Part shown: positions 1-64,000 of the stretch, in pieces
Numbering within the stretch: position 1 is the first letter of the stretch
How the letters are laid out: each line of letters starts with the position of its first letter
NCBI GenBank assembly: GCA_020051175.1
Contig: JAGVJJ010000011.1
Span: 80,257-144,256, forward strand
Direction of reading: 5' to 3'
From: Bacteroidia bacterium
GTDB lineage: Bacteria > Bacteroidota > Bacteroidia > 2-12-FULL-35-15
Length of the DNA stretch: 64,000 nt
Notes under the pieces: model-generated
Seen by the model: the letters and a program-made list of their open reading frames with translations, nothing else
Told to the model about the DNA's origin: nothing
Database searches by the model: none
Position numbers and translations under genes: made by a program

Positions 1-704
1 AGCTTTACGCTAAAATTATTGAAGTTGGAAATTCAAAACTCTCAGAATATGTTATTCATAGAAAATTGGTGTTAGACCTTTTTGATAAATTATTAAAACG
101 AAAGGCAACGGAAAAAGCCGTTCATAGCTTAGTGTTTCCTCTCCAAAAGCTATCAGATGAAATTGGGTTTGAAGATCATAACTTATGGATGCTGGATGAA
201 AAACTTGCGTATCACAAATACTTAGCATCTGATATAACATTTAAGAAAATAAAGGCAACGGCTTCAAAATCAAAAGACAGACCTGACATCTTAATTTTCA
301 ACAAGCCTTTTGCTTTTACTAATGACGAAAAGCCTTATGAATCTGTTGTCCTTATTGAGTTTAAAAGGCCAATGAGGGATGATTACACGGACCAGGAAAA
401 TCCAATCTCGCAAATAAACAAATATGCAAGGGAAATTATTGACGGTGATGCCAAAGATAAGCACGGTCGGGAATTCGATTTCAGAAAAAATACTCCGATA
501 TACGCTTATATAATTTGCGATTTAACAAAGAAATTAAAGGCATTTGCAAAAGATGCTGGATATAAACTTTTACCAAGTGGGGATGGTTATTTTTCATTCA
601 ATGACAACTACAATATGTATATCGAGGTAATGAGCTTCGATAAAGTTATGAAAGATTCAAAGGAAAGGAATAGAGTGCTTTTTGAGAAACTTAACCTAAC
701 CTGA
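1..704 (+). CDS. PD-(D/E)xK nuclease-domain protein, C-terminal part only (5' end beyond the window edge)
   Basis: The frame is open from nt 3 to the stop at 702-704. The motif RPDILIF...VVLIEFKRP...NPISQINKYAREI gives the D..ExK..Q..Y restriction-endonuclease-like core. The next ATG follows after 2 nt. Confidence 0.55.
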   Translation, partial: LYAKIIEVGNSKLSEYVIHRKLVLDLFDKLLKRKATEKAVHSLVFPLQKLSDEIGFEDHNLWMLDEKLAYHKYLASDITFKKIKATASKSKDRPDILIFNKPFAFTNDEKPYESVVLIEFKRPMRDDYTDQENPISQINKYAREIIDGDAKDKHGREFDFRKNTPIYAYIICDLTKKLKAFAKDAGYKLLPSGDGYFSFNDNYNMYIEVMSFDKVMKDSKERNRVLFEKLNLT

Positions 705-706
705 GA

Positions 707-2239
707 ATGAATGAAATATTACGAATAAACGAAAAGGTACTAAAGCATCTCTTAAAATTACGTGAAGCTCACCCTGAGTTATATTTTGTCCCTCGTAAAA
801 TTAATAAGGCACAAAAGTTTGAGCAGGGTTATTGGTTCAGGGGTAATAAGGATTATCTGAATCTTTCCTTTTGGGATGGAGCAGATTGGAAAGAGCAAAT
901 ACACACTATTGGTTTCGTTGTACTAAGTGATAAAACATCGTCAATAGAGTTCTCTGCACAGGATTCTGAAGCGAAAGCACAATTCCTTTCATTGTTGGCA
1001 AATAAATTAGGAGGATTTAAAAAACTTGGGAAAAAGAACAGGTGGCAAAGACTTTATCAGGGGAAGGATTACCTTGCTAATCTTAATCATTTTATCAACA
1101 ATGTTAAACCAATTATTGACAAATTAATCCAAAGCCAAAAACCTGAAGGAATTGAATTGCTCAATGAAGAAATTTTCAAAGGTTATTTAGAAACGGTCAA
1201 TTCCTGGAGAAATCCCCACCTGGAAAATGGACGTGTCAATAAAATAGCGAGGATTTGTTGGAATACTAAAAACTGGAAGATCCCGTCCGGTCCTGAAGGA
1301 AAATCCACTTCAATAGGATCTTATGAATTTGAAAATGGCTTTGGACATGAAGAGTGGATATTTAACAAATCCCGGATAATTGATGGTTACCATTATTCCT
1401 TCTTTGAGCCACTACGCTTGAAATCGGAAAAGCATATCGGTAACTCATACAATATTTCATTGTTTACTATAAATAGCTTAAATAAGAAATATTACGTAGG
1501 GGAAATTAAAAATGCTGAGTGCATTTCCAAAAAGGAATCGGAAAGAATATTTGAAATATACAGGGCAAGTGGATGGATTGAGCAAATGAAAAAGGAAGTA
1601 AAATTAATTGGCGGGAAATGGGAATCTATCATTGCTACAAACCCTGATATTTTCTTTAATGTACGTTTCAAATTCAGTGATGCTTCGCCCGCAGATGAAC
1701 TTATTGAAATTTCGGATGAAGATATTAGTATCACTACACACCGGTTCAAATTACTACCAAAGAAAGCAGACTTTTCTTTCAACTCCCAGGATATAGAAGA
1801 AGATGATGAAAATGACGGTAATGAGAAAAGTACCGGTAAGCGTAAGAAAGTTTATAATGTTGACTGCGAATTTGATCCTTATCACGATATGATGCAAAAC
1901 GCTTTAGTAAAACTCCTTCGTGAATCAGGTGATTATAAGCGAGTGATTATTGAAAAAGGAAGGGTTGATGTAAAAGCTAAAACTAAAGACGATAAATGGC
2001 ATTACTTTGAACTTAAAACCGACAACCCTAAATTAAGCATACGCAAGGCTCTTGGACAAGTTATGGAATATGCTTATTTCCCTGACTTAGAAAAAGCAAC
2101 TGAACTTATTATTGTTTCGGATGCTGAACCTGATACAGATACAATAAAATATCTTGATTTTATTCGTATGAAATTTGATCTGCCGGTTAAATACAGGCAT
2201 TTTGATATTGAAAGAAATTATTTATCAAATGAATACTGA
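707..2239 (+). CDS. Putative reader-nuclease fusion (type IV restriction-like): central 'CWN..W..PSG / GFGHEEW / DGYHY' module plus a C-terminal PD-(D/E)xK domain
   Basis: 510-aa ORF. The C-terminus GRVDVKAK-x9-YFELKT...ALGQVMEYA gives a D-x13-ExK..Q core with an Mrr-cat-like layout. Assignment of the central motif as a DNA reader is from memory only. Confidence 0.5.
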   Translation: MNEILRINEKVLKHLLKLREAHPELYFVPRKINKAQKFEQGYWFRGNKDYLNLSFWDGADWKEQIHTIGFVVLSDKTSSIEFSAQDSEAKAQFLSLLANKLGGFKKLGKKNRWQRLYQGKDYLANLNHFINNVKPIIDKLIQSQKPEGIELLNEEIFKGYLETVNSWRNPHLENGRVNKIARICWNTKNWKIPSGPEGKSTSIGSYEFENGFGHEEWIFNKSRIIDGYHYSFFEPLRLKSEKHIGNSYNISLFTINSLNKKYYVGEIKNAECISKKESERIFEIYRASGWIEQMKKEVKLIGGKWESIIATNPDIFFNVRFKFSDASPADELIEISDEDISITTHRFKLLPKKADFSFNSQDIEEDDENDGNEKSTGKRKKVYNVDCEFDPYHDMMQNALVKLLRESGDYKRVIIEKGRVDVKAKTKDDKWHYFELKTDNPKLSIRKALGQVMEYAYFPDLEKATELIIVSDAEPDTDTIKYLDFIRMKFDLPVKYRHFDIERNYLSNEY

Positions 2240-3365
2240 AGGAATGCGTTTCTCTTACGAAGAATTATACTTTATGTATGGCCAGTACGATTCATTTGTA
2301 CAGCTTCATTTCTGCCATGACACAGAATCTTATAGGATGTTTGATGGTAATTACTTAATGGGTACGTTTAGATTTACCAATCCTGAAAGAATAGAACTTG
2401 AAAAGCTAAGAGGCACAGAGATCCCACGAACGGAAAAACGAATCACATTCATTCCCTCTCAACTGCACTCGTTTTCAGAAGAAATTAATACTTACTTGGA
2501 TCGTGATGGATTTTTGTGTTCTGATATCTGTTCCGTAAGCCAGGTTAACAGGGAAAGACAGAATCGTTACACTGCGAAAGGAGAAAAGGAAATTCCGGGA
2601 ACGCTTAAAATCAATTTTGATGGAGAAGGATTTTGTGCTGAAAAGGCTCATCTATGGCTTCTGTCGCAAAGAATCAAAAAAGGTTGGCCATTAATAGACT
2701 TTGAAATGAAAGATTACTATGGCTTGAAATTATTTTTCAGTCGGGAGGAAGTAATTGATGTCAAAGATATATATACAAATTTTGAAACACTTGGGCTTTT
2801 GCCGCAGGTAAACATTCGTTATTTAAAAACAAAGTTTTTTATTGATGAGTTGACGGAAGACGAAAATAAAACATTCCAAGAGCTGTTAAGTTTAATTGGC
2901 AAGGAACGTGTAGATACTTTGATGCTCGAATTTCAGAAGGCAACAGAATCAATGAAAGAACTGAAAAACTATGCTGATAAAGTTAAGCTCTTGTATTCTT
3001 GCCTCACAAAATTTGAAGATGAAACGTTAATTGCTGGTGAGTTTCCTGTTTGGTGGGATTTTGAGAGATTTTTGCATATATACATGCGGCATGTTAAAGA
3101 AACCCAGGTTGGTAGCAGAAATGAAGGAAGATCTGTTTTTCAATATGCGTTTCGGAATGTAATGCGTATTATTAAAATTGTACTCGAAAGTATTGAAAGT
3201 GAAATAGTGGAACACTTTAAAAACTCCGTGGACGTATTTGTAAGGAGAGGACGTAGAGCTGTATATTATGATGGACATTATTACCGAGTGGAAATAGAAT
3301 CCAACGGTAGATTGTTAACGTTTCATCCTTATAATGATGATAGAGAGAGAAATGCGGATAATTAA
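2229..3365 (+). CDS. Hypothetical protein (378 aa), third gene of the coupled module
   Basis: The ATG at 2229 (MNTEGMRF) overlaps the upstream stop by 11 nt. No motif recognised. Confidence 0.55.
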   Translation: MNTEGMRFSYEELYFMYGQYDSFVQLHFCHDTESYRMFDGNYLMGTFRFTNPERIELEKLRGTEIPRTEKRITFIPSQLHSFSEEINTYLDRDGFLCSDICSVSQVNRERQNRYTAKGEKEIPGTLKINFDGEGFCAEKAHLWLLSQRIKKGWPLIDFEMKDYYGLKLFFSREEVIDVKDIYTNFETLGLLPQVNIRYLKTKFFIDELTEDENKTFQELLSLIGKERVDTLMLEFQKATESMKELKNYADKVKLLYSCLTKFEDETLIAGEFPVWWDFERFLHIYMRHVKETQVGSRNEGRSVFQYAFRNVMRIIKIVLESIESEIVEHFKNSVDVFVRRGRRAVYYDGHYYRVEIESNGRLLTFHPYNDDRERNADN

Positions 3366-3368
3366 CTT

Positions 3369-3740
3369 TTACACTTCAATCCACTCACAATAATCTGCAA
3401 GGTCAGCTAAATGAATACGGCCATAGGGAACCGATGAGTAATATCCCTGCTGTGCAAAGCGATTTTTCCACATCTTAAAATACTCATCACGTTCTTTGAT
3501 GGAATTGAATGGCGGCACACCAATACGAATGCTGAAACCATCAGGAGAAATAACATCGTATTTTTTCTTTTTAGCAGTGGCTCCCTTCTTTGATGGTTCT
3601 TTCTTTTCAGGAAAAGAGTATTCAATTTTAAATCTACCTTTAACGGGTGTCATGGTAGCTTTCCCACCTCGGTCTTTAATTTTTTGCAAATGGATTTCAG
3701 CTACTTTTTTGCTGCTGTGTGTTTTTGTGTAAGTTTTCAT
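3369..3740 (-). CDS. Hypothetical basic protein (123 aa), last gene of the minus-strand operon
   Basis: ORF lies 18 nt downstream of the preceding gene. It has a K-rich linker and a C-terminal 'QGYYSSVPYGRIHLADL' segment. No family recognised. Confidence 0.5.
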   Translation of the reverse strand: MKTYTKTHSSKKVAEIHLQKIKDRGGKATMTPVKGRFKIEYSFPEKKEPSKKGATAKKKKYDVISPDGFSIRIGVPPFNSIKERDEYFKMWKNRFAQQGYYSSVPYGRIHLADLADYCEWIEV

Positions 3741-3758
3741 GGTATATGGTTTTTGTTT

Positions 3759-4670
3759 TTATGCTGCTTTTGCTGTGTTTAATTTTTCGGTAGCAATAGG
3801 ACTTTGATAATTTACTTCGTGATACCGGATAAGTTCACTAATGAGTTTTACAACCACTTCATTTCGGGTTTTATAGATCAGCTTACCGTAGAAATCCCGC
3901 TCCATCATCATTCTGCGGATCATTCCGTTTTCCTCTGTGTCTAAGTATTTTTTGCAGGCCCGTATATAGGCTTGCACACTGCATCCCCGGAGCTTCAGCT
4001 TACGCATGTTCACGTAAACAAAAAACCGGATGTTACCAATGAGATATTGTTCTTCAACAATGATCGTTGCAATACGGACCAGGAAGTAGTTTGGAATCCG
4101 GTTACGATACCGAGTAACATCATCCACCTGTTTGTGCAGGCGTAACCAGGTACAGTTCTGAAATTCGGTTGTAGTGATCTTCGCAATGGACTGGTGTGAG
4201 ATCATAATATCCAATCCATGATGACGGTTAGTGGTAAGCAATCCAACAATGGTTTGCCCTTTTGCACCTGTCATGTATTTGTCCAGGTCTTCCAGCACCA
4301 GCAGGCCATCAACAAACTGTTTCACCATGCGCTCTACCATATCTCGCTTTTCTTCAATGGACATGGTTTCACCACAGCGGGTGAGCGGACGTATTCTCCT
4401 TGCACGGATCTGCTTTAAATCACGGATGTATTCGGGATCAACGGTGATGTAACATTCGTAATCATCATCGTTCACATCGAAAATTAAAACCTTGCGGCCT
4501 TTCCTGCCAATGGCAGGCTGATCCCGCATGTAGTTTTCAATTTCTAAAACGTTACGAAAGGTTTTACCAACGCCAGTCTCTCCGCAAACCAGCATGAGCA
4601 TTGGCTGGCGCTCGTCCTGCTTTTGAACGAGAACGATCCCCTGAAATTTTGGCTGTTCTGTTGCTGACAT
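3759..4670 (-). CDS. P-loop NTPase, Zot-like
   Basis: Walker A is LVCGETGVGKTF and Walker B-like is LLVLEDLDKY. 'TTNRHHGLDIMISHQS' resembles the Zot-family RH.G.D motif (from memory). No TM segment seen. Confidence 0.6.
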   Translation of the reverse strand: MSATEQPKFQGIVLVQKQDERQPMLMLVCGETGVGKTFRNVLEIENYMRDQPAIGRKGRKVLIFDVNDDDYECYITVDPEYIRDLKQIRARRIRPLTRCGETMSIEEKRDMVERMVKQFVDGLLVLEDLDKYMTGAKGQTIVGLLTTNRHHGLDIMISHQSIAKITTTEFQNCTWLRLHKQVDDVTRYRNRIPNYFLVRIATIIVEEQYLIGNIRFFVYVNMRKLKLRGCSVQAYIRACKKYLDTEENGMIRRMMMERDFYGKLIYKTRNEVVVKLISELIRYHEVNYQSPIATEKLNTAKAA

Positions 4671-4696
4671 TCATTTTCAATGTTCCGGGTCAGTAA

Positions 4697-5602
4697 TTAT
4701 TCAAAGGTTTCCAGCGCAGAATCCGGTAAGCCTGTTTTAGAGCCTTCCTTCCTGGTGTGAACGGGTTCTTCATAAACTACTTCCGCTACTTCCTCTTTCT
4801 CATTCTCCGCTTTGCTTTCAGCAGTTTCTTCTTCCCGTTCATTTTCTTCTTCAGATTCGGAATCTTCCCTGGCGGCTCTAACTTCTTTTCGGATGATATC
4901 ACGGATGCGTTCAACCAGCATTTCATTTTCCGACCGGATCTCCATTACCACTTTGGCTTTCTTGATAATGATTGATAACGCAACCATTAGTAATTGCTTT
5001 TCAGGACTGAGCGCTGCCGCTTTTTTCCGAAGGATATGAACGAGCAGGGGACGAAGCAGCGCTTTGTCTTCATCGTCCAGCTTAATGCGCTTGATGTTTT
5101 TTACATTCTGTTCCTCGATCACCTGGATAACTTCTTCAAAGTCGTAGAAGTCTTTATGCTTACGAATGGTTACAAAATATCCTGCTCCAACTTCCAGTAC
5201 CGTGTTATTGATTGTTCCGATAATACTGTCGGCCATCAACCCGGCATGTTCCAATGGCATACTGAATTCTTCCTCCTTAATACCTGTTCCGGCATCACCT
5301 TTATTTTCTTCATCGGGATCGGCATTAATTTCTTGTTCAGGCGCATCCAAAGGTTTTTCTTTGGGTTTTTCCTTTGGTTGTTCTTTGCTTTCGTCTGGGG
5401 TCTTATTTTGACCATTATTTTCGGTTTTATCCGAACCGTTCTGACTTTCTGTTTTGGTATTGGTGGCATCCCCGGAAGGATTGTTTTTTTGAACTACCGG
5501 CTGCGCCAACGGACTATCGTTTTCATCCGGGATAGGTTCAAAGGAAATATCCTGCGGATCATTCTTCAAAACCTTTTCAATTAATTCTTTATTTTCTGAC
5601 AT
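4697..5602 (-). CDS. Hyper-acidic low-complexity protein (301 aa)
   Basis: E/D/K-rich N- and C-terminal tails flank a ~120-aa ordinary core. It lies in the operon with a 6-nt gap to the upstream gene. Confidence 0.55.
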   Translation of the reverse strand: MSENKELIEKVLKNDPQDISFEPIPDENDSPLAQPVVQKNNPSGDATNTKTESQNGSDKTENNGQNKTPDESKEQPKEKPKEKPLDAPEQEINADPDEENKGDAGTGIKEEEFSMPLEHAGLMADSIIGTINNTVLEVGAGYFVTIRKHKDFYDFEEVIQVIEEQNVKNIKRIKLDDEDKALLRPLLVHILRKKAAALSPEKQLLMVALSIIIKKAKVVMEIRSENEMLVERIRDIIRKEVRAAREDSESEEENEREEETAESKAENEKEEVAEVVYEEPVHTRKEGSKTGLPDSALETFE

Positions 5603-5608
5603 CTGTTC

Positions 5609-6058
5609 TTAATTTAATTTTCCAATAAATTCAACCAGTACTGATTCAACCTGCATGTATTTTGAAACAAACTTTGTGTTGCCTTTCGGCACGGCCAGAT
5701 ATTCGGCAGCTTTGCCATAACCATAGGCAACGGTGCGTTCGCTACACTGAAAGGATATCCCTATTTTGGGAAAGGTGTCTCCGGTGTACCTGCGTAATAA
5801 ATGAAAACAACATCTGCGGGCATCTTTGTATTCACGCACGTTGCTCACATAGAACAACTCCTCGTTAAGATCAAACACTTTGGTAGCCATGCTCACCAGG
5901 TATTGTGTAATCACCTTTATTTTATCGTGTTCGCTGGGCTGGATAGAAGTATTGGTGAGAAAACTGTCCAGCAGATGAATGGTTTTGGAAAGTCCGAGCT
6001 TTCCAATAACCTTATCAATGCTTGTTTGCAGCGTATTATAATCCGATGTGGTGTCCAT
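5609..6058 (-). CDS. Small HTH protein resembling DnaA domain IV
   Basis: ARRCCFHLLRRYTGDTFPKIGISFQCSERTVAYGYGKAAEYL parallels the DnaA C-terminal pattern R..a.yL.r.lt..s...IG..f..rdHsTV (from memory). Confidence 0.4.
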   Translation of the reverse strand: MDTTSDYNTLQTSIDKVIGKLGLSKTIHLLDSFLTNTSIQPSEHDKIKVITQYLVSMATKVFDLNEELFYVSNVREYKDARRCCFHLLRRYTGDTFPKIGISFQCSERTVAYGYGKAAEYLAVPKGNTKFVSKYMQVESVLVEFIGKLN

Positions 6059-6140
6059 TTTTTGCCTTGATTTGCTGTTTTTGTATTGCCGTATTAATTA
6101 CGGTTTATTGTATATTTTACGGTTTCAAAAGTAATTTTTT

Positions 6141-6890
6141 TTAGTCAGGTACAACAAAAATTTTATAACAAGTATCATATTTCCCCTTGTTCAGGCAGAA
6201 TTTTCCTACCAAAAGCCTTCTTGCCCCTAACTGGCCTTTAAATCCCCTTTTCGTTAGTTCTCCGGGCAGGATCGTGTCCTTTTTATCTGCCAGCAGCGCT
6301 TCCAGTATTTCTTCGTCTGAAGGCTCTATTTGAGGTTCCAGTTCTTGTACCGGCTCCGGTTCGGGGTCAGTTTGTTCTTCTGTTACCGGTTCTTCCGGCT
6401 GGTCCATATCGGCTATGGGCTGTTCTTCTGCTTTTTCCTCAGAAACCGGCTGCTCAGAAACAGGTTCTTCAATTGGTTTTTCTTTCTCTGCAACAGGCTG
6501 TTCTTCTACCTTTTCTTCAGTAACCGGTTGCTCAGATGCAGGCTCCTCAATGGGTTCTTCTACAACAAGTTCTTCGATCACCGGTTCCTCTTTTACTTCT
6601 TCGGGAGCGGGATCTGTAACCTGTTCCTGTACTTCAGGCTCCGGTTCTTCTTCCTCGTCATTGTTTTCCAGTTGCCCCTCGAAAAATTCTTCAAGATCTT
6701 CATCCAACTCATCCGACAGCGTTTCGAGTTTATTTAGCAGCTTTTCCCGGTCTTCATCAGTGGTATGTTCAAGATCTTCTTTAAGTTCTTCAAAACCTTT
6801 AATGCGTTTGTAAAGCATTTTCGGGAGGGTCTTATAATCAATGTTATTGTTCTCCAGGAATTTTTCGTGTGTGAATTGTTCTGTCTTCAT
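6141..6890 (-). CDS. Hyper-acidic P/E/Q-rich protein (249 aa) with an in-frame 26-aa tandem repeat
   Basis: A 78-bp direct duplication at 6418-6573 encodes PIEEP[AV]SEQPV[TS]EEK[VA]EEQP... twice. Confidence 0.55.
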   Translation of the reverse strand: MKTEQFTHEKFLENNNIDYKTLPKMLYKRIKGFEELKEDLEHTTDEDREKLLNKLETLSDELDEDLEEFFEGQLENNDEEEEPEPEVQEQVTDPAPEEVKEEPVIEELVVEEPIEEPASEQPVTEEKVEEQPVAEKEKPIEEPVSEQPVSEEKAEEQPIADMDQPEEPVTEEQTDPEPEPVQELEPQIEPSDEEILEALLADKKDTILPGELTKRGFKGQLGARRLLVGKFCLNKGKYDTCYKIFVVPD

Positions 6891-6918
6891 GTATATGATT
6901 TAATTATTGGTTTATGAA

Positions 6919-7152
6919 TTAGGCAGTTTGTCTTTTTTCTTCTTGCATCCTGGATTCAATCAATCCTGAAATACCTGCGGTGAGTATGGAGGTAACCATT
7001 ACCACACCTACGGTTTTCAAAAATTCTTTTGTAGGTGGTATTTTGTATGAAAACTTTCCACCAGCACTTTGTCCGAGATTATAATACAATAGGGCTTCGG
7101 CTATTCCAATAACCAGGCCCACGCTGGTAACTATGATGGCATTTTTATTCAT
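6919..7152 (-). CDS. Small membrane protein (77 aa, two hydrophobic helices)
   Basis: Hydrophobic stretches IIVTSVGLVIGIAEALLYY and VGVVMVTSILTAGISGLI; lies in the operon. Confidence 0.45.
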   Translation of the reverse strand: MNKNAIIVTSVGLVIGIAEALLYYNLGQSAGGKFSYKIPPTKEFLKTVGVVMVTSILTAGISGLIESRMQEEKRQTA

Positions 7153-7167
7153 GGCTTATGATTTTAA

Positions 7168-7782
7168 TTATACTGCTTCAGCATTTTCTTCCAGCTTTTT
7201 GAATTTTTCCTTGATCTCATCCTGAATTCCTTTTATTTTATTCAGTCCCCAAATAGATTTTAATTCATTCAGGAAATTGAGAACAGCCTTTTGTGTTTTC
7301 TGAATTACTGCTGTATCATCCTTCAGGCTCTTGGGAATAAGCGTGGCTGTTTTCACTAATTCCTGGCGCAGCTTAGTAACAAGCGTTTTCTTTTTAGGTG
7401 GTTGTATTTCTCCGCTTTCGATTTTACGCTGACGATCCTCTTTAAGCCGCTTTCGACAATGAGCTAAGTCGTCCAATACCTGTTCTGCTTTTTCAATTAC
7501 TTTTTTTGATTGAACTTTGCGTGTTTCTTTTTTGGTGTTTTCTTCAATCTCATCATGCGTTTCTTCTTTAATTCGCTCAATGTCTTCTTTCACCAGTTCC
7601 AGAGTTTCCTTTCCAATTTCTTCCGCTTCTTTTTTCAATTTCTTATCTCCGGGAAATTGTTCCAAATCAGCAAGTGTCTCATCGAAAATGGAAAGACCTT
7701 TTAATACTCTTTCGCTCAGGAGTTTCTTGGAAATTTTTTCCTTCTCCAAAAGATCGTATGGGTTGTTTTTTAATGTGGCCAT
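7168..7782 (-). CDS. K/E-rich coiled-coil protein (204 aa)
   Basis: Charged heptad-like composition throughout; lies in the operon with an 11-nt gap. Confidence 0.5.
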   Translation of the reverse strand: MATLKNNPYDLLEKEKISKKLLSERVLKGLSIFDETLADLEQFPGDKKLKKEAEEIGKETLELVKEDIERIKEETHDEIEENTKKETRKVQSKKVIEKAEQVLDDLAHCRKRLKEDRQRKIESGEIQPPKKKTLVTKLRQELVKTATLIPKSLKDDTAVIQKTQKAVLNFLNELKSIWGLNKIKGIQDEIKEKFKKLEENAEAV

Positions 7783-7793
7783 GTGTTTTGTTT

Positions 7794-8117
7794 TTAGTGG
7801 TTATATTCTTCTTCGATACCGAGGTTCTTCAGCAAACTGTCCCTGTCGGAAAGTGAAACACGAATGATAAATGTGTCGCCTTCAATCTTTGTGAGAATAC
7901 GGTCGGTGGCTTCCATTTTTTCAATTTCGGTTTCAAATTCAACGGTGTTATAGAACCTCGTATCAATGAGGTATTCTGAGGGTTTTAATGAAGGATGTTT
8001 TTGCTCTTTTTCAATCTGCTTCCAGTCTTCATACAACTGGAGCTTTACATTTGTGCATCCTTTTTCTTTTGCCTTACTCAGAAGGCTTACGAGGTTATCA
8101 ACAGTTGTCTTCACCAT
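7794..8117 (-). CDS. Hypothetical protein (107 aa)
   Basis: ORF starts 15 nt after the SNF2 stop; no motif recognised. Confidence 0.5.
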   Translation of the reverse strand: MVKTTVDNLVSLLSKAKEKGCTNVKLQLYEDWKQIEKEQKHPSLKPSEYLIDTRFYNTVEFETEIEKMEATDRILTKIEGDTFIIRVSLSDRDSLLKNLGIEEEYNH

Positions 8118-8132
8118 GTTAATTACTTTTTG

Positions 8133-11100
8133 TTATGCTGCTTTTCTTAATTCTTTGATTTGTTCCAGTCGTGATTTCATGCGCTTGAAAGAATTTCTTA
8201 ACTGAATAATTTTTGTCAAACGATCTGCGGTTCCCTCCAATATTGCACCTTTCTTTTTCTGTTCAGCTTGTTTTGCTTTTGCTTCTTCAGAATTGTCATA
8301 TACCATCAGTTCCGTCAATAATTTCGGATTAAGATTTGTAAACTCTTTTACACGTTCCGCAACTGTTTTAGGTTTATATCCTTTTTTGATTCGGTCTTTA
8401 AGGATGGTATCGCCTTTTTCCTGAACAGCTTTCTCACCGGTCTTTTCCTCCATGTATTTTTGCTTCTGCTCAATTTCTTTGTTCATTTGTCCGGTTACTT
8501 TCTTCAGGTCAAAACCAATATCCAATCCTCTCGGAGCGAGTATTTGTTCAATGCCTCGTTTAATAGCTGCATTGGCTTTGCGTATCTGGTCGAATACAGT
8601 TTGATCTTTGTAATTGTAAGCGGTGTCCTCGTCTTCGAGGTAATCTTTGTAGATTTTAAACAGGGTTTCAGTACTGCGGGCTTTTTCTCCACTCTTTTGC
8701 GGGCGGTACTTATCCGCTATCTTTTTGATGTGGTCAATATTTTTATTAAAGATCTCCCGCTGCTCCGCAATTTCTTCCAGCACCGTTTTTTGATTGGTAA
8801 TGCCCGTAATCTCGTCCTGCAAGCGTTCTCTTTCTTCCATGAGGATTAATTCAGCCAATGCAAAAGGATCTGTTATAAGTCCCATTTTAAGTTCAGATGG
8901 ATTAAATTCTTCCAGGTTAAGTGCATTTGTTTTTCCGGCACGATACCATATCTCGTTGATCCGGCTGGTTTTTTCTTCCAGCTTTTGAAAAATGAACGTA
9001 TCAATGCTGTCTTCCATCAATGGATTCACTATACGGATATTGGCGTACATATTGCCAAACCTCCAAATACGTCCCTCCAGTTGCTTCACATCGGTTGGGT
9101 TCCAATCCAGCCAACAATTGTATAAGACAGTTGAACGGTTCTGTAAATTGATCCCTTCTTTAATTGTTGCGCTGCCGATAATAATTTTCACATCCCCGGC
9201 AAGGAAGCGTTCTTTGATGCCCTCTTTTTTAGCGGCACTCAAACCGCTTTTGATAATTCCTACCTCATCATCTTTGTAACCGACCTTTTGTACCAGGTAC
9301 TCTTTTATCAAGGGGAAGAAATGTACTCCCGCGTTCATGTAGATCACCTGGCCGGACACTTCTTCATTACGATCTTCATGGAAACGTTTCACAGAGCGAA
9401 TACACTCAATGATATATTTCAGCTTCGGTGAGGATTCTATGTACTCGGTATAAGTTGGGTGCTTTTCAGGATTGCAGGCATAGAGGTAAGGACTAAGTGC
9501 AAGCTGACGTGCAAAGGACATCCCTCGCAGGATTCGTGCGCCTTCCTTTTCTTCCTCACTCATGTGTTTCTCATCAAGAATTTCACCTACATTTTCATCT
9601 TCGCCTTCTTCTGCATCTTCAAAACCTTTTGTATTCACGCAGAAATTAGTGAGACTTGTTTTCCCGGTAACATACATCTCTACATCATTCATGTATTCCT
9701 TTTGCTCTCTTGTCATTGGCAGGTTAGTGGAAATTTGTTTATCCGTTGGTAAAGGAACAATCTGATCGCCCTCTTTCGTATTGAGCATTGGCAATACAAT
9801 CTTATTCGGGCGCTGGATTTTTGCATCTTCTCCCGTCTTGTATGTAATGAATTTGAAAATGAGTTGTTGTAAAGCAATGAGGTTATTGAAGCCCAATACA
9901 ATTTCTCTGCGTTCAGGTTTTAGTTTTGCATTAATCACCAGTTCCATACTGGTTTTGATGAACGTATCGAAAAATTCTTTGATGTTTTTAATTCCCCATT
10001 TTTCCAACTGCTGATAACCGATCAGAGCGAGTATAGAATAAATCTCCAGTGGACTGTTTGTGAATGGCGTTGCAGTTAGCAATAGCACATTACGCATATT
10101 ATTATTACGCAAGATGTATTGGCTAACCATAAAACCACGAAGGGCTGTCATGGATGGCGATCCTGAACGAATTTGATAAGGAGATTTGGAACGGGTTGCA
10201 TTTTCTCCCTCTCCTTTTATTACGCCTTTTACCTGCGTAAAAGATTTTTTCATAGCGTGTGCTTCATCTACTACCATATAGTCAAAACCTAAATCCTCGA
10301 TGTTCACAGAACCACCTTTAATTCCTTTTCCCATCATCTCGTTGATTTTCTCTCCGAGCTTAACCATGTCCCGCTTTTCTTCAGTTCCCTGGTTCAGGAT
10401 GTCGTACAGTTCATTTCCAATGGTACTCCATGTTTCATCGTTGAAGCCAAGCCGGTTAAATCCTTCGTAAGTGAGAACAGAAATAGTATTCTCCGGTACT
10501 GGTTTTATTTTTCCTTTCTCATCACGTAGCTGGTCAACGAATTCTGTTCCCAGGTTATACAGATCTATCACCTGATATTGCGGTAATAATCCTGAAAGCA
10601 TTACTTTCCCCTGATCTACTACACCACGCAGCTCACTTAACCAGTTTTTGTAAGTTTGGTTAGGCACTACAATGAAAGGACGTTTGCATTGTCCGCTTTC
10701 CAATGCCTGTGCAAGGGATAAAATTGCGGTCATGGTTTTACCAAGGCCCACGTCATACGCTACACAACCGGAACCATGCACACTGATAAAGCCAATACCT
10801 TCCCGCTGTGCAGGACGAATGAAAAGCGGCTTGTTTTTAAAAGTGCTGGAACAGGTGAACGCAACGGGAACTTTAAAATAATTGATCTCTACATAGCCGT
10901 TGTATTTAGAGTTCCATTCCTGTTCAATGCGTACCTGATCTTCACGGATCAATGCTTCAGCAAGGAACCGCACAAAGAAATGATCGCCTTCCATTTTTGC
11001 ATTTTGTCTCAGGCGTAATTTTTCTTCTTTGTCGTAGTGGCGTGATGGTGTGCCTGCTTCGAGGTAATACTGAATAATATTCCAGTCGGTTGACTTTTTA

Positions 11101-12896
11101 AAATCATCTTTTGGTAAAGCTCTTAGCCATGTTTTAAAGGCTTCTACAAGTGACACAGTGCCTTCCACGTAATGTCCTTTGTCTTTGGAATAGCTGTTAA
11201 ACTTCGTTCCATCTGTTAATTCATTCACCGGAATTTCTTTTGCGAAACTCGAATCCGGTTTTATAAATAAACGGTTATGGGCGTTTGGATCTGTCAGCGT
11301 AAGTTTAGGCGGCTTAACATTATCAAGCCCTTCCCATTGGCGTTCGTATTGTTGCTTACTGTAGTTTTTAATGATGTATTCCTTTTCAGAAAGTAACTGG
11401 CTTTGCCGTTCATAGATATTCTCTGCGAAATACAATACACTTGGAATAAAACTGCCTTTGTAGTAACAAACGATTCCTGCTTTGAGCCAATGATTCAAAT
11501 GTTTTTCGCTGTCTCCCAATGGCACAACATATTTTGACCAGCCATTCTTTGCATTGAGAATGATCTTTTCATCATTGTAACCTTTGGTCTTACGCTTATA
11601 CCATATCCAGGCTTTTACTTCATCTTCTGAAATACCTTTGTTGTATTGCTGCATCACTTCATCAAAGCAGAGATATTCTTCCGGGCAGCCATCTTCATAC
11701 TTATCCCTTTCTCCGCTGAGCTTTTTCAAAGCCTTTTCAGCACGAACTTTTTTGGTTTCGTTGATAACACGCTCGATATTGTTTTTCTTTTCGGGATAAT
11801 TCATCAGCTGTTGTAATGGTTCTTTGATTTCGGTTTGGAGTGCTTCAGTCTGTTCTTTAGCATCATTAATCATTGGTACATTAATCCCCTGAATAATATT
11901 ATCTACGCTGCCTTTTACTTTTGTAACAGGCTTGTTGAAACGGTCGGTAGTTTGGTATTGCTCACCTAATATTTTTTCGGGATGTTGCTTAAACCACTCA
12001 TCACCGGTGAGCAGGTCAAATGTGCTTTTAGCGAAACCTTGTTTTTCAGGTGTTGTGTCCGGTTTCAGTTCCTTCAAATCAGGATAGCTTTCCAATATTT
12101 CTTCTGGTACTATTTTCCCTTGCTTTACGGCCCACTCAATAATTTTTTCATGCTCTCTGCGGTCTTTGGCATCCAGTATGTTTGGGCTTCCGGTTTTCTG
12201 AATGGCTTTTATTTGCTGGTATTCCAGCGGGGTCATTTCCCATGCGTATTTCGCATCGGTAATATCATTATCACCTATGTAGGATTTCTCCTCCATATCT
12301 TCCGATCCACTACTGGCAATCTTCACTACCGATACATTCGGAAGTTGATTCAGTTCCGATAATGATTTCTTTGAAAGGGATTGATTCAACTTTAAAAGAC
12401 TGAATACTTTGTCCTTTATTTTTTCGGGGTAATTCAGATCGTTTTCAGAAAAATAATTATTGTTTCCACCTGTGTAATCTTTCATGTGATTGATACTGCG
12501 GTACAGAATACCGGATTGCATTCCGTCCTTGTCCATAGAAATATAAATTCCGGCATCAGGTGTGAACATTCCCATCAGGCGGAGATCACCACTTACTGCC
12601 GGACCACCCGGATTAAAATCAACTTCATATTCTGTTAAACCAAGATATTCTGCGAGTTCTCTAAACGCTTTTTTTCCAAGCTTTTTAAAATCTTGTTTAG
12701 CGGCTCCATTTGCAACTTCACTATCTCCGTTATCTCCCATATAGCCGTCAATATGACTGTGCCTTGAAAGAAACGAAGCGAATTTTTTAAGATGATCTGT
12801 ACTTGTTTTCATGTTGTTTAAGTTTTGTTTCCACTCCTTCAACCTTCTGTTGGCTTCCTGGCCGATCTTGCGGAACATTTTATAACCTTGCGCCAT
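8133..12896 (-). CDS. SNF2-family helicase, giant 'polyvalent'-type protein (~1587 aa from the ATG; the ORF track extends to a TTG at 12935)
   Basis: Motif I is DVGLGKTMTAI (~10735-10760). Motif II is MVVDEAHAMKK (~10258-10285). LLLTATPFTNSPLEIYS is also present. The Helicase_C motif is QLEGRIWRFGN (~9055-9120). The ATG at 12896 lies 1 nt after the upstream stop. Confidence 0.9.
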   Translation of the reverse strand: MAQGYKMFRKIGQEANRRLKEWKQNLNNMKTSTDHLKKFASFLSRHSHIDGYMGDNGDSEVANGAAKQDFKKLGKKAFRELAEYLGLTEYEVDFNPGGPAVSGDLRLMGMFTPDAGIYISMDKDGMQSGILYRSINHMKDYTGGNNNYFSENDLNYPEKIKDKVFSLLKLNQSLSKKSLSELNQLPNVSVVKIASSGSEDMEEKSYIGDNDITDAKYAWEMTPLEYQQIKAIQKTGSPNILDAKDRREHEKIIEWAVKQGKIVPEEILESYPDLKELKPDTTPEKQGFAKSTFDLLTGDEWFKQHPEKILGEQYQTTDRFNKPVTKVKGSVDNIIQGINVPMINDAKEQTEALQTEIKEPLQQLMNYPEKKNNIERVINETKKVRAEKALKKLSGERDKYEDGCPEEYLCFDEVMQQYNKGISEDEVKAWIWYKRKTKGYNDEKIILNAKNGWSKYVVPLGDSEKHLNHWLKAGIVCYYKGSFIPSVLYFAENIYERQSQLLSEKEYIIKNYSKQQYERQWEGLDNVKPPKLTLTDPNAHNRLFIKPDSSFAKEIPVNELTDGTKFNSYSKDKGHYVEGTVSLVEAFKTWLRALPKDDFKKSTDWNIIQYYLEAGTPSRHYDKEEKLRLRQNAKMEGDHFFVRFLAEALIREDQVRIEQEWNSKYNGYVEINYFKVPVAFTCSSTFKNKPLFIRPAQREGIGFISVHGSGCVAYDVGLGKTMTAILSLAQALESGQCKRPFIVVPNQTYKNWLSELRGVVDQGKVMLSGLLPQYQVIDLYNLGTEFVDQLRDEKGKIKPVPENTISVLTYEGFNRLGFNDETWSTIGNELYDILNQGTEEKRDMVKLGEKINEMMGKGIKGGSVNIEDLGFDYMVVDEAHAMKKSFTQVKGVIKGEGENATRSKSPYQIRSGSPSMTALRGFMVSQYILRNNNMRNVLLLTATPFTNSPLEIYSILALIGYQQLEKWGIKNIKEFFDTFIKTSMELVINAKLKPERREIVLGFNNLIALQQLIFKFITYKTGEDAKIQRPNKIVLPMLNTKEGDQIVPLPTDKQISTNLPMTREQKEYMNDVEMYVTGKTSLTNFCVNTKGFEDAEEGEDENVGEILDEKHMSEEEKEGARILRGMSFARQLALSPYLYACNPEKHPTYTEYIESSPKLKYIIECIRSVKRFHEDRNEEVSGQVIYMNAGVHFFPLIKEYLVQKVGYKDDEVGIIKSGLSAAKKEGIKERFLAGDVKIIIGSATIKEGINLQNRSTVLYNCWLDWNPTDVKQLEGRIWRFGNMYANIRIVNPLMEDSIDTFIFQKLEEKTSRINEIWYRAGKTNALNLEEFNPSELKMGLITDPFALAELILMEERERLQDEITGITNQKTVLEEIAEQREIFNKNIDHIKKIADKYRPQKSGEKARSTETLFKIYKDYLEDEDTAYNYKDQTVFDQIRKANAAIKRGIEQILAPRGLDIGFDLKKVTGQMNKEIEQKQKYMEEKTGEKAVQEKGDTILKDRIKKGYKPKTVAERVKEFTNLNPKLLTELMVYDNSEEAKAKQAEQKKKGAILEGTADRLTKIIQLRNSFKRMKSRLEQIKELRKAA

Positions 12897-12897
12897 G

Positions 12898-13197
12898 TTA
12901 CAGGATGTGCGATAATTCCTGTTCAATAAGTGCAATGGCAGAACCGATGCCCATGCCGTCTTCTGCTATGTAGCGGATAATCATTTCTTCGAGTTTGATT
13001 TTTCCCTTGTCAGTGCTTTGCATCTCGCATACCTTTGGCCACAGGATGCGGCTGCATTCCTTCAGCTCATCATTAATGAGGGTTCTCAATTCATCAATCT
13101 GCTTGTTGTCATTTGCCATTGCTTGCATTTTAATTGGGTTCATTTCAGTTTTTTTGTTGTAAAGGATGCCGTTCCCCATCAGGTAATTTGAAATCAT
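12898..13197 (-). CDS. Hypothetical protein (99 aa) between the two giant genes
   Basis: ORF is tightly packed between the MTase stop (13216) and the helicase start. Confidence 0.45.
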   Translation of the reverse strand: MISNYLMGNGILYNKKTEMNPIKMQAMANDNKQIDELRTLINDELKECSRILWPKVCEMQSTDKGKIKLEEMIIRYIAEDGMGIGSAIALIEQELSHIL

Positions 13198-13215
13198 ATC
13201 TGCTTCGTGTTTTTA

Positions 13216-16200
13216 TCATTTGTTTTTTCTTAGTACAAGTACATCTGTACCTATGTCGGTGGTATCAAAAATTCTTGATGGTAATCGGTATAGATCAACC
13301 AGGTCAGCTTTAGCTGCAATCTTTTCTTTTGCCTTGTTAAACTTTGCCTGGTTGGTAACAAAGCTGCTTGGGATCAGGTAAATCAGCAGTCCTCCTTTTT
13401 TCAATAGATCAAGCCCCCGTAATATGAAATACTGATCGTATTCGGTTGCGCCTGTGTATTGCTTTTCACCCATACCGGCATACCGGCCTGTGAACTCTCC
13501 GTAAGGTGGGTTGCCAATAGCAAGGCTGTGTCCGGGATTTTGAAATTTGTCCTTCAGGTGAACATTACCAGCAAAGAATAAAGTCTCAAAGGCCTTTTCG
13601 TAAATGTGTGCATGAGGGTAAAGTATCTGAGCTATCCGTGCGGAATAATGATTGGTTTCGTATCCAAAAATGGTTGCATCCTTTGGAGCGTATTTTAAAA
13701 AATTACCTGTGCCTACGGATGGTTCCAGGATAGAGCCTCCATCATATCCGAAGTGTTTAGCCATGTCCCACATTTTCTGTACTACTATTTCGGGAGTATA
13801 GTATTCGTACAACACACCACGTCCGGCAGCGCCTTCTTTGATTAAGCCACCGGAACCTGTAAATTGTCGGATGTAGTTTTTTTCTTCTTCATTGAAAGGG
13901 CTTTCTTCTTTGTCTTTTTTATCAATGAAGTTTTCAATTTCCTTATTGAGATCGTACTGGCTTTGTTTTTTCACTTTTGATGTTGTTGGCTTTTCAATGT
14001 TTTGAGGAAGATCAACCAGTTTATGTTCACTGCTAAAAAGCAAATCAACCAACAATGTCATAACCGGGTTATTCGCCTTATCATCATTATCTATTATCAT
14101 ATCATCCACGTAACTGGCAATTAGCGTGGCTTTCCGTTTGTCTCCGGTTTTTCCAATTGTTACAAGACTTCTCTCGTAGGTAGCAAGTGGTCTTCTCTCC
14201 TTGAATTTCAGGGAAAGCTCCTTTACAATTTGCTGCAATGTGTCAATGGGTAGCTTTTCCAGCTTTGAACTGATAGCTTCACGCAAGCGTGCCTGATCAA
14301 ATTCCATCCCGTTGATAATGGCTTTATTAACTGGATGCTTATTGTCTTCTTTTGTCCAGTAAGTATTTTCCAAGCCTTTGATGATCGTAACTTTATCCTT
14401 TTTAGCAGTTGCAGACTTATTTTCAAGAGTGATATTATTTTCTTCAGCAAACTCTTTCAACGCATCGAGCGCCATATTTAGCTGTTTCTTTTTCTTTTCT
14501 TCATTGCCCAAGATGCTATCCTTGGCAGTTTCCAAAACTTCCAGTCTTAGTTCAAGAAATTTCAGCCCATACTTCAATGCTTCTTCTCTTGTGGAGTAGG
14601 ATTGTCCTTCCACACTTGCCGGAAACGCCAACCCTTCGTGATCTCCAAATTTTTTAGCAGCATGAAGTCCAACCACATAATTTCCATTGGAAGTTTTTAC
14701 AATAGAAACACTTGCCTCGAACTGCGCTCCTTTAGGCATCGGTATTTCTATTTCCTCAAAATTCTTACTGGCTGTTTTAGCGGTGTAAACCCCGTTTTCA
14801 TTGGCCAGCGGATCCGTTACGATAACTTCTTCTTTTTCTGTTCCGGCTTTAGGTGGATTGTCTAAATAATGCTGCAATACTTCTTTGCTTTCTTCCAGGT
14901 TCGTTATGGTGTGTTCTACATCCTTTACCTGCTGTTTGTATTCCAGCTTAGGTTTTCCGGTTTTAGGATTGAGATAGGTTTTCATTTCCCTTTTCTCTTT
15001 CTCAATTCTGTCTTTAATGATCTTCAATCCTTTTTTTATGTCTGCCACCGGGCGGGAGTGTTCAGCAATGGCCCACCATTCATCACCTTCTTTGTTGTTG
15101 TCGAACAACATCTCCTTTAAAGGCTCTACACTTTCATAACCGAGATACAGATTTACGTATGGGTAAATATCATCGGTAGGAAAACCAAGGGCTTTGAAAA
15201 TGTTTCGTCCACGCTTTTCCCATTCGTTAAGCAGGCTTATTCTGTCCACATCAATGCCATGTTCGCTTGGATGCCCGAACTGTATTAGCTCAAACATTTC
15301 GGTTGGAGAGGCTTTGCCAAGAGTTTCATTGGTGATCTTCAGAAGGTGAGGGAAGTTGTTTTTCAACACTTCCTTCATATCGTATATCTGAAAAATCTGC
15401 GAATAGAAAGGTTCTTTCGTACTGGCTGGCACAAGCACGTTAGGAACAAAAGTATCTCCATGCTTTAAGTCTTCAGTAATAGCCTTTGAGTTTAGTGTGG
15501 GAACTGATTTCATGTCTGTACTTTTTTCTTCTTTGTTGAAGTATTCATCAATCAGCTCATTCACCACCTCATTTACCGGTTGCGAGTGGTAACTTTCAAT
15601 GGCTCGATTATCAAGGACGTTGGTAACAACATAGTCCCTGAACCCGCTGATGTCTTCTTCGATTGTATTCGCATGGCCTTTTTCTTTTGCGAGAATAATG
15701 GCAAAAAGATCATCTTGAAAAATCAGGCTTTCATCCTGTATGAGTTTTTCGGCAAAATTCATTTCAGCTTCCAACTGCTCGATTTCATCTTTAAGGGCGT
15801 TTCGTTTAACGTGGGTTACTTTTCCTTGCAGATCCTTCAAATCCTTACGCAACTTTTTGATTTTTTCTTTGCGAGGATTTTCGATGTGATCCCTGAAATA
15901 CTCCATTGCATCCACATAACGGAATGCAAGATCAATCACCGGAAGTTTTTTGTCGAACGCTTCCTGTGCGCTGAATGATCTTTTAAATCCCTGCGCTAAA
16001 AATTGCTCAATAATTTTTGCTTCTTCTTCCGGGGTGTGCAGGCGTTCAAAACCATAATTTACTATTGAAGCAACTTCGGACAAATGAATTTGATGTCCTA
16101 AAGGCAAAATGTCGTCTAACCATTCTGTTAAACCTCTTGTCATTTCTTCGCTTATGTCTCCATCACGATCATCAATTTCATCTTCCGTTTCATTACGGTC

Positions 16201-18192
16201 ATATTTATCCACATAATAAAAACTCAGCCATTCAGCGGTAACGCGAGCTTGCTTTTTTTTTGGTTCAAATACAATGTCTGATTCTAATTGGTTTTCGTCA
16301 TCAACAAACTCATTCAGCCAAACGGAATAGGATGCGTCATCCCTTAAGGAAACCACGTAGGTTATTATTCTTTTTTTATCGCCCTTCTGAATGGTAAGTT
16401 TCCCTTCATACTTTTCTTTATTGAGAGTTGTAAGTAAATCAGGAATAAGTTGGCCCAACTTTTTGTAGGCTTCTCGGAAATAATTTACTTCTGATTCATC
16501 GGATTCGCTTTTTTCTTTGCTTAAATCAATCTTATGTCCTTGATGTAAAATATTAGTGAGCCACTGATTCAGGAATTGATTTAAATCCTTTTTTAATTTT
16601 GGATAAACATATTCCTTACCATCTCCTTTGTCCGGGTAAACTTCCTGGTATTTGAACTGATCCTGAAAGGTCATTGCTTCCGCAGCTTCCAATTCAGGAA
16701 GGATGCGTATCTGCATATCGGGATCTGCGACCATATCTCCGTTCTGTTCAAAGTAGTGAGATAGCGCAATGATGTAATTCCCTTTTTTATCCTGCCCGAT
16801 GTAATCATAGTTCAGGTTCATCAAACCGCCTTTAGGATCTTTCTCCGATTTACCGTGATGCTTCCCGTCCTGGATGTGTTTGAGTAAATCAGGAATAACC
16901 TGCATCAGCTTTTTGTAAATGGAACTGTAAGGCTGCATGAGTGCCTTGCCGGTAGAACGTTTATTAAAACGCTTGAATGACTTTAAAATCCGATTATGAC
17001 TTTCCCAAATGCTCTCGATATTTTTTTCAGTAAGCTCAGGGTAGTTGTCTTTAAACCATTTTTCAAAGTCTTCTTTTGTTATACTGTCGGGCTTGTTGGA
17101 TAGATCTTCCTGTTGAGTTGCCCATTTATAGAATTTGTCCAGCGCCAAGCGTTCTGTTTCACGTTGCGTATCAGCAGGTGTATCATTATTGGAAGAAGTG
17201 ATTGCATTTGTTTCCTCTAATTGATAATGTTCCAAAATTCTACGAGCTTTCTCAATGGCTTTCCTGGAATAGATTTCATTGGGCTGTGTTTTAGACAGAT
17301 TGGTGAAATAGGTATTAACATGACCGGACAAAATATTTTCCTTGCGGGTATAAAAATCAGCCGGTTCTAAATCAACGGAACCTTCAATGGTTTCGTCATC
17401 GTTCCAAATGATTTTGTAATACACATCGGAAAACTTACCGATCAATCCTTTCACAAACAGATCCGCACCGCTCCATGCACTGTAAGCCTTTCCTTCTTTA
17501 TAAAGAGGCCGAAGGTTATCATCCTTCGTAGTGAGTAGAATCTCCCTCAAAGGGGTTTTTCCTTCCGCTTTATCAGAAATTCGTTCTTCCTGAATAACAG
17601 TTTCGGTTTTTACCAAACCCTTGATAGAACTTTTTTTGTAATGCGGTACGTTCTGGCCTTCAGGAAAAATAATTTTTCCTTCATCAAACAAAATTCTTGC
17701 TTCTTTCACATGCAGACGTGGTTTGGCTGCAAGCGCAAGAAACTGATCTCCGAATTCCTTTCGCGCGAAACTGTTAGCAATAACTTCTGCTTTTGGTTTG
17801 GACGGTTCAAAAACAACGTAGTTCTTGACCTGTCCATCTCTAAGCGTTATCATCACATAACTGAATTCCTTTTTCTCGATGTTAGTTTTAACCGCATCGA
17901 ACGTAGGAGACAGAATTAGATCAGGTCCTTCCTGTGATGTGGAGATAATGGCTTCTACCTGCTTTGCAAATTCAATTGCCTGGCTGGTGTTTTCGCCATA
18001 CCACATAACCTGTGATTTACTATGCCTAAATCCCATTGCCCTCAACTTGGGCTGGAGTTCGGGAGATGGCTCGGCATTAAATCGCAGCTCTATCCCTCCT
18101 TGTTTGGAATTAGCGGAAATAGTAAGCTCATCCGCCCATTTGTGGACAGACGATTTTTTCACAGAGTTGGGTTTGTCCTGCTTCTTGCTCAT
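13216..18192 (-). CDS. N6-adenine DNA methyltransferase domain at the C-terminus of a 1658-aa 'polyvalent'-type protein
   Basis: Motif I is ILEPSVGTGNF (~13700-13731). Motif IV is IGNPPYGEF (~13490-13515). The ~1400 aa N-terminal to these include an internal tandem domain duplication (16075-16926). Confidence 0.9.
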   Translation of the reverse strand: MSKKQDKPNSVKKSSVHKWADELTISANSKQGGIELRFNAEPSPELQPKLRAMGFRHSKSQVMWYGENTSQAIEFAKQVEAIISTSQEGPDLILSPTFDAVKTNIEKKEFSYVMITLRDGQVKNYVVFEPSKPKAEVIANSFARKEFGDQFLALAAKPRLHVKEARILFDEGKIIFPEGQNVPHYKKSSIKGLVKTETVIQEERISDKAEGKTPLREILLTTKDDNLRPLYKEGKAYSAWSGADLFVKGLIGKFSDVYYKIIWNDDETIEGSVDLEPADFYTRKENILSGHVNTYFTNLSKTQPNEIYSRKAIEKARRILEHYQLEETNAITSSNNDTPADTQRETERLALDKFYKWATQQEDLSNKPDSITKEDFEKWFKDNYPELTEKNIESIWESHNRILKSFKRFNKRSTGKALMQPYSSIYKKLMQVIPDLLKHIQDGKHHGKSEKDPKGGLMNLNYDYIGQDKKGNYIIALSHYFEQNGDMVADPDMQIRILPELEAAEAMTFQDQFKYQEVYPDKGDGKEYVYPKLKKDLNQFLNQWLTNILHQGHKIDLSKEKSESDESEVNYFREAYKKLGQLIPDLLTTLNKEKYEGKLTIQKGDKKRIITYVVSLRDDASYSVWLNEFVDDENQLESDIVFEPKKKQARVTAEWLSFYYVDKYDRNETEDEIDDRDGDISEEMTRGLTEWLDDILPLGHQIHLSEVASIVNYGFERLHTPEEEAKIIEQFLAQGFKRSFSAQEAFDKKLPVIDLAFRYVDAMEYFRDHIENPRKEKIKKLRKDLKDLQGKVTHVKRNALKDEIEQLEAEMNFAEKLIQDESLIFQDDLFAIILAKEKGHANTIEEDISGFRDYVVTNVLDNRAIESYHSQPVNEVVNELIDEYFNKEEKSTDMKSVPTLNSKAITEDLKHGDTFVPNVLVPASTKEPFYSQIFQIYDMKEVLKNNFPHLLKITNETLGKASPTEMFELIQFGHPSEHGIDVDRISLLNEWEKRGRNIFKALGFPTDDIYPYVNLYLGYESVEPLKEMLFDNNKEGDEWWAIAEHSRPVADIKKGLKIIKDRIEKEKREMKTYLNPKTGKPKLEYKQQVKDVEHTITNLEESKEVLQHYLDNPPKAGTEKEEVIVTDPLANENGVYTAKTASKNFEEIEIPMPKGAQFEASVSIVKTSNGNYVVGLHAAKKFGDHEGLAFPASVEGQSYSTREEALKYGLKFLELRLEVLETAKDSILGNEEKKKKQLNMALDALKEFAEENNITLENKSATAKKDKVTIIKGLENTYWTKEDNKHPVNKAIINGMEFDQARLREAISSKLEKLPIDTLQQIVKELSLKFKERRPLATYERSLVTIGKTGDKRKATLIASYVDDMIIDNDDKANNPVMTLLVDLLFSSEHKLVDLPQNIEKPTTSKVKKQSQYDLNKEIENFIDKKDKEESPFNEEEKNYIRQFTGSGGLIKEGAAGRGVLYEYYTPEIVVQKMWDMAKHFGYDGGSILEPSVGTGNFLKYAPKDATIFGYETNHYSARIAQILYPHAHIYEKAFETLFFAGNVHLKDKFQNPGHSLAIGNPPYGEFTGRYAGMGEKQYTGATEYDQYFILRGLDLLKKGGLLIYLIPSSFVTNQAKFNKAKEKIAAKADLVDLYRLPSRIFDTTDIGTDVLVLRKNK

Positions 18193-18204
18193 CGGAAACG
18201 AATG

Positions 18205-18509
18205 TTCTTATAGGGCATTTAAAAAAATGCTTCTATAAGGGCTTTTGTTTTTAGCTCTTAATAAATGTTTGTTTTCACCGGCTCTTAAGGACTTGAAAAA
18301 AAATTCCTCTTTAAAGGCTTTTAAATTCCGCTCTTATAGGGCTTCATTTTTACCGGCTCTTAAGGCACGAAAAAAAAATCTCTTTAAAGACTTTTTATTT
18401 GCGGCTTTTATAGGGCTTTATTTTTTGCTCTTATAGGAGCTTTAAAACTTTTCTTGTATAGGACATTCAAAACTTTTGTCCTAAAGGATTTTAAAACTTT
18501 TATAAGAAC
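18205..18509. repeat. Iteron-like array: 13 degenerate units of a CTCTTAWAGGRC-type core spaced 23-27 bp, with A-tracts between units
   Basis: Cores start at 18205, 18230, 18254, 18281, 18307, 18331, 18356, 18380, 18404, 18427, 18451, 18478 and 18497. Units 4-6 and 7-9 form a 75-bp higher-order duplication. Confidence 0.7.
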
Positions 18510-18679
18510 TTCAGGCGATAAAAATATTAGTAGTAGAGGAGGTATTCAAGGTGCTAATTGGTGAGTAGCTACAACTTTTACAAAAGTGAGAAAGGAGGAA
18601 ATGGTTAATCCTCTGCAATATCAATACATTGCAGAGTGTAATTATTTTAAAGAACTATAATGAAAAGCCACCAATTTTT

Positions 18680-18862
18680 TTAGTGAGAATGGTTTTGTTT
18701 TTGGCAACCAAGGTTAACAACAAATAACATCATTTGGTAACTAAGCCTTATTGACGAAAATATATCGCTACTTTTATTTATCAGTTGTTCTATTAAAATC
18801 AATGGCAGTAATACGATAAAGATCACCATCATTATTAGTTTTAGAATTGTTTTCTTTTTCAT
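18680..18862 (-). CDS. Possible small membrane protein (60 aa)
   Basis: N-terminus MKKKTILKLIMMVIFIVLLPLILI is hydrophobic. There is no other support. Confidence 0.25.
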   Translation of the reverse strand: MKKKTILKLIMMVIFIVLLPLILIEQLINKSSDIFSSIRLSYQMMLFVVNLGCQKQNHSH

Positions 18863-18897
18863 CTTTTGGATTTTTAGTTAAGTATAAGCGCAATTGA

Positions 18898-19227
18898 TTA
18901 GTATTTTAATTTTCGTAATTTCTGCTCTCTTTTCAGCTTCCTGTAAATTTCATCACGTAAATCGTTTAGGGGTTCGACACGATCTTCGGATAAAAAATCA
19001 ATACTCATTACTTTTTCCGACCAGTTTAAAAATTCCTCAAACAGCTTTTCTTCTTCATCGCTGCTGCCGAATCCCATCAAACGAAATATAGTTTCACTTA
19101 TATACAAGTCGAAGTTGAGTGTATCGAGGCCAGCCTTTAAAAGCCCCTGCACAAGGCGGTAACTTACCAGGTGATCCCGGAGCAGGGACATTATTAAATC
19201 CTCAGTTGGAATGGTGATTGCTTTCAT
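18898..19227 (-). CDS. Hypothetical protein (109 aa from MKAITIP)
   Basis: An internal ATG at 19227 was chosen because the upstream ORF-track extension is an AT-rich, low-complexity translation. The gene is divergent from the XRE gene. Confidence 0.45.
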   Translation of the reverse strand: MKAITIPTEDLIMSLLRDHLVSYRLVQGLLKAGLDTLNFDLYISETIFRLMGFGSSDEEEKLFEEFLNWSEKVMSIDFLSEDRVEPLNDLRDEIYRKLKREQKLRKLKY

Positions 19228-19378
19228 AGCGAAATTATTTTTGTATTTATAGTAATTTATTTTGTTTAAAACGAAATTCGCTATAAATATAAAATATTTT
19301 ATTAATACCATAAATAATTTTGTTTGTTTCAAAATAAATTACGGTTGTAACGCCATTATCGATGGATAAGGTTTATGT

Positions 19379-19386
19379 TATATTTG
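19379..19386 (+). promoter_or_regulatory. Candidate Bacteroidota -7 promoter box (TATATTTG)
   Basis: Matches TAnnTTTG, 34 nt upstream of the XRE ATG. Confidence 0.3.
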
Positions 19387-19419
19387 TGCTATTCCATTAA
19401 AAAAACAGGATTAATCGGC

Positions 19420-19644
19420 ATGAAAAAGGCTAAAAAAGCACTTAACAGGATAAAAATAGTATTGGCTCAAAAGGAAAAGAGTAATAAATGGCTGGCTGAA
19501 AAATTGAAAGTGAACGGCCCTACCGTTTCTCAATGGTGTACAAATAAAGCGCAACCGTCTTTAGAGACTTTTTATCAGATCGCTGAAGTGCTTGATGTCG
19601 AAGTTCGGAAATTAATCCAGCCTACTAAGGAAATAGACACTTAG
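19420..19644 (+). CDS. XRE-family helix-turn-helix transcriptional regulator
   Basis: KWLAEKLKVNGPTVSQWCTNKAQPSLETFYQIAEVLDV matches the HTH_3 pattern. Confidence 0.75.
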   Translation: MKKAKKALNRIKIVLAQKEKSNKWLAEKLKVNGPTVSQWCTNKAQPSLETFYQIAEVLDVEVRKLIQPTKEIDT

Positions 19645-20069
19645 TTGTAGAATAGCTCTTTTTTTAAGCCTTCGATTATTTTTTTTGTAACCGCTTTTGT
19701 GCCGGAGATGTCTGCTGAGATCTTATCTAAAACACGGCCAACCCAAATGTTATTTTTTGCAAGCTCTACCATTTTTTTGTGACCCTCTACTGCTTCTTGC
19801 CAGGTACAGTATCTATTCATTGATTCCGTTTCATCGCCATTAAAAATCATGCTTTCAAATAAAACGGGTTTGCTCTTTGGCGAATGGCTATGGTCAAGAA
19901 CAAGAAAAACGGTCGATATGGTTAATGCAACACCGTAATCTTCAATAAAAATTTTGTCCAGTGCAACCCGCCTGGCATCAGTATCAGATAATAGGCGATT
20001 CGCCTGTGCTGCATCTTTTGCAGGAACAGAATTTTTGTCTTTATCGAGTATGTACCACAACGGTCGCAC
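19641..20069 (-). CDS. Hypothetical protein (142 aa)
   Basis: ORF is convergent with the XRE gene and overlaps it by 4 nt. It is the last gene of a 3-gene minus-strand unit. Confidence 0.5.
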   Translation of the reverse strand: MRPLWYILDKDKNSVPAKDAAQANRLLSDTDARRVALDKIFIEDYGVALTISTVFLVLDHSHSPKSKPVLFESMIFNGDETESMNRYCTWQEAVEGHKKMVELAKNNIWVGRVLDKISADISGTKAVTKKIIEGLKKELFYN

Positions 20070-20087
20070 TGTACAAAAATAATTAAT

Positions 20088-21257
20088 CTAAATGAATATG
20101 CTTTTTAGGCGCTGAATAGCTTTGGGCGTGTAGCTGAAGTTTTCCCAGGCTATTTTGTGTGCGTAATTACCAATGTCTTTTCTGAGCTGAGCATTTGTTA
20201 TCAGTTGCTCACACTTGCTTATCCATTCTTCATCATTAGAAGCTATAAGCCCATTTTCCCCATCCTTAATAATTTTTGTGTAAGGCAAAATAGCGGCAAC
20301 AACTACCGGGATCATATTAGCAGAGAAATCAAGGAGCCTGTTGAGCGCTTTTCCTGATCCGTTGAAACTATTGTTGACGAAAGGAAGTAAGCCAATATCA
20401 AACGCAAGGCTGTTTAAACGGTTATGATAGTCCTGGAAAGGAACCGGTTTCTCATAAGTAATTTTCAGATCCTTCAGTACATCGTGTTGCTCTGCAACTT
20501 TTTTTGACCAGCCAAAAAGAATGATCTCAATTTTATCTTTGTGTTTTTCCAAAAGTGCTGCAAGTGGTTTTTCTATTGTTCTGAGATCATTAACCTGGCT
20601 TGCATCTAATATTAATCCTATCCGTATTTTCTCTGTTGAATTACGTTCTATTTGTGCGATTTCTTCAAACGTGTAATTGGAAAGAAGATTAGGATAACGC
20701 TCGAAGTAAATCAGAAATTCTTCATCATGCTGTTGCACCAGGTCGTTATAGTAATTCAATATCTGCGTATTGGGAGCGCAAAGGAGATCTACCTTTGCCA
20801 GGTTCATTATCAACGTGTCTTTTAGCTCCGGCTTCAGCTTTTTAAAGTCCGGGTGATAGTCGGGAAGCTCATGGTAATTTACTTCCATATCCATCACAAA
20901 CTCGATATCGTCATTAATTTCTCTCATGCTTTTAATGATATAGGAAGCATCTGTGAACATGACAGGGATCACGACATAATCTGCCCACTCTACCAAGCGG
21001 AAATCAATAGGTGTGTCGTAATCGTCAAAGAGTTTATTAAAATCCCACTTATGAATGTGACCAATGATGGCTGAATGTGTATCGGTTCTGTTAAGCTCCA
21101 ACGCAGGTAAGATCATTCGGTAATAACCCGTTTCATTCATGAAAGGTGAAAGAAACAGCACATGGATTTTATTATCGTCCATTTCAAATTGGGGGTACTT
21201 TTCTTTGAAATTCTTTACCGTATTTAAACGGATGTTGAGTTCTTTTACTGTTTTCAT
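20088..21257 (-). CDS. Glycosyltransferase, GT-B (GT1-like) fold
   Basis: The C-terminal half (IPVVVAAILPYTKIIKDGENGLIASNDEEW) fits the GT-B nucleotide-sugar-binding motif (G.PvV....e.i.dg.nG.l). Confidence 0.5.
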   Translation of the reverse strand: MKTVKELNIRLNTVKNFKEKYPQFEMDDNKIHVLFLSPFMNETGYYRMILPALELNRTDTHSAIIGHIHKWDFNKLFDDYDTPIDFRLVEWADYVVIPVMFTDASYIIKSMREINDDIEFVMDMEVNYHELPDYHPDFKKLKPELKDTLIMNLAKVDLLCAPNTQILNYYNDLVQQHDEEFLIYFERYPNLLSNYTFEEIAQIERNSTEKIRIGLILDASQVNDLRTIEKPLAALLEKHKDKIEIILFGWSKKVAEQHDVLKDLKITYEKPVPFQDYHNRLNSLAFDIGLLPFVNNSFNGSGKALNRLLDFSANMIPVVVAAILPYTKIIKDGENGLIASNDEEWISKCEQLITNAQLRKDIGNYAHKIAWENFSYTPKAIQRLKSIFI

Positions 21258-21261
21258 AATG

Positions 21262-21507
21262 TTAAATTTTAATTCCTTGTTCGTATCGCTCCAGCTCTAA
21301 GCCGGTTTCATTGTCATAAATAATAGCTGTGTTCGACAACGGTCCCCATTTTTGAATTAGAGAACGAAGTCGGGTTAGTCCCAGCTCCCTATCCTTGTAC
21401 CGAGAATATTTGTGTCTCCAGTCCAGGGAGTGAAATGTTCGTGCGTTTCCGTCAGCGAAGTACGCTACACATTTTGTGAGCGAATCTTGTTTTAATGTCC
21501 ATGCCAT
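21262..21507 (-). CDS. Hypothetical protein (81 aa)
   Basis: ORF ends 4 nt upstream of the glycosyltransferase start. Confidence 0.5.
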   Translation of the reverse strand: MAWTLKQDSLTKCVAYFADGNARTFHSLDWRHKYSRYKDRELGLTRLRSLIQKWGPLSNTAIIYDNETGLELERYEQGIKI

Positions 21508-21626
21508 GATTAAAAGTTTTATATTTGTGGTTAGTATTAAGTTGTTCTTTCAGTTTAAACAATTATAAATCAACGCCTTAACGGGATGTTAGGCGCATTT
21601 TTTACTAAATAAAATTTTTTCGATTT

Positions 21627-22097
21627 TTAGGAGGAATGGTTCGACTTCGTTCCCGTTAGGGGTACTTTAGCGGAAAAGCTGTCAGAAATGGCAGCTTTTT
21701 CTTTTTCACCCCATCCAAAACCCTTATTATTTCTGGTCAAAACATCCAATACCTCATTCACCTCAGCGGTTCGACAACCATTATTTCCAAAAACCAGCTT
21801 TTTGGGGAATAATGAACCAGCCAATATTCTTTTCCCTTCATAATCGCTTTCCAAAAACAATTTATCAAGATTCGCTAAAAGCTCTAAACCATCTCTAACA
21901 TATCCTTTAATTGAATCTGATTTACAACTAAGCACCTCAATTTCATTATTCAATTTCATAAGGTCGGTGTTAAGACGGTTCACCATGCTACTGAAATGCT
22001 CTGAACTTATCTTTTTACTTAGCAACATATCCTCAGCCTCAACAATACTCTCTTTTATCGTTTTTTGCTTATTTAAAGCACTTTCAAGTTTCTTTGA
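21627..22097 (-). pseudogene. Serine-recombinase gene fragment (C-terminal ~155 codons only; the catalytic N-terminus is missing)
   Basis: The coiled-coil and C-terminal region (...QSKKLESALNKQKTIKESIVEAEDMLLSKKISSEHF...GYVRDGLELLANLDKLFLESDYEGKRILAGSLFPKKLVF..CRT) resembles the tails of Bacteroidota large serine recombinases (from memory). No resolvase domain lies upstream. Confidence 0.5.
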
Positions 22098-22340
22098 TTG
22101 ATTACTGGTAGTTGTTATAATCTGGATGAACGATTAATTCAACACAAAAACAAGGTATTTACGGGGTTTACTTCAAATCACAGTGATTGGGAATTATATT
22201 ACTCTGTTAATGATTTGGAATATAAACAAGCAAGAAGTATAGAAGCTCACATCAAAAAAATGAAGAGCAGAAAATACCTACAAAACCTCATTCTATTTCC
22301 TGATATTACGAATAAATTAATTCTAAAATACAAAGCATAA
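22098..22340 (+). pseudogene. GIY-YIG nuclease-family gene, 5'-truncated (lacks the 'GIY' strand)
   Basis: ITGSCYNLDERLIQHKNK...ARSIEAHIKKMKSRKY fits YIG-x-T-x-[DN]L-x2-RL-x2-H ... E..iKk.sr.k. An in-frame TGA at 22095-22097 directly precedes the ORF. Confidence 0.55.
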
Positions 22341-22402
22341 ATGCAGGTTCGTCCCGATAGCTATCGGGACAAGGGGGCTTCCACCTCTGAAAGTTAATTT
22401 AA

Positions 22403-22440
22403 CCCTCATTTTCGTAAGAAAATGGGGGTTTTGTTTTTTT
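22403..22440 (+). terminator. Rho-independent terminator
   Basis: Stem ccctcatttt / aaaatggggg with loop cgtaag, followed by ttttgttttttt. Confidence 0.6.
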
Positions 22441-22494
22441 ATTAACTTTATACATGCGACCAATAAAAACTGGCAAACGCAACCCAATCAAAAA

Positions 22495-23082
22495 ATGACA
22501 AGTGCATTAAAAGAAAATATCAAAAAAGTTCTTCAACACCAGGTGGATGAAAAGCAATTTAGTTCATTTATGGCACTTATGGAAGAGAAAAACTTTGAAA
22601 AGAAAGCTTTGCTGTGCGAGGAAGGCGTTGTTTGTAAATATATCTATTTCATTGATAAAGGGTCGTGTTACTCTTACCTCACTGAGCCCGATGGAGAAAA
22701 ACAAGTTGTACAGTTTGCTATTGAAGGCAACTGGATATCTGACCTGTTCAGCTTTTTTTCAGAAAAAAAAGCGATTTATTGTGTTGAGGCACTTGAGCCG
22801 GTAAATGTGCTCGCATTAAACAAAAAAAACTTTCAGATTGCCTGTGATACCATTCCATGGGTTGACCGTTTTTTCAGGGTTTTAATTCAAAATGCTTATG
22901 TTGCACTTCAATACCGCATTGCAAAAACCAACAGTGAAGAAGCGGATGCAAGATATAAGGAATTTTCGAAACTTCATCCGCAGTTTATACAGCGCATACC
23001 CCAGTATTTAATTGCATCGTATTTAGGCATTAAACCTCAGTCGTTAAGCCGCATCCGTAAGGAAAGCATACATAAGGCCTGA
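22495..23082 (+). CDS. Crp/Fnr-family transcriptional regulator
   Basis: Has a cNMP-binding-like N-terminal domain and the C-terminal HTH RIPQYLIASYLGIKPQSLSRIRK. Confidence 0.8.
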   Translation: MTSALKENIKKVLQHQVDEKQFSSFMALMEEKNFEKKALLCEEGVVCKYIYFIDKGSCYSYLTEPDGEKQVVQFAIEGNWISDLFSFFSEKKAIYCVEALEPVNVLALNKKNFQIACDTIPWVDRFFRVLIQNAYVALQYRIAKTNSEEADARYKEFSKLHPQFIQRIPQYLIASYLGIKPQSLSRIRKESIHKA

Positions 23083-23363
23083 GACCTCCTGCTTTTTTAT
23101 CCGGATATTGAGCAATACCCTTTTCGCTAACATCAACCTTTTTAGTAATTGCTTTATCAATAATCAGCGGCCCAATGTATGAGGCACATTGTTTTTTTAA
23201 GCATCATTTCTTAACATATGTGAACGAAATCCGGACATGATTAACCGAACTTTGTACAAAGGATTACAATTAAACACGAATAAAAACAAGCCATAAAATT
23301 CAAAAAAAATAGTGAATATGGGATTCAACCAAAGTTATTGCAAGAACATATAACTCAAACAAA

Positions 23364-24254
23364 ATGAATCGAAAACAATTTTTAAAAACAATGGCATTAT
23401 TGCCAATATCAGCAGCAGCTATGAAACTTAACGCATTAGATACTATGGCGAAATCTTTCGTCAATACAGAAAAAATGCCTGTCTTGTTTTTAGGACACGG
23501 CAGTCCGATGAATGCAATTGAAGAAAATGAATTTGTGACCGGATTCAGAAATATCGGAAAGGATGTACCAAAACCGAAAGCGATACTCGTAATCTCTGCC
23601 CATTGGGAAACAAAAGGTACCTTTGTAACAGCGATGGAAAACCCGAAAACAATTCACGACTTCGGAGGCTTTCCAAAAGCGCTCTTTGACGTGCAGTATC
23701 CGGCTCCCGGAAGTCCCTGGCTTGCCAATGAAACAAAAGGGCTAATTAAAAAAACAAATGTAGGTCTGGATGAGCAATGGGGCCTGGACCATGGTGCATG
23801 GTCCGTAGTAAAACATTTGTATCCGAATGCAGATGTTCCTGTTATACAGATGAGCATTGATTATACGCAAAACGCTCAATACCATTATGACCTTGCCAAA
23901 GAACTTGCTGCATTGAGAGACAAAGGCGTTTTGATTATAGGCAGCGGAAATATGGTTCATAACCTGGGAGTGTTGGCCTGGGACAAACTGAATACCGACA
24001 ATTTCGGTTACGACTGGGCAATAGAAGCAAGTACGAAAATGAAACAGTTTATTTTATCCGGAGATCATAAGCCACTGATCAATTTTCAATCGCAGGGAAA
24101 AGCATTTGATATGGCCATTCCGAGCCCGGAGCACTATTTGCCAATGATATATACTCTGGCTTTAAAAGATGAAAAAGAGAAAATAACCCTGTTTAATGAT
24201 AAGGCCGTTGCAGGCTCGCTTACAATGACCTCAATAAAAATAGATAAAGCATAA
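23364..24254 (+). CDS. Class III extradiol dioxygenase (4,5-DOPA dioxygenase/YgiD-like) with an N-terminal signal
   Basis: Motifs LGHGSPMNA, ISAHWET, IHDFGGFP and WGLDHGAW. The N-terminus is MNRKQFLKTMALLPISAAAM. Confidence 0.8.
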   Translation: MNRKQFLKTMALLPISAAAMKLNALDTMAKSFVNTEKMPVLFLGHGSPMNAIEENEFVTGFRNIGKDVPKPKAILVISAHWETKGTFVTAMENPKTIHDFGGFPKALFDVQYPAPGSPWLANETKGLIKKTNVGLDEQWGLDHGAWSVVKHLYPNADVPVIQMSIDYTQNAQYHYDLAKELAALRDKGVLIIGSGNMVHNLGVLAWDKLNTDNFGYDWAIEASTKMKQFILSGDHKPLINFQSQGKAFDMAIPSPEHYLPMIYTLALKDEKEKITLFNDKAVAGSLTMTSIKIDKA

Positions 24255-24258
24255 AAAA

Positions 24259-25302
24259 ATGGAATTTGGTTTATATACATTCGCTGACCTGCGCCTTGAT
24301 GAAGTTTCGGGCAAACCTTTAAATACTCATCAACGGCTGGCAGATTTACTTGAAGAGATCAAACTTGCTGATGAGCTGGGGCTTGATGTATTTGGCGTAG
24401 GGGAGCATCATAGACCAGACTATGCTGTTTCTGCCCCAACAACCGTTCTCGCGGCAGCTGCCGTGCTAACGAAGAAAATTAAATTAAGTAGTGCCGTTAC
24501 GGTATTAAGCTCCGAAGATCCCGTGAGAGTATTTCAGCAGTTTGCCACCATAGATCAGCTCTCGGCAGGAAGGGCGGAAATAATGGTGGGACGGGGCTCT
24601 TTTATTGAGTCATTTCCACTATTCGGTTATGACCTGAAGGATTATGATGCTTTGTTCGAAGAAAAACTGAATATGCTCTTAAAGATAAACAGCTCTGAGT
24701 CCGTTTCCTGGAAAGGGAACTTTACCCAAACAATAACAGAAGCCAGAATTTTCCCACGTCCGTTCGGTGAGCATCTTGCCATATGGCAGGCAGTAGGTGG
24801 AACACCAGACTCCGCAATACGTGCTGGCAAACTAGGACTGCCACTTGCATTGGCCATCATTGGAGGAATGCCGGAGCAGTTTGTTCCATTCATTAATCTT
24901 TACAAAGATACATGGAGGAAATATCAGTCAGGTGAAAAGCAATTGCAGCTCGGCATCAACTCGCACGTTTACATAGCCGATGATTCTCAGATAGCTGCGG
25001 ACGAATTTTTTCCATCATATTCAGCTGTTATGAGCCGGATTGGCAAAGAACGCGGATGGCAGCCAATGAGCAGGATGCAATTTGATTATATGCGATCGCC
25101 CAAAGGTGCACTACTGGTGGGAAGCCCACAGCAGGTAACTGACAAAATCCTGTACGAACATGAATTATTTGGGAATACACGATTTCTTGCACAGATGAGT
25201 TTGGGCGACATGCCGCATAAGAAAATAATGAAGTCGATGGAGTTGTATGGTACCCAGGTTGTACCCGCTGTAAAAAAGGCACTTAAGCTAAAAGACGCAT
25301 GA
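24259..25302 (+). CDS. LLM-class (luciferase-like) flavin-dependent oxidoreductase
   Basis: The 347-aa length and the MEFGLYTFADL... start plus overall pattern are typical of the family (from memory). Confidence 0.7.
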   Translation: MEFGLYTFADLRLDEVSGKPLNTHQRLADLLEEIKLADELGLDVFGVGEHHRPDYAVSAPTTVLAAAAVLTKKIKLSSAVTVLSSEDPVRVFQQFATIDQLSAGRAEIMVGRGSFIESFPLFGYDLKDYDALFEEKLNMLLKINSSESVSWKGNFTQTITEARIFPRPFGEHLAIWQAVGGTPDSAIRAGKLGLPLALAIIGGMPEQFVPFINLYKDTWRKYQSGEKQLQLGINSHVYIADDSQIAADEFFPSYSAVMSRIGKERGWQPMSRMQFDYMRSPKGALLVGSPQQVTDKILYEHELFGNTRFLAQMSLGDMPHKKIMKSMELYGTQVVPAVKKALKLKDA

Positions 25303-26003
25303 AACAGATACTAACATTGCTACTACTTTTTTGTATGAACATGAAAACTGATACAGCAGCGGCAGGTGCTTTGGAGTACCTGGTAAGGCAGCCCAAAGTT
25401 AAAACAACTAAACCACCGGTTATAATTTTACTGCACGGGGTTGGAAGCAATGAAAAGGATCTGTTTTCATTCGCAAATCAATTACCGGATAGTTATCTTG
25501 TTATTTCAGCACGTGCTCCCTTTACACTGGGGCCGGAAAGCTTTGCCTGGTACCATGTTGGCTTCTCTGCGAGCAAACCCATTATTAACAAAGAAGAGGA
25601 AGAAAAAAGCAGGAATACGATTATTCAATTCATTACTGACCTAAAAAAAGACTTTGTATTTGATGAAGGACAGGTTTTTCTAGCGGGTTTTAGCCAGGGC
25701 GCAATAATGGCATATAGCGTAGGCTTAACACGCCCCGATCTGGTACGCGGGGTTATTGCAATGAGCGGAAGACTTCTGGATGAAGTAAAACCATCCATTG
25801 CATCTCAGGAAAAAGTATGTAAATTGAAAGTATTTATTTCTCACGGAACCAACGATCCCGTTTTAGGAATCCAGTATGCCCGCGAAAGTTTGGCTTTTCT
25901 TCAAACATTAAAGATAAATGCCACTTATAAAGAATACCCGGAAGGGCACACTATAAGCAGCACCATGCTAAGCAACATGGTGCAATGGTTACAGGAAATC
26001 TGA
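25299..26003 (+). CDS. Alpha/beta hydrolase (phospholipase/carboxylesterase family)
   Basis: Nucleophile elbow is LAGFSQGA. The gene has a 4-nt ATGA overlap with the upstream gene. Confidence 0.75.
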   Translation: MKQILTLLLLFCMNMKTDTAAAGALEYLVRQPKVKTTKPPVIILLHGVGSNEKDLFSFANQLPDSYLVISARAPFTLGPESFAWYHVGFSASKPIINKEEEEKSRNTIIQFITDLKKDFVFDEGQVFLAGFSQGAIMAYSVGLTRPDLVRGVIAMSGRLLDEVKPSIASQEKVCKLKVFISHGTNDPVLGIQYARESLAFLQTLKINATYKEYPEGHTISSTMLSNMVQWLQEI

Positions 26004-26055
26004 TACGGGCCTAACAATCTCTTTCAATGCTTTTTGCAAGTTAATATGCTCGTGG

Positions 26056-27423
26056 CTAGCCATGTTTAGGTGTTTCAATCCCAGTTACTTTCCTGTATAA
26101 CTCAGTCGCAAACGGATCAGTCATCCCACTCACAAAATCCAGTACAGAAAGTACCCGCTCGTAGGCTGAAGCTTTACCATCAGGAATAAACTGTTGCGGA
26201 ATCAGCAACAATACCTTTTCGTCTTTTTTCGAAGGCTTTGCTTTGAGAATAGGAGGAACGAACAAGGATAAAAGTTCCGACATTACATTGTACCCTGCGA
26301 TTTCAATCTCCACAACAGTGCGGTGATTGTAGATTCTTGTTACAGAAGTCCGTGCAATTTTTTTCAGAGCTGGAGAGCTGCTTTCAAGCTCATCTACCAA
26401 TGAATTGTTATACGTTCCGGAAAGAATGGAAGATGCATTTTTGTGAAAAATATCTGCAGCCTCAAGCGTTAAATTATTAATGCATTTTGCCCTTAAATAC
26501 GATATCCTTTCATTTTGATCTTCTATAGAGTTCAATGTTTTATGTAAGCGATCCATTTTCTCGTCCGGTCTGCCAATATTTTCAATCAATGCAATGAAAT
26601 CAGTTTCAATTTCTGATGATGAGAGTATGTTCAAACGGTGCGCATCTTCATAATCAATAACGCGGTAACAAATATCATCAGCGGCTTCAGTAAGGTAAAC
26701 AAAGGGATGGCGCTTATACACAAGAGGTGCAGTACTCTCTTCGATCATATTTAATTCTTTGCAAATGTCCAATGCCGTTTCTTTTTCCGCCTGAAAGAAA
26801 CCATATTTACTCCGGTGCTTGGCACCTTTAACAGAAGCTCCCGATTCACAAGGATATTTTAGTAAAGCTGCAAGTGTTGTATAGGTCAGCCTTAGGCCAC
26901 CTGTAGATTTTCCTTTGAACTTAGTTGTCAGGATTCTAAATGCATTGGCATTGCCTTCAAAATTTGTCAAATCATTCCATTCGCCTTGTGAAAAATAGTC
27001 CTGCAGTTTTTTACCTTCGATTGTTTCTTCTGCATTTTCAATAAAATAATTGGATATCGCTTTTTCACCGGAATGCCCGAATGCCGGATTTCCAATATCA
27101 TGAGCAAGACAGGCGGATGCAATTACAGCAGAAAGTTCATAATTATAAAAATCTCCTATATCACCATCCATGCCCGCAGCAATTTTCCGACCGGCAATAG
27201 TTCCAATAGAACGTCCAACACTGGCTACTTCCAGGGAATGTGTTAACCGGTTATGTACAAATGTAGAACCCGGTAAAGGAAATACCTGCGTTTTGTTCTG
27301 CAGTCTCCTGAAGCCGGAGGAAAATATAAGGCGGTCAAAATCCCGTTGGTATTCTGTCCTGACTCCGGCACTTGTTTTTGCTACGCCCGTACGAGAAGTA
27401 GAAACGATATTACTCCATTCCAT
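26056..27423 (-). CDS. dgt: dGTP triphosphohydrolase-like HD-domain protein
   Basis: Motifs HNRLTHSLEV and AHDIGNPAFGH. The start was taken at MEWSNIV. Confidence 0.85.
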   Translation of the reverse strand: MEWSNIVSTSRTGVAKTSAGVRTEYQRDFDRLIFSSGFRRLQNKTQVFPLPGSTFVHNRLTHSLEVASVGRSIGTIAGRKIAAGMDGDIGDFYNYELSAVIASACLAHDIGNPAFGHSGEKAISNYFIENAEETIEGKKLQDYFSQGEWNDLTNFEGNANAFRILTTKFKGKSTGGLRLTYTTLAALLKYPCESGASVKGAKHRSKYGFFQAEKETALDICKELNMIEESTAPLVYKRHPFVYLTEAADDICYRVIDYEDAHRLNILSSSEIETDFIALIENIGRPDEKMDRLHKTLNSIEDQNERISYLRAKCINNLTLEAADIFHKNASSILSGTYNNSLVDELESSSPALKKIARTSVTRIYNHRTVVEIEIAGYNVMSELLSLFVPPILKAKPSKKDEKVLLLIPQQFIPDGKASAYERVLSVLDFVSGMTDPFATELYRKVTGIETPKHG

Positions 27424-27530
27424 AAAATTGTTTTTTATAAAAATATGCATTTTCTACTTATAATTTAAATTTGAGAATAGCAATTGTACTTACAAATTAT
27501 TTAGCTATTTTTCCTTATAAATCATTCTCT

Positions 27531-28802
27531 ATGACAAAAAGAATTATTCCTTTGGCAATTTTTATTGCAGTACTGATAGCATCCTGCATTTCCGATAAGC
27601 CCTTTAAAAAAGCCAGTTACGGAGAAAAGACCCTCGAACTAATTGATATAGTTGAAAAAAACCCGAACATTAAATCCCTTCTGATTATCTCCATCGCCCA
27701 GGCAAAAAAAATAAATCCCGATAAGCTTTCTAATCCTGCTCAAACATTGGAAGAATACTATGACTTCATAGCTTATGCTGAAAAAGCAATGCCCTGGGGA
27801 CTGCTTCCTGATATGAAATATTCAGAGCTATATACTAAACTGGATCAGGGTTTGTGTTATTATTACTTTATCAATGACCAACCTCTTAAAGCGCTTGAAG
27901 ACAAAGGATTTTATAACAATTCATTACAGTATGTAAAACCCTACAGCACATGGCTGACAAGCTTTAATCAAGGTTGGGGCAGCTTTTTAGCCACAACTGC
28001 CTCATGGAACGAGGAATATTATCAAATGGCTTTAGCGGATAACAGGTTTGGATTAAAAAATGATTGGTATGAAGATCCCTCCAACTGGAAAACGTTCAAT
28101 CAGTTTTTTTCCAGACATCTTAAATCAAAAGACAAACGCCCCATAGCAGAACCTGCCGACAATTCCGTTGTTACATCACCCGCAGATGCCCAGCCACAGG
28201 GCGTCTGGGAAATTGATAAAAATTCAAACATTGTCCAAAAGCAGGGCGTGCCTATCAAATCAGGAACGCTTAATTCAATTGAAAAACTAATTGGTGAAGA
28301 CAGCGCGTATGAAAAACAATTTGCAAATGGTTCCTTCACGCATACGTACCTGGATGTAAACGATTATCACAGGTATCATTTCCCAATTAGCGGAACAGTA
28401 AAAGAAGTGCGAATAATTCCGGGACAAAATGCTGCAGGCTGTATTTTAACATGGGATTCCATAAATAAACGGTATGCTTATGATGCTTCTGTTCCGGGCT
28501 GGCAATCGGTTGAAGCACGCGGCTGCATTATTGTTGAAAACGAAGAGTTTGGACTGGTTGCCTTACTTCCGATAGGAATGTCGCAGGTGTGTTCCGTAAA
28601 CTTTGAAAAAAATATTCAACCCGGCACCAAAGTTAAGAAAGGCGACATGTTAGGTTATTTTCTGTTCGGAGGTTCTGATTTTATGATGATATTCCAGGAT
28701 AAAGCAGGTTTTGAAATTAAATCACCAGCAGATAAAACGGACAAACCTCATTATAAAAAGTTACTGATGGGTGAAACGTATGGAAAACTCGTTGGAAAAT
28801 AG
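27531..28802 (+). CDS. Phosphatidylserine-decarboxylase-family (pyruvoyl) protein, long form, with a lipoprotein signal
   Basis: Motifs DYHRYHFPISGTV and FLFGGSDF (G-S self-cleavage site). The N-terminus is MTKRIIPLAIFIAVLIAS|C. Confidence 0.65.
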   Translation: MTKRIIPLAIFIAVLIASCISDKPFKKASYGEKTLELIDIVEKNPNIKSLLIISIAQAKKINPDKLSNPAQTLEEYYDFIAYAEKAMPWGLLPDMKYSELYTKLDQGLCYYYFINDQPLKALEDKGFYNNSLQYVKPYSTWLTSFNQGWGSFLATTASWNEEYYQMALADNRFGLKNDWYEDPSNWKTFNQFFSRHLKSKDKRPIAEPADNSVVTSPADAQPQGVWEIDKNSNIVQKQGVPIKSGTLNSIEKLIGEDSAYEKQFANGSFTHTYLDVNDYHRYHFPISGTVKEVRIIPGQNAAGCILTWDSINKRYAYDASVPGWQSVEARGCIIVENEEFGLVALLPIGMSQVCSVNFEKNIQPGTKVKKGDMLGYFLFGGSDFMMIFQDKAGFEIKSPADKTDKPHYKKLLMGETYGKLVGK

Positions 28803-28838
28803 TTGCGTCAGACAACTTCCTAGTTTCAGGTTTAACAG

Positions 28839-29648
28839 CTAGCACCCTCCTCCCTTGCCAAACGGAATTCTGAATTCCTGCTTTACCTTTATCCCACTTG
28901 TATTTTGTGCCGGTTTCCACGGTGGCATTTGTTTTACCGCCTCCGTTATAAGCTTATCAATATTGGCATTCCCCGAAGGCCTTGCCATTGCCACATTTAT
29001 TATCAGCCCTTGCTCATTTACAGTAAATTTAACAACAGATTGCTGAAGTTGCTGATAGGACTTTTTACTGCTAATCATATTCATCACATTATCATTTAAA
29101 TATTTTGAAAGCCTTTCTACTCCACCCGGAAACTCAGCCTCCTTTTCTGGTACAACCGTAACAGCTAGCTGCCCCATTATAGTGTCACTTATCTGGGACT
29201 TATGATCCACCCCTCGTTTTTTATACGTAAATTTTACAGATATTACAATGTCCATACCGGTCACAACAGAGCTAAGGCTGGCTCTTTGGAGAGCCGTCAG
29301 GTTATCATAAATGTTTTTTGTAGATAATAGCTTACTACCACCGGGCAGAGAGACCTCTGCAGACACATACTCAACCAAACGCTCATAATTATATCCCTGA
29401 GGATAATAAACGTAGCAACCTTGCTCAGAATCCATTTTCCTACGATGTTCCAGCTCATCGCGCTCTTTAGGCATTAAAAACATCTTTTGCCAGAGTTCGG
29501 AAGTAATTTCACTTATTGACTGGATATGATTCAGTTTTTCCCTTTTTACTGTAGGATTATATCCTCCTGTATATTCAAACTTATAAGCCTGTGCGGAACA
29601 CACAGCTGCATAAATAAAAATGAGCGCGGTAAAAATTATTTTTTTCAT
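28839..29648 (-). CDS. TonB C-terminal-domain protein (secreted)
   Basis: Signal peptide is MKKIIFTALIFIYAAVCSAQ; the TonB_C hallmark AEFPGGVERLSKYL is present. Confidence 0.6.
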   Translation of the reverse strand: MKKIIFTALIFIYAAVCSAQAYKFEYTGGYNPTVKREKLNHIQSISEITSELWQKMFLMPKERDELEHRRKMDSEQGCYVYYPQGYNYERLVEYVSAEVSLPGGSKLLSTKNIYDNLTALQRASLSSVVTGMDIVISVKFTYKKRGVDHKSQISDTIMGQLAVTVVPEKEAEFPGGVERLSKYLNDNVMNMISSKKSYQQLQQSVVKFTVNEQGLIINVAMARPSGNANIDKLITEAVKQMPPWKPAQNTSGIKVKQEFRIPFGKGGGC

Positions 29649-29680
29649 AATTTGTAGATTTAATAATTATAAAAATTTCA

Positions 29681-30091
29681 TTATTGAGGTTGTGTAGCTT
29701 TTATTGAAAGTACGTATTTGTAAACAGCATCCTTTTGAACATCTGATATTCCAGCTCTGTAAGCCATATCGTCAATAATAGTCTTCCATGCAGCTTCATT
29801 ATACATGTAAATATTATACACACCATGGCAACCCGTACAAGCCCCCTCATTGTAAACAAAATAACCCTCTTTTAACCTCTGCAGTGTTACATCCGGGAAC
29901 TTACCCTTCACGGCAACGAGTTCGGCCTCCGCAGGTATAAGTGAGCAACTTACTGGTTTTAATAATAAAGGAGAAGCTGTGGCTTCGGTTGCCGGTGGCT
30001 GAGGCGGTGTTGCAACTGCAACAGGTTTACGGCTCTTACAGCCACAAACGATTATCGCAACTACTAATAAACAAATACATGCACTTTTCAT
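29681..30091 (-). CDS. c-type cytochrome lipoprotein
   Basis: Heme motif is CTGCH. The lipobox-like N-terminus is MKSACICLLVVAIIVCGC. Confidence 0.65.
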   Translation of the reverse strand: MKSACICLLVVAIIVCGCKSRKPVAVATPPQPPATEATASPLLLKPVSCSLIPAEAELVAVKGKFPDVTLQRLKEGYFVYNEGACTGCHGVYNIYMYNEAAWKTIIDDMAYRAGISDVQKDAVYKYVLSIKATQPQ

Positions 30092-30210
30092 ATTGTATCT
30101 TTAAAGTGATAAAACAAAAGTAAGCACGCGTTCCATTCATTGTTGTTATCGAGAAGTTATCGGGTTGTTAATGACTTGTTAATGCCGATTTTACAAGAGC
30201 ATAAAATGGT

Positions 30211-30218
30211 TAATTTTG
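30211..30218 (+). promoter_or_regulatory. Candidate -7 promoter box (TAATTTTG), only 7 nt before the histidine-kinase ATG
   Basis: Matches TAnnTTTG; the spacing implies a leaderless or near-leaderless mRNA. Confidence 0.3.
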
Positions 30219-30224
30219 AAGTAA

Positions 30225-31463
30225 ATGAAATTCAACCGGAACAATATATTGATTATAATTTCATCGCTTGCATTATTGGTAGTACTACTAATCCAGGTAA
30301 ACTGGCTTTTTAAGACAGCTCAGATAAAAGAAGAGCTGTTCAATGAAAAGGCAAACATGGTACTCGCAAAAACTACGCAGGCAATTTATGCAGATGAGGT
30401 AACCTGCAAAAAGCTGGAAATATCGGCCGAAGAGAATGAGCTTCATAAAATAGATTCCCTGCTTCATTATTATATGCAATTCTACAACCTGCATATCAAC
30501 TACTCTTTTGAAGTGTTACACCCTGAAGCTATACCTGTAAATGCTGGAACCGACTGGGAACAGCTTCTTTCTCCAGTGCAACCGGCATGCAATAGAAAAA
30601 GTCTGGAAGAAGTGGTGAGTAAAAAAGGCTGGGAACTAAAACTCCATTTCCCTCAAAAAAAACAATTTATTATGGCCGAAATGAGCACCTTGTTTGTTAC
30701 TTCAGTGCTGCTTATACTTATAGTACTGATATTGTTCTGGAAAACAACACGGTCCCTATTAAAGGAAAAAGCAATTTCAGAGCATACATCCGATTTTTTA
30801 AATAACATGACGCATGAATTTAAAACACCATTAACCAATATTTCACTTGCCGGAAAAATGCTTATAAAAGATGTAAACAATAACCAGGAAAGCAAAACAA
30901 AGTATTATTCAGGAATAATACTTGATGAGAATGAAAAATTACGCCTGCAGGTGGAACAGGTACTAAGTATGACTGCTCTTGAAAGAGGCGAAATCCCTTT
31001 GAATAAAATCAAATTGGACTTTAACAGTATTATTCATGATTGTATGAAATCATTTGAACTACAACTGGCACACACACACGGAAAGATAGAACTAAGACCG
31101 AAAGCTCAAAATACCATTATATATGGTGATAAAACCCAGCTTACAAACGCATTGCGCAATCTGCTTGACAATTCTATTAAATATTCATTAAAAAAACCAG
31201 AGCTTCTCATTCAAACCTTTAACCTGGATAACAATATTGCAATAAGTGTTAATGATAAAGGAGTAGGTATAAAAAAAGAACATCAAAAAAAAGTGTTTGA
31301 TAAATTTTACAGGGTACCGACTGGTGATGTACACAACGTAAAAGGATTCGGACTGGGGCTTGCATACGTAAAAAAAATTATTGAATTGCACCAGGGTACA
31401 ATAGGTCTGGAAAGCGAAAAGGGAAAAGGAACTACATTCACCATTACATTACCAAATGCATAA
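30225..31463 (+). CDS. Sensor histidine kinase
   Basis: H-box is MTHEFKTPLTNI and G2 box is GFGLGLAYVKKIIELHQG. There is an N-terminal TM helix. Confidence 0.85.
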   Translation: MKFNRNNILIIISSLALLVVLLIQVNWLFKTAQIKEELFNEKANMVLAKTTQAIYADEVTCKKLEISAEENELHKIDSLLHYYMQFYNLHINYSFEVLHPEAIPVNAGTDWEQLLSPVQPACNRKSLEEVVSKKGWELKLHFPQKKQFIMAEMSTLFVTSVLLILIVLILFWKTTRSLLKEKAISEHTSDFLNNMTHEFKTPLTNISLAGKMLIKDVNNNQESKTKYYSGIILDENEKLRLQVEQVLSMTALERGEIPLNKIKLDFNSIIHDCMKSFELQLAHTHGKIELRPKAQNTIIYGDKTQLTNALRNLLDNSIKYSLKKPELLIQTFNLDNNIAISVNDKGVGIKKEHQKKVFDKFYRVPTGDVHNVKGFGLGLAYVKKIIELHQGTIGLESEKGKGTTFTITLPNA

Positions 31464-32163
31464 GGAGAAGCTCCACATTTTACTTGCAGAGGACGATCTC
31501 AACCTTGGAATTCTGCTGGTTGATTACCTGGAAACGGAGGGTTACCATGTAAAATTATACAGAAACGGTGAGTTGGCAGCAAAAGCCTTCCAGGACGCAC
31601 ATTTTGATTTATGCCTGCTGGATGTAATGATGCCTCTGAAGGATGGTTTTTCGGTAGCTAAAGAAATAAGAATAAAGGATAAAGACGTGCCCATTATTTT
31701 TATTTCTGCAAAATCATTAAAAGAAGATAAGCTTAAAGGTTACGGTGCAGGAGCAGATGACTACATTACCAAGCCATTTGACGAAGAAGAACTACTCTGG
31801 AAAATAAAAGCAGTTACACGCAGAAAGCCCCTTGCAAAAAGCGATAACCAAACAGTAAGTATTTCTTTTGGCAAGTATTTTTTTGTTCATGGTAACCAGT
31901 CGCTTACAGTTAATGGTAAAACCAAACGAATCACCGAGAAGGAAAGTGAAATTTTAAAGTACTTATCGGAACACCGCAATAAGGTTATAAAGCGGGAAGA
32001 CATGTTAAAAGCTCTGTGGGGAGAAAACGACTACTTTTTAGGCCGCAGCCTGGATGTATTTATCACGAAAATTCGTAAATATTTGAAAGAAGATCCTGCA
32101 CTCACTATTGAGAATGTTTTTGGAGTAGGCTTTATTTTTAATGTGCCTGAAACAGGCAATTAG
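31456..32163 (+). CDS. OmpR-family response regulator
   Basis: Receiver motifs ILLAEDD and DLCLLDVMMP, with a winged-helix C-terminus. The gene overlaps the kinase by 8 nt. Confidence 0.9.
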   Translation: MHKEKLHILLAEDDLNLGILLVDYLETEGYHVKLYRNGELAAKAFQDAHFDLCLLDVMMPLKDGFSVAKEIRIKDKDVPIIFISAKSLKEDKLKGYGAGADDYITKPFDEEELLWKIKAVTRRKPLAKSDNQTVSISFGKYFFVHGNQSLTVNGKTKRITEKESEILKYLSEHRNKVIKREDMLKALWGENDYFLGRSLDVFITKIRKYLKEDPALTIENVFGVGFIFNVPETGN

Positions 32164-32181
32164 ATGCCCTCACATCCGATT

Positions 32182-32211
32182 AACAACTCCGGCAAGCCCG
32201 GAGTTGTTTTT
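32182..32211 (+). terminator. Rho-independent terminator
   Basis: An 11-bp stem (aacaactccgg / ccggagttgtt) with loop caagc, followed by a T-run. Confidence 0.7.
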
Positions 32212-32241
32212 AGTCCATTACAAACATTTCTATACTGCTTT

Positions 32242-32607
32242 CTATTTAGCAACTCCCTCCTCAAGAAACATTGTTCTGTTACGCAGGAACATACCAATCC
32301 ATAAAATAGTTAGAAAAATTGCCGCGACTGGTGGTTCACCTGCTGCAAGCTCAATAGATAAAGCACCGCCCAGGTAACAACATAAAAGAAGAAAACCCAT
32401 ACGGCTTGTTTTAGGATAAGCCATTAATCCTACCAAGACAAGTTCAATAATACCTAAAAAAGTGATGTACTTGCCTAATCCCATTTTTCCCAAACCTTCT
32501 ACAATCTGCTGCGAGCCGGCAAGTTTCATTATACCGCTCATTACAACCATAAGCGCAGGGGTACCCATTAATACTACCGACATAATTTGTGTTGCTTTTT
32601 TTGTCAT
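32242..32607 (-). CDS. DoxX-family membrane protein
   Basis: A 121-aa, 4-TM pattern typical of DoxX, paired divergently with an HxlR regulator. Confidence 0.7.
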   Translation of the reverse strand: MTKKATQIMSVVLMGTPALMVVMSGIMKLAGSQQIVEGLGKMGLGKYITFLGIIELVLVGLMAYPKTSRMGFLLLCCYLGGALSIELAAGEPPVAAIFLTILWIGMFLRNRTMFLEEGVAK

Positions 32608-32747
32608 GATCTTAATTTTTTAAATTTTTACACGACAAAACTAGATCAATTCGATATCCATTTTATACTAGTTTCCTAATGTATACCGATATACAAATGT
32701 ATACCACCATGAAAAAGAAACAGTTATCTATATTATCTTTGTATAGT

Positions 32748-33146
32748 ATGGAACCTAAAGAACCAATTATACACGATAAAAGAAAATGTCCAACACATCT
32801 TTCATCAGGCGAATGTACCAAAGCATTGCTTCCGGTGCAGGATGCGCTGGACATACTTCATGGTAAATGGAAGCTACAAATAATCCTTTCACTTACATTC
32901 GGTAAAAAAAGATTCAAACAAATTCTCAGGGAAATACCGGGTCTGACTCCAAAAATGCTTTCAAAAGAACTGAAAGAACTAGAAATAAATGAGCTGGCAG
33001 TCCGGAACGTATTTGATACCCTACCCGTAACCGTAGAATATGAACTCACTGCTTACGGAAAAACACTGCAACCCCTTATACATGAACTTCATAAGTGGGG
33101 AACAAAACACAGAAAAAAAATCATCGGAAACCAAAAAAATAAATAA
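32748..33146 (+). CDS. HxlR-family winged-helix transcriptional regulator
   Basis: CP...LDILHGKWKLQIILSL...RFKQILREIPGLTPKMLSKELKELE. The start at MEPKEP was chosen by typical family length. Confidence 0.7.
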   Translation: MEPKEPIIHDKRKCPTHLSSGECTKALLPVQDALDILHGKWKLQIILSLTFGKKRFKQILREIPGLTPKMLSKELKELEINELAVRNVFDTLPVTVEYELTAYGKTLQPLIHELHKWGTKHRKKIIGNQKNK

Positions 33147-33180
33147 TTCTCATACATTGGCATATCATTTTTATCCTTTA

Positions 33181-33966
33181 ATGAAACATTTAAATCAAAA
33201 CTCAATGAAACGTATTTCCGCTTTATACTTTTTCTGCATTCTTACAGCGTTTGCATTTGCGCAACGTCCTGCTGCCGATGAAATAAAAACATCCAAAGGT
33301 TCTCTGACAATACAACCTGTGTTACACGCAGCGATGGTGCTTACCTGGGATAAGAAAACAATTTACGTAGATCCTTATGATAACGAAAAAGCATTCGCAG
33401 GTCTTGCTGCTCCTGACTATATTTTAATTACAGACATCCATCCTGATCACCTGGACCTTAAAACGTTGAATAAGCTTGAAACCGCTAAAGCCAAACTGAT
33501 TGTTCCGGTGGCAGTTGCTGAAAAACTACCGGATGAACTGAAAACAAAATCATTAGTGCTTACCAACGGACAATCATTCACAGAGAACGGCATTACATTT
33601 ACTGCCATTGCAATGTACAATCTCCCTGAAGAAAAAGATGCAATGCACGTTAAGGGCCGCGGCAATGGATATGTATTAAATATGGGAGGAAAAAATATAT
33701 ACATCTCAGGAGATACAGAAGACATTACTGAAATGCGTTTACTTAAAAATATTGACCTAGCTTTTGTTTGCATGAACCTTCCTTATACAATGGATATACA
33801 TCAGGCCTCGAGTGCGGTACTTGAATTTAAACCTGCCATTGTTTATCCCTATCACTATCGCGGAAAAGATGGAATGAGCGATACGGAAGCATTCAAAAAA
33901 CTGGTAAATGCCGGTAATAAAGATATTGACGTGAGGTTGAGAAACTGGTATCCTGAATACAAATAG
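33181..33966 (+). CDS. MBL-fold metallo-hydrolase (secreted)
   Basis: Motif ITDIHPDHLD and signal MKRISALYFFCILTAFAFA. An alternative ATG exists at 33205. Confidence 0.65.
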   Translation: MKHLNQNSMKRISALYFFCILTAFAFAQRPAADEIKTSKGSLTIQPVLHAAMVLTWDKKTIYVDPYDNEKAFAGLAAPDYILITDIHPDHLDLKTLNKLETAKAKLIVPVAVAEKLPDELKTKSLVLTNGQSFTENGITFTAIAMYNLPEEKDAMHVKGRGNGYVLNMGGKNIYISGDTEDITEMRLLKNIDLAFVCMNLPYTMDIHQASSAVLEFKPAIVYPYHYRGKDGMSDTEAFKKLVNAGNKDIDVRLRNWYPEYK

Positions 33967-33976
33967 TCAAATACTG

Positions 33977-34624
33977 CTATACTTTTATTACGTTTCCGTT
34001 TGCGATTACGTAATATTCAGAACCACGCTCCTGTTCTAAAATACTTAGTCCGGTGAGTTCACCAAAGGCAGGCAAAATAAACTCTCTACCATTAAAGTAA
34101 AAGCAGGGCAATTTAACAGATTGCCTTGCCATACCTACCAACTGAAGTCCTGGATGGAGATGACCGCAAAAATTAATTCCCGTTTGTTGATTCAGTGGAT
34201 GGTGCGAAAAAATAAAGTGTCCTTCATCAATAACTTCTGTCTTGAACAGATTGGGAATATTATAGTCATGAGCCTGCAATATATCATGGTTTCCTTCCAC
34301 AAGTACAAACTTCACATTCTGATGTTCCATCAGCAACGATTTAAATATAAGCCATTCCCGATTATAAGTGCTGTGAAATAAATCACCCAGAAATAACACA
34401 GAATTGGGCTTCCACCTGTGTACTAAAGAATTCAGTTTTTCAAAATCTTTCTGATAGCTGTTTACCGGCAATGCAATTCCCTGCTTCCTGAAATGCGAAG
34501 TTTTACCCAAATGTAAATCACTCAGAATTAGTTGGCGCAAAGCAGGTCTGTATACGGCCTTCTGGGGTAGTAGATAAAAATCTTCCCCTGCTAATTGTAT
34601 AACAGCATACTGATAGTCTTTCAT
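33977..34624 (-). CDS. pdeM: Ligase-associated DNA-damage-response metallophosphoesterase
   Basis: Motifs ILSDLHLGK, LGDLFHS and VEGNHD. The gene overlaps the Lhr stop by 4 nt. Confidence 0.8.
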   Translation of the reverse strand: MKDYQYAVIQLAGEDFYLLPQKAVYRPALRQLILSDLHLGKTSHFRKQGIALPVNSYQKDFEKLNSLVHRWKPNSVLFLGDLFHSTYNREWLIFKSLLMEHQNVKFVLVEGNHDILQAHDYNIPNLFKTEVIDEGHFIFSHHPLNQQTGINFCGHLHPGLQLVGMARQSVKLPCFYFNGREFILPAFGELTGLSILEQERGSEYYVIANGNVIKV

Positions 34625-37056
34625 TTTTGCACCGTATGTAATATTTTGTCAATCCGGGTTTGTATATCCTCATTGCTGAATTTTTCCCTTAACGTATCCA
34701 CTAAAATAGGAAAAGAAAACGGTGTAGGCTTTTCAGGACGCGTCACTACTATTCTTTGTTTACTTATGCGTTCAAATGCATTTCGCATGCGGTTTATTTC
34801 CAATTGAAAATCCAGGATTTCATCATAAGATTGCCTCAGCAATAAATTATCCTTTTCCACATCCTCAAACACCCGGAAAAACAATTTTGTAGAAGCTTGT
34901 ATATGTCTTGTTTTCTGCTGCTTTCCGGGATACCCTGTAAATACCAGTCCGGCTATTGTTGCAATATCTCTGAACTTACGGCTTGCGAGTTCAATCGCAT
35001 TCATACTCTTCATTACATCATCGTATAAATATTCGGGTGTAAAAAGGTTATTATCTATGATGCTTTCCACATCAATTTCTTTATCGCTGAGGAGTTCAAA
35101 GCCATAATCATTCATTGCAATAGAAAATGTGAAAGGCTGCAGCAACCCGATTCTATAAGCAAGGATAGCCGCCATTCCTTCATGTACAAAACGGCCTTCA
35201 AACGGATATACAAACAAATGATACCCATAACGGGTTTTATATTGCTCTATCAGCAGTTCATCTATTTCAGGCACATAAGATACCTGGTCCTGCAAAGCCA
35301 GTAATGGTGCCAGCCTCCGTAGCTCTTCATGATGTAAATCATTGCGCTTATAGCTGTCCAGCTCCTGGCGGATACTGCTTGCCAGCTGATACGACAAAGG
35401 CAAACGCCCACCCAGCCAGGAAGGCACTGCACCACCTCCCTTTTTGCTGGAACGTACGCGCGCTTCCATATCTTTGACCATTACCAGTTCCAGGTTCTTG
35501 CCTCCAAACCAGAATACATCTCCCGGCTTTAGCCTTGAAATGAATGCTTCTTCCACAACACCAAGTCGTTTACCACCCATAAATTTAACCTGCATCATAC
35601 TATCACTTACAATAGTTCCGATGCTCAACCGGTGCCGCATGGCAATCGTTCGGTTGGTCACTTTATACACGCCATCCACAAAGACCACTTTATGATACTC
35701 ATCATATACTTTAAGCGCATTGCCGCCATTTACAATAAAATCAAGGCACCAGTCAAACTCTTCACGACTGATACTTCTGAAGCAGTGCGTGCTTTTCACT
35801 TCTGCAAACAGTTGATCTGCTGTAAAACCATCTGAAACGGCAAGTGTTACCATGTATTGTATCAGCACATCAAAGGAACGAACGTAGGGAATACGGTTCT
35901 CTAAAAAGCCATGTTGTATGGCATAGCGGATAGCGCTGCCTTCAATGATCTCAAGTGAGTTGGTAGGAAGAAAATAAATTTTGCTCAATGCACCCGGATG
36001 ATGCCCGCTCCTGCCTGCGCGCTGCATAAACCGTGCTATTCCCTTGGGTGAACCTACCTGTATGACAGTATCCACTGTGTGAAAATCAACGCCTAAATCA
36101 AGGCTGGAAGTACATATCACCGCTTTCAGACGGCCGGTATGCAGATTGTCCTCCACCCACTTTCTTGTTTGGTCACTCAGCGAGCCATGATGCAAAGCGA
36201 TAATACCGGCCAGGTGAGGCGCAGCTTCCAGCAATTTCTGATACCATATTTCTGCCTGTGAGCGCACATTCACAAATACCAGGGTAGTATTACTCTTATC
36301 AATAATTGGAATAATTTTCGGTAACAGCTTAACTCCAAGATGTCCTACCCATGAATACTTTTCCACTACATCGGGATATATCGTCTCAATAAAAATCTGT
36401 TTTTCAATATCCGCTTTAATAGTAACTGCTTCTGCTGTTCGTTCACCCAATAAAATTTCTTTGGCTTCATCCAGGTTACCAATAGTGGCAGAAATGGCCC
36501 ATATCTTAAGATCGGGGTTAATTGCCTTTAAACGGGATATCGCAAGCTCCACCTGTACACCACGTTTACTTCCCATCAGCTCGTGCCATTCGTCAACAAT
36601 AATAAATTCAAGGCCTCTGAAAAATTTTTCGTAGTCTTTTGAAGCCAGCAACAGATGGATGCTCTCCGGTGTGGTTATAAGTGCTTGTGGTGATTTTTTC
36701 CTTTGCCTGGTACGCTCAGCGGTGGTGGTATCGCCCGTGCGCAACGCTATTTTATAATCCAGGTTTAAATCGGTCGACACCTGTTGAGTTGCCAGTAATA
36801 TTTCTTTGGATAACGCACGCAGGGGAGTAATCCAAAGACAATGTAAACCAGAATTAAGCTTCTGCTTTTTTACTCCATGCTTTTTGTAATACTGCTCCAG
36901 TATCCCAAACCATAAGGCAAACGTTTTACCACTTCCTGTGGGCGAATTCAGCAAGCCGCTTTTTCCTTCAGCAATGGCCTTCCAGGTCTCCTTCTGAAAA
37001 GGAAATGGCCTCCATTTCTTTTGTTTGAACCATGTTGCAGCGAGCTTATTACTCAT
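34621..37056 (-). CDS. lhr: Ligase-associated DEXH-box helicase (Lhr-core type)
   Basis: Motifs NSPTGSGKT and IIVDEWHEL; 811 aa. Confidence 0.9.
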   Translation of the reverse strand: MSNKLAATWFKQKKWRPFPFQKETWKAIAEGKSGLLNSPTGSGKTFALWFGILEQYYKKHGVKKQKLNSGLHCLWITPLRALSKEILLATQQVSTDLNLDYKIALRTGDTTTAERTRQRKKSPQALITTPESIHLLLASKDYEKFFRGLEFIIVDEWHELMGSKRGVQVELAISRLKAINPDLKIWAISATIGNLDEAKEILLGERTAEAVTIKADIEKQIFIETIYPDVVEKYSWVGHLGVKLLPKIIPIIDKSNTTLVFVNVRSQAEIWYQKLLEAAPHLAGIIALHHGSLSDQTRKWVEDNLHTGRLKAVICTSSLDLGVDFHTVDTVIQVGSPKGIARFMQRAGRSGHHPGALSKIYFLPTNSLEIIEGSAIRYAIQHGFLENRIPYVRSFDVLIQYMVTLAVSDGFTADQLFAEVKSTHCFRSISREEFDWCLDFIVNGGNALKVYDEYHKVVFVDGVYKVTNRTIAMRHRLSIGTIVSDSMMQVKFMGGKRLGVVEEAFISRLKPGDVFWFGGKNLELVMVKDMEARVRSSKKGGGAVPSWLGGRLPLSYQLASSIRQELDSYKRNDLHHEELRRLAPLLALQDQVSYVPEIDELLIEQYKTRYGYHLFVYPFEGRFVHEGMAAILAYRIGLLQPFTFSIAMNDYGFELLSDKEIDVESIIDNNLFTPEYLYDDVMKSMNAIELASRKFRDIATIAGLVFTGYPGKQQKTRHIQASTKLFFRVFEDVEKDNLLLRQSYDEILDFQLEINRMRNAFERISKQRIVVTRPEKPTPFSFPILVDTLREKFSNEDIQTRIDKILHTVQK

Positions 37057-37133
37057 AAATAAATTATCGTTTGAATGAACCGGGCCTTATCATTTCGAGC
37101 CTGCCGGGAAACGTGCGTAATGAAAACATCAAT

Positions 37134-38723
37134 TCAACTCACTGAATTCAGCAATTGCAACAAATCCTCCTTCGTATTTATCTCCTCTTTATTCTTGTCT
37201 TTCCTCCAGCGCGCAATGCGCGGGAAACGCAGCGCAATGCCGCTCTTATGACGTGGAGAAGCATTGATGCCCTCAAAGGCAATTTCGAATACCAGTTCTG
37301 CCTTTACACTTCGTACAGGACCAAATTTTTCAATGGTATTCTTTTTAATCCATGCATCAACTTCCACCAGCTCTTTATCGGTTAAACCGCTGTAGGCTTT
37401 GGTAAATGGCACCAATTCTCCTTTATCCCAGATTGCAAATGTATAATCCGTATAAAGATTTGCTCTGCGCCCATGCCCTGCCTGTGCATATATCAGCACA
37501 GCATCAACGGTATAAGGGTCCACTTTCCATTTCCACCATTTACCACGTCTGCGGCCGGTTTCATAAATGCTCTCCTTATGCTTCAACATCAACCCTTCAC
37601 AGCCCAGCGTTTTCGATTCATTGCGTAAAACATCCAGCATTTCCCAACTATAGCAATCCAGAACAGGCGATAATTTAAGAACTGAAGTATCGGCTGAATT
37701 TATTACTGTTTCAAGCAGTTTTCTACGTTCGTATAGCGGCATCTGACGGATGTCTTCGCCATTGTGCTCCAGCAAATCATAGCACATCATGCACAAAGGC
37801 ACATCTGCCAGTGTTTTTTTCGATATGTTTTTTCTCCCGATACGTTTTTGCATTTCATTGAACGACAGGATCCTGTTATCCTTAAATGGCAATATTTCAC
37901 CATCAAGCACTGTTCCGTTCGGTAATAAACTCTTCAAAATGTCAAATTCAATGAATTTATCTGTCATCAGCTCTTCTCCCCTGCTCCATACGTGCACCTG
38001 GTTGTTCCGCACAATAATTTGCCCCCGTATGCCATCGTACTTAAGTTCTATCTGCCAATACTGAATATCGTCCAGTTCGCTGAAAGGAATATCCAGCTGG
38101 TATGCCAGATAAAAGGGATAAGGTTTTGACGCATCAAATGAAGCCGTTTCACCCAGCAAGAGCTCCTTCAAATCAAGATTTTGAGAACTTATATCTCCCA
38201 TCAGCTTATGCGCCACCACTCTTTCATCCACATCATATGTTTTGGAAAGTGCCTTAAAAACCAGCTGTTGGGATACGCCCACACGAAAACTCCCCGTAAT
38301 CAGTTTATTAAAAACAAACAATTCCTCCCGTGAAAAGTTATTCCAGAAATTGAACAGCCATTGCTTTTTTTCTTCATCCGGTTTCAGCTGAATTGCAATA
38401 ATCTCATTCATCACCTCAGTCAGGGACTTGTGTGTATTGCTTTCCTGCAAAGGAATAAGCAGGCTGATTGTTTCGGCCAAATCACCAACAACACTGTACG
38501 ACTCCTCAAACAACCAGTAAGGAACCTGTGCAAGCTCTGTGGCCCATAGCTTGAGATCACTTGTACGTACCGGGCGTTTGGGCCTCCTCCCGGTAAGCAA
38601 CGCAAACGCCCAGAAAGCATCCGCAGCGTGGGTATGTGTGAAATACGTTACCATTGCACTTACCTTATCATTGGTCTTAGTGCTTTGATCCAGCTGGCTA
38701 TATAATTCTGTAAACGCTTTCAT
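37134..38723 (-). CDS. ATP-dependent DNA ligase
   Basis: Adenylation motif is ELKYDGIRGQ; 529 aa. Confidence 0.9.
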   Translation of the reverse strand: MKAFTELYSQLDQSTKTNDKVSAMVTYFTHTHAADAFWAFALLTGRRPKRPVRTSDLKLWATELAQVPYWLFEESYSVVGDLAETISLLIPLQESNTHKSLTEVMNEIIAIQLKPDEEKKQWLFNFWNNFSREELFVFNKLITGSFRVGVSQQLVFKALSKTYDVDERVVAHKLMGDISSQNLDLKELLLGETASFDASKPYPFYLAYQLDIPFSELDDIQYWQIELKYDGIRGQIIVRNNQVHVWSRGEELMTDKFIEFDILKSLLPNGTVLDGEILPFKDNRILSFNEMQKRIGRKNISKKTLADVPLCMMCYDLLEHNGEDIRQMPLYERRKLLETVINSADTSVLKLSPVLDCYSWEMLDVLRNESKTLGCEGLMLKHKESIYETGRRRGKWWKWKVDPYTVDAVLIYAQAGHGRRANLYTDYTFAIWDKGELVPFTKAYSGLTDKELVEVDAWIKKNTIEKFGPVRSVKAELVFEIAFEGINASPRHKSGIALRFPRIARWRKDKNKEEINTKEDLLQLLNSVS

Positions 38724-39730
38724 TGTTGTGGAGCCTCCGGTTCCGGTGATTCATTTTCCACACCTTCTCCTTCAAACAAGGTTTCTACTTCTACTGCATT
38801 TATTTTATACCGCTCGCGTAACCAGGCAGCAAATACCGACTTATATCCATGTGTTACATATACATTTTCTGCTCCGGTAGCTTCCACGGCTTCATTCAGT
38901 CCCTTCCAGTCTGCATGGTCACTCATTACAAAACCCTTGTCGGCATTACGTCTTCTGCGCGCACCCCGCAGCTGCATCCAGCCGCTGCAAAAAGCCAGCC
39001 GGTATGGTTCAAACCGTTTAAGCCAGGGGGAACCTACGGCTGTACCGGTAGCAACAACAACACCCGGATTCAGCTGTTCTTTTTTAAATTCCTGTGTAAA
39101 CTTTATGTACCTCGAATTATCAAATCCAAGTGCAGCATTTGTATTATAAATAGTGGAATGTAACAGTATGGGCAAGTCTGTTTCCAGTGCATTCAATATA
39201 CGCTGCGCTTTCCCCAATGCATAACCGATGATAACAGAATTTAATCCCCTTTCGGCATTCTCTTTTACCCAGTCGTTCAGCCGGATTTTTAGTTCATCAC
39301 TTTCCGGAAAATTGTAAATCGGTAAGCCAAACGTTGATTCCGTCACAAAATGCTGGCATTTCAGAGGTTCAAAAGGAATGGTCAATCCGTCTTTTTTTAC
39401 TTTATAATCCCCGGATATGACCCAGACTTCTCCCTGGTATTCCAGGCGTACCTGGGCTGAACCAATTACATGTCCCGCAGGATGCAGGCTGATTCGAACA
39501 CCATTCATCACCACCGTTTCATTGTAAGGCAGGGTTTGTAATGATATCTCGCCCAGGCGGTACCGGAGGATCGATTCTGAATCTGTGTGCGACAAATAGC
39601 TACTGTTGCCAATACGCGCATGGTCAGAATGAGCATGCGTAATAATCGCTTTGCTTACCGGTTTCCAGGGATCAATGTATACATCCGCCTGAGGACAATA
39701 AATACCACGATTTGTAAATTGTATAAGCAT
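38720..39730 (-). CDS. Ligase-associated MBL/beta-CASP exonuclease
   Basis: Motif ITHAHSDH. The gene overlaps the ligase start by 4 nt. Confidence 0.85.
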   Translation of the reverse strand: MLIQFTNRGIYCPQADVYIDPWKPVSKAIITHAHSDHARIGNSSYLSHTDSESILRYRLGEISLQTLPYNETVVMNGVRISLHPAGHVIGSAQVRLEYQGEVWVISGDYKVKKDGLTIPFEPLKCQHFVTESTFGLPIYNFPESDELKIRLNDWVKENAERGLNSVIIGYALGKAQRILNALETDLPILLHSTIYNTNAALGFDNSRYIKFTQEFKKEQLNPGVVVATGTAVGSPWLKRFEPYRLAFCSGWMQLRGARRRRNADKGFVMSDHADWKGLNEAVEATGAENVYVTHGYKSVFAAWLRERYKINAVEVETLFEGEGVENESPEPEAPQQ

Positions 39731-39787
39731 AAACCTCCTGTTCGGATATTTGTTAAAAATGTTTTGCCAAAAGCCTTCTCCCTAGCC

Positions 39788-39803
39788 GTGGAATATATTC
39801 CAC
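39788..39803. promoter_or_regulatory. Perfect 16-bp palindrome GTGGAATATATTCCAC (candidate operator)
   Basis: Read directly from the sequence. It lies in the divergent region between the ligase cluster and the pyrimidine operon. Confidence 0.35.
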
Positions 39804-39920
39804 AACAACTATTCCAGCAACAAACGTCAGCTATTCAAAATCAGGTTAATCTACTATTTTTATATACAAAGAACCCGATTCTACAGACTAACCCTTATTT
39901 GTTACTCACGAATTTAATTA

Positions 39921-39928
39921 TATATTTG
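39921..39928 (+). promoter_or_regulatory. Candidate -7 promoter box (TATATTTG) for the pyrimidine operon
   Basis: Matches TAnnTTTG, 39 nt upstream of the mmsA ATG. Confidence 0.3.
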
Positions 39929-39966
39929 TTAAACAGTCGTATTTAACACATTAAACCAATTTTAAA

Positions 39967-41433
39967 ATGAACTCAGTAGCTCAGTTTCCGGAAGTTAAAA
40001 ATTACATCAATGGCTCATTCGAAAAAAATGGCAATAGCCATATAGATGTATTGTCTCCTTTGGATGGTAAATCTATTTCCAAAGTTCCTATGTCGACATA
40101 CAGTGATTTGGATAAAGCTGTTGCTGCAGCAAAAAAAGCATTTCCTGCATGGTCTGCATTGACACTGAAAGAACGTGTTCAAATATTTTTCAGATACCGT
40201 CAGCTGTTAGAAAAAAACAGGCAGGAATTGGCTGAACTGGTACACATTGAAAATGGAAAAACAATTGAGGAAGCATATGCTGAAGTAGATAAGAGTATTG
40301 AACTGTGTGAGTTTGCAGTTTCCTTGCCTCAGATTGTAAGCAATGAAGTACAGGAAGTAAGCCGTGGAGTTGAATGCAGGATAGAGAAAAAGCCTTTGGG
40401 AGTGGTTGCATCCATCGCACCTTTCAATTTCCCGAACATGGTGCCGCACTGGACCATGCCTAATGCCATCGCTTTAGGAAACACCATGATTTTAAAACCA
40501 TCTGAAATAGTGCCATTAAGTGCAGTACGTATGGCTGAGCTGCTAAAAGAAGCCGGTTTGCCGGATGGCGTGTTTAACGTTGTGAATGGCGGAAAAGAAA
40601 TTGTAGAAGCTATTTGCGATCATCCGGGCATAGAAGCTGTATCGTTTGTAGGTTCTACCAAAGTAGCTAAACTGGTTTATCAGCGTGCTACTCATAACTT
40701 AAAACGATGCGTTGCCCTGGGTGGCGCCAAAAATCACCTGATTGTATTACCGGATGCTCATCTGGAAATGACTGCCTCTAACGTGGTTGCATCCATGAGC
40801 GGTTGTGCCGGACAACGTTGCATGGCCGCAGCAGTAATGGTTGGCGTTGACAAGGTTCAGCACATCATTGATAAAATGTGTGAAGAAGCACGTAAAATTG
40901 TTCCGGGGAAAAACCTCGGTTCCGTCATCAGCAAAGAAGCTAAAGAACGTATTGAACGCTACATCACCGAAGCGGAACAAGCTGGTGCTAAAGTCCTTGT
41001 AGACGGACGAGGAGCTGTTGTTCCTGGCCATGAAAATGGTTTTTACGTTGGGCCTACAGTAATTGACTTTGTAACACCAGATATGAAAATCGCTAAGGAA
41101 GAAGTATTCGGACCGGTTATATCCATTGTAAGGGCCAAAGACCTCAACGAAGCTATTGAAATCGAAAACAGCTCAGCGTATGGCAATGCTGCTGCGGTAT
41201 TTACCCAAAGCGGTGGTTTGGCAAAACAAGTGATAGAGCGCGCAAGTGCTGGAATGATTGGTGTTAATGTTGGCGTACCTGTTCCTCGTGAGCCATTCTC
41301 TTTCGGTGGCTGGAACGAGTCTAAATTTGGCACTTGTGATATTACAGGAAAAAGCTCTATCGAATTTTTTACACAGAATAAAAAAACAACTGTGAAGTGG
41401 AATGCGGAGGCGAAAACGAATTGGATGAGTTAA
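39967..41433 (+). CDS. mmsA: CoA-acylating methylmalonate/malonate-semialdehyde dehydrogenase
   Basis: A 488-aa ALDH with the catalytic-Cys context GCAGQRCMAA. Confidence 0.85.
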   Translation: MNSVAQFPEVKNYINGSFEKNGNSHIDVLSPLDGKSISKVPMSTYSDLDKAVAAAKKAFPAWSALTLKERVQIFFRYRQLLEKNRQELAELVHIENGKTIEEAYAEVDKSIELCEFAVSLPQIVSNEVQEVSRGVECRIEKKPLGVVASIAPFNFPNMVPHWTMPNAIALGNTMILKPSEIVPLSAVRMAELLKEAGLPDGVFNVVNGGKEIVEAICDHPGIEAVSFVGSTKVAKLVYQRATHNLKRCVALGGAKNHLIVLPDAHLEMTASNVVASMSGCAGQRCMAAAVMVGVDKVQHIIDKMCEEARKIVPGKNLGSVISKEAKERIERYITEAEQAGAKVLVDGRGAVVPGHENGFYVGPTVIDFVTPDMKIAKEEVFGPVISIVRAKDLNEAIEIENSSAYGNAAAVFTQSGGLAKQVIERASAGMIGVNVGVPVPREPFSFGGWNESKFGTCDITGKSSIEFFTQNKKTTVKWNAEAKTNWMS

Positions 41434-41474
41434 TTAGTTATTGGTTATCTGTTATTAGTTATCTGTTATTAGTT
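41434..41474. repeat. GTTAT-type heptad array (left arm of a hairpin enclosing the four-helix-bundle gene)
   Basis: Sequence ttagttattggttatctgttattagttatctgttattagtt starts directly after the mmsA stop. Confidence 0.8.
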
Positions 41475-41480
41475 TTATGA

Positions 41481-41918
41481 ATGAGCAGTATAAAATCCTT
41501 TGAAGATTTGGAGTGTTGGAAGGCAGCAAGAGATGTCCGAATTTTTATTTCGAAAATTATAGCAAAACTTCCTCTTCAGGAAAAATACGATTTGATTGAT
41601 AATATGCGAAGAGCATCCCGCTCCTGCACTAGAAATATTGCCGAAGGATTCGGAAGATTCCATTATCAGGAAAACATTCAATTTTGCCGTATTTCAAGGG
41701 GTTCGATGACAGAACTGATTGATGATTTGATAACTTGCACCGATGAAAAATACATTTCCACAGAACAACTTTTAACTGGCAGACAGACGATTCAGAAGGC
41801 GATGGCACTATTAAATGGTTATATTACATATTTAGATAAGGCTAAATCAAGTTATCCTAAAAGTGTTTCAGAACCTGAAACGGACTATAATAGTTCTACT
41901 GACCAAAATAACAGATAA
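41481..41918 (+). CDS. Four-helix-bundle protein (23S rRNA intervening-sequence protein / Avd family)
   Basis: Family hallmarks FEDLECWKAARDV...RSCTRNIAEGFGR...SRGSMTEL are present; 145 aa. Confidence 0.85.
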   Translation: MSSIKSFEDLECWKAARDVRIFISKIIAKLPLQEKYDLIDNMRRASRSCTRNIAEGFGRFHYQENIQFCRISRGSMTELIDDLITCTDEKYISTEQLLTGRQTIQKAMALLNGYITYLDKAKSSYPKSVSEPETDYNSSTDQNNR

Positions 41919-41978
41919 CGGATAACAGATAACAGATAACGGATAACAGATAACGGATAACAGATAACAAATAACGGA
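41907..41978. repeat. ATAAC-type heptad array (right arm), ~10 units of RGATAAC
   Basis: Sequence aaataacagataacggataacagataacagataacggataac... contains the 4HB stop codon and ends 5 nt before the transaminase ATG. Confidence 0.8.
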
Positions 41979-41983
41979 TATAC

Positions 41984-43336
41984 ATGGAAACCAAAATATC
42001 AACTGCAGAACGCGAAGAAATAATTAAAAACAATTTAGAATACACATTGTTCTCCTGGAGCAAACAGGCAGGTTTAAGCCCAATAGCGGTAGAGCGTGCG
42101 GAAGGTGTATATGTTTATGACTATGATGGAAAGCGTTATATTGATTTTTCTTCCCAGTTAATGAATGTAAACATCGGCCATGGTGATAAACGTGTGCGCG
42201 ATGCGGTTGCAAAACAAATGGATGAAGTGAGTTATGTGTATCCGGGTATGGTTACAAAAGCACGTGGGGAGCTCGGAAAAAAATTAGCAGAAATAACACC
42301 GGGCATGAAAAAGGCATTCTTTACGCTTGGTGGTGCTGAAGCTATTGAAAATGCCATTAAAGCTGCCAGAGTTTTTACGGGGCGACACAAAATCATTACG
42401 CAATACCAATCATTTCACGGTGCTTCATATGGGGCATTCTCTGCCGGTGGTGACCCGCGCAGGCATTTGGTAGACGGACAAGCTGCACCGAATTTCATTC
42501 ATGTTGAAAATCCTTATTTCTACCGCTGCCCTTGGAATTCAAAAACATGGGAAGAATGCGCAGACAATTGTGCTGCACACGTAGAACGCGTTATAAAATA
42601 TGAAAACCCGGAAAGCATTGCCGCTATTATATTTGAAGGTGAGTCAGGTTCTTCAGGATGTATAAAATATCCTCCTACTTACTGGAAAAAAATACGCGCC
42701 ATCTGCGATAAGTATGGTATCCTGCTTGTTGCAGATGAAGTAATGAGCGGCTTTGGACGCACCGGAAAAATGTTTGCTTATGAGCATCACGGTGTTCAGG
42801 TGGATATGGTGACTATGGCAAAAGGTTTAACTGCCGGATACCTGCCTTTGGGCGCACTGATGGTATCCGAAAAAATTGCAAAATTCTTTGATGAAAAGCC
42901 ATTACCACTGGGCCTCACCTACTCTGCACATGCAGTAGCCTGTGCTTCCGCACTGGCTGTACTTGACATTTACAAAACTGACAAGTTGGTTGAAAACGCA
43001 GCGGCAATGGGTAAATACATTGACGCACGTGTGGAAGAACTGAAGAAGAAACATCCGTCTATTGGTGATTTCCGAAATACCGGGTTATTAGGCTGTATTG
43101 AGCTTGTAAAAAACCGAGCTACTAAAGAGCCTATGGCACCATGGAACGCAAAACCAGCCGAAATGGAGATAATGAACAAGGTTGCTGCCAAAGTAAAAGA
43201 GCTTGGTATGTTCACTTTCATCCGCTGGAACTGGATCTTCATCGCTCCACCTCTAAACATTACAAAAGCGCAGGTAGATGAGGGCTTGGAAATTATTTCA
43301 AAAGCAATCACCATTGCGGATGAGTATGTTAGTTAG
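41984..43336 (+). CDS. Class-III (omega) aminotransferase, probable beta-alanine/beta-aminoisobutyrate:pyruvate transaminase
   Basis: Motifs VADEVMSGFGRTG and MAKGLTAGYLPLG (PLP-binding Lys). Substrate assignment is from operon context. Confidence 0.8.
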   Translation: METKISTAEREEIIKNNLEYTLFSWSKQAGLSPIAVERAEGVYVYDYDGKRYIDFSSQLMNVNIGHGDKRVRDAVAKQMDEVSYVYPGMVTKARGELGKKLAEITPGMKKAFFTLGGAEAIENAIKAARVFTGRHKIITQYQSFHGASYGAFSAGGDPRRHLVDGQAAPNFIHVENPYFYRCPWNSKTWEECADNCAAHVERVIKYENPESIAAIIFEGESGSSGCIKYPPTYWKKIRAICDKYGILLVADEVMSGFGRTGKMFAYEHHGVQVDMVTMAKGLTAGYLPLGALMVSEKIAKFFDEKPLPLGLTYSAHAVACASALAVLDIYKTDKLVENAAAMGKYIDARVEELKKKHPSIGDFRNTGLLGCIELVKNRATKEPMAPWNAKPAEMEIMNKVAAKVKELGMFTFIRWNWIFIAPPLNITKAQVDEGLEIISKAITIADEYVS

Positions 43337-43484
43337 TTATTAAATTATTCGTTATCTGCTATTTGTTACCAATTAATATCGAATAAATCCAATAGGTAAT
43401 AGACAACAAATAGCTGACAGCGAATAACATTTAACCTGCAATTCAACAATTGAAACAGATAACCGATAACAGATAACGAATAAC
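43328..43484. repeat. Spacer hairpin: GTTAT arm (43328-43370) plus ATAAC arm (43421-43484)
   Basis: A perfect 14-nt complement pairs ttattcgttatctg (43345-43358) with cagataacgaataa (43470-43483). Confidence 0.75.
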
Positions 43485-44942
43485 TTGTCAATAGATAACA
43501 ACATAAAATCCTCCTCCCTTTACAGCGAAGACCTTGCCCCAATTGAGCAATCCAAGCGCAGCTGGAACACGTGGAATTATGCTGCTTTGTGGATAAGCAT
43601 GAGCTTGTGCATTCCAACCTACATGCTTGCCAGCTCATTAATTGATGGCGGTATGAACTGGTGGCAGGCGATACTTACCATATTCCTCGGAAATACTGTT
43701 GTGCTTGTACCCATGATTTTGAACGGACATGCTGGAGCGAAATATGGTATTCCATTTCCGGTATTTGCAAGAGCAAGCTTTGGGGTGAAAGGCGCCAACT
43801 TACCTGCAGTGCTTAGGGCCATTGTTGCTTGTGGTTGGTTTGGTATTCAAACCTGGATAGGAGGTTATGCATTATATCAGCTTTTCAAAGTATGGTATCC
43901 CGCGATAGAAAGTATCCCGGATATATTTCCTGCTTCGTGGGAACTAAAAACCGGGCCGGCAATCACCTTTATTTTGTTCTGGTTGCTCAATATGTACATT
44001 GTTTATCTGGGAGTCGACAGCATAAAAAAATTATTGGTCTTCAAAGCGTTTTTTCTTCCTTTAGCAGCTTTGGCTTTGTTGTTTTGGGCTATCTCAGCTA
44101 GCGATGGCGGTTTGGGCACTATTCTGGCTCAACCCTCAAAATTTGCTACCAACGCAGATTTCTGGGCCTACTTCTTTCCCGGGCTCACAGGTATGGTTGG
44201 CTTTTGGGCAACACTCTCCCTTAATATTCCAGACTTTACACGATATGCCGTAAGCCAGCGCGCACAGGTACTTGGGCAAACCATTGCATTGCCTCCTTCC
44301 ATGACTTTATTCGCATTTATAGGTGTGGTTGTAACTTCAGCTACCACCATAATCTTTGGAACCACTATTTGGGATCCTTTGGTACTGGCCGGAAAGTTCG
44401 ATAGCAAAGTATTGGTTTCCATTGCTATGATTGCTGTTGCAATCTCAACCCTGGCAACCAATATTGCCGCTAATATCGTAAGTCCCGCCAACGACTTTGC
44501 AAATCTCGCTCCTTCAAAAATAAGCTTTAAAACAGGAGGCTATATAACAGGAATAATCGGTGTTCTTATTTTTCCATGGAAGCTGATTGCTGATCCAACA
44601 GGTTATATTTTCACGTGGCTGATAGCCTATTCGGGCCTTCTGGGCCCAGTAGGAGGAATCATGATTGCCGACTACTTCTTTATACGCTCCAAAGAGCTTA
44701 AGCTTGAACATCTCTATAAAGAAAAAGGAGAATATACTTATACCAATGGATTCAATTCCGCTGCAATCATTGCGTTGGTACTTGGTATTTTACCCAATAT
44801 CCCTGGCTTCCTGACAACTACAAACGTCATTGATAAAACAACTGTGTGGTCGTGGTTATCTCATTTATATAACTATGCCTGGTTCGTTGGGTTTATTGTT
44901 TCCGGGTTGGTTTATTGGTTCTTAATGAAAACTAAAAAATAA
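43485..44942 (+). CDS. NCS1-family nucleobase:cation symporter
   Basis: A 12-TM pattern with the N-terminal RSWNTWNYAALWISM. The TTG start is taken from the ORF track. Confidence 0.8.
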   Translation: MSIDNNIKSSSLYSEDLAPIEQSKRSWNTWNYAALWISMSLCIPTYMLASSLIDGGMNWWQAILTIFLGNTVVLVPMILNGHAGAKYGIPFPVFARASFGVKGANLPAVLRAIVACGWFGIQTWIGGYALYQLFKVWYPAIESIPDIFPASWELKTGPAITFILFWLLNMYIVYLGVDSIKKLLVFKAFFLPLAALALLFWAISASDGGLGTILAQPSKFATNADFWAYFFPGLTGMVGFWATLSLNIPDFTRYAVSQRAQVLGQTIALPPSMTLFAFIGVVVTSATTIIFGTTIWDPLVLAGKFDSKVLVSIAMIAVAISTLATNIAANIVSPANDFANLAPSKISFKTGGYITGIIGVLIFPWKLIADPTGYIFTWLIAYSGLLGPVGGIMIADYFFIRSKELKLEHLYKEKGEYTYTNGFNSAAIIALVLGILPNIPGFLTTTNVIDKTTVWSWLSHLYNYAWFVGFIVSGLVYWFLMKTKK

Positions 44943-44951
44943 AAATCAATT

Positions 44952-46331
44952 ATGTCGATACTTATTAAAAACGGACACATTGTTACTGCTTCCGAAGATT
45001 TCAAGGCAGATATTTATGTAGAAGGTGAAAAAATTGTTGCCATAGGTAAGGACCTGAAATACGATGCACAAAAAGTGATTGATGCATCCGGAAAGCTTGT
45101 TTTTCCCGGAGGTATTGACCCTCATGTTCACCTGGATATGCCATTCATGGGAACATCCTCCAGCGATGATTATGAAACGGGAACACGCGCGGCTTTACAC
45201 GGTGGCACCACAATGGTAATTGACTTTATTCTACAAACACAAGGTGATACTTTATACAACGCGTTGCGTGCCTGGCAAAAACGCTCGGAGAAAGCAATTG
45301 GTGACTATTCCTACCACATGGCTGTTACTGACTTTAATGACAACACTGCCAAAGAAGTAGTTGAACTGATAGAAAAAGAAGGCATCACGTCCTTTAAAAC
45401 ATTTATGGCGTACAAAGGTGCATTGATGATTGACGATGGACAAATGGTCCAGTTGATGCGTACTCTGAAGAAGCATGGTGGACTTATCACTGTTCACGCT
45501 ACCAATGGTGATATGATCGACTCACTTATTTCAATGCACAGGAAAGAAGGAAAATTATCACCATTATACCACTATTTGTCACAACCCGAAATAACGGAAG
45601 CTGAAGCATCTGAACGCTTTTCAGATATGCTGTATTACACAGGCTGTCCCGGCTACATTGTACACATGACCTGTGAAGGTGCGCTAAATGCGGTTCGCAG
45701 GGCATCTACCCGCAATCAGAAAGTGTTTGTTGAAACCTGTTCGCAATACTTAATGCTGGATGCATCTTTATATGAAAAAGGATTCGAGGGTGCAAAATGG
45801 GTAATGAGCCCTCCCTTACGCGAAAAGAAAGACCAAACGGCCTTGTGGAGTGGTATCAACCAGGGATTGGTTCAGGTGGTTGGAACCGACCATTGTCCGT
45901 TTATGTGGGAGCAAAAGAAAATGGGTGAAAACGATTTTTCAAAAATTCCTAACGGACACCCAGCCATCGAACACCGCATGGAATTTGTGTTTTCAGAAGG
46001 TGTTGCAAAAGGAAAAATTTCACTTTCAAAATTTGTTGAGGTTACATCCACCAACGCTGCAAAAATATTCGGTATGTATCCGCGTAAAGGTACTTTGTCT
46101 ATTGGAGCTGATGCCGACATTGTAGTATTTGACCCAAATAAAAAACATATTATATCCGTTAAAACACACCACATGAATGTGGACTACTCGGCCTACGAAG
46201 GTTGGGAAGTAACAGGTAAATGTGAAACCGTACTGCTACGCGGACAAGTTGCAATTGAAAATGAAAAATGCCTGCTCACAAAGGGCAACGGAAAATTCAT
46301 TCCAAGAAATAAAATATCTGGCATTATTTGA
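44952..46331 (+). CDS. Dihydropyrimidinase (D-hydantoinase)
   Basis: Metal-binding motif GGIDPHVHLDMPF; 459 aa. Confidence 0.9.
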   Translation: MSILIKNGHIVTASEDFKADIYVEGEKIVAIGKDLKYDAQKVIDASGKLVFPGGIDPHVHLDMPFMGTSSSDDYETGTRAALHGGTTMVIDFILQTQGDTLYNALRAWQKRSEKAIGDYSYHMAVTDFNDNTAKEVVELIEKEGITSFKTFMAYKGALMIDDGQMVQLMRTLKKHGGLITVHATNGDMIDSLISMHRKEGKLSPLYHYLSQPEITEAEASERFSDMLYYTGCPGYIVHMTCEGALNAVRRASTRNQKVFVETCSQYLMLDASLYEKGFEGAKWVMSPPLREKKDQTALWSGINQGLVQVVGTDHCPFMWEQKKMGENDFSKIPNGHPAIEHRMEFVFSEGVAKGKISLSKFVEVTSTNAAKIFGMYPRKGTLSIGADADIVVFDPNKKHIISVKTHHMNVDYSAYEGWEVTGKCETVLLRGQVAIENEKCLLTKGNGKFIPRNKISGII

Positions 46332-46426
46332 AATAACCTGGAGCATACACAGCACGAATAACAGATAAACAATAACCTAATAACCAATAACTGTTAACTA
46401 TTAACTATTAACTAATAACTATTAAA
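46332..46426. repeat. ATAAC/TTAAC heptad array, single orientation
   Basis: Sequence aaataacc...cgaataacagataaacaataacctaataaccaataactgttaactattaactattaactaataactatt fills the whole spacer. Confidence 0.7.
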
Positions 46427-46428
46427 CC

Positions 46429-47295
46429 ATGCCAAGAATCATTAAATCAGGACTAATCCAAATGAGCCTTCCGAAAACAGAAGGAGAAGGAACTATACAG
46501 GAAATATGCGATGCAATGGTGCAAAAGCACATTCCATTCATTGAAGAAGCAGGAAAAAAAGGCGTTCAGATACTTTGTTTACAGGAAATTTTCAATACCC
46601 CATATTTCTGCCCGGGACAGGACAAAAAATGGTACGCCTCCGCAGAATCAGTTCCAGGGCCTACTACAGACCTGATGGCTACTTATGCAAAAAAATACAA
46701 TATGGTAATTATTGTTCCTATTTATGAAAAAGAACAATCAGGTGTTTTATACAATACAGCTGCAGTAATTGATGCAGACGGGACCTACCTTGGAAAATAC
46801 CGCAAAAATCACATCCCTCACACTTCAGGTTTCTGGGAAAAATTCTTTTTCAAACCAGGCAATTTAGGTTACCCGGTTTTCCAGACAAAATACGCAAAAG
46901 TAGGAGTTTACATTTGTTATGATCGCCACTTCCCCGATGGAGCGAGAGCTTTAGGACTTAATGGTGCAGAGATTGTTTACAACCCATCGGCAACCGTTGC
47001 TGGCTTATCGCAATATTTATGGAAGCTGGAACAACCTGCACACGCTGCAGCTAACGGAAATTTCTGGGGATGCATCAACCGTGTAGGTGAAGAAAAACCG
47101 TGGAACTTAGGTAAGTTTTATGGTAACTCCTATTTTGTTGATCCTCGCGGACAAATTTTTGCATGTGCATCCGAAGATAAAGATGAGTTGTTAATTGCTG
47201 AATTCGATCTGGACATGATCGATGAAGTAAGAAGCACCTGGCAGTTTTTCCGCGACCGCAGACCGGAAACGTATGGTGTGCTTACGGAGTTGTAG
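46429..47295 (+). CDS. Carbon-nitrogen hydrolase (nitrilase superfamily), probable beta-ureidopropionase
   Basis: Catalytic-Cys context is VYICYDRHFPDGAR. Function is assigned from operon context. Confidence 0.75.
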   Translation: MPRIIKSGLIQMSLPKTEGEGTIQEICDAMVQKHIPFIEEAGKKGVQILCLQEIFNTPYFCPGQDKKWYASAESVPGPTTDLMATYAKKYNMVIIVPIYEKEQSGVLYNTAAVIDADGTYLGKYRKNHIPHTSGFWEKFFFKPGNLGYPVFQTKYAKVGVYICYDRHFPDGARALGLNGAEIVYNPSATVAGLSQYLWKLEQPAHAAANGNFWGCINRVGEEKPWNLGKFYGNSYFVDPRGQIFACASEDKDELLIAEFDLDMIDEVRSTWQFFRDRRPETYGVLTEL

Positions 47296-47301
47296 AGATG
47301 T

Positions 47302-47448
47302 TGGTAGTTATCGGTTATTTGTTATAGGTTATTTGTTATTTCTGTAATTCATTGTCAATTAACCCATAACTGATAACAATAACTGATAACTGTTAACCAA
47401 TAACTGATAACCATTAATAAATAACCCAATAACAGATAACTAAATAAA
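47302..47448. repeat. Spacer hairpin: GTTAT arm (47302-47343) plus ATAAC arm (47363-47448)
   Basis: tagttatcggttatt (47305-47319) pairs with aataacagataacta (47428-47442) at 14 of 15 positions. Confidence 0.75.
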
Positions 47449-47450
47449 CA

Positions 47451-48770
47451 ATGGCCGAATACAAAAGACCCTCTTCCGAACTGGAATTTGAAGCAAATTT
47501 CGCTCAGAAGAAACCCTTGATGAACAGCACTGAAGCGTATTACGAAAGCTCACGCTGTTTATTTTGCTACGATGCGCCCTGCATGAATGCTTGTCCTACA
47601 CATATTGATATTCCGTTATTTATCAAACAAATTCATACAGGAAATGTGGAAGGCGCTGCAAAAACCATTTACGATTCCAACTGGATGGGAAATGCATGTG
47701 CAAAGGTTTGCCCTACGGGAGTTTTATGTGAAGGAGCCTGCGTGTATAACAACCAGCATGTGAAACCGATTGAAATTGGGCGTTTGCAGAACTACGCTAC
47801 ATTGGCAGCCATCAAACAAAATAAAAAAATTGCGGAACCAGGTGTTCCCAATGGTAAAAAAGTAGCTATTATCGGTGCCGGACCAGCGGGCTTATCTGCG
47901 GCCTGTGAACTGCGAACATTGGGATATATGGTAGATGTTTTTGAAGCAAAAGCCAAACCAACCGGACTTACGGTATACGGTGTAGCGCCTTACAAAATCA
48001 ATAATGAAGAGGCATTGCAGGAAGAAGAATATTTACAAAAACAATTGGGTTATAATGTATTTTATAACAAGCCAATTAATACATCTGAGCAGCTAAAAGA
48101 AATAGAATCGTCATACGATGCTGTATTCTTAGGCGTTGGTCTTGGAACTACCGCTTCGCTTGGGATTCCGGGCGAAGATGGAAGCAATGTTATCGGGGCA
48201 GTGGAGTTCATTGAGGATTTGCGTATGAAACATCATACGATAAAAATTCCTTCAAGAGTTGTAGTTATCGGAGGTGGAAATACCGCCATGGATGCAGCTT
48301 CTGAAAGTGCAAGAATGGGTGCAGAAAAAGTAACTCTTGCATACAGACGTGATAAAGCAGGAATGGGTGCCTACAAATTTGAATACGACCTTGCCCTGAG
48401 TGCAGGAGTTACAAGCCTTTTCAACGCCTCACCAGTTGAAATAACTGCGCAGGGAGTAAAATTTATCAGAACACAGGAAGTGAACGGCAAGCTTGAAAAC
48501 ATTGCAGGCAGTGAGTTTACACTTGAATGCGACCTTGTTATAAAAGCAACCGGACAAGCTAAAATGGGTTCACTGTTAAAACAAATTAGTGGAGTACAGT
48601 TGGACAAAAGCAACCGCATTGTTGTAAATATGGAAACCTATCAGACCGGCAATCCAAAATATTTTGCAGGAGGCGATGCCGTAAATGGCGGAGCTGAAGT
48701 GGTAAACGGAGCCTATGAAGGAAAAATGGCTGCGAAAGGAATAGATAAATGGCTGAAGACTGGTAAATAG
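47451..48770 (+). CDS. preT: NAD-dependent dihydropyrimidine dehydrogenase, PreT-like subunit
   Basis: Fe-S motif CLFCYDAPCMNACP and dinucleotide fold VAIIGAGPAGLSAA. Confidence 0.85.
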   Translation: MAEYKRPSSELEFEANFAQKKPLMNSTEAYYESSRCLFCYDAPCMNACPTHIDIPLFIKQIHTGNVEGAAKTIYDSNWMGNACAKVCPTGVLCEGACVYNNQHVKPIEIGRLQNYATLAAIKQNKKIAEPGVPNGKKVAIIGAGPAGLSAACELRTLGYMVDVFEAKAKPTGLTVYGVAPYKINNEEALQEEEYLQKQLGYNVFYNKPINTSEQLKEIESSYDAVFLGVGLGTTASLGIPGEDGSNVIGAVEFIEDLRMKHHTIKIPSRVVVIGGGNTAMDAASESARMGAEKVTLAYRRDKAGMGAYKFEYDLALSAGVTSLFNASPVEITAQGVKFIRTQEVNGKLENIAGSEFTLECDLVIKATGQAKMGSLLKQISGVQLDKSNRIVVNMETYQTGNPKYFAGGDAVNGGAEVVNGAYEGKMAAKGIDKWLKTGK

Positions 48771-48960
48771 TTATTGAGTTATCAGTTATCAGTTATTCGT
48801 TATTGAGGGATAGCTAAAGAATAAATAAATTCAATAACCCACCAAATAACTAATAACCCAATAACAGATAACCAATAACCAATAACAGATAACCATTAAC
48901 CCATTAACCCATTAACCCAATAACCAATAACCGATAACCTAATAACTCAATAACGAATAA
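48768..48960. repeat. Spacer hairpin: GTTAT arm (48768-48814) plus long ATAAC/TTAAC arm (48831-48960)
   Basis: A perfect 15-nt complement pairs ttattcgttattgag (48793-48807) with ctcaataacgaataa (48946-48960). Confidence 0.75.
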
Positions 48961-48964
48961 GAAA

Positions 48965-50305
48965 ATGGACTTATCAATAAATTTCGCAGGAATAAAATCT
49001 CCAAACCCTTTCTGGCTGGCTTCCGCACCTCCAACCAATTCAGGCTACCAGATCATGAAAGCCTTTGATGCTGGCTGGGGCGGTGCTGTATGGAAAACAT
49101 TGGGTGTTCCTGTAGTGAATGTTTCCAGCCGTTACGGTTCTGTTAATTACCGGAACACACGTATGGCAGGCTTTAATAACATTGAGCTGATCACCGATCG
49201 TCCTTTAGCCGATAACCTAAGGGAAATAGAAGAAGTAAAAAAATATTTTCCCAATCATGCCGTAATCGCCTCACTCATGGTGGAAACCAAAGAGCAGTGG
49301 CATGCAATTATAAAAGATGTGCAAAATGCAGGAGCCGATGGTATTGAATTAAATTTCGGCTGTCCGCACGGAATGTGCGAAAGAGGCATGGGTTCAGCCG
49401 TAGGCCAGGAGCCGGAAGTATTGCAAACCATTGTAGGCTGGGTAATGGAAGCAGCTAAAATACCTGTAATTACAAAGCTCTCACCTAACATTTCACACAT
49501 TACCGACCCTGGGCTGGCTGCGGTTAAAGGTGGTACAGATGCAATCTCCTTGATCAATACGATTAAAAGTATTGTTGGAATCGACTTGGATACCTATGCT
49601 CCCTATCCTGTAGTAGACGGCAAAGGTAGCAATGGCGGGTATTGCGGACCAGCAGTAAAACCAATTGCGCTGCAAATGCTGCGCGAACTGGCATGCGATA
49701 AAGAAATTAACAAAGTGCCTATCAGCGGTATAGGTGGAATTGAAACATGGAGAGATGTAGTGGAGTTCATTTTGCTTGGCGCAACATCCGTGCAGGTATG
49801 TACAGCTGCCATGCACTATGGCTTTGGAATTGTAAGGGAAATGGAAGCTGGACTTATTCAGTTTATGAAGGATAAAGGCTATACTACTATCTATGATTTT
49901 GCTGGTAAGGCATTGCCAAATGTAACTGAATGGAAACATCTGAACCTGAAGCATAAAGTAGTTGCAAATATAAACCCCGACAAATGTGTTGGTTGTGAGC
50001 TATGTTACATAGCCTGCGATGATGGCGCTCACCAGGCAATCGGCCTCACAGAGGGTAGCAGAGTACCGCATATAATAGAAGAGAATTGTGTGGGCTGTAA
50101 CCTCTGCTCGCTGGTTTGTCCGGTAGAAGGTTGTATTACCATGCAAAAGCGCGATGATGGCACACAACATTTAACCTGGGATGAAAGAACAAAAGCCAAC
50201 AATATTCCTGTAACCTTTAACGATGAACTTGCCGGTGGCCGCCATCACTGGGTTCCGGCACCTGTCGATGCGCTTAAGAACAAGAGGAAGGATATGAGAA
50301 GGTAA
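48965..50305 (+). CDS. preA: NAD-dependent dihydropyrimidine dehydrogenase, PreA-like subunit
   Basis: DHOD-like core ELNFGCPHGM plus two C-terminal 4Fe-4S motifs, CVGCELCYIACDD and CVGCNLCSLVCP. Confidence 0.9.
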   Translation: MDLSINFAGIKSPNPFWLASAPPTNSGYQIMKAFDAGWGGAVWKTLGVPVVNVSSRYGSVNYRNTRMAGFNNIELITDRPLADNLREIEEVKKYFPNHAVIASLMVETKEQWHAIIKDVQNAGADGIELNFGCPHGMCERGMGSAVGQEPEVLQTIVGWVMEAAKIPVITKLSPNISHITDPGLAAVKGGTDAISLINTIKSIVGIDLDTYAPYPVVDGKGSNGGYCGPAVKPIALQMLRELACDKEINKVPISGIGGIETWRDVVEFILLGATSVQVCTAAMHYGFGIVREMEAGLIQFMKDKGYTTIYDFAGKALPNVTEWKHLNLKHKVVANINPDKCVGCELCYIACDDGAHQAIGLTEGSRVPHIIEENCVGCNLCSLVCPVEGCITMQKRDDGTQHLTWDERTKANNIPVTFNDELAGGRHHWVPAPVDALKNKRKDMRR

Positions 50306-50312
50306 TTGCTTA

Positions 50313-50345
50313 AGTTATTGAGTTATCAGTTATTAGTTATTAGAT
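50313..50345. repeat. Terminal GTTAT-type heptad array (no partner arm downstream)
   Basis: Sequence agttattgagttatcagttattagttattagat lies directly after the preA stop. Confidence 0.65.
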
Positions 50346-50393
50346 AATAGGTAAAGAAAATTTATTCATAATTTTTGTAATCTTTTACACCCA

Positions 50394-50446
50394 TTCTCGA
50401 CAAGCCCGAAATACACCGCGCGCTGTCATTTCGAGCTTGTCGAGAA
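50394..50446. repeat. Small palindromic element (12-bp perfect inverted repeat ttctcgacaagc / gcttgtcgagaa) containing 'TCATTTCGAGC'
   Basis: The inverted repeat was read directly. A partial second copy, ttatcatttcgagcctgccgggaaac, lies at 37087-37113. Confidence 0.45.
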
Positions 50447-50600
50447 ACAGGCGGTGGCTAAACCACCTTCCTTTACAAGATTTCAAATATTGATAAGGAT
50501 TGGTGGATAGGAAGTAACATATAATCCTCTATTCTCTTTTTTTTACCCAAAAACCTTAAAAAATCAAATTAATTAAATAATTTTGCATCCCTAACGTATT

Positions 50601-50682
50601 GCCCTCGTGCTGAAACTGGCAGACAGGCTAGACTCAGGATCTAGTGTCGTAAGACGTGGGGGTTCGAATCCCCCCGAGGGCA
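50601..50682 (+). tRNA. tRNA-Leu (anticodon CAG), long variable arm, CCA not encoded
   Basis: Acceptor stem is GCCCTCG/CGAGGGC. The anticodon loop is CT-CAG-GA on stem CTAGA/TCTAG. The T-arm is GGGGG-TTCGAAT-CCCCC and the discriminator is A. Confidence 0.9.
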
Positions 50683-50688
50683 CAACAA

Positions 50689-50721
50689 AAACACCATTGA
50701 CAATTCAGTGGTGTTTTTTAT
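50689..50721 (+). terminator. Rho-independent terminator after tRNA-Leu
   Basis: Stem aacaccattga / tcagtggtgtt (10/11) followed by tttttta. Confidence 0.6.
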
Positions 50722-50766
50722 TTTAACATTAGTATCTTAGCTATTGAATTATTATCAGTCAGGTGA

Positions 50767-51888
50767 ATGGAAAATAAAAGTTACGATGTAATTATAGTTG
50801 GTGCCGGAGGCGCAGGCCTTATGCTTGCCAGGGAACTAGGGTTAAAAAAACGTAAGGTGTTACTGCTGGAGCGTAAAATGGATTTGCTTAATCTTTCCTT
50901 TAAAACACTTGGCAGTTTTATGAATATTAAGGAATTCAATCTGTCACCGGAGGTAGTGGCTGCTGACATAAACACCATGACACTTTACTCCAAAAACATC
51001 AAGTGTTCAGCGGTAACCAAAGCCTGTATACTGGACAAGGAATATCTGCATAAGCATCTCATTGATATTATTGATAAAAACTACGTTGATATACAAACGG
51101 GGATAAGTATCAAATCCTATAGTGCGGATGCAAACGGGAATTTAACGGATATAATTGATGACAATGGTAATAAATACCGTGCTACCTGCTATGTTGATGC
51201 GACAGGCCTTTCCGGAGTTTTAAGCAAACAGAAGGGCTTACAGGACAAAAAGCCGGATGTGGCCGTTGGTGTAGAATACAATGTGAAATACAAAGGCAGA
51301 ACGGATGAAGCGCACTTGTATCTGGGGAATCATTATGAAGGAGGATATGGATGGCTGTTTCCTCTAAAAAACAACAGGGCGATACTGGGCTTTGGCTCTT
51401 TTGATAATCTTGTGATAAATGAGCTGAAGCTGCGGTTAAATAAAATGCTAGCCATTCCTCACATTGCAGCCATTGTGGAAAAAGACAATGATACTGCCGA
51501 GGGCGGAATACTTCCTATTACTGATGTAAAAACAAAGGTTGTCCAAAACAATCTGATATGTGTAGGTGATTCCGTTTCTCAGGTAAACCCTGTTGTAGGC
51601 GAAGGATATAAATTTATTTTCAGGGCGGCTGTTATGGCAGCAAATGCCATTGAAAAAGCCTTATCTCAAAATAACATTGCCCTTCTTACTGAATATGAAC
51701 AGCAATGGAACAAGCAATATTATAATTATTACAGGAAAGCGAAGCGTATGCAGCAGGCACTTATGGACTACAGCAAAAGTGATAGCAAAGTGGACTTCGG
51801 CATGCTGTTCCTGAAAACAAAGCGCGACAAGACAATAACAAAAATTATATCAGGGGAGTTTACTAAAAGGGAAGCGTACCTACCCTAA
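50767..51888 (+). CDS. FAD-dependent oxidoreductase (geranylgeranyl-reductase-like)
   Basis: N-terminal dinucleotide fold is VIIVGAGGAGLMLA; 373 aa. Confidence 0.7.
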   Translation: MENKSYDVIIVGAGGAGLMLARELGLKKRKVLLLERKMDLLNLSFKTLGSFMNIKEFNLSPEVVAADINTMTLYSKNIKCSAVTKACILDKEYLHKHLIDIIDKNYVDIQTGISIKSYSADANGNLTDIIDDNGNKYRATCYVDATGLSGVLSKQKGLQDKKPDVAVGVEYNVKYKGRTDEAHLYLGNHYEGGYGWLFPLKNNRAILGFGSFDNLVINELKLRLNKMLAIPHIAAIVEKDNDTAEGGILPITDVKTKVVQNNLICVGDSVSQVNPVVGEGYKFIFRAAVMAANAIEKALSQNNIALLTEYEQQWNKQYYNYYRKAKRMQQALMDYSKSDSKVDFGMLFLKTKRDKTITKIISGEFTKREAYLP

Positions 51889-51917
51889 TATACAAGGTGT
51901 TATAACTTTATCATAAA

Positions 51918-52253
51918 ATGGCGAAGAGTAACAAAAACTTTAAGATGGCTAAGCAGAAGACTCTTATGCAAAAAAAATATAAAAACTTTATTCTATACTC
52001 ATGGCTTTTTCTAGTGCTGGGTGTTCTGTTATTTGGACTTGGAATAGTTAAATATGCTTTTGGGCAACCAGAGGTAGGAGTTAATTTAAGCAAACTTCAA
52101 CCAACAATATCGAACGGTTCAATACTATTAATTTTAGGGTTAGGCTTCTTTTTTATAGGGCTGTACCGGCTGCTAACTAGTGCGAAATCCTTTAATACGC
52201 TTTTAGAAATTGAAAAAATAGAGCAAATAAAAAAAAGCAAATTCAAAAATTAG
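51918..52253 (+). CDS. Small membrane protein (111 aa)
   Basis: Two hydrophobic helices follow a K-rich N-terminus. Confidence 0.4.
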   Translation: MAKSNKNFKMAKQKTLMQKKYKNFILYSWLFLVLGVLLFGLGIVKYAFGQPEVGVNLSKLQPTISNGSILLILGLGFFFIGLYRLLTSAKSFNTLLEIEKIEQIKKSKFKN

Positions 52254-52316
52254 CGAGAAAAAGGACTTAGTGAAATAAATTTTTGTAAAGTTTACTTATC
52301 AACACACAGTAAAACA

Positions 52317-52350
52317 AAGACCAGCCCTAACAATTAGCTGGTCTTCTTTT
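52317..52350 (+). terminator. Hairpin terminator between convergent genes
   Basis: Stem aagaccagc / gctggtctt followed by cttttc. Confidence 0.5.
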
Positions 52351-52397
52351 CACCACAACATAATATTAAAAAAAAAGTCCTGGCACCAACAAGTTTT

Positions 52398-53051
52398 TTA
52401 ACTCACAATTTTAATATTAAATGCCCCATTCTTAGTAGCCCCATAAATACGCAGCCACAAAGTCAAATACATCTCCGTACCTCTTGCAGCAGTGATATCA
52501 CCCAAATCAAGAATATTCTTTTCCTGCCAGCCAAACGTTTTCAGCAGGTCTTTTACTTGTGCTTTTGCACCCTCGTCATTACCACAAATAAACGTACTGT
52601 GATCACCGCCATTAACCATTCCCGGATTTACCATAAGCCCGCACCACATGGTATTCAATGCTTTTACCACTTTTGCAGCCGGAAAAGCTTTCTGAATTTC
52701 TTCAGCCAGCGATGTAGTATTTACTACAGAGAGTGTTGGCGGCATGCCTTTTGAAAAATCAAGTGAGTTAGCAAGATCAATAATTACTTTGCCTTTCAAA
52801 TTATCTTCTCCTGCCAGCTTCAATGCCTCCAAAGAGCCACCACCGGCTGTGCAATTAAAAATAAGTTCACCAAAAGCGGTTGCATCGGCAAACGTTCCTG
52901 CGCTTGCCTTCCCGTTGTGTTTGCCTGTAAAAGCTTTTGCTTTTTCATTGTCCGCTGTTCTTGAACCCATCATTACTGAATGCCCAAGTTCTACTAATTT
53001 TGAACCAATGGTATCGCCCACCGATCCCGTTCCTAATACTGCTATTTTCAT
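52398..53051 (-). CDS. NAD(P)-binding oxidoreductase (NADPH-dependent F420-reductase-like fold)
   Basis: Rossmann N-terminus is MKIAVLGTGSVGDTIG; 217 aa. Confidence 0.65.
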   Translation of the reverse strand: MKIAVLGTGSVGDTIGSKLVELGHSVMMGSRTADNEKAKAFTGKHNGKASAGTFADATAFGELIFNCTAGGGSLEALKLAGEDNLKGKVIIDLANSLDFSKGMPPTLSVVNTTSLAEEIQKAFPAAKVVKALNTMWCGLMVNPGMVNGGDHSTFICGNDEGAKAQVKDLLKTFGWQEKNILDLGDITAARGTEMYLTLWLRIYGATKNGAFNIKIVS

Positions 53052-53139
53052 GTGTCTATTATGTTTTAGAATAATTTAAGGTTGGTATTATCAAATATAA
53101 GAAAAGCTGTGAAAATTAAATTTATTCTTCTGCAAAATA

Positions 53140-53184
53140 GTAATAAAACAAAAATCCCCCCTTCTCATTACAAGAAGAGGGGAT
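53140..53184 (-). terminator. Rho-independent terminator of ahcY
   Basis: On the minus strand, an imperfect ~10-bp GC-rich stem (one mismatch) is followed by tttttgtttt. Confidence 0.55.
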
Positions 53185-53206
53185 TGCCGATGTAGATTAT
53201 TAACTA

Positions 53207-54529
53207 TTAATATCTGTAAGCATCCGATTTGAATGGACCATTTACAGTCACACCAATGTAATCAGCCTGCTCTTTAGTAAGAACATCCAATTCACAGTTA
53301 ATTTTTGCAAGGTGCAAACGTGCAACTTTTTCATCCAGATGTTTAGGCAAAGTATAAACTTTGTTCTCATAAGCTGCAGTGTTTGTCCATAACTCCAATT
53401 GAGCCAATGTTTGATTAGTGAAAGAGTTACTCATTACAAATGATGGGTGACCAGTAGCACAACCTAAGTTTACCAAACGGCCTTCAGCCAATACAATGAT
53501 ATCTTTTCCATCAACAGTATATTTATCCACCTGTGGTTTGATAACATCTTTAGTAGTACCATAATTTTTGTTCAACCACGCCATATCAATTTCGTTATCG
53601 AAGTGACCAATGTTACAAACAATAGCATTGTTTTTCATTGCTTTGAAATGACGGTCAGTAATGATGTTTTTGTTACCGGTAGCAGTTACAACGATATCCG
53701 CTTCTTTCACAGCGTTATCCATTTTCATTACCTGGTAGCCATCCATTGCAGCCTGTAAAGCACAGATTGGGTCAATTTCAGTAACAATAACACGTACGCC
53801 CTGAGAGCTCAATGACTCTGCAGAACCTTTTCCTACATCGCCATAACCAGCTACAACTGCTACCTTACCAGCAAGCATGATATCTGTAGCTCTGCGGATG
53901 GCATCTACCAATGACTCACGGCAACCGTATTTGTTATCGAATTTAGATTTAGTAACCGAGTCGTTCACGTTGATTGCAGGGATGTGCAATGTTCCGTTTT
54001 TCATACGCTCGTATAAACGGTGAACTCCTGTAGTAGTTTCTTCAGATAGTCCTTTGATACCTTTAATTAATTCAGGGTATTTGTCAAACACCATGTTAGT
54101 CAAGTCACCACCATCATCCAAAATCATGTTTAATGGTTTGCGCTCTTCACCAAAGAACAATGTTTGCTCAATACACCAGTCAAATTCCTGCTCATTCATA
54201 CCTTTCCAGGCATAAACAGAAATACCAGCAGCAGCAATAGCAGCAGCAGCATGATCCTGTGTAGAGAAGATATTACAAGAAGACCAGGTAACTTCAGCAC
54301 CCAGTTCAACCAATGTTTCAATCAAAACAGCTGTTTGGATGGTCATGTGAAGACATCCTGCGATTCTTGCATTTTTTAATGGTTTGGTAGCACCAAATTC
54401 AGCACGTAGAGCCATTAAACCCGGCATTTCAGCTTCAGCCAATTTAATTTCTTTGCGTCCCCACTCTGCAAGAGACATGTCTTTTACTTTATATTTCACA
54501 AATTTTTCCACGGTTGTGTTGTTTCCCAT
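53207..54529 (-). CDS. ahcY: Adenosylhomocysteinase
   Basis: Full-length family pattern over 440 aa, with NAD-binding site [13 protein letters not shown]. Confidence 0.95.
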
Positions 54530-54626
54530 TTTTTTAAAGTTTTTAATTTAGGTTAATTTGAAGTGCAAAATTAGGCTAAATTCTGATAATAAGCAAATTA
54601 GACTTTTCAACGCACTGTTGAAAACA

Positions 54627-55673
54627 CTACTTTATAGGGGCTTCCGACCAGATTATTTTACCTGTTTTATCTATATAGGCATGTACTCCATCATAGCTTA
54701 CATAGGCCAGACCATCAACAAAATCAGCAGCATGATCGGCTTTACGACTGATTACTACTTTACCTGATTTATCAATATATTGCCATTTAGCATCCTTAAA
54801 GCTGCCGATAACCCAGGGAGATGTACTGATACAGGCCAGGCCTTCATTAAAGAAAAAAGCACCTGTATATATTGGGTTTATCACCATTTTTCCCTTTTTA
54901 TCAATATACCCGTATTTCCCATCCTTATAATCCCCTATTCGCACGCATGCCAAACCATCTGAAAAAGTAAACACCTTATCAAACTGGCATTCAATAGCAG
55001 GTTTTCCCTCCTTGTTGATATACCCCCATTTACCGTTTTTATGGTCGCCAATCCTCACATTGGTAAGGCCTTCTTTCGAAAATTCAAAGGTTTCATCGTA
55101 TTTAAAAGGAACAATTACCTGCCCGTTTTTATCAATAAACCCCCATTTTCCACCCTGCTTTACACGAGCCAGTCCTTCTTTAAAGTCCCACGCACCTTCG
55201 TATTCCGGTTTTACCACTACAGCTCCGGTTTTATCAATATATCCGAATTTAATTCCTATCTGTAGCCGTGCCATGCCTTCCGAAAATTTATAAGCATGCT
55301 CGCATTTAGGCTCTAGCACTACTTTTCCGGATTTGTCAATATAATAGTATTTGGTTCCCTTTCTCACACAAGCCAGTCCGTCAGAAAAATAACTATCTGT
55401 TTTATGCTCGTATTGTGGCTGTATGACAAATTTGCCGGTAGCATCAATAAAACCATATTTTCCATCTTTTTTAACAACGGCCAACTCCTCATGAAAACGG
55501 TCGGCAAAATCAAACTGGGCGGGAATGACCTCTTTACCTGATTTATTGATATAACCGTATTTTCCCTTTACACTAAATGGATATAAGGTTTCCTGCGATT
55601 TCAAAGCAGATTGAAACAGCAGGCCAATTAAAAGCAATACAGCTGCTTTATTTACGAAGAATACAGATTTCAT
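54627..55673 (-). CDS. WG-repeat (KWG) containing secreted protein
   Basis: About 10 repeats of K[YW]G[YF]I[DN]K.GK.VI. The start was set at MKSVFFVNKAAVLLLIG (signal peptide). Confidence 0.8.
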   Translation of the reverse strand: MKSVFFVNKAAVLLLIGLLFQSALKSQETLYPFSVKGKYGYINKSGKEVIPAQFDFADRFHEELAVVKKDGKYGFIDATGKFVIQPQYEHKTDSYFSDGLACVRKGTKYYYIDKSGKVVLEPKCEHAYKFSEGMARLQIGIKFGYIDKTGAVVVKPEYEGAWDFKEGLARVKQGGKWGFIDKNGQVIVPFKYDETFEFSKEGLTNVRIGDHKNGKWGYINKEGKPAIECQFDKVFTFSDGLACVRIGDYKDGKYGYIDKKGKMVINPIYTGAFFFNEGLACISTSPWVIGSFKDAKWQYIDKSGKVVISRKADHAADFVDGLAYVSYDGVHAYIDKTGKIIWSEAPIK

Positions 55674-55747
55674 AACCCTGTTATATTTCCTGTAAATATC
55701 GGAAAAAAATAGCACTTTTAAAAGTAAGCTTAACCTGAGTGTAACTT

Positions 55748-55834
55748 CGTGGTCTTAGTGCCTTAGTGGTAAATCTTCCTGGGCTTCTTAAAAGTATCAC
55801 CACTAAGACACTAAGGGCACTGAGAATCACTAAG
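55748..55834. repeat. Heptad hairpin (CTTAGTG)n / (CACTAAG)n
   Basis: cttagtgccttagtggt (55754-55770) pairs with accactaagacactaag (55799-55815) at 16 of 17 positions. Confidence 0.75.
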
Positions 55835-55879
55835 AAAAAATAATTGTAATGGCTGTTTTTGTTTAATATTGCAGTGCTT

Positions 55880-56500
55880 ATGGGTATATCTGAAGTTTTA
55901 GAATCAATACAAAATGCCATCCAGCAAACCAGTATTACAGAATGGTTGATTTTTATCACCGCACTAGTGTACGTATTGCTGGCAGCAATTGAAAATGTCT
56001 GGTGCTGGCTATTTGGAATAGCATCAAGTGCTTTATCTGTTTATCTCTGCTATACAGGACAATTATTCCTGGAAAGCGGGCTCAATATTTTTTATGTAAT
56101 CATAGGAATTTATGGCTGGTACCAATGGTTGTATGGCTCCAAAGAAAAAGCAGAGCTTGAAATTATATCTTTTTCACTCCCCAAAAATGCACAGCTTTTG
56201 CTGATTGGTGGTGTCATCTGGCTTCCGCTAGGCTTTATTTCCGGTAAATATTCTATCCAGGTGATGCCTTACCTGGATGCATTCATAACAGCATTCAGCA
56301 TTGTTGCTACATGGATGGCAGCGAAAAAAATTCTTGAAAACTGGCTGTATTGGGTGGCAATTGACGCATTAGCAGTTGTATTGTACGCTTCACGCGGATA
56401 TCACCTTCTTGCTTTATTATATTTTATTTATACATTACTTGCAGTTGCAGGATATATAAAATGGCGCAACAAACTAAAAACATCATCCGCATTGCACTAA
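55880..56500 (+). CDS. pnuC: Nicotinamide riboside transporter PnuC
   Basis: A 7-TM pattern containing IIGIYGWYQW. The ATG at 55880 is preferred to the ORF-track TTG. Confidence 0.75.
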   Translation: MGISEVLESIQNAIQQTSITEWLIFITALVYVLLAAIENVWCWLFGIASSALSVYLCYTGQLFLESGLNIFYVIIGIYGWYQWLYGSKEKAELEIISFSLPKNAQLLLIGGVIWLPLGFISGKYSIQVMPYLDAFITAFSIVATWMAAKKILENWLYWVAIDALAVVLYASRGYHLLALLYFIYTLLAVAGYIKWRNKLKTSSALH

Positions 56501-56991
56501 TAGGCCCGGAGAGCACAGCAAAATCAACACTTTCAGAAAAGCTGGCTAAACACTACGATACAGTGTGGGTGCAGGAGCATTCACGTGAATACCTTGCAAA
56601 TATTAACCGGCCATATTCACTTGAAGATGTACTGGCCATTGCGCAGGAACAACTAAAAAGAGAGCAGCAGCTAATGGAAAAGGCCGATAAATTCATTTTT
56701 GCGGACACAGAACTAATCCTCTCAAAAGTGTGGTGCGAAGATGTGTTTAAAACCTGCCCGGAATGGATTTCGGAAAGCATTCTTTCTTACAAATACGATT
56801 TGTATTTGCTCACCAGCCCTGATATTCCATGGGAAAAAGACCCCGTAAGAGAAAACCCGCACAGAAGGGAATTTTTCTTTGACTGGTACGAAAGGGAATT
56901 AAAAGCAATTCAGGCTGATTATGTTGTTATAAAAGGAGAAGGAGAAGAGCGTTTACAAAATTGTATAAAAGCCATTGAAAATAGATTTTAA
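56461..56991 (+). CDS. AAA-type ATPase, NadR-like ribosylnicotinamide kinase domain
   Basis: P-loop is IALIGPESTAKSTL. The gene overlaps pnuC by 40 nt. Confidence 0.65.
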   Translation: MAQQTKNIIRIALIGPESTAKSTLSEKLAKHYDTVWVQEHSREYLANINRPYSLEDVLAIAQEQLKREQQLMEKADKFIFADTELILSKVWCEDVFKTCPEWISESILSYKYDLYLLTSPDIPWEKDPVRENPHRREFFFDWYERELKAIQADYVVIKGEGEERLQNCIKAIENRF

Positions 56992-57033
56992 AAAGAAAGG
57001 AAAATACATTTTCCGCTCCACGTCAACATCTCC

Positions 57034-57984
57034 CTACAACATTTTCGTACGCTTTACGAGGTACGGCATCAGCACCTGCTCAAAGCCCTGATTGATGTCC
57101 GCCTCAATAAAATCAATACGGTATTGAGCGCATTTCAGCATCAGCTGCTTTTTATAATCGGCCATGGAAGCCTGGTAAGTATCTTTTATTTCATTTGGAT
57201 GAAGTTTTACTTCTTCTCCGGTTTCCATATCAATAAAGCGATATGGACGGTTATCAAAATCAAACTCCAGCTCTTTTTGCTTGTCCGTTACATGAAAAAG
57301 AATCACTTCATGCTTCTTGTGTTTTAAGTGTTGCAATGCTGAAAACAGCTCTTCTGAATCTGTTGCAGAATCCATCATATCACTGAAAATAATTACCAGC
57401 GAACGTTTATGAATGGTTTCCGCTATTTGATGCAAAGCCTCCGTAGCTGATGTTTTTTTATGGGTATTTACATCGTGTTTCTGCAAAAGCTTTTCAAGCT
57501 CATGGTACAGCATCTTGTGATGCAAAGAACTCGATTTTGCCGGTGCAAAAAAATCCACTTTATCGGAAAATAAGCTCATGCCTACCGCATCCCGCTGGCG
57601 TTTTAGCAGTTCTATTAATGCTGCAGCGCAATAAGTTGAAAAGGTAATTTTATTGGCCTCACCCCGGCCCTCTCCAAAGGAGAGGGAGGTATTTTCCTTC
57701 ACCGGAAAATACATGGAGGAAGAATTGTCAATCACCAACTGACAACGCAGGTTAGTTTCTTCTTCATAACGCTTGATAAACAGCTTATCCGTGCGCCCGT
57801 AAAGTTTCCAGTCTATATGCTTGGTAGATTCCCCTTTGTTATATAAACGGTGTTCTGCAAACTCCACACTAAATCCATGAAACGGGCTTTTGTGAAGGCC
57901 GGTTATAAAGCCTTCCACCACCTGTTTTGCGATTAACTCAAGATGAGTAAACTGCTGTATGGATTGTCTGTTAATGGTTTCCAT
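57034..57984 (-). CDS. DUF58 (vWA-like) protein
   Basis: Motifs SPFHGFSVEFAEHRLY and VIDNSSSM. The start was reset to METINRQ because the ORF-track N-terminus is encoded by the heptad hairpin. Confidence 0.8.
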   Translation of the reverse strand: METINRQSIQQFTHLELIAKQVVEGFITGLHKSPFHGFSVEFAEHRLYNKGESTKHIDWKLYGRTDKLFIKRYEEETNLRCQLVIDNSSSMYFPVKENTSLSFGEGRGEANKITFSTYCAAALIELLKRQRDAVGMSLFSDKVDFFAPAKSSSLHHKMLYHELEKLLQKHDVNTHKKTSATEALHQIAETIHKRSLVIIFSDMMDSATDSEELFSALQHLKHKKHEVILFHVTDKQKELEFDFDNRPYRFIDMETGEEVKLHPNEIKDTYQASMADYKKQLMLKCAQYRIDFIEADINQGFEQVLMPYLVKRTKML

Positions 57985-57998
57985 TCGATAAGTTAAAT

Positions 57999-58060
57999 GA
58001 AGAGTCAAAGAGTCAAAAGTCAAAAGAATACAATAAGCACCTTTTGACTTTTGACTTTAT
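57999..58060. repeat. Heptad hairpin (AGTCAAA)n / (TTTGACT)n
   Basis: A perfect 16-bp stem pairs agtcaaaagtcaaaag (58011-58026) with cttttgacttttgact (58041-58056), with a 14-nt loop. Confidence 0.8.
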
Positions 58061-58075
58061 ACCCTTAAGCACTTC

Positions 58076-58393
58076 CTAAAGTAATGCTTTCAATTTAGCA
58101 TCCAATACCGATTTAGGTACTGCGCCTACTTGTTTATCCACTACTTCTCCGCCTTTGAAGAAAAGGATTGTAGGGATATTACGGATTCCGAACATTGCAG
58201 AAACGTTTGCGTTGTTGTCAACATTTACTTTGCCCACAACAGCTTTGCCATCATAATCTTTTGACAATTCTTCTACAACTGGTCCAACCATGCGACAAGG
58301 TCCACACCACTCTGCCCAAAAGTCAAGTAATACGGGTTTGTCTGAATTTTTTACTAACTCATCAAAGTTAGCGTCTGTGATTTCTAGTGCCAT
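58076..58393 (-). CDS. trxA: Thioredoxin
   Basis: Active site is WAEWCGPCR; 105 aa. Confidence 0.95.
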   Translation of the reverse strand: MALEITDANFDELVKNSDKPVLLDFWAEWCGPCRMVGPVVEELSKDYDGKAVVGKVNVDNNANVSAMFGIRNIPTILFFKGGEVVDKQVGAVPKSVLDAKLKALL

Positions 58394-58534
58394 AACTTTT
58401 AGTTTTATTTAGGATTTATAATTTTCTTAATTTATTTACTATATAAAGATACGAATGAGCTTTTGCATAGGCAAATCCTTTGCCAATTTGTTTTTTATGA
58501 CTGAATGGCATCTCACCCCTCCTCCCCCCAACAG

Positions 58535-61500
58535 TTAATTCAACTTATACTCCAGCCTGTTTAAATCCAACAATTCCAACAGCTCATTATTCGGGTTTAC
58601 CTTTATCTTCTTAGAAGGCAGCAATACAGCAATATTCTCCTCGCTATCCACTACTTTGAACTTTAATGTACAGTTACGTGGTTGCGCTTTATCATTGGTA
58701 GTAAGGATTTCATTGAATTTATTAATAAAATCATCCGATAAATCCTTTAATGGCAGGCTAACAGTGATACTTCTTGCCAATTTGTCGCGTAATTCAGATA
58801 AAAGTTGGATTGTGGTCACCTTAAACTCAAAATTGCCAGAATTTCTGAATCTTTCAGATATTTTCCCTCTCACATACAAAAACAGTCCCTGAACCATATA
58901 CGGCTTGAATTTCACATAATCCTCACCAAAAAAGGCCAAATCAACCGATTCACGGTAATCTTCAATAACTATTTTACCCCAAGGGTTGCCTGTTTTGGTA
59001 ACACCATGATGCACCCCGGTAACAATACCGCCAAAAACCAGGTCTTTGTTCTTGTTTTCTTCAATTTTCTTGGTATCACTTACAGAATGAATGCAGAAAT
59101 TGTCGATTTCCAGTTTATATGTATCCAGCGGATGACCTGAAATAAAGAACCCTACCACATCTTTTTCATATTTCAGCTGCTCCAGGTTACTCCAGGGCTC
59201 GCACACTGGGATTTTAGGCTCTGGCATCTCCACTTCGCTGGATTCACCAAACAGGGAAACCTGGGCTGAGCTCGCTCCTTCCTGGTGCGAGTTTCCGTAA
59301 CGGATTGTCTTTTCCAGGAAATTACCGCTATCATTGCCTTCCGTAAAGAAATAAGTCGCGCGGTGTATGTTCAGGGAATCGAAACCTCCAGCATAAGCAA
59401 GGCTTTCAAATGTTTTTTTATTGGCAGCACGCAGGTTAATTCTTCGCACAAGGTCGAAAATGCTCTTGTAAGGGCCATTTGCAGTACGTTCTTCAACAAT
59501 GGAATGAACAGCGTTTTCCCCCACTCCTTTCACAGCGCCCATTCCAAAACGTATCTGGCCTGCTTTATTTACCGCAAACTGGTATTCACTCTCATTCACA
59601 TCAGGCCCTAAAACAGGTACACCAATGCGTTTGCACTCATCCATAAAGAAAGTGATTTTCTCAATATTGCTTAAGTTATGTGTAAGTACAGATGCCATGT
59701 ATTCAGCCGGGTAATGGGCTTTCAGGTAGGCTGTCTGGTAAGCAACGAATGCGTAACACGTAGAGTGTGATTTATTGAAAGCGTACTGCGCGAATTTCTC
59801 CCAGTCGGTCCACACTTTTTCAAGTTTATCGGCCTTAAGCCCTTTTGCAGTAGCGCCATCCATGAACTTGCTCTTCATCTTATCCAGGGTAGCTTTATCC
59901 TTCTTACCCATCGCTTTACGCAGCACGTCCGCATCTCCTTTAGAGAAACCTGCCAGCTTCTGCGACAGCAACATCACCTGCTCCTGATAGACTGTGATAC
60001 CATAGGTATCCGACAAATATTCTTCCATTTCAGGAAGATCGTATTCAATGGTTTCGCGACCGTGCTTACGCGCAATGAAATTAGGGATATACTCAATAGG
60101 ACCCGGGCGGTACAAGGCATTCATGGCAATCAAATCCGCGAATTTATCGGGTTTGAGGTTAATCAAATGCTTTTGCATTCCGGCACTTTCAAACTGGAAG
60201 GTCCCGTTGGTATCGCCACGCTGGTATAGTTCAAATGTTTTTAAATCATCCAGAGGAACATCATCTATAACAATATCAATACCGTGATTTTGTTTAATAA
60301 GCTTTAACGCATCACGAATGATACTCAGCGTTTTCAAGCCAAGGAAGTCCATCTTGATTACCCCTGCATCCTCAATCACTTTACCATCGTACTGGGTAAT
60401 CAGTAAGTTTGTTTCTTTAGATGTTGAAACAGGTACAATGTCCGTAATGTCTTTAGGAGCAATGATGATACCAGCAGCGTGAATACCTGTACCCCGCACA
60501 GAACCTTCCAACACCAGGGCTTCTTTCAGGACTTTCGCCTGTAGGTCGTCACCGGCAAGCACTGCACGCAGTTTCTTTACTTCTTCTAAATCTTCTTTTG
60601 TAAGTCCTTCTTTTTCTTCCAGGCTTCCTGCACCTGTCATAGGAGCAGTCAACACTCGTTTCAACACAATACCCGGTTTTTCAGGCACCATCTTGGCAAG
60701 CATGTTGGACTCCTGCAATGGTAAATCCATTACACGGGCAACGTCCTTAATGCTCATCTTCGCAGCCATAGTACCATAGGTGACAATCTGTGCCACCTGG
60801 TTTTTGCCGTATTTATCCACTACATAATCAATTACCTTCTGACGGCCTTCATCGTCAAAGTCCGTATCAATATCGGGCATCGACTTACGGTCCGGATTCA
60901 GGAAACGCTCAAATAGTAAGTTGTACTTAATCGGGTCAATATTGGTTATCCCTATACAGTATGCAACCACAGAGCCTGCAGCAGAACCACGTCCCGGCCC
61001 TACAAATACTCCGATATCACGTCCTGCTTTGATAAAATCAGATACAATCAAAAAGTATCCGGCAAAACCCATGATTTTAATGGTGTTCAGCTCAAAGTTC
61101 AATCGTTCTTCTATTTCCGGTGTAAGCTCTTTATAGCGGTCCTTAGCTCCTGTATAGGTTAAGTGATTCAAATAATCATCCTGTGTGGCAAAACCTACAG
61201 GCATCTGAAAGTTTGGGAGCATGATGTCCTGCTTCAGTTTCAGTGGAGTTATCTTATCAACTATATCGTTGGTATTATCTATCGCCTCAGGTAAATCGCT
61301 GAACAGCTGGCTCATTTCAGCTGTTGTTTTAAAATAAAACTGGTCGTTGTAAAAAGCAAAACGCTTGCCTTTGGTAGATGCTGAATCATCGTCACCAAAA
61401 TCTTTCATGATAGGCGTGCTCTGCTTTTCACCTGTATTGATACACAGCAAAATATCGTGCGCATTGGAATCTGCCTGGTCCACGTAGTGGGAATCATTGG

Positions 61501-62131
61501 AAGCAATGATTTTCACATTGTATTTTTTTGCAAATTTCAGTAACACTTCATTCACCTTATTCTGGTCAGGAATATCGTGTCTTTGCAGCTCTACGTAATA
61601 GTCCTCTCCAAAAATGTCCAGCCACCATTTGAATTCCTTTTCTCCTTCTTCTTCACCTTTTTTTAAGATAGTTCTGGGCACAGATGCGCCCAGACAGCAG
61701 GTTGTAGCAATCAGGCCTTTGTGATATTTCAAAACCAGTTCCTTATCAATACGGGGATATTTACCATACAAACCTTCTGTATAGCCTAAAGAGCAAAGCT
61801 TTAAAAGATTTTTATATCCTTCCGCATCTTTAGCAAGGAACAACTGGTGATAACGTATATCTTTATCTTCCTTTGTAAACTGAAGCTTATTGCGGTTTTC
61901 CACCAGATAAAATTCACAACCAACAATCGGCTTGATTTTATTCGGATTATCAGGCGTATTGTGCTTTGCAGCTTCAGCCACAAATTTAAATACTCCAAAC
62001 ATATTACCATGGTCGGTAATGGCAAGCGCACGCATATTGTCATTCACAGCCTTTTTATATAGTGCCGAAATATCTGCAGCGCCATCCAACAGGGAAAACT
62101 GGGTATGAACGTGTAAGTGGGAAAAATTCAT
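58535..62131 (-). CDS. dnaE: DNA polymerase III alpha subunit
   Basis: PHP N-terminus is FSHLHVHTQFSLLDGA. The 1198-aa protein shows the full family pattern. Confidence 0.95.
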   Translation of the reverse strand: MNFSHLHVHTQFSLLDGAADISALYKKAVNDNMRALAITDHGNMFGVFKFVAEAAKHNTPDNPNKIKPIVGCEFYLVENRNKLQFTKEDKDIRYHQLFLAKDAEGYKNLLKLCSLGYTEGLYGKYPRIDKELVLKYHKGLIATTCCLGASVPRTILKKGEEEGEKEFKWWLDIFGEDYYVELQRHDIPDQNKVNEVLLKFAKKYNVKIIASNDSHYVDQADSNAHDILLCINTGEKQSTPIMKDFGDDDSASTKGKRFAFYNDQFYFKTTAEMSQLFSDLPEAIDNTNDIVDKITPLKLKQDIMLPNFQMPVGFATQDDYLNHLTYTGAKDRYKELTPEIEERLNFELNTIKIMGFAGYFLIVSDFIKAGRDIGVFVGPGRGSAAGSVVAYCIGITNIDPIKYNLLFERFLNPDRKSMPDIDTDFDDEGRQKVIDYVVDKYGKNQVAQIVTYGTMAAKMSIKDVARVMDLPLQESNMLAKMVPEKPGIVLKRVLTAPMTGAGSLEEKEGLTKEDLEEVKKLRAVLAGDDLQAKVLKEALVLEGSVRGTGIHAAGIIIAPKDITDIVPVSTSKETNLLITQYDGKVIEDAGVIKMDFLGLKTLSIIRDALKLIKQNHGIDIVIDDVPLDDLKTFELYQRGDTNGTFQFESAGMQKHLINLKPDKFADLIAMNALYRPGPIEYIPNFIARKHGRETIEYDLPEMEEYLSDTYGITVYQEQVMLLSQKLAGFSKGDADVLRKAMGKKDKATLDKMKSKFMDGATAKGLKADKLEKVWTDWEKFAQYAFNKSHSTCYAFVAYQTAYLKAHYPAEYMASVLTHNLSNIEKITFFMDECKRIGVPVLGPDVNESEYQFAVNKAGQIRFGMGAVKGVGENAVHSIVEERTANGPYKSIFDLVRRINLRAANKKTFESLAYAGGFDSLNIHRATYFFTEGNDSGNFLEKTIRYGNSHQEGASSAQVSLFGESSEVEMPEPKIPVCEPWSNLEQLKYEKDVVGFFISGHPLDTYKLEIDNFCIHSVSDTKKIEENKNKDLVFGGIVTGVHHGVTKTGNPWGKIVIEDYRESVDLAFFGEDYVKFKPYMVQGLFLYVRGKISERFRNSGNFEFKVTTIQLLSELRDKLARSITVSLPLKDLSDDFINKFNEILTTNDKAQPRNCTLKFKVVDSEENIAVLLPSKKIKVNPNNELLELLDLNRLEYKLN

Positions 62132-62132
62132 G

Positions 62133-62268
62133 GGTTACGGATAACGAATGGTTACGAATTTACGAATCTGTGTATCTACTAATTACTAATCTTTACTAAT
62201 CTACCAATTTTGCAAATTACCTACTGTTAAATTGTTTTGCCAACTGCTAACTGCCAATTGCCAACTGA
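62133..62268. repeat. Three consecutive tandem heptad tracts upstream of dnaE: TTACGAA-like, TACTAAT and CTGCCAA-like
   Basis: Tract 1 (62133-62168) is gttacggataacgaatggttacgaatttacgaatc. Tract 2 (62176-62205) is ctactaattactaatctttactaatctacc. Tract 3 (62237-62268) is ttgccaactgctaactgccaattgccaactg. Confidence 0.7.
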
Positions 62269-62423
62269 TTACATTACGTAAATTTACCGAATAAATACGT
62301 TTGTTTTAGGGCTGTTGAAAAGATGTGAAAAAAGAAAATTAAGCATCACTGGGCATCTCTTTGTTTATACAATTCAAAATATTGTTAATTTGGCAAAAGT
62401 AAATTTTGTGAAATTATCTGAGT

Positions 62424-63935
62424 GTGAGTTTTTTAAATATTGATACTGACAAATTAGTTCAGCAGCTTACTTATAATCCAAAAGACCCATTATTGTTTAA
62501 CAGCGGGTTCTTCCTCTTTTTTTTCTGTATATTCTTATTGGGTTACCAGTTTTTATACAAAAAAAAGCTTGGCAGGGTTATCTACTTCACCATTTTTTCA
62601 CTTTATTTCTTCTATAAAGCCTGTGGTTTCTATTTCCTGTTTATACTGCTATCAGCCGTTATTGACTTTAATCTTGCCAACTGGATATATGCCGCTAAAA
62701 CAAAGCGATTGAAGAACGGAATGCTTATTTTTAGTATTGCTATCAATTTAGGATTGCTCTTTTACTTCAAATACACAAACTTTTTTATTGAAATCATCAA
62801 TGACTTCAAACTTGGGAATATTCAGCCTTTGAACCTCATCTTACCTATAGGAATTTCCTTCTATACCTTTGAGAACCTGAGTTATACAATAGATGTATAC
62901 CGTAACAAATTTAAGCCGGTACAGAGCTTTTTGGACTATTGTTTTTTCCTTTCCTTCTTTCCAAAACTGGTGATGGGTCCCATTGTAAGAGCTTCCGACT
63001 TTATTCCCCAAATCCGCAAGGACATTTTTGTTACAAGCGAAGATATATCAAAAGGCTTGTACCTGATAGTGGGCGGACTTTTCAAGAAAGTGGTTATATC
63101 TGACTTTATTTATGTCAATTATGTACAATATATTTTCGATGATCCCTCACGCCATTCCGGAATTGAGTGTTTATTAGGCGTTTACGGATACGCCATGGTG
63201 ATTTACTGCGATTTTTCAGGTTATTCCGACATGGCAATCGGGATGGCACGCTGGATGGGCTTTACGCTAAATGAAAATTTTGATTCCCCTTACCAATCCA
63301 GCAGCATTACCGAATTTTGGCGCAGGTGGCACATTTCATTGTCGTCCTGGCTGAAGGACTACCTGTACATTTCATTGGGTGGCAACAGGGCTGGCAAATT
63401 TCGCCAATACATTAACTTAATGATTACTATGCTTTTAGGAGGCTTGTGGCATGGTGCTTCGTTCAACTTTATTGTATGGGGTGGTATGCACGGGCTTGCA
63501 CTGGCCTTTGACAAGCTGCGTATGTCAGTAGTTGCGCGCTACAACTCCTTTCATGAAGAAACTTTTGGCAGAGCTATTAGTTCCAAAATTGTACAATCCT
63601 TAGGAGTCCTGATTACCTTCCACTTCGTTTGTTTCTGCTGGATTTTCTTCAAAGCATCTACCTTTGAAGATGCAGGGATCATTATCAGCCAGATATTTAC
63701 CAATTTTAATATAGAAGCCTTAGGCGCTCTTATTTCAGCTTACGGAACTGTATTCGCTGTGATGTCATTGGGGTATGCACTGCATTTTATGCCTAAATCC
63801 TATGAGCTTTTCTCTGAGAAAATACTTTCCAAAGCAACCCTTATTGGCAGGGTTGCCATTCTTTTGGTCTTTATCTGGCTGGTAATACAGGTAAAACAGG
63901 CCGATCAGGTGATGCCTATTTATTTGCAGTTTTAG
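62424..63935 (+). CDS. MBOAT-family membrane O-acyltransferase (AlgI/DltB-like)
   Basis: Conserved His region is WRRWHISLSSWLKDYLYI. The protein is multi-TM with a GTG start. Confidence 0.85.
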   Translation: MSFLNIDTDKLVQQLTYNPKDPLLFNSGFFLFFFCIFLLGYQFLYKKKLGRVIYFTIFSLYFFYKACGFYFLFILLSAVIDFNLANWIYAAKTKRLKNGMLIFSIAINLGLLFYFKYTNFFIEIINDFKLGNIQPLNLILPIGISFYTFENLSYTIDVYRNKFKPVQSFLDYCFFLSFFPKLVMGPIVRASDFIPQIRKDIFVTSEDISKGLYLIVGGLFKKVVISDFIYVNYVQYIFDDPSRHSGIECLLGVYGYAMVIYCDFSGYSDMAIGMARWMGFTLNENFDSPYQSSSITEFWRRWHISLSSWLKDYLYISLGGNRAGKFRQYINLMITMLLGGLWHGASFNFIVWGGMHGLALAFDKLRMSVVARYNSFHEETFGRAISSKIVQSLGVLITFHFVCFCWIFFKASTFEDAGIIISQIFTNFNIEALGALISAYGTVFAVMSLGYALHFMPKSYELFSEKILSKATLIGRVAILLVFIWLVIQVKQADQVMPIYLQF

Positions 63936-64000
63936 ATTATCCTTTCATTCTTATATATCACATTGCCCAATTTTTTTAAATTAAACTAAGATCCGATCCT

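Follow-up and report, generated by a model that had tools for sequence, protein, structure and literature searches.

Gene-less hairpins between the cistrons of a Bacteroidota pyrimidine-catabolism operon appear to be copies of a widespread IVP-gene cassette

Three hairpins without open reading frames (ORFs) in the reductive pyrimidine-catabolism operon of a Bacteroidota bacterium appear to be copies, devoid of the gene, of a widespread cassette encoding a small protein of the 23S-rRNA-intervening-sequence-protein family (IVP; PF05635/TIGR02436). We give a probability of roughly 0.5 to this reading, which places the hairpins, as members without an ORF, in a family of cassettes that resemble intervening sequences (IVSs) and reside in transcribed spacers. 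The operon, delineated from ORFs and Pfam domains in a 64-kb stretch of DNA (the window), encodes an aldehyde dehydrogenase (ALDH), IVP, a class-III aminotransferase (AT), an NCS1 permease, a dihydropyrimidinase (DHP), a CN-hydrolase (CNH), PreT and PreA, and its gene order is identical in about 70 Bacteroidota loci. All arrays of at least three GTTAT/ATAAC copies in the window are confined to positions 41437-50340 (Table 1). The arrays were also found in three independent assemblies (GCA_049276555.1, Logan SRR27012973 and Logan ERR12944142).

Table 1. Positions in the window of the operon and of its repeat elements.
Feature	Position	Strand	Description
Reductive pyrimidine-catabolism operon carrying the elements	39967..50305	+	ORFs and Pfam
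IVP cassette, 5' arm	41431..41476	+	5-6 GTTAT heptads, from 3 nt past the ALDH stop
IVP ORF, 145 aa, four-helix-bundle family	41481..41918	+	PF05635, 4e-26; TIGR02436, 8.5e-23
IVP cassette, 3' arm	41900..41983	+	10 (G/A)ATAAC(A/G) heptads, the last 8 nt short of the AT ATG; TRF period 7, 10.4 copies
ORF-less hairpin 1	43334..43487	+	AT stop TAG to NCS1 start TTG; GTTAT-type arm opposite ATAAC arm
Unpaired ATAAC/TTAAC array, 3'-arm type	46332..46428	+	Adjoins the CNH ATG on its upstream side; no local partner
ORF-less hairpin 2	47293..47453	+	CNH stop TAG to PreT ATG
ORF-less hairpin 3	48768..48967	+	PreT stop TAG to PreA ATG; 5 GTTAT versus about 16 ATAAC heptads
Terminal GTTAT array, 5'-arm type	50303..50348	+	4 heptads, from 8 nt past the PreA stop; no downstream partner

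The first-pass annotation of this DNA had proposed a closing stem for each of the three spacers, and we recovered them with 14 of 14 (43345-43358 / 43470-43483, hairpin 1), 14 of 15 (47305-47319 / 47428-47442, hairpin 2) and 15 of 15 (48793-48807 / 48946-48960, hairpin 3) complementary positions. Two of the three left arms have TTATTCGTTAT in common. All three spacers outfolded 200 of 200 dinucleotide shuffles, with z scores of -4.01 (AT-NCS1), -4.35 (CNH-PreT; about 37 bp paired, -36.3 kcal/mol) and -7.73 (PreT-PreA), and the total stem reaches about 35-37 bp in hairpins 2 and 3. The closing helices start within the stop codon or 4 nt past it and terminate 0-10 nt short of the start codon, and the predicted folds bring both codons to the base of one helix, as the annotation had anticipated. 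In the minimum-energy fold of hairpin 1, the left arm pairs with a nearer GCGAATAAC copy and an outer 7-bp helix joins stop to start; the annotated 14-bp stem is an alternative register. The proposal that every long spacer is such a hairpin holds except for the DHP-CNH spacer, which has a single arm type; the NCS1-DHP spacer has only 9 nt. Long hairpins in spacers could also act as intrinsic transcription terminators or attenuators between cistrons, a role that is hardly credible for A/U-rich stems of 30-40 bp that have no U tract and run directly into the next start codon. A terminator scan found no intrinsic-terminator-like sites in the spacers, its sole convincing site being at 50687-50718, downstream of tRNA-Leu. 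The spacers matched no Rfam family.

We also identified a fourth array pair, overlooked in the first-pass annotation, in which the entire IVP ORF is enclosed by a 32-bp stem between a GTTAT array at 41437-41474 and an ATAAC array at 41908-41980. This stem closes both the minimum-energy and the centroid folds of the 556-nt cassette (z -4.27), in which the 5' arm pairs with 41925-41961. The ORF sits in the loop and its stop codon falls within the ATAAC array. The presence of an IVP gene inside this hairpin changes the likeliest nature of all the elements. The protein sequence is identical across the three assemblies, and the dN/dS values of IVP genes (0.03-0.10) indicate strong purifying selection. 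The loops of the ORF-less hairpins contain no remnant of an IVP gene, and any descent of theirs from full cassettes is thus putative.

The same design recurs elsewhere as a stop codon, an array X, an optional IVP gene, the reverse complement of X and a start codon; the heptad varies by locus and the arms of each element remain complementary. We found it in 80 orthologous operons, with 71 unrelated metagenomic IVP genes (GC 28-66%) and on plasmids of Nostoc, Trichormus and Calothrix, which establishes the family relationship. Among 327 co-directional spacers of at least 60 nt in 1.53 Mb of Bacteroidota loci, duplexes between the stop side and the start side reached -18 kcal/mol or lower in 37 (5.2 expected) and -25 kcal/mol or lower in 16 (0.55 expected). 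The IVP genes of these loci are co-directional with the operon in 18 of 18 cases and inside it in 17 (binomial p 5e-5, a statistic that counts inherited insertions more than once). Most of the 18 are flanked by complementary arrays with a locus-specific heptad, and one cassette (L068) retains a stem of about 50 bp in its folds. The metagenomic genes were chosen by protein motif alone, and 23 of the 71 have flank duplexes of -40 kcal/mol or lower, versus 3.6% of cross-pairings. A strict period-7 array occupies at least one flank in 37 of them, versus 2 of 379 control windows, and lag 7 accounts for 43 of the 51 periodic calls. The nearest IVP relatives (55-63% identity) have GTTAT/GTTAA arrays. 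The E-values, controls and pair counts were constructed for this analysis.

The predicted energies also demonstrate that the two arms of an element co-evolve: pairing within elements averaged -32.2 kcal/mol, versus -22.9 kcal/mol with the arms of related elements, and self pairing was stronger in 504 of 583 comparisons, the pairs not being independent. Turnover of the elements was evident. Array copy number varies among strains in whole-heptad steps (+7-nt indel), and hairpin 3 has one additional AGTTATC heptad in strain SRR27012973. Two spacer alleles exist between strains; in two other strains the spacer of hairpin 1 carries a second, unalignable allele that also forms a GTTAT...ATAAC hairpin (z -3.06). 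Hairpins are present or absent at orthologous junctions, even among close relatives and strains, and the spacers at these junctions span 1-1943 nt (medians 57-90 nt).

Stem stability and G-U pairing showed no asymmetry between sense and antisense (41 versus 48 cassettes, p 0.96; 22 versus 15, p 0.10), so complementarity could be kept by a DNA-level process and not by selection on the sense RNA. The arrays would then be slippage-prone, microsatellite-like repeats without an RNA role that spacers tolerate as harmless, their inverted copies being maintained through either hairpin-templated repair or gene conversion; alternatively, they would be the ends of a DNA-mobile element. Symmetric Watson-Crick complementarity without a sense-strand wobble bias, whole-heptad indels, allele replacement and variable presence at orthologous junctions are all consistent with such repeats, as are the similar palindrome-flanked positions of GxxExxY genes (PD-(D/E)XK fold). 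We nevertheless find this explanation very doubtful given the marked bias towards transcribed spacers between co-directional genes, with 56 of 89 IVP genes lying between two co-directional neighbours, and a polarity rule (G/T-rich 5' array, A/C-rich 3' array) obeyed in 61 of 65 cassettes. Furthermore, arms are retained in orthologous insertions with saturated synonymous sites, and within 23S rRNA the same design provides a stem that serves as an RNA substrate.

The closure of stop to start, for which co-directional spacers are enriched, also fits an alternative put forward in the first-pass annotation, a host device for translational coupling. A terminating ribosome would melt the stem base and expose or reach the next start, and downstream cistrons would be translated only when the upstream cistron is. 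Such a device fits the placement of the stems, whose feet lie in the stop codon or 4 nt beyond it on one side and 0-10 nt short of the start on the other, and the A-rich, G-poor 3' arm suits the Shine-Dalgarno-independent initiation of Bacteroidota. TAA also occurs in each of the three frames of the ATAAC arrays, as it does in TAACTGA repeats (PMC4679880). However, a short spacer forces any insert near both codons, and the identical design surrounds ORFs of 350-450 nt, in which case a scanning subunit would not encounter stop and start as functional neighbours. Coupling cannot be a requirement of the operon, since spacers in its orthologues start at 1 nt; orthologous operons work with hairpin-free spacers of 1-60 nt, and hairpins are gained and lost between close relatives and strains. 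We therefore consider coupling unlikely.

Two spacers carry one arm type, as first annotated: ATAAC/TTAAC at 46332-46428 and GTTAT at 50314-50340. The former is almost unstructured locally (-3.5 kcal/mol) and is predicted to pair with 47293-47345 at -41 kcal/mol; for the terminal array, the surplus ATAAC heptads of 48830-48964 are a predicted partner (-26 kcal/mol). That arrays persist without a local partner (46332-46428 and 50303-50348) weighs against the cassette reading. Every GTTAT arm can pair with every ATAAC arm (-17 to -45 kcal/mol, predicted), in agreement with the earlier suggestion that pairing across cistrons is possible on paper. One-armed arrays would also be expected if an oligomeric nucleic-acid-binding protein recognized the heptads as tandem sites and so tuned initiation or RNA stability of every cistron with the cognate heptad, the hairpin potential being secondary. 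A heptamer-binding factor has been postulated in two papers (PMC4679880; bioRxiv 10.1101/2022.06.06.494920), and the IVP of the same operon is the obvious candidate, others being ribosomal protein S1 and a cold-shock protein. Consistent with IVP, no array of this heptad in the 64 kb is more than 9 kb away from the sole IVP gene, ORF-less arrays at two other loci (L015 and L036) match the local IVP cassette in their heptad, and the gene is under purifying selection. Furthermore, the PDB relatives 2GSC and 2RLD have five chains each and GTTAT arrays have 4-6 units. Related IVPs on different contigs share at least three arm 6-mers in 57% of pairs, versus 22-27% of distant pairs, but common descent or joint mobility also predicts this sharing. 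Strict complementarity within elements is unnecessary for a protein site, and many hairpin spacers are in loci without an IVP gene within 20 kb. Protein binding as the primary role is thus quite unlikely.

The reading of the hairpins as IVS-like cassettes draws on rRNA. The PF05635 'S23p/IVP' ORF is also found in the 23S rRNA IVS of Leptospira, and rRNA IVSs without an ORF exist. The Coxiella IVS contains an IVP ORF, reported to be decaying, and tandem heptamers in strain-variable number; RNase III cleaves its 28-bp terminal stem in vitro, with the 5' cut at the first repeat (PMC4990558). Like the elements described here, rRNA IVSs have a long stem of terminal inverted repeats around a PF05635 ORF, heptamers in an arm that vary in number among strains (Coxiella), a location inside a transcribed non-coding stretch, and forms with and without the ORF. 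In contrast, their host is helix 9, 25 or 45 of 23S rRNA and not an mRNA intercistronic spacer, their arms are not almost entirely heptads, and the Coxiella ORF is reportedly decaying whereas the IVP genes here are strongly constrained. RNase III cleavage was demonstrated for the Coxiella IVS and is a prediction for the elements here. By analogy with this closest homologous system, and in line with the RNase III-type sites envisaged in the first-pass annotation, the stems are probably RNase III substrates.

Each cassette consists of an upstream stop, a G/T-rich tandem array (usually of period 7), a loop with or without a small gene, the reverse-complementary A/C-rich array and the next start. 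The loop gene usually encodes a PF05635 four-helix-bundle IVP, as in the full copy with the GTTATC/GATAAC heptad at 41431-41983. Arrays lengthen and shorten by whole heptads with their arms held complementary, and we propose that the arms would form a duplex of about 30-40 bp on the polycistronic RNA. Cleavage by RNase III, as in Coxiella, would break up the operon transcript spacer by spacer, either liberating or eliminating the IVP message, and would make the A-rich, G-poor leader of each following cistron accessible to initiation without a Shine-Dalgarno sequence. REP/BIME elements and phage T7 RNase III sites also form hairpins between cistrons or in the 3' regions of polycistronic RNA, and their effects on the processing and stability of neighbouring cistrons are a predicted likeness to the elements here. 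They are unique-sequence palindromes of 20-40 nt with neither tandem-repeat arms nor an enclosed gene, unlike the cassettes, and REPs are linked to RAYT transposases. No RAYT transposase was seen here.

Tandem heptanucleotide arrays in non-coding DNA also characterize the STRR repeats of heterocystous cyanobacteria, reportedly described by Mazel et al. in 1990 and said to have been defined as direct arrays at dispersed sites rather than as paired arms that flank a gene. The lineage of this DNA is Bacteroidota, not cyanobacterial, and its heptad differs in sequence. The STRR analogy offered in the first-pass annotation is strengthened by the plasmid IVP genes of Nostoc punctiforme, Trichormus variabilis and Calothrix, which are flanked by inverted heptad arrays (e.g., GGGTGTG / CCCTACA). 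The annotation was unsure of a described equivalent in this lineage, yet heptamers before Bacteroidetes start codons are already known: TAACTGA direct repeats occur in Beggiatoaceae, Cyanobacteria and five Bacteroidetes (MacGregor 2015, PMC4679880). The arrays here belong to the same heptad class; TAACTGATAACTGA has five matches with at most one mismatch, versus 0.02 expected, and an exact copy at 48782-48795 on the minus strand. As in our elements, 'forward' arrays reach to within a few nt of start codons and place stops in all frames, a 'reverse' array closely follows a stop codon in Flexibacter litoralis, and strains differ by indels in 7-nt steps (PMC4679880). However, that study regards the arrays as direct repeats for which no structure is predicted, without the forward/reverse pairs that close spacers as hairpins here, and its text has 0 matches to 'helix bundle', 'S23' or '23S' and no link to a four-helix-bundle gene. 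Our literature search found no paper on the paired hairpin design or its IVP link. The cassette reading would connect heptamer repeats in several phyla, so far unexplained, with a single kind of element.

The spacers of the reductive pyrimidine catabolism operon carry repeat hairpins that are a real, non-random feature of the window. The first-pass annotation had described three of these spacers as stop-to-start hairpins with GTTAT and ATAAC arms, and the stems pair exactly as it stated (14/14, 14/15 and 15/15 complementary positions), with TTATTCGTTAT as the common core of two left arms. Each spacer also folded better as RNA than 200/200 dinucleotide shuffles, from which the z scores were derived (see table). 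The closing helices start within the stop codon or 4 nt past it and end 0-10 nt ahead of the next start codon. The 14-bp stem between the aminotransferase (AT) and NCS1 permease genes stood as a complementarity, but it is one of several registers and the minimum free energy (MFE) fold pairs a nearer ATAAC copy. Stems of the ORF-less hairpins span 35-37 bp (folds of the CNH-PreT and PreT-PreA spacers; CNH, CN-hydrolase), and the three loops (25-110 nt) have no PF05635 ORF and are too short for remnants of such a gene, which we ruled out. Two further spacers were correctly annotated as one-armed, and the ATAAC-only spacer is nearly without structure.

The arrays are tandem heptanucleotides in non-coding DNA, with ATAACTG, ATAACAG, AATAACC and AGTTATC as TRF consensus units, and they include an exact TAACTGA dimer. 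Five start codons are preceded at 0-10 nt by the end of the last WTAAC unit. A scan of the 64-kb window placed all GTTAT/ATAAC arrays of at least three units within 41437-50340. The arrays are present in three independent assemblies and are, therefore, no assembly artefact.

We also identified a fourth array pair, upstream of the interval covered by the first-pass annotation and overlooked there. It lies between the aldehyde dehydrogenase (ALDH) and aminotransferase genes and encloses an ORF for a 23S rRNA-intervening sequence protein (IVP). The 556-nt cassette folds into a 32-bp stem around the ORF (41437-41470 with 41925-41961) that is present in both the MFE and centroid structures (z -4.27). 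Thus, one heptad builds one ORF-bearing hairpin, three ORF-less hairpins and two half elements in a single operon. A block that includes the IVP cassette (40542-42706) is identical in comparison locus L001, even though the flanking coding DNA differs by 1-5% between the strains. The segment may therefore have recombined or been transferred recently.

Repeat arrays and hairpin spacers of the operon (window positions; z relative to 200 dinucleotide shuffles)
Feature	Position	MFE (kcal/mol)	z	Remarks
GTTAT array	41437-41474			begins 3 nt past ALDH stop codon
IVP ORF, 145 aa	41481-41918			between both arrays; PF05635 "23S rRNA-intervening sequence protein", TIGR02436 "four helix bundle protein"
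ATAAC array, ten units	41908-41980			ends 8 nt ahead of aminotransferase ATG
AT-NCS1 spacer	43334-43487	-27.7	-4.01	
One-armed ATAAC spacer	46332-46428			nine WTAAC units; fold only -3.5 kcal/mol
CNH-PreT spacer	47293-47453	-36.3	-4.35	
PreT-PreA spacer	48768-48967	-34.2	-7.73	
One-armed GTTAT spacer	50314-50340			four GTTAT units

The gene order of the operon (ALDH, IVP, class-III aminotransferase, NCS1 permease, dihydropyrimidinase, CN-hydrolase, PreT, PreA) is conserved in related loci, and no transposase gene was found in it. In a search of 185,579 species genomes, the dihydropyrimidinase had its 80 best relatives at 76-86% identity, nearly all of them from Bacteroidota (Saprospiraceae, Chitinophagales, Flavobacteriales and Balneolales). 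The lineage of the window is Bacteroidota and not cyanobacterial. Rfam 15 families at gathering score matched only tRNA-Leu in the whole window, and no rRNA. Promoter and terminator scans gave counts not above those of shuffles, with none within the spacers, although the sigma-70 model is unsuited to Bacteroidota. Intrinsic terminators between cistrons were rejected, as the plus strand of the spacers has no short G+C-rich stem followed by a U tract.

Other repeats occur elsewhere in the window. A hairpin built from another unit (AGTCAAA(G) x3 versus CTTTTGA x2-3, 15-nt loop) occupies 58000-58058, a co-directional spacer between the minus-strand genes 58076-58393 and 57034-~57985; this genome therefore has the design outside the pyrimidine operon too. 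A divergent intergenic region (62131-62424) is dense in short tandem arrays (GGTTACG/GATAACG, TACTAATC x3 and the period-7 TGCCAAC x4). Two longer repeats are apparently unrelated to the heptads: three A/T-rich copies of ~74-76 nt with internal palindromes (18203-18509) and 1.8 copies of a 78-nt tandem unit (6418-6561).

The same design recurs in orthologous operons. We pooled the orthologous loci and the window (1.53 Mb) and paired the 43 nt past the stop codon with the 43 nt ahead of the start codon in co-directional spacers (60-1000 nt, both neighbouring genes 200 aa or longer), with cross-pairings of different spacers as the expectation. Duplexes of -18 kcal/mol or lower closed 37 of 327 spacers (5.2 expected), and 16 reached -25 kcal/mol or lower (0.55 expected). 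The arms include period-7 arrays of GGTATCN, AAAGTTT, AATTGAT, GAGTTAT, GATTACA and TGGTTAT; others are period-8 arrays or unique REP-like palindromes. The strongest closures, in the comparison loci L049 (13682-13951, -50.9 kcal/mol) and L066 (6496-6948, -47.1 kcal/mol), have period-8 units (CATGTGCT; GAGTGATT), so period 7 is preferred but not obligatory. In a Bacteroidetes MAG (L032, 9483-9557), ten perfect GGATAAC units run from the PreT 3' end, apparently into the coding end.

Small inserted genes share these junctions. A local profile search of the pooled loci recovered 18 IVP genes, all co-directional with the operon and 17 of them inside it, with the operon making up 48% of the sequence (binomial p 5e-5, with inherited insertions counted repeatedly). 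Seven GxxExxY genes (TIGR04256/PF13366) are likewise all inside the operon, and most of the inserted genes of both kinds are flanked by complementary arms. From genome to genome, the same junction may be almost empty, hold only a hairpin or hold a whole cassette; spacer lengths at orthologous junctions range from 1 to 1943 nt (medians 57-90 nt). IVP genes occupy the ALDH-AT (7), DHP-CNH (4; DHP, dihydropyrimidinase), CNH-PreT (4) and PreT-PreA (1) junctions. For example, locus L068 has a GTTAT-IVP-ATAAC cassette in its DHP-CNH spacer. The analysis as a whole shows the anatomy of the elements, their membership in one family with the IVP cassettes and their residence in co-transcribed spacers.

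One orthologous operon (L025, 4207-16308) carries five small inserted genes, three for IVPs and two for GxxExxY proteins, and its IVP genes have three different heptads (AAAGTTT, AATTGAT and AAAATTG). Flavobacteriia-type loci have a conserved unique palindrome (GAACGCAGATGACGCTGAT...ATCAGCGTCATCTGCGTTC) in their spacers (L007 11381-12071; L015 6720-6900; L030 8067-8271; L029 11384-11535; L050 12309-12473; L025 11498-11920), often around a GxxExxY gene (TIGR04256, PD-(D/E)XK fold). This palindrome and its gene look like a second cassette type, likewise with a stop-to-start layout. A third recurrent palindrome (...CTCGACTGCGCTCGAGG...) fills spacers in L024 (9406-9494 and 11799-11892), L020 (11375-11474) and L028 (2549-2644). 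Just past the operon of the window (50394-50446), a 19-nt inverted repeat (TTCTCGACAAGCCCGAAAT / ATTTCGAGCTTGTCGAGAA) is similar to it.

Whole heptads turn over fast, and the two arms co-evolve. Relative to the window, two other strains have a PreT-PreA 5' arm that is longer by a single AGTTATC unit. Their AT-NCS1 spacer is wholly different and again forms a GTTAT...ATAAC hairpin (z -3.06), between coding DNA 95-99% identical to that of the window and with the TTG start codon retained. Among near relatives the CNH-PreT spacer is identical and the AT-NCS1 spacer unalignable; because this makes base-by-base covariation impossible, we used co-evolution at the level of the arrays. We compared IVP cassettes with at least 45% protein identity on different contigs in a restricted duplex set. 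Arms of the same element paired with a mean of -32.2 kcal/mol versus -22.9 kcal/mol for arms of related elements, and self pairing was better in 504 of 583 comparisons, which are not independent of each other. Related IVPs also have related arm words, as judged by k-mer sharing. Purifying selection on the IVP genes themselves is strong (six pairs, dN/dS 0.03-0.10).

The link between IVP genes and heptads extends to metagenomes and plasmids. Metagenomes scanned with no seed other than IVP peptide motifs, taken from three close IVP sequences, yielded 80 loci, 71 of them with full flanks (28-66% GC). The 80-nt upstream and downstream flanks paired at -40 kcal/mol or lower in 23/71 loci versus 3.6% of cross-pairings. 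Strict period-7 arrays, defined by a lag-7 identity of 80% or more over 28 nt, occurred in one or both flanks at 37/71 loci versus 2/379 control windows, and lag 7 accounted for 43 of 51 periodic calls in the flanks. Co-directional neighbours on both sides were found for 56 of 89 IVP genes (median gaps 55 and 40 nt). Arrays of GTTAT/GTTAA and ATAAC/TTAAC accompany the IVPs nearest to that of the window (55-63% identity), even where the contig has 61% GC. In PLSDB, IVP relatives occur on 36 plasmids, mostly of Nostoc (15), Calothrix, Trichormus and Riemerella. The flanks examined carry GGGTGTG x4 and CCCTACA x5 in N. punctiforme, (A/T)TCAGA-type heptads and their complement in T. variabilis, and AGGGTGT x4 in Calothrix; in one PCC 7120 copy, both sides have heptads but these lack complementarity. 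In two cyanobacterial plasmid loci (L163, N. punctiforme pNPUN01; L165, Calothrix brevissima plasmid1), a tyrosine recombinase/integrase gene lies directly upstream of the heptad-flanked IVP gene.

These elements resemble two known kinds. In the 23S rRNA intervening sequence (IVS) of Coxiella, a 28-bp terminal stem, which is cleaved by RNase III in vitro, encloses a PF05635 ORF, and two to three tandem heptamers, their number strain-dependent, lie at the 5' cut site (PMC4990558). The window elements share with such IVSs the terminal inverted repeats that form a long stem (32 bp with the ORF, 35-37 bp without it). Only the fourth hairpin has the PF05635 ORF (41481-41918) in its loop, and all of them lie between protein-coding genes of one operon rather than in a 23S rRNA helix. 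TAACTGA heptamer repeats, on the other hand, occur just upstream of start codons in Beggiatoaceae, Cyanobacteria and five Bacteroidetes (MacGregor, PMC4679880). The same paper describes a single reverse array past a stop codon and, from strain to strain, indels of 7 nt. It contains no structure prediction, and hairpin pairs and four-helix-bundle genes go unmentioned (PMC4679880). The window arrays are of this class, as they are tandem TAACTGA or one-base variants, end few nt before a start codon in the forward orientation and belong to a Bacteroidota genome. The analogy to cyanobacterial STRRs drawn in the first-pass annotation holds for tandem heptanucleotide arrays in non-coding DNA and not for a heterocystous host. 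Authors have invoked a "yet to be identified" binding partner for heptamer repeats (PMC4679880; bioRxiv 10.1101/2022.06.06.494920), and the 2022 preprint still terms the role and binding partner of the Nostoc heptamers unidentified (bioRxiv 10.1101/2022.06.06.494920). In the open-access literature we found no description of PF05635 or GxxExxY genes linked to heptamers or inverted repeats in operons. The link between heptamer repeats and IVSs is the chief value of the finding.

By analogy with the Coxiella stem, which is cut in vitro, the 30-40-bp spacer duplexes would most likely be RNase III substrates. Cleavage would then sever the operon RNA in every spacer and expose the A-rich leader of the next cistron. 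Alternatively, the closures could serve translational coupling between cistrons, or the heptads could be candidate binding sites for the IVP or another protein. A third alternative is that the arrays are DNA-only repeats; against it stands their strict polarity, the 5' arm having more G than C in 61/65 strong cassettes (p 4e-14). Stem stability and G-U content did not differ between the sense and antisense strands (41 vs 48 cassettes, p 0.96; 22 vs 15 spacers). The stems therefore lack the wobble bias that selection on the sense RNA would leave, and a process acting on the DNA may be what keeps the arms complementary.

For decades, cyanobacteria have been known to carry heptamer repeats close to start codons, and reports from Beggiatoaceae and Bacteroidetes have followed more recently; we know of no mechanism for these repeats. 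The four-helix-bundle family PF05635 is large and conserved, to our knowledge with no known function outside diversity-generating retroelements. The IVP gene and inverted heptad arrays are systematically associated, in operons and rRNA and in genomes of 28-66% GC, which yields a concrete, testable hypothesis for both puzzles. We tentatively propose, at a probability of about 0.3, that the heptamer arrays (cyanobacterial STRRs, the TAACTGA repeats of Beggiatoaceae, Cyanobacteria and Bacteroidetes, the Coxiella rRNA IVS heptamers and GTTAT/ATAAC) are paired arms of one phylum-spanning class of PF05635 cassettes that colonise transcribed rRNA and mRNA spacers. ORF-less arrays would be non-autonomous derivatives. 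Each repeat of an array would be recognised by one subunit of the oligomeric IVP to which that heptad belongs, and the protein would thereby guide either RNA processing or the spread of arrays to neighbouring spacers. Bacteroidota ribosomes do not use Shine-Dalgarno pairing. Long duplexes that bury every region of initiation would add, in these bacteria, a strong level of control over operon expression or of RNA processing.
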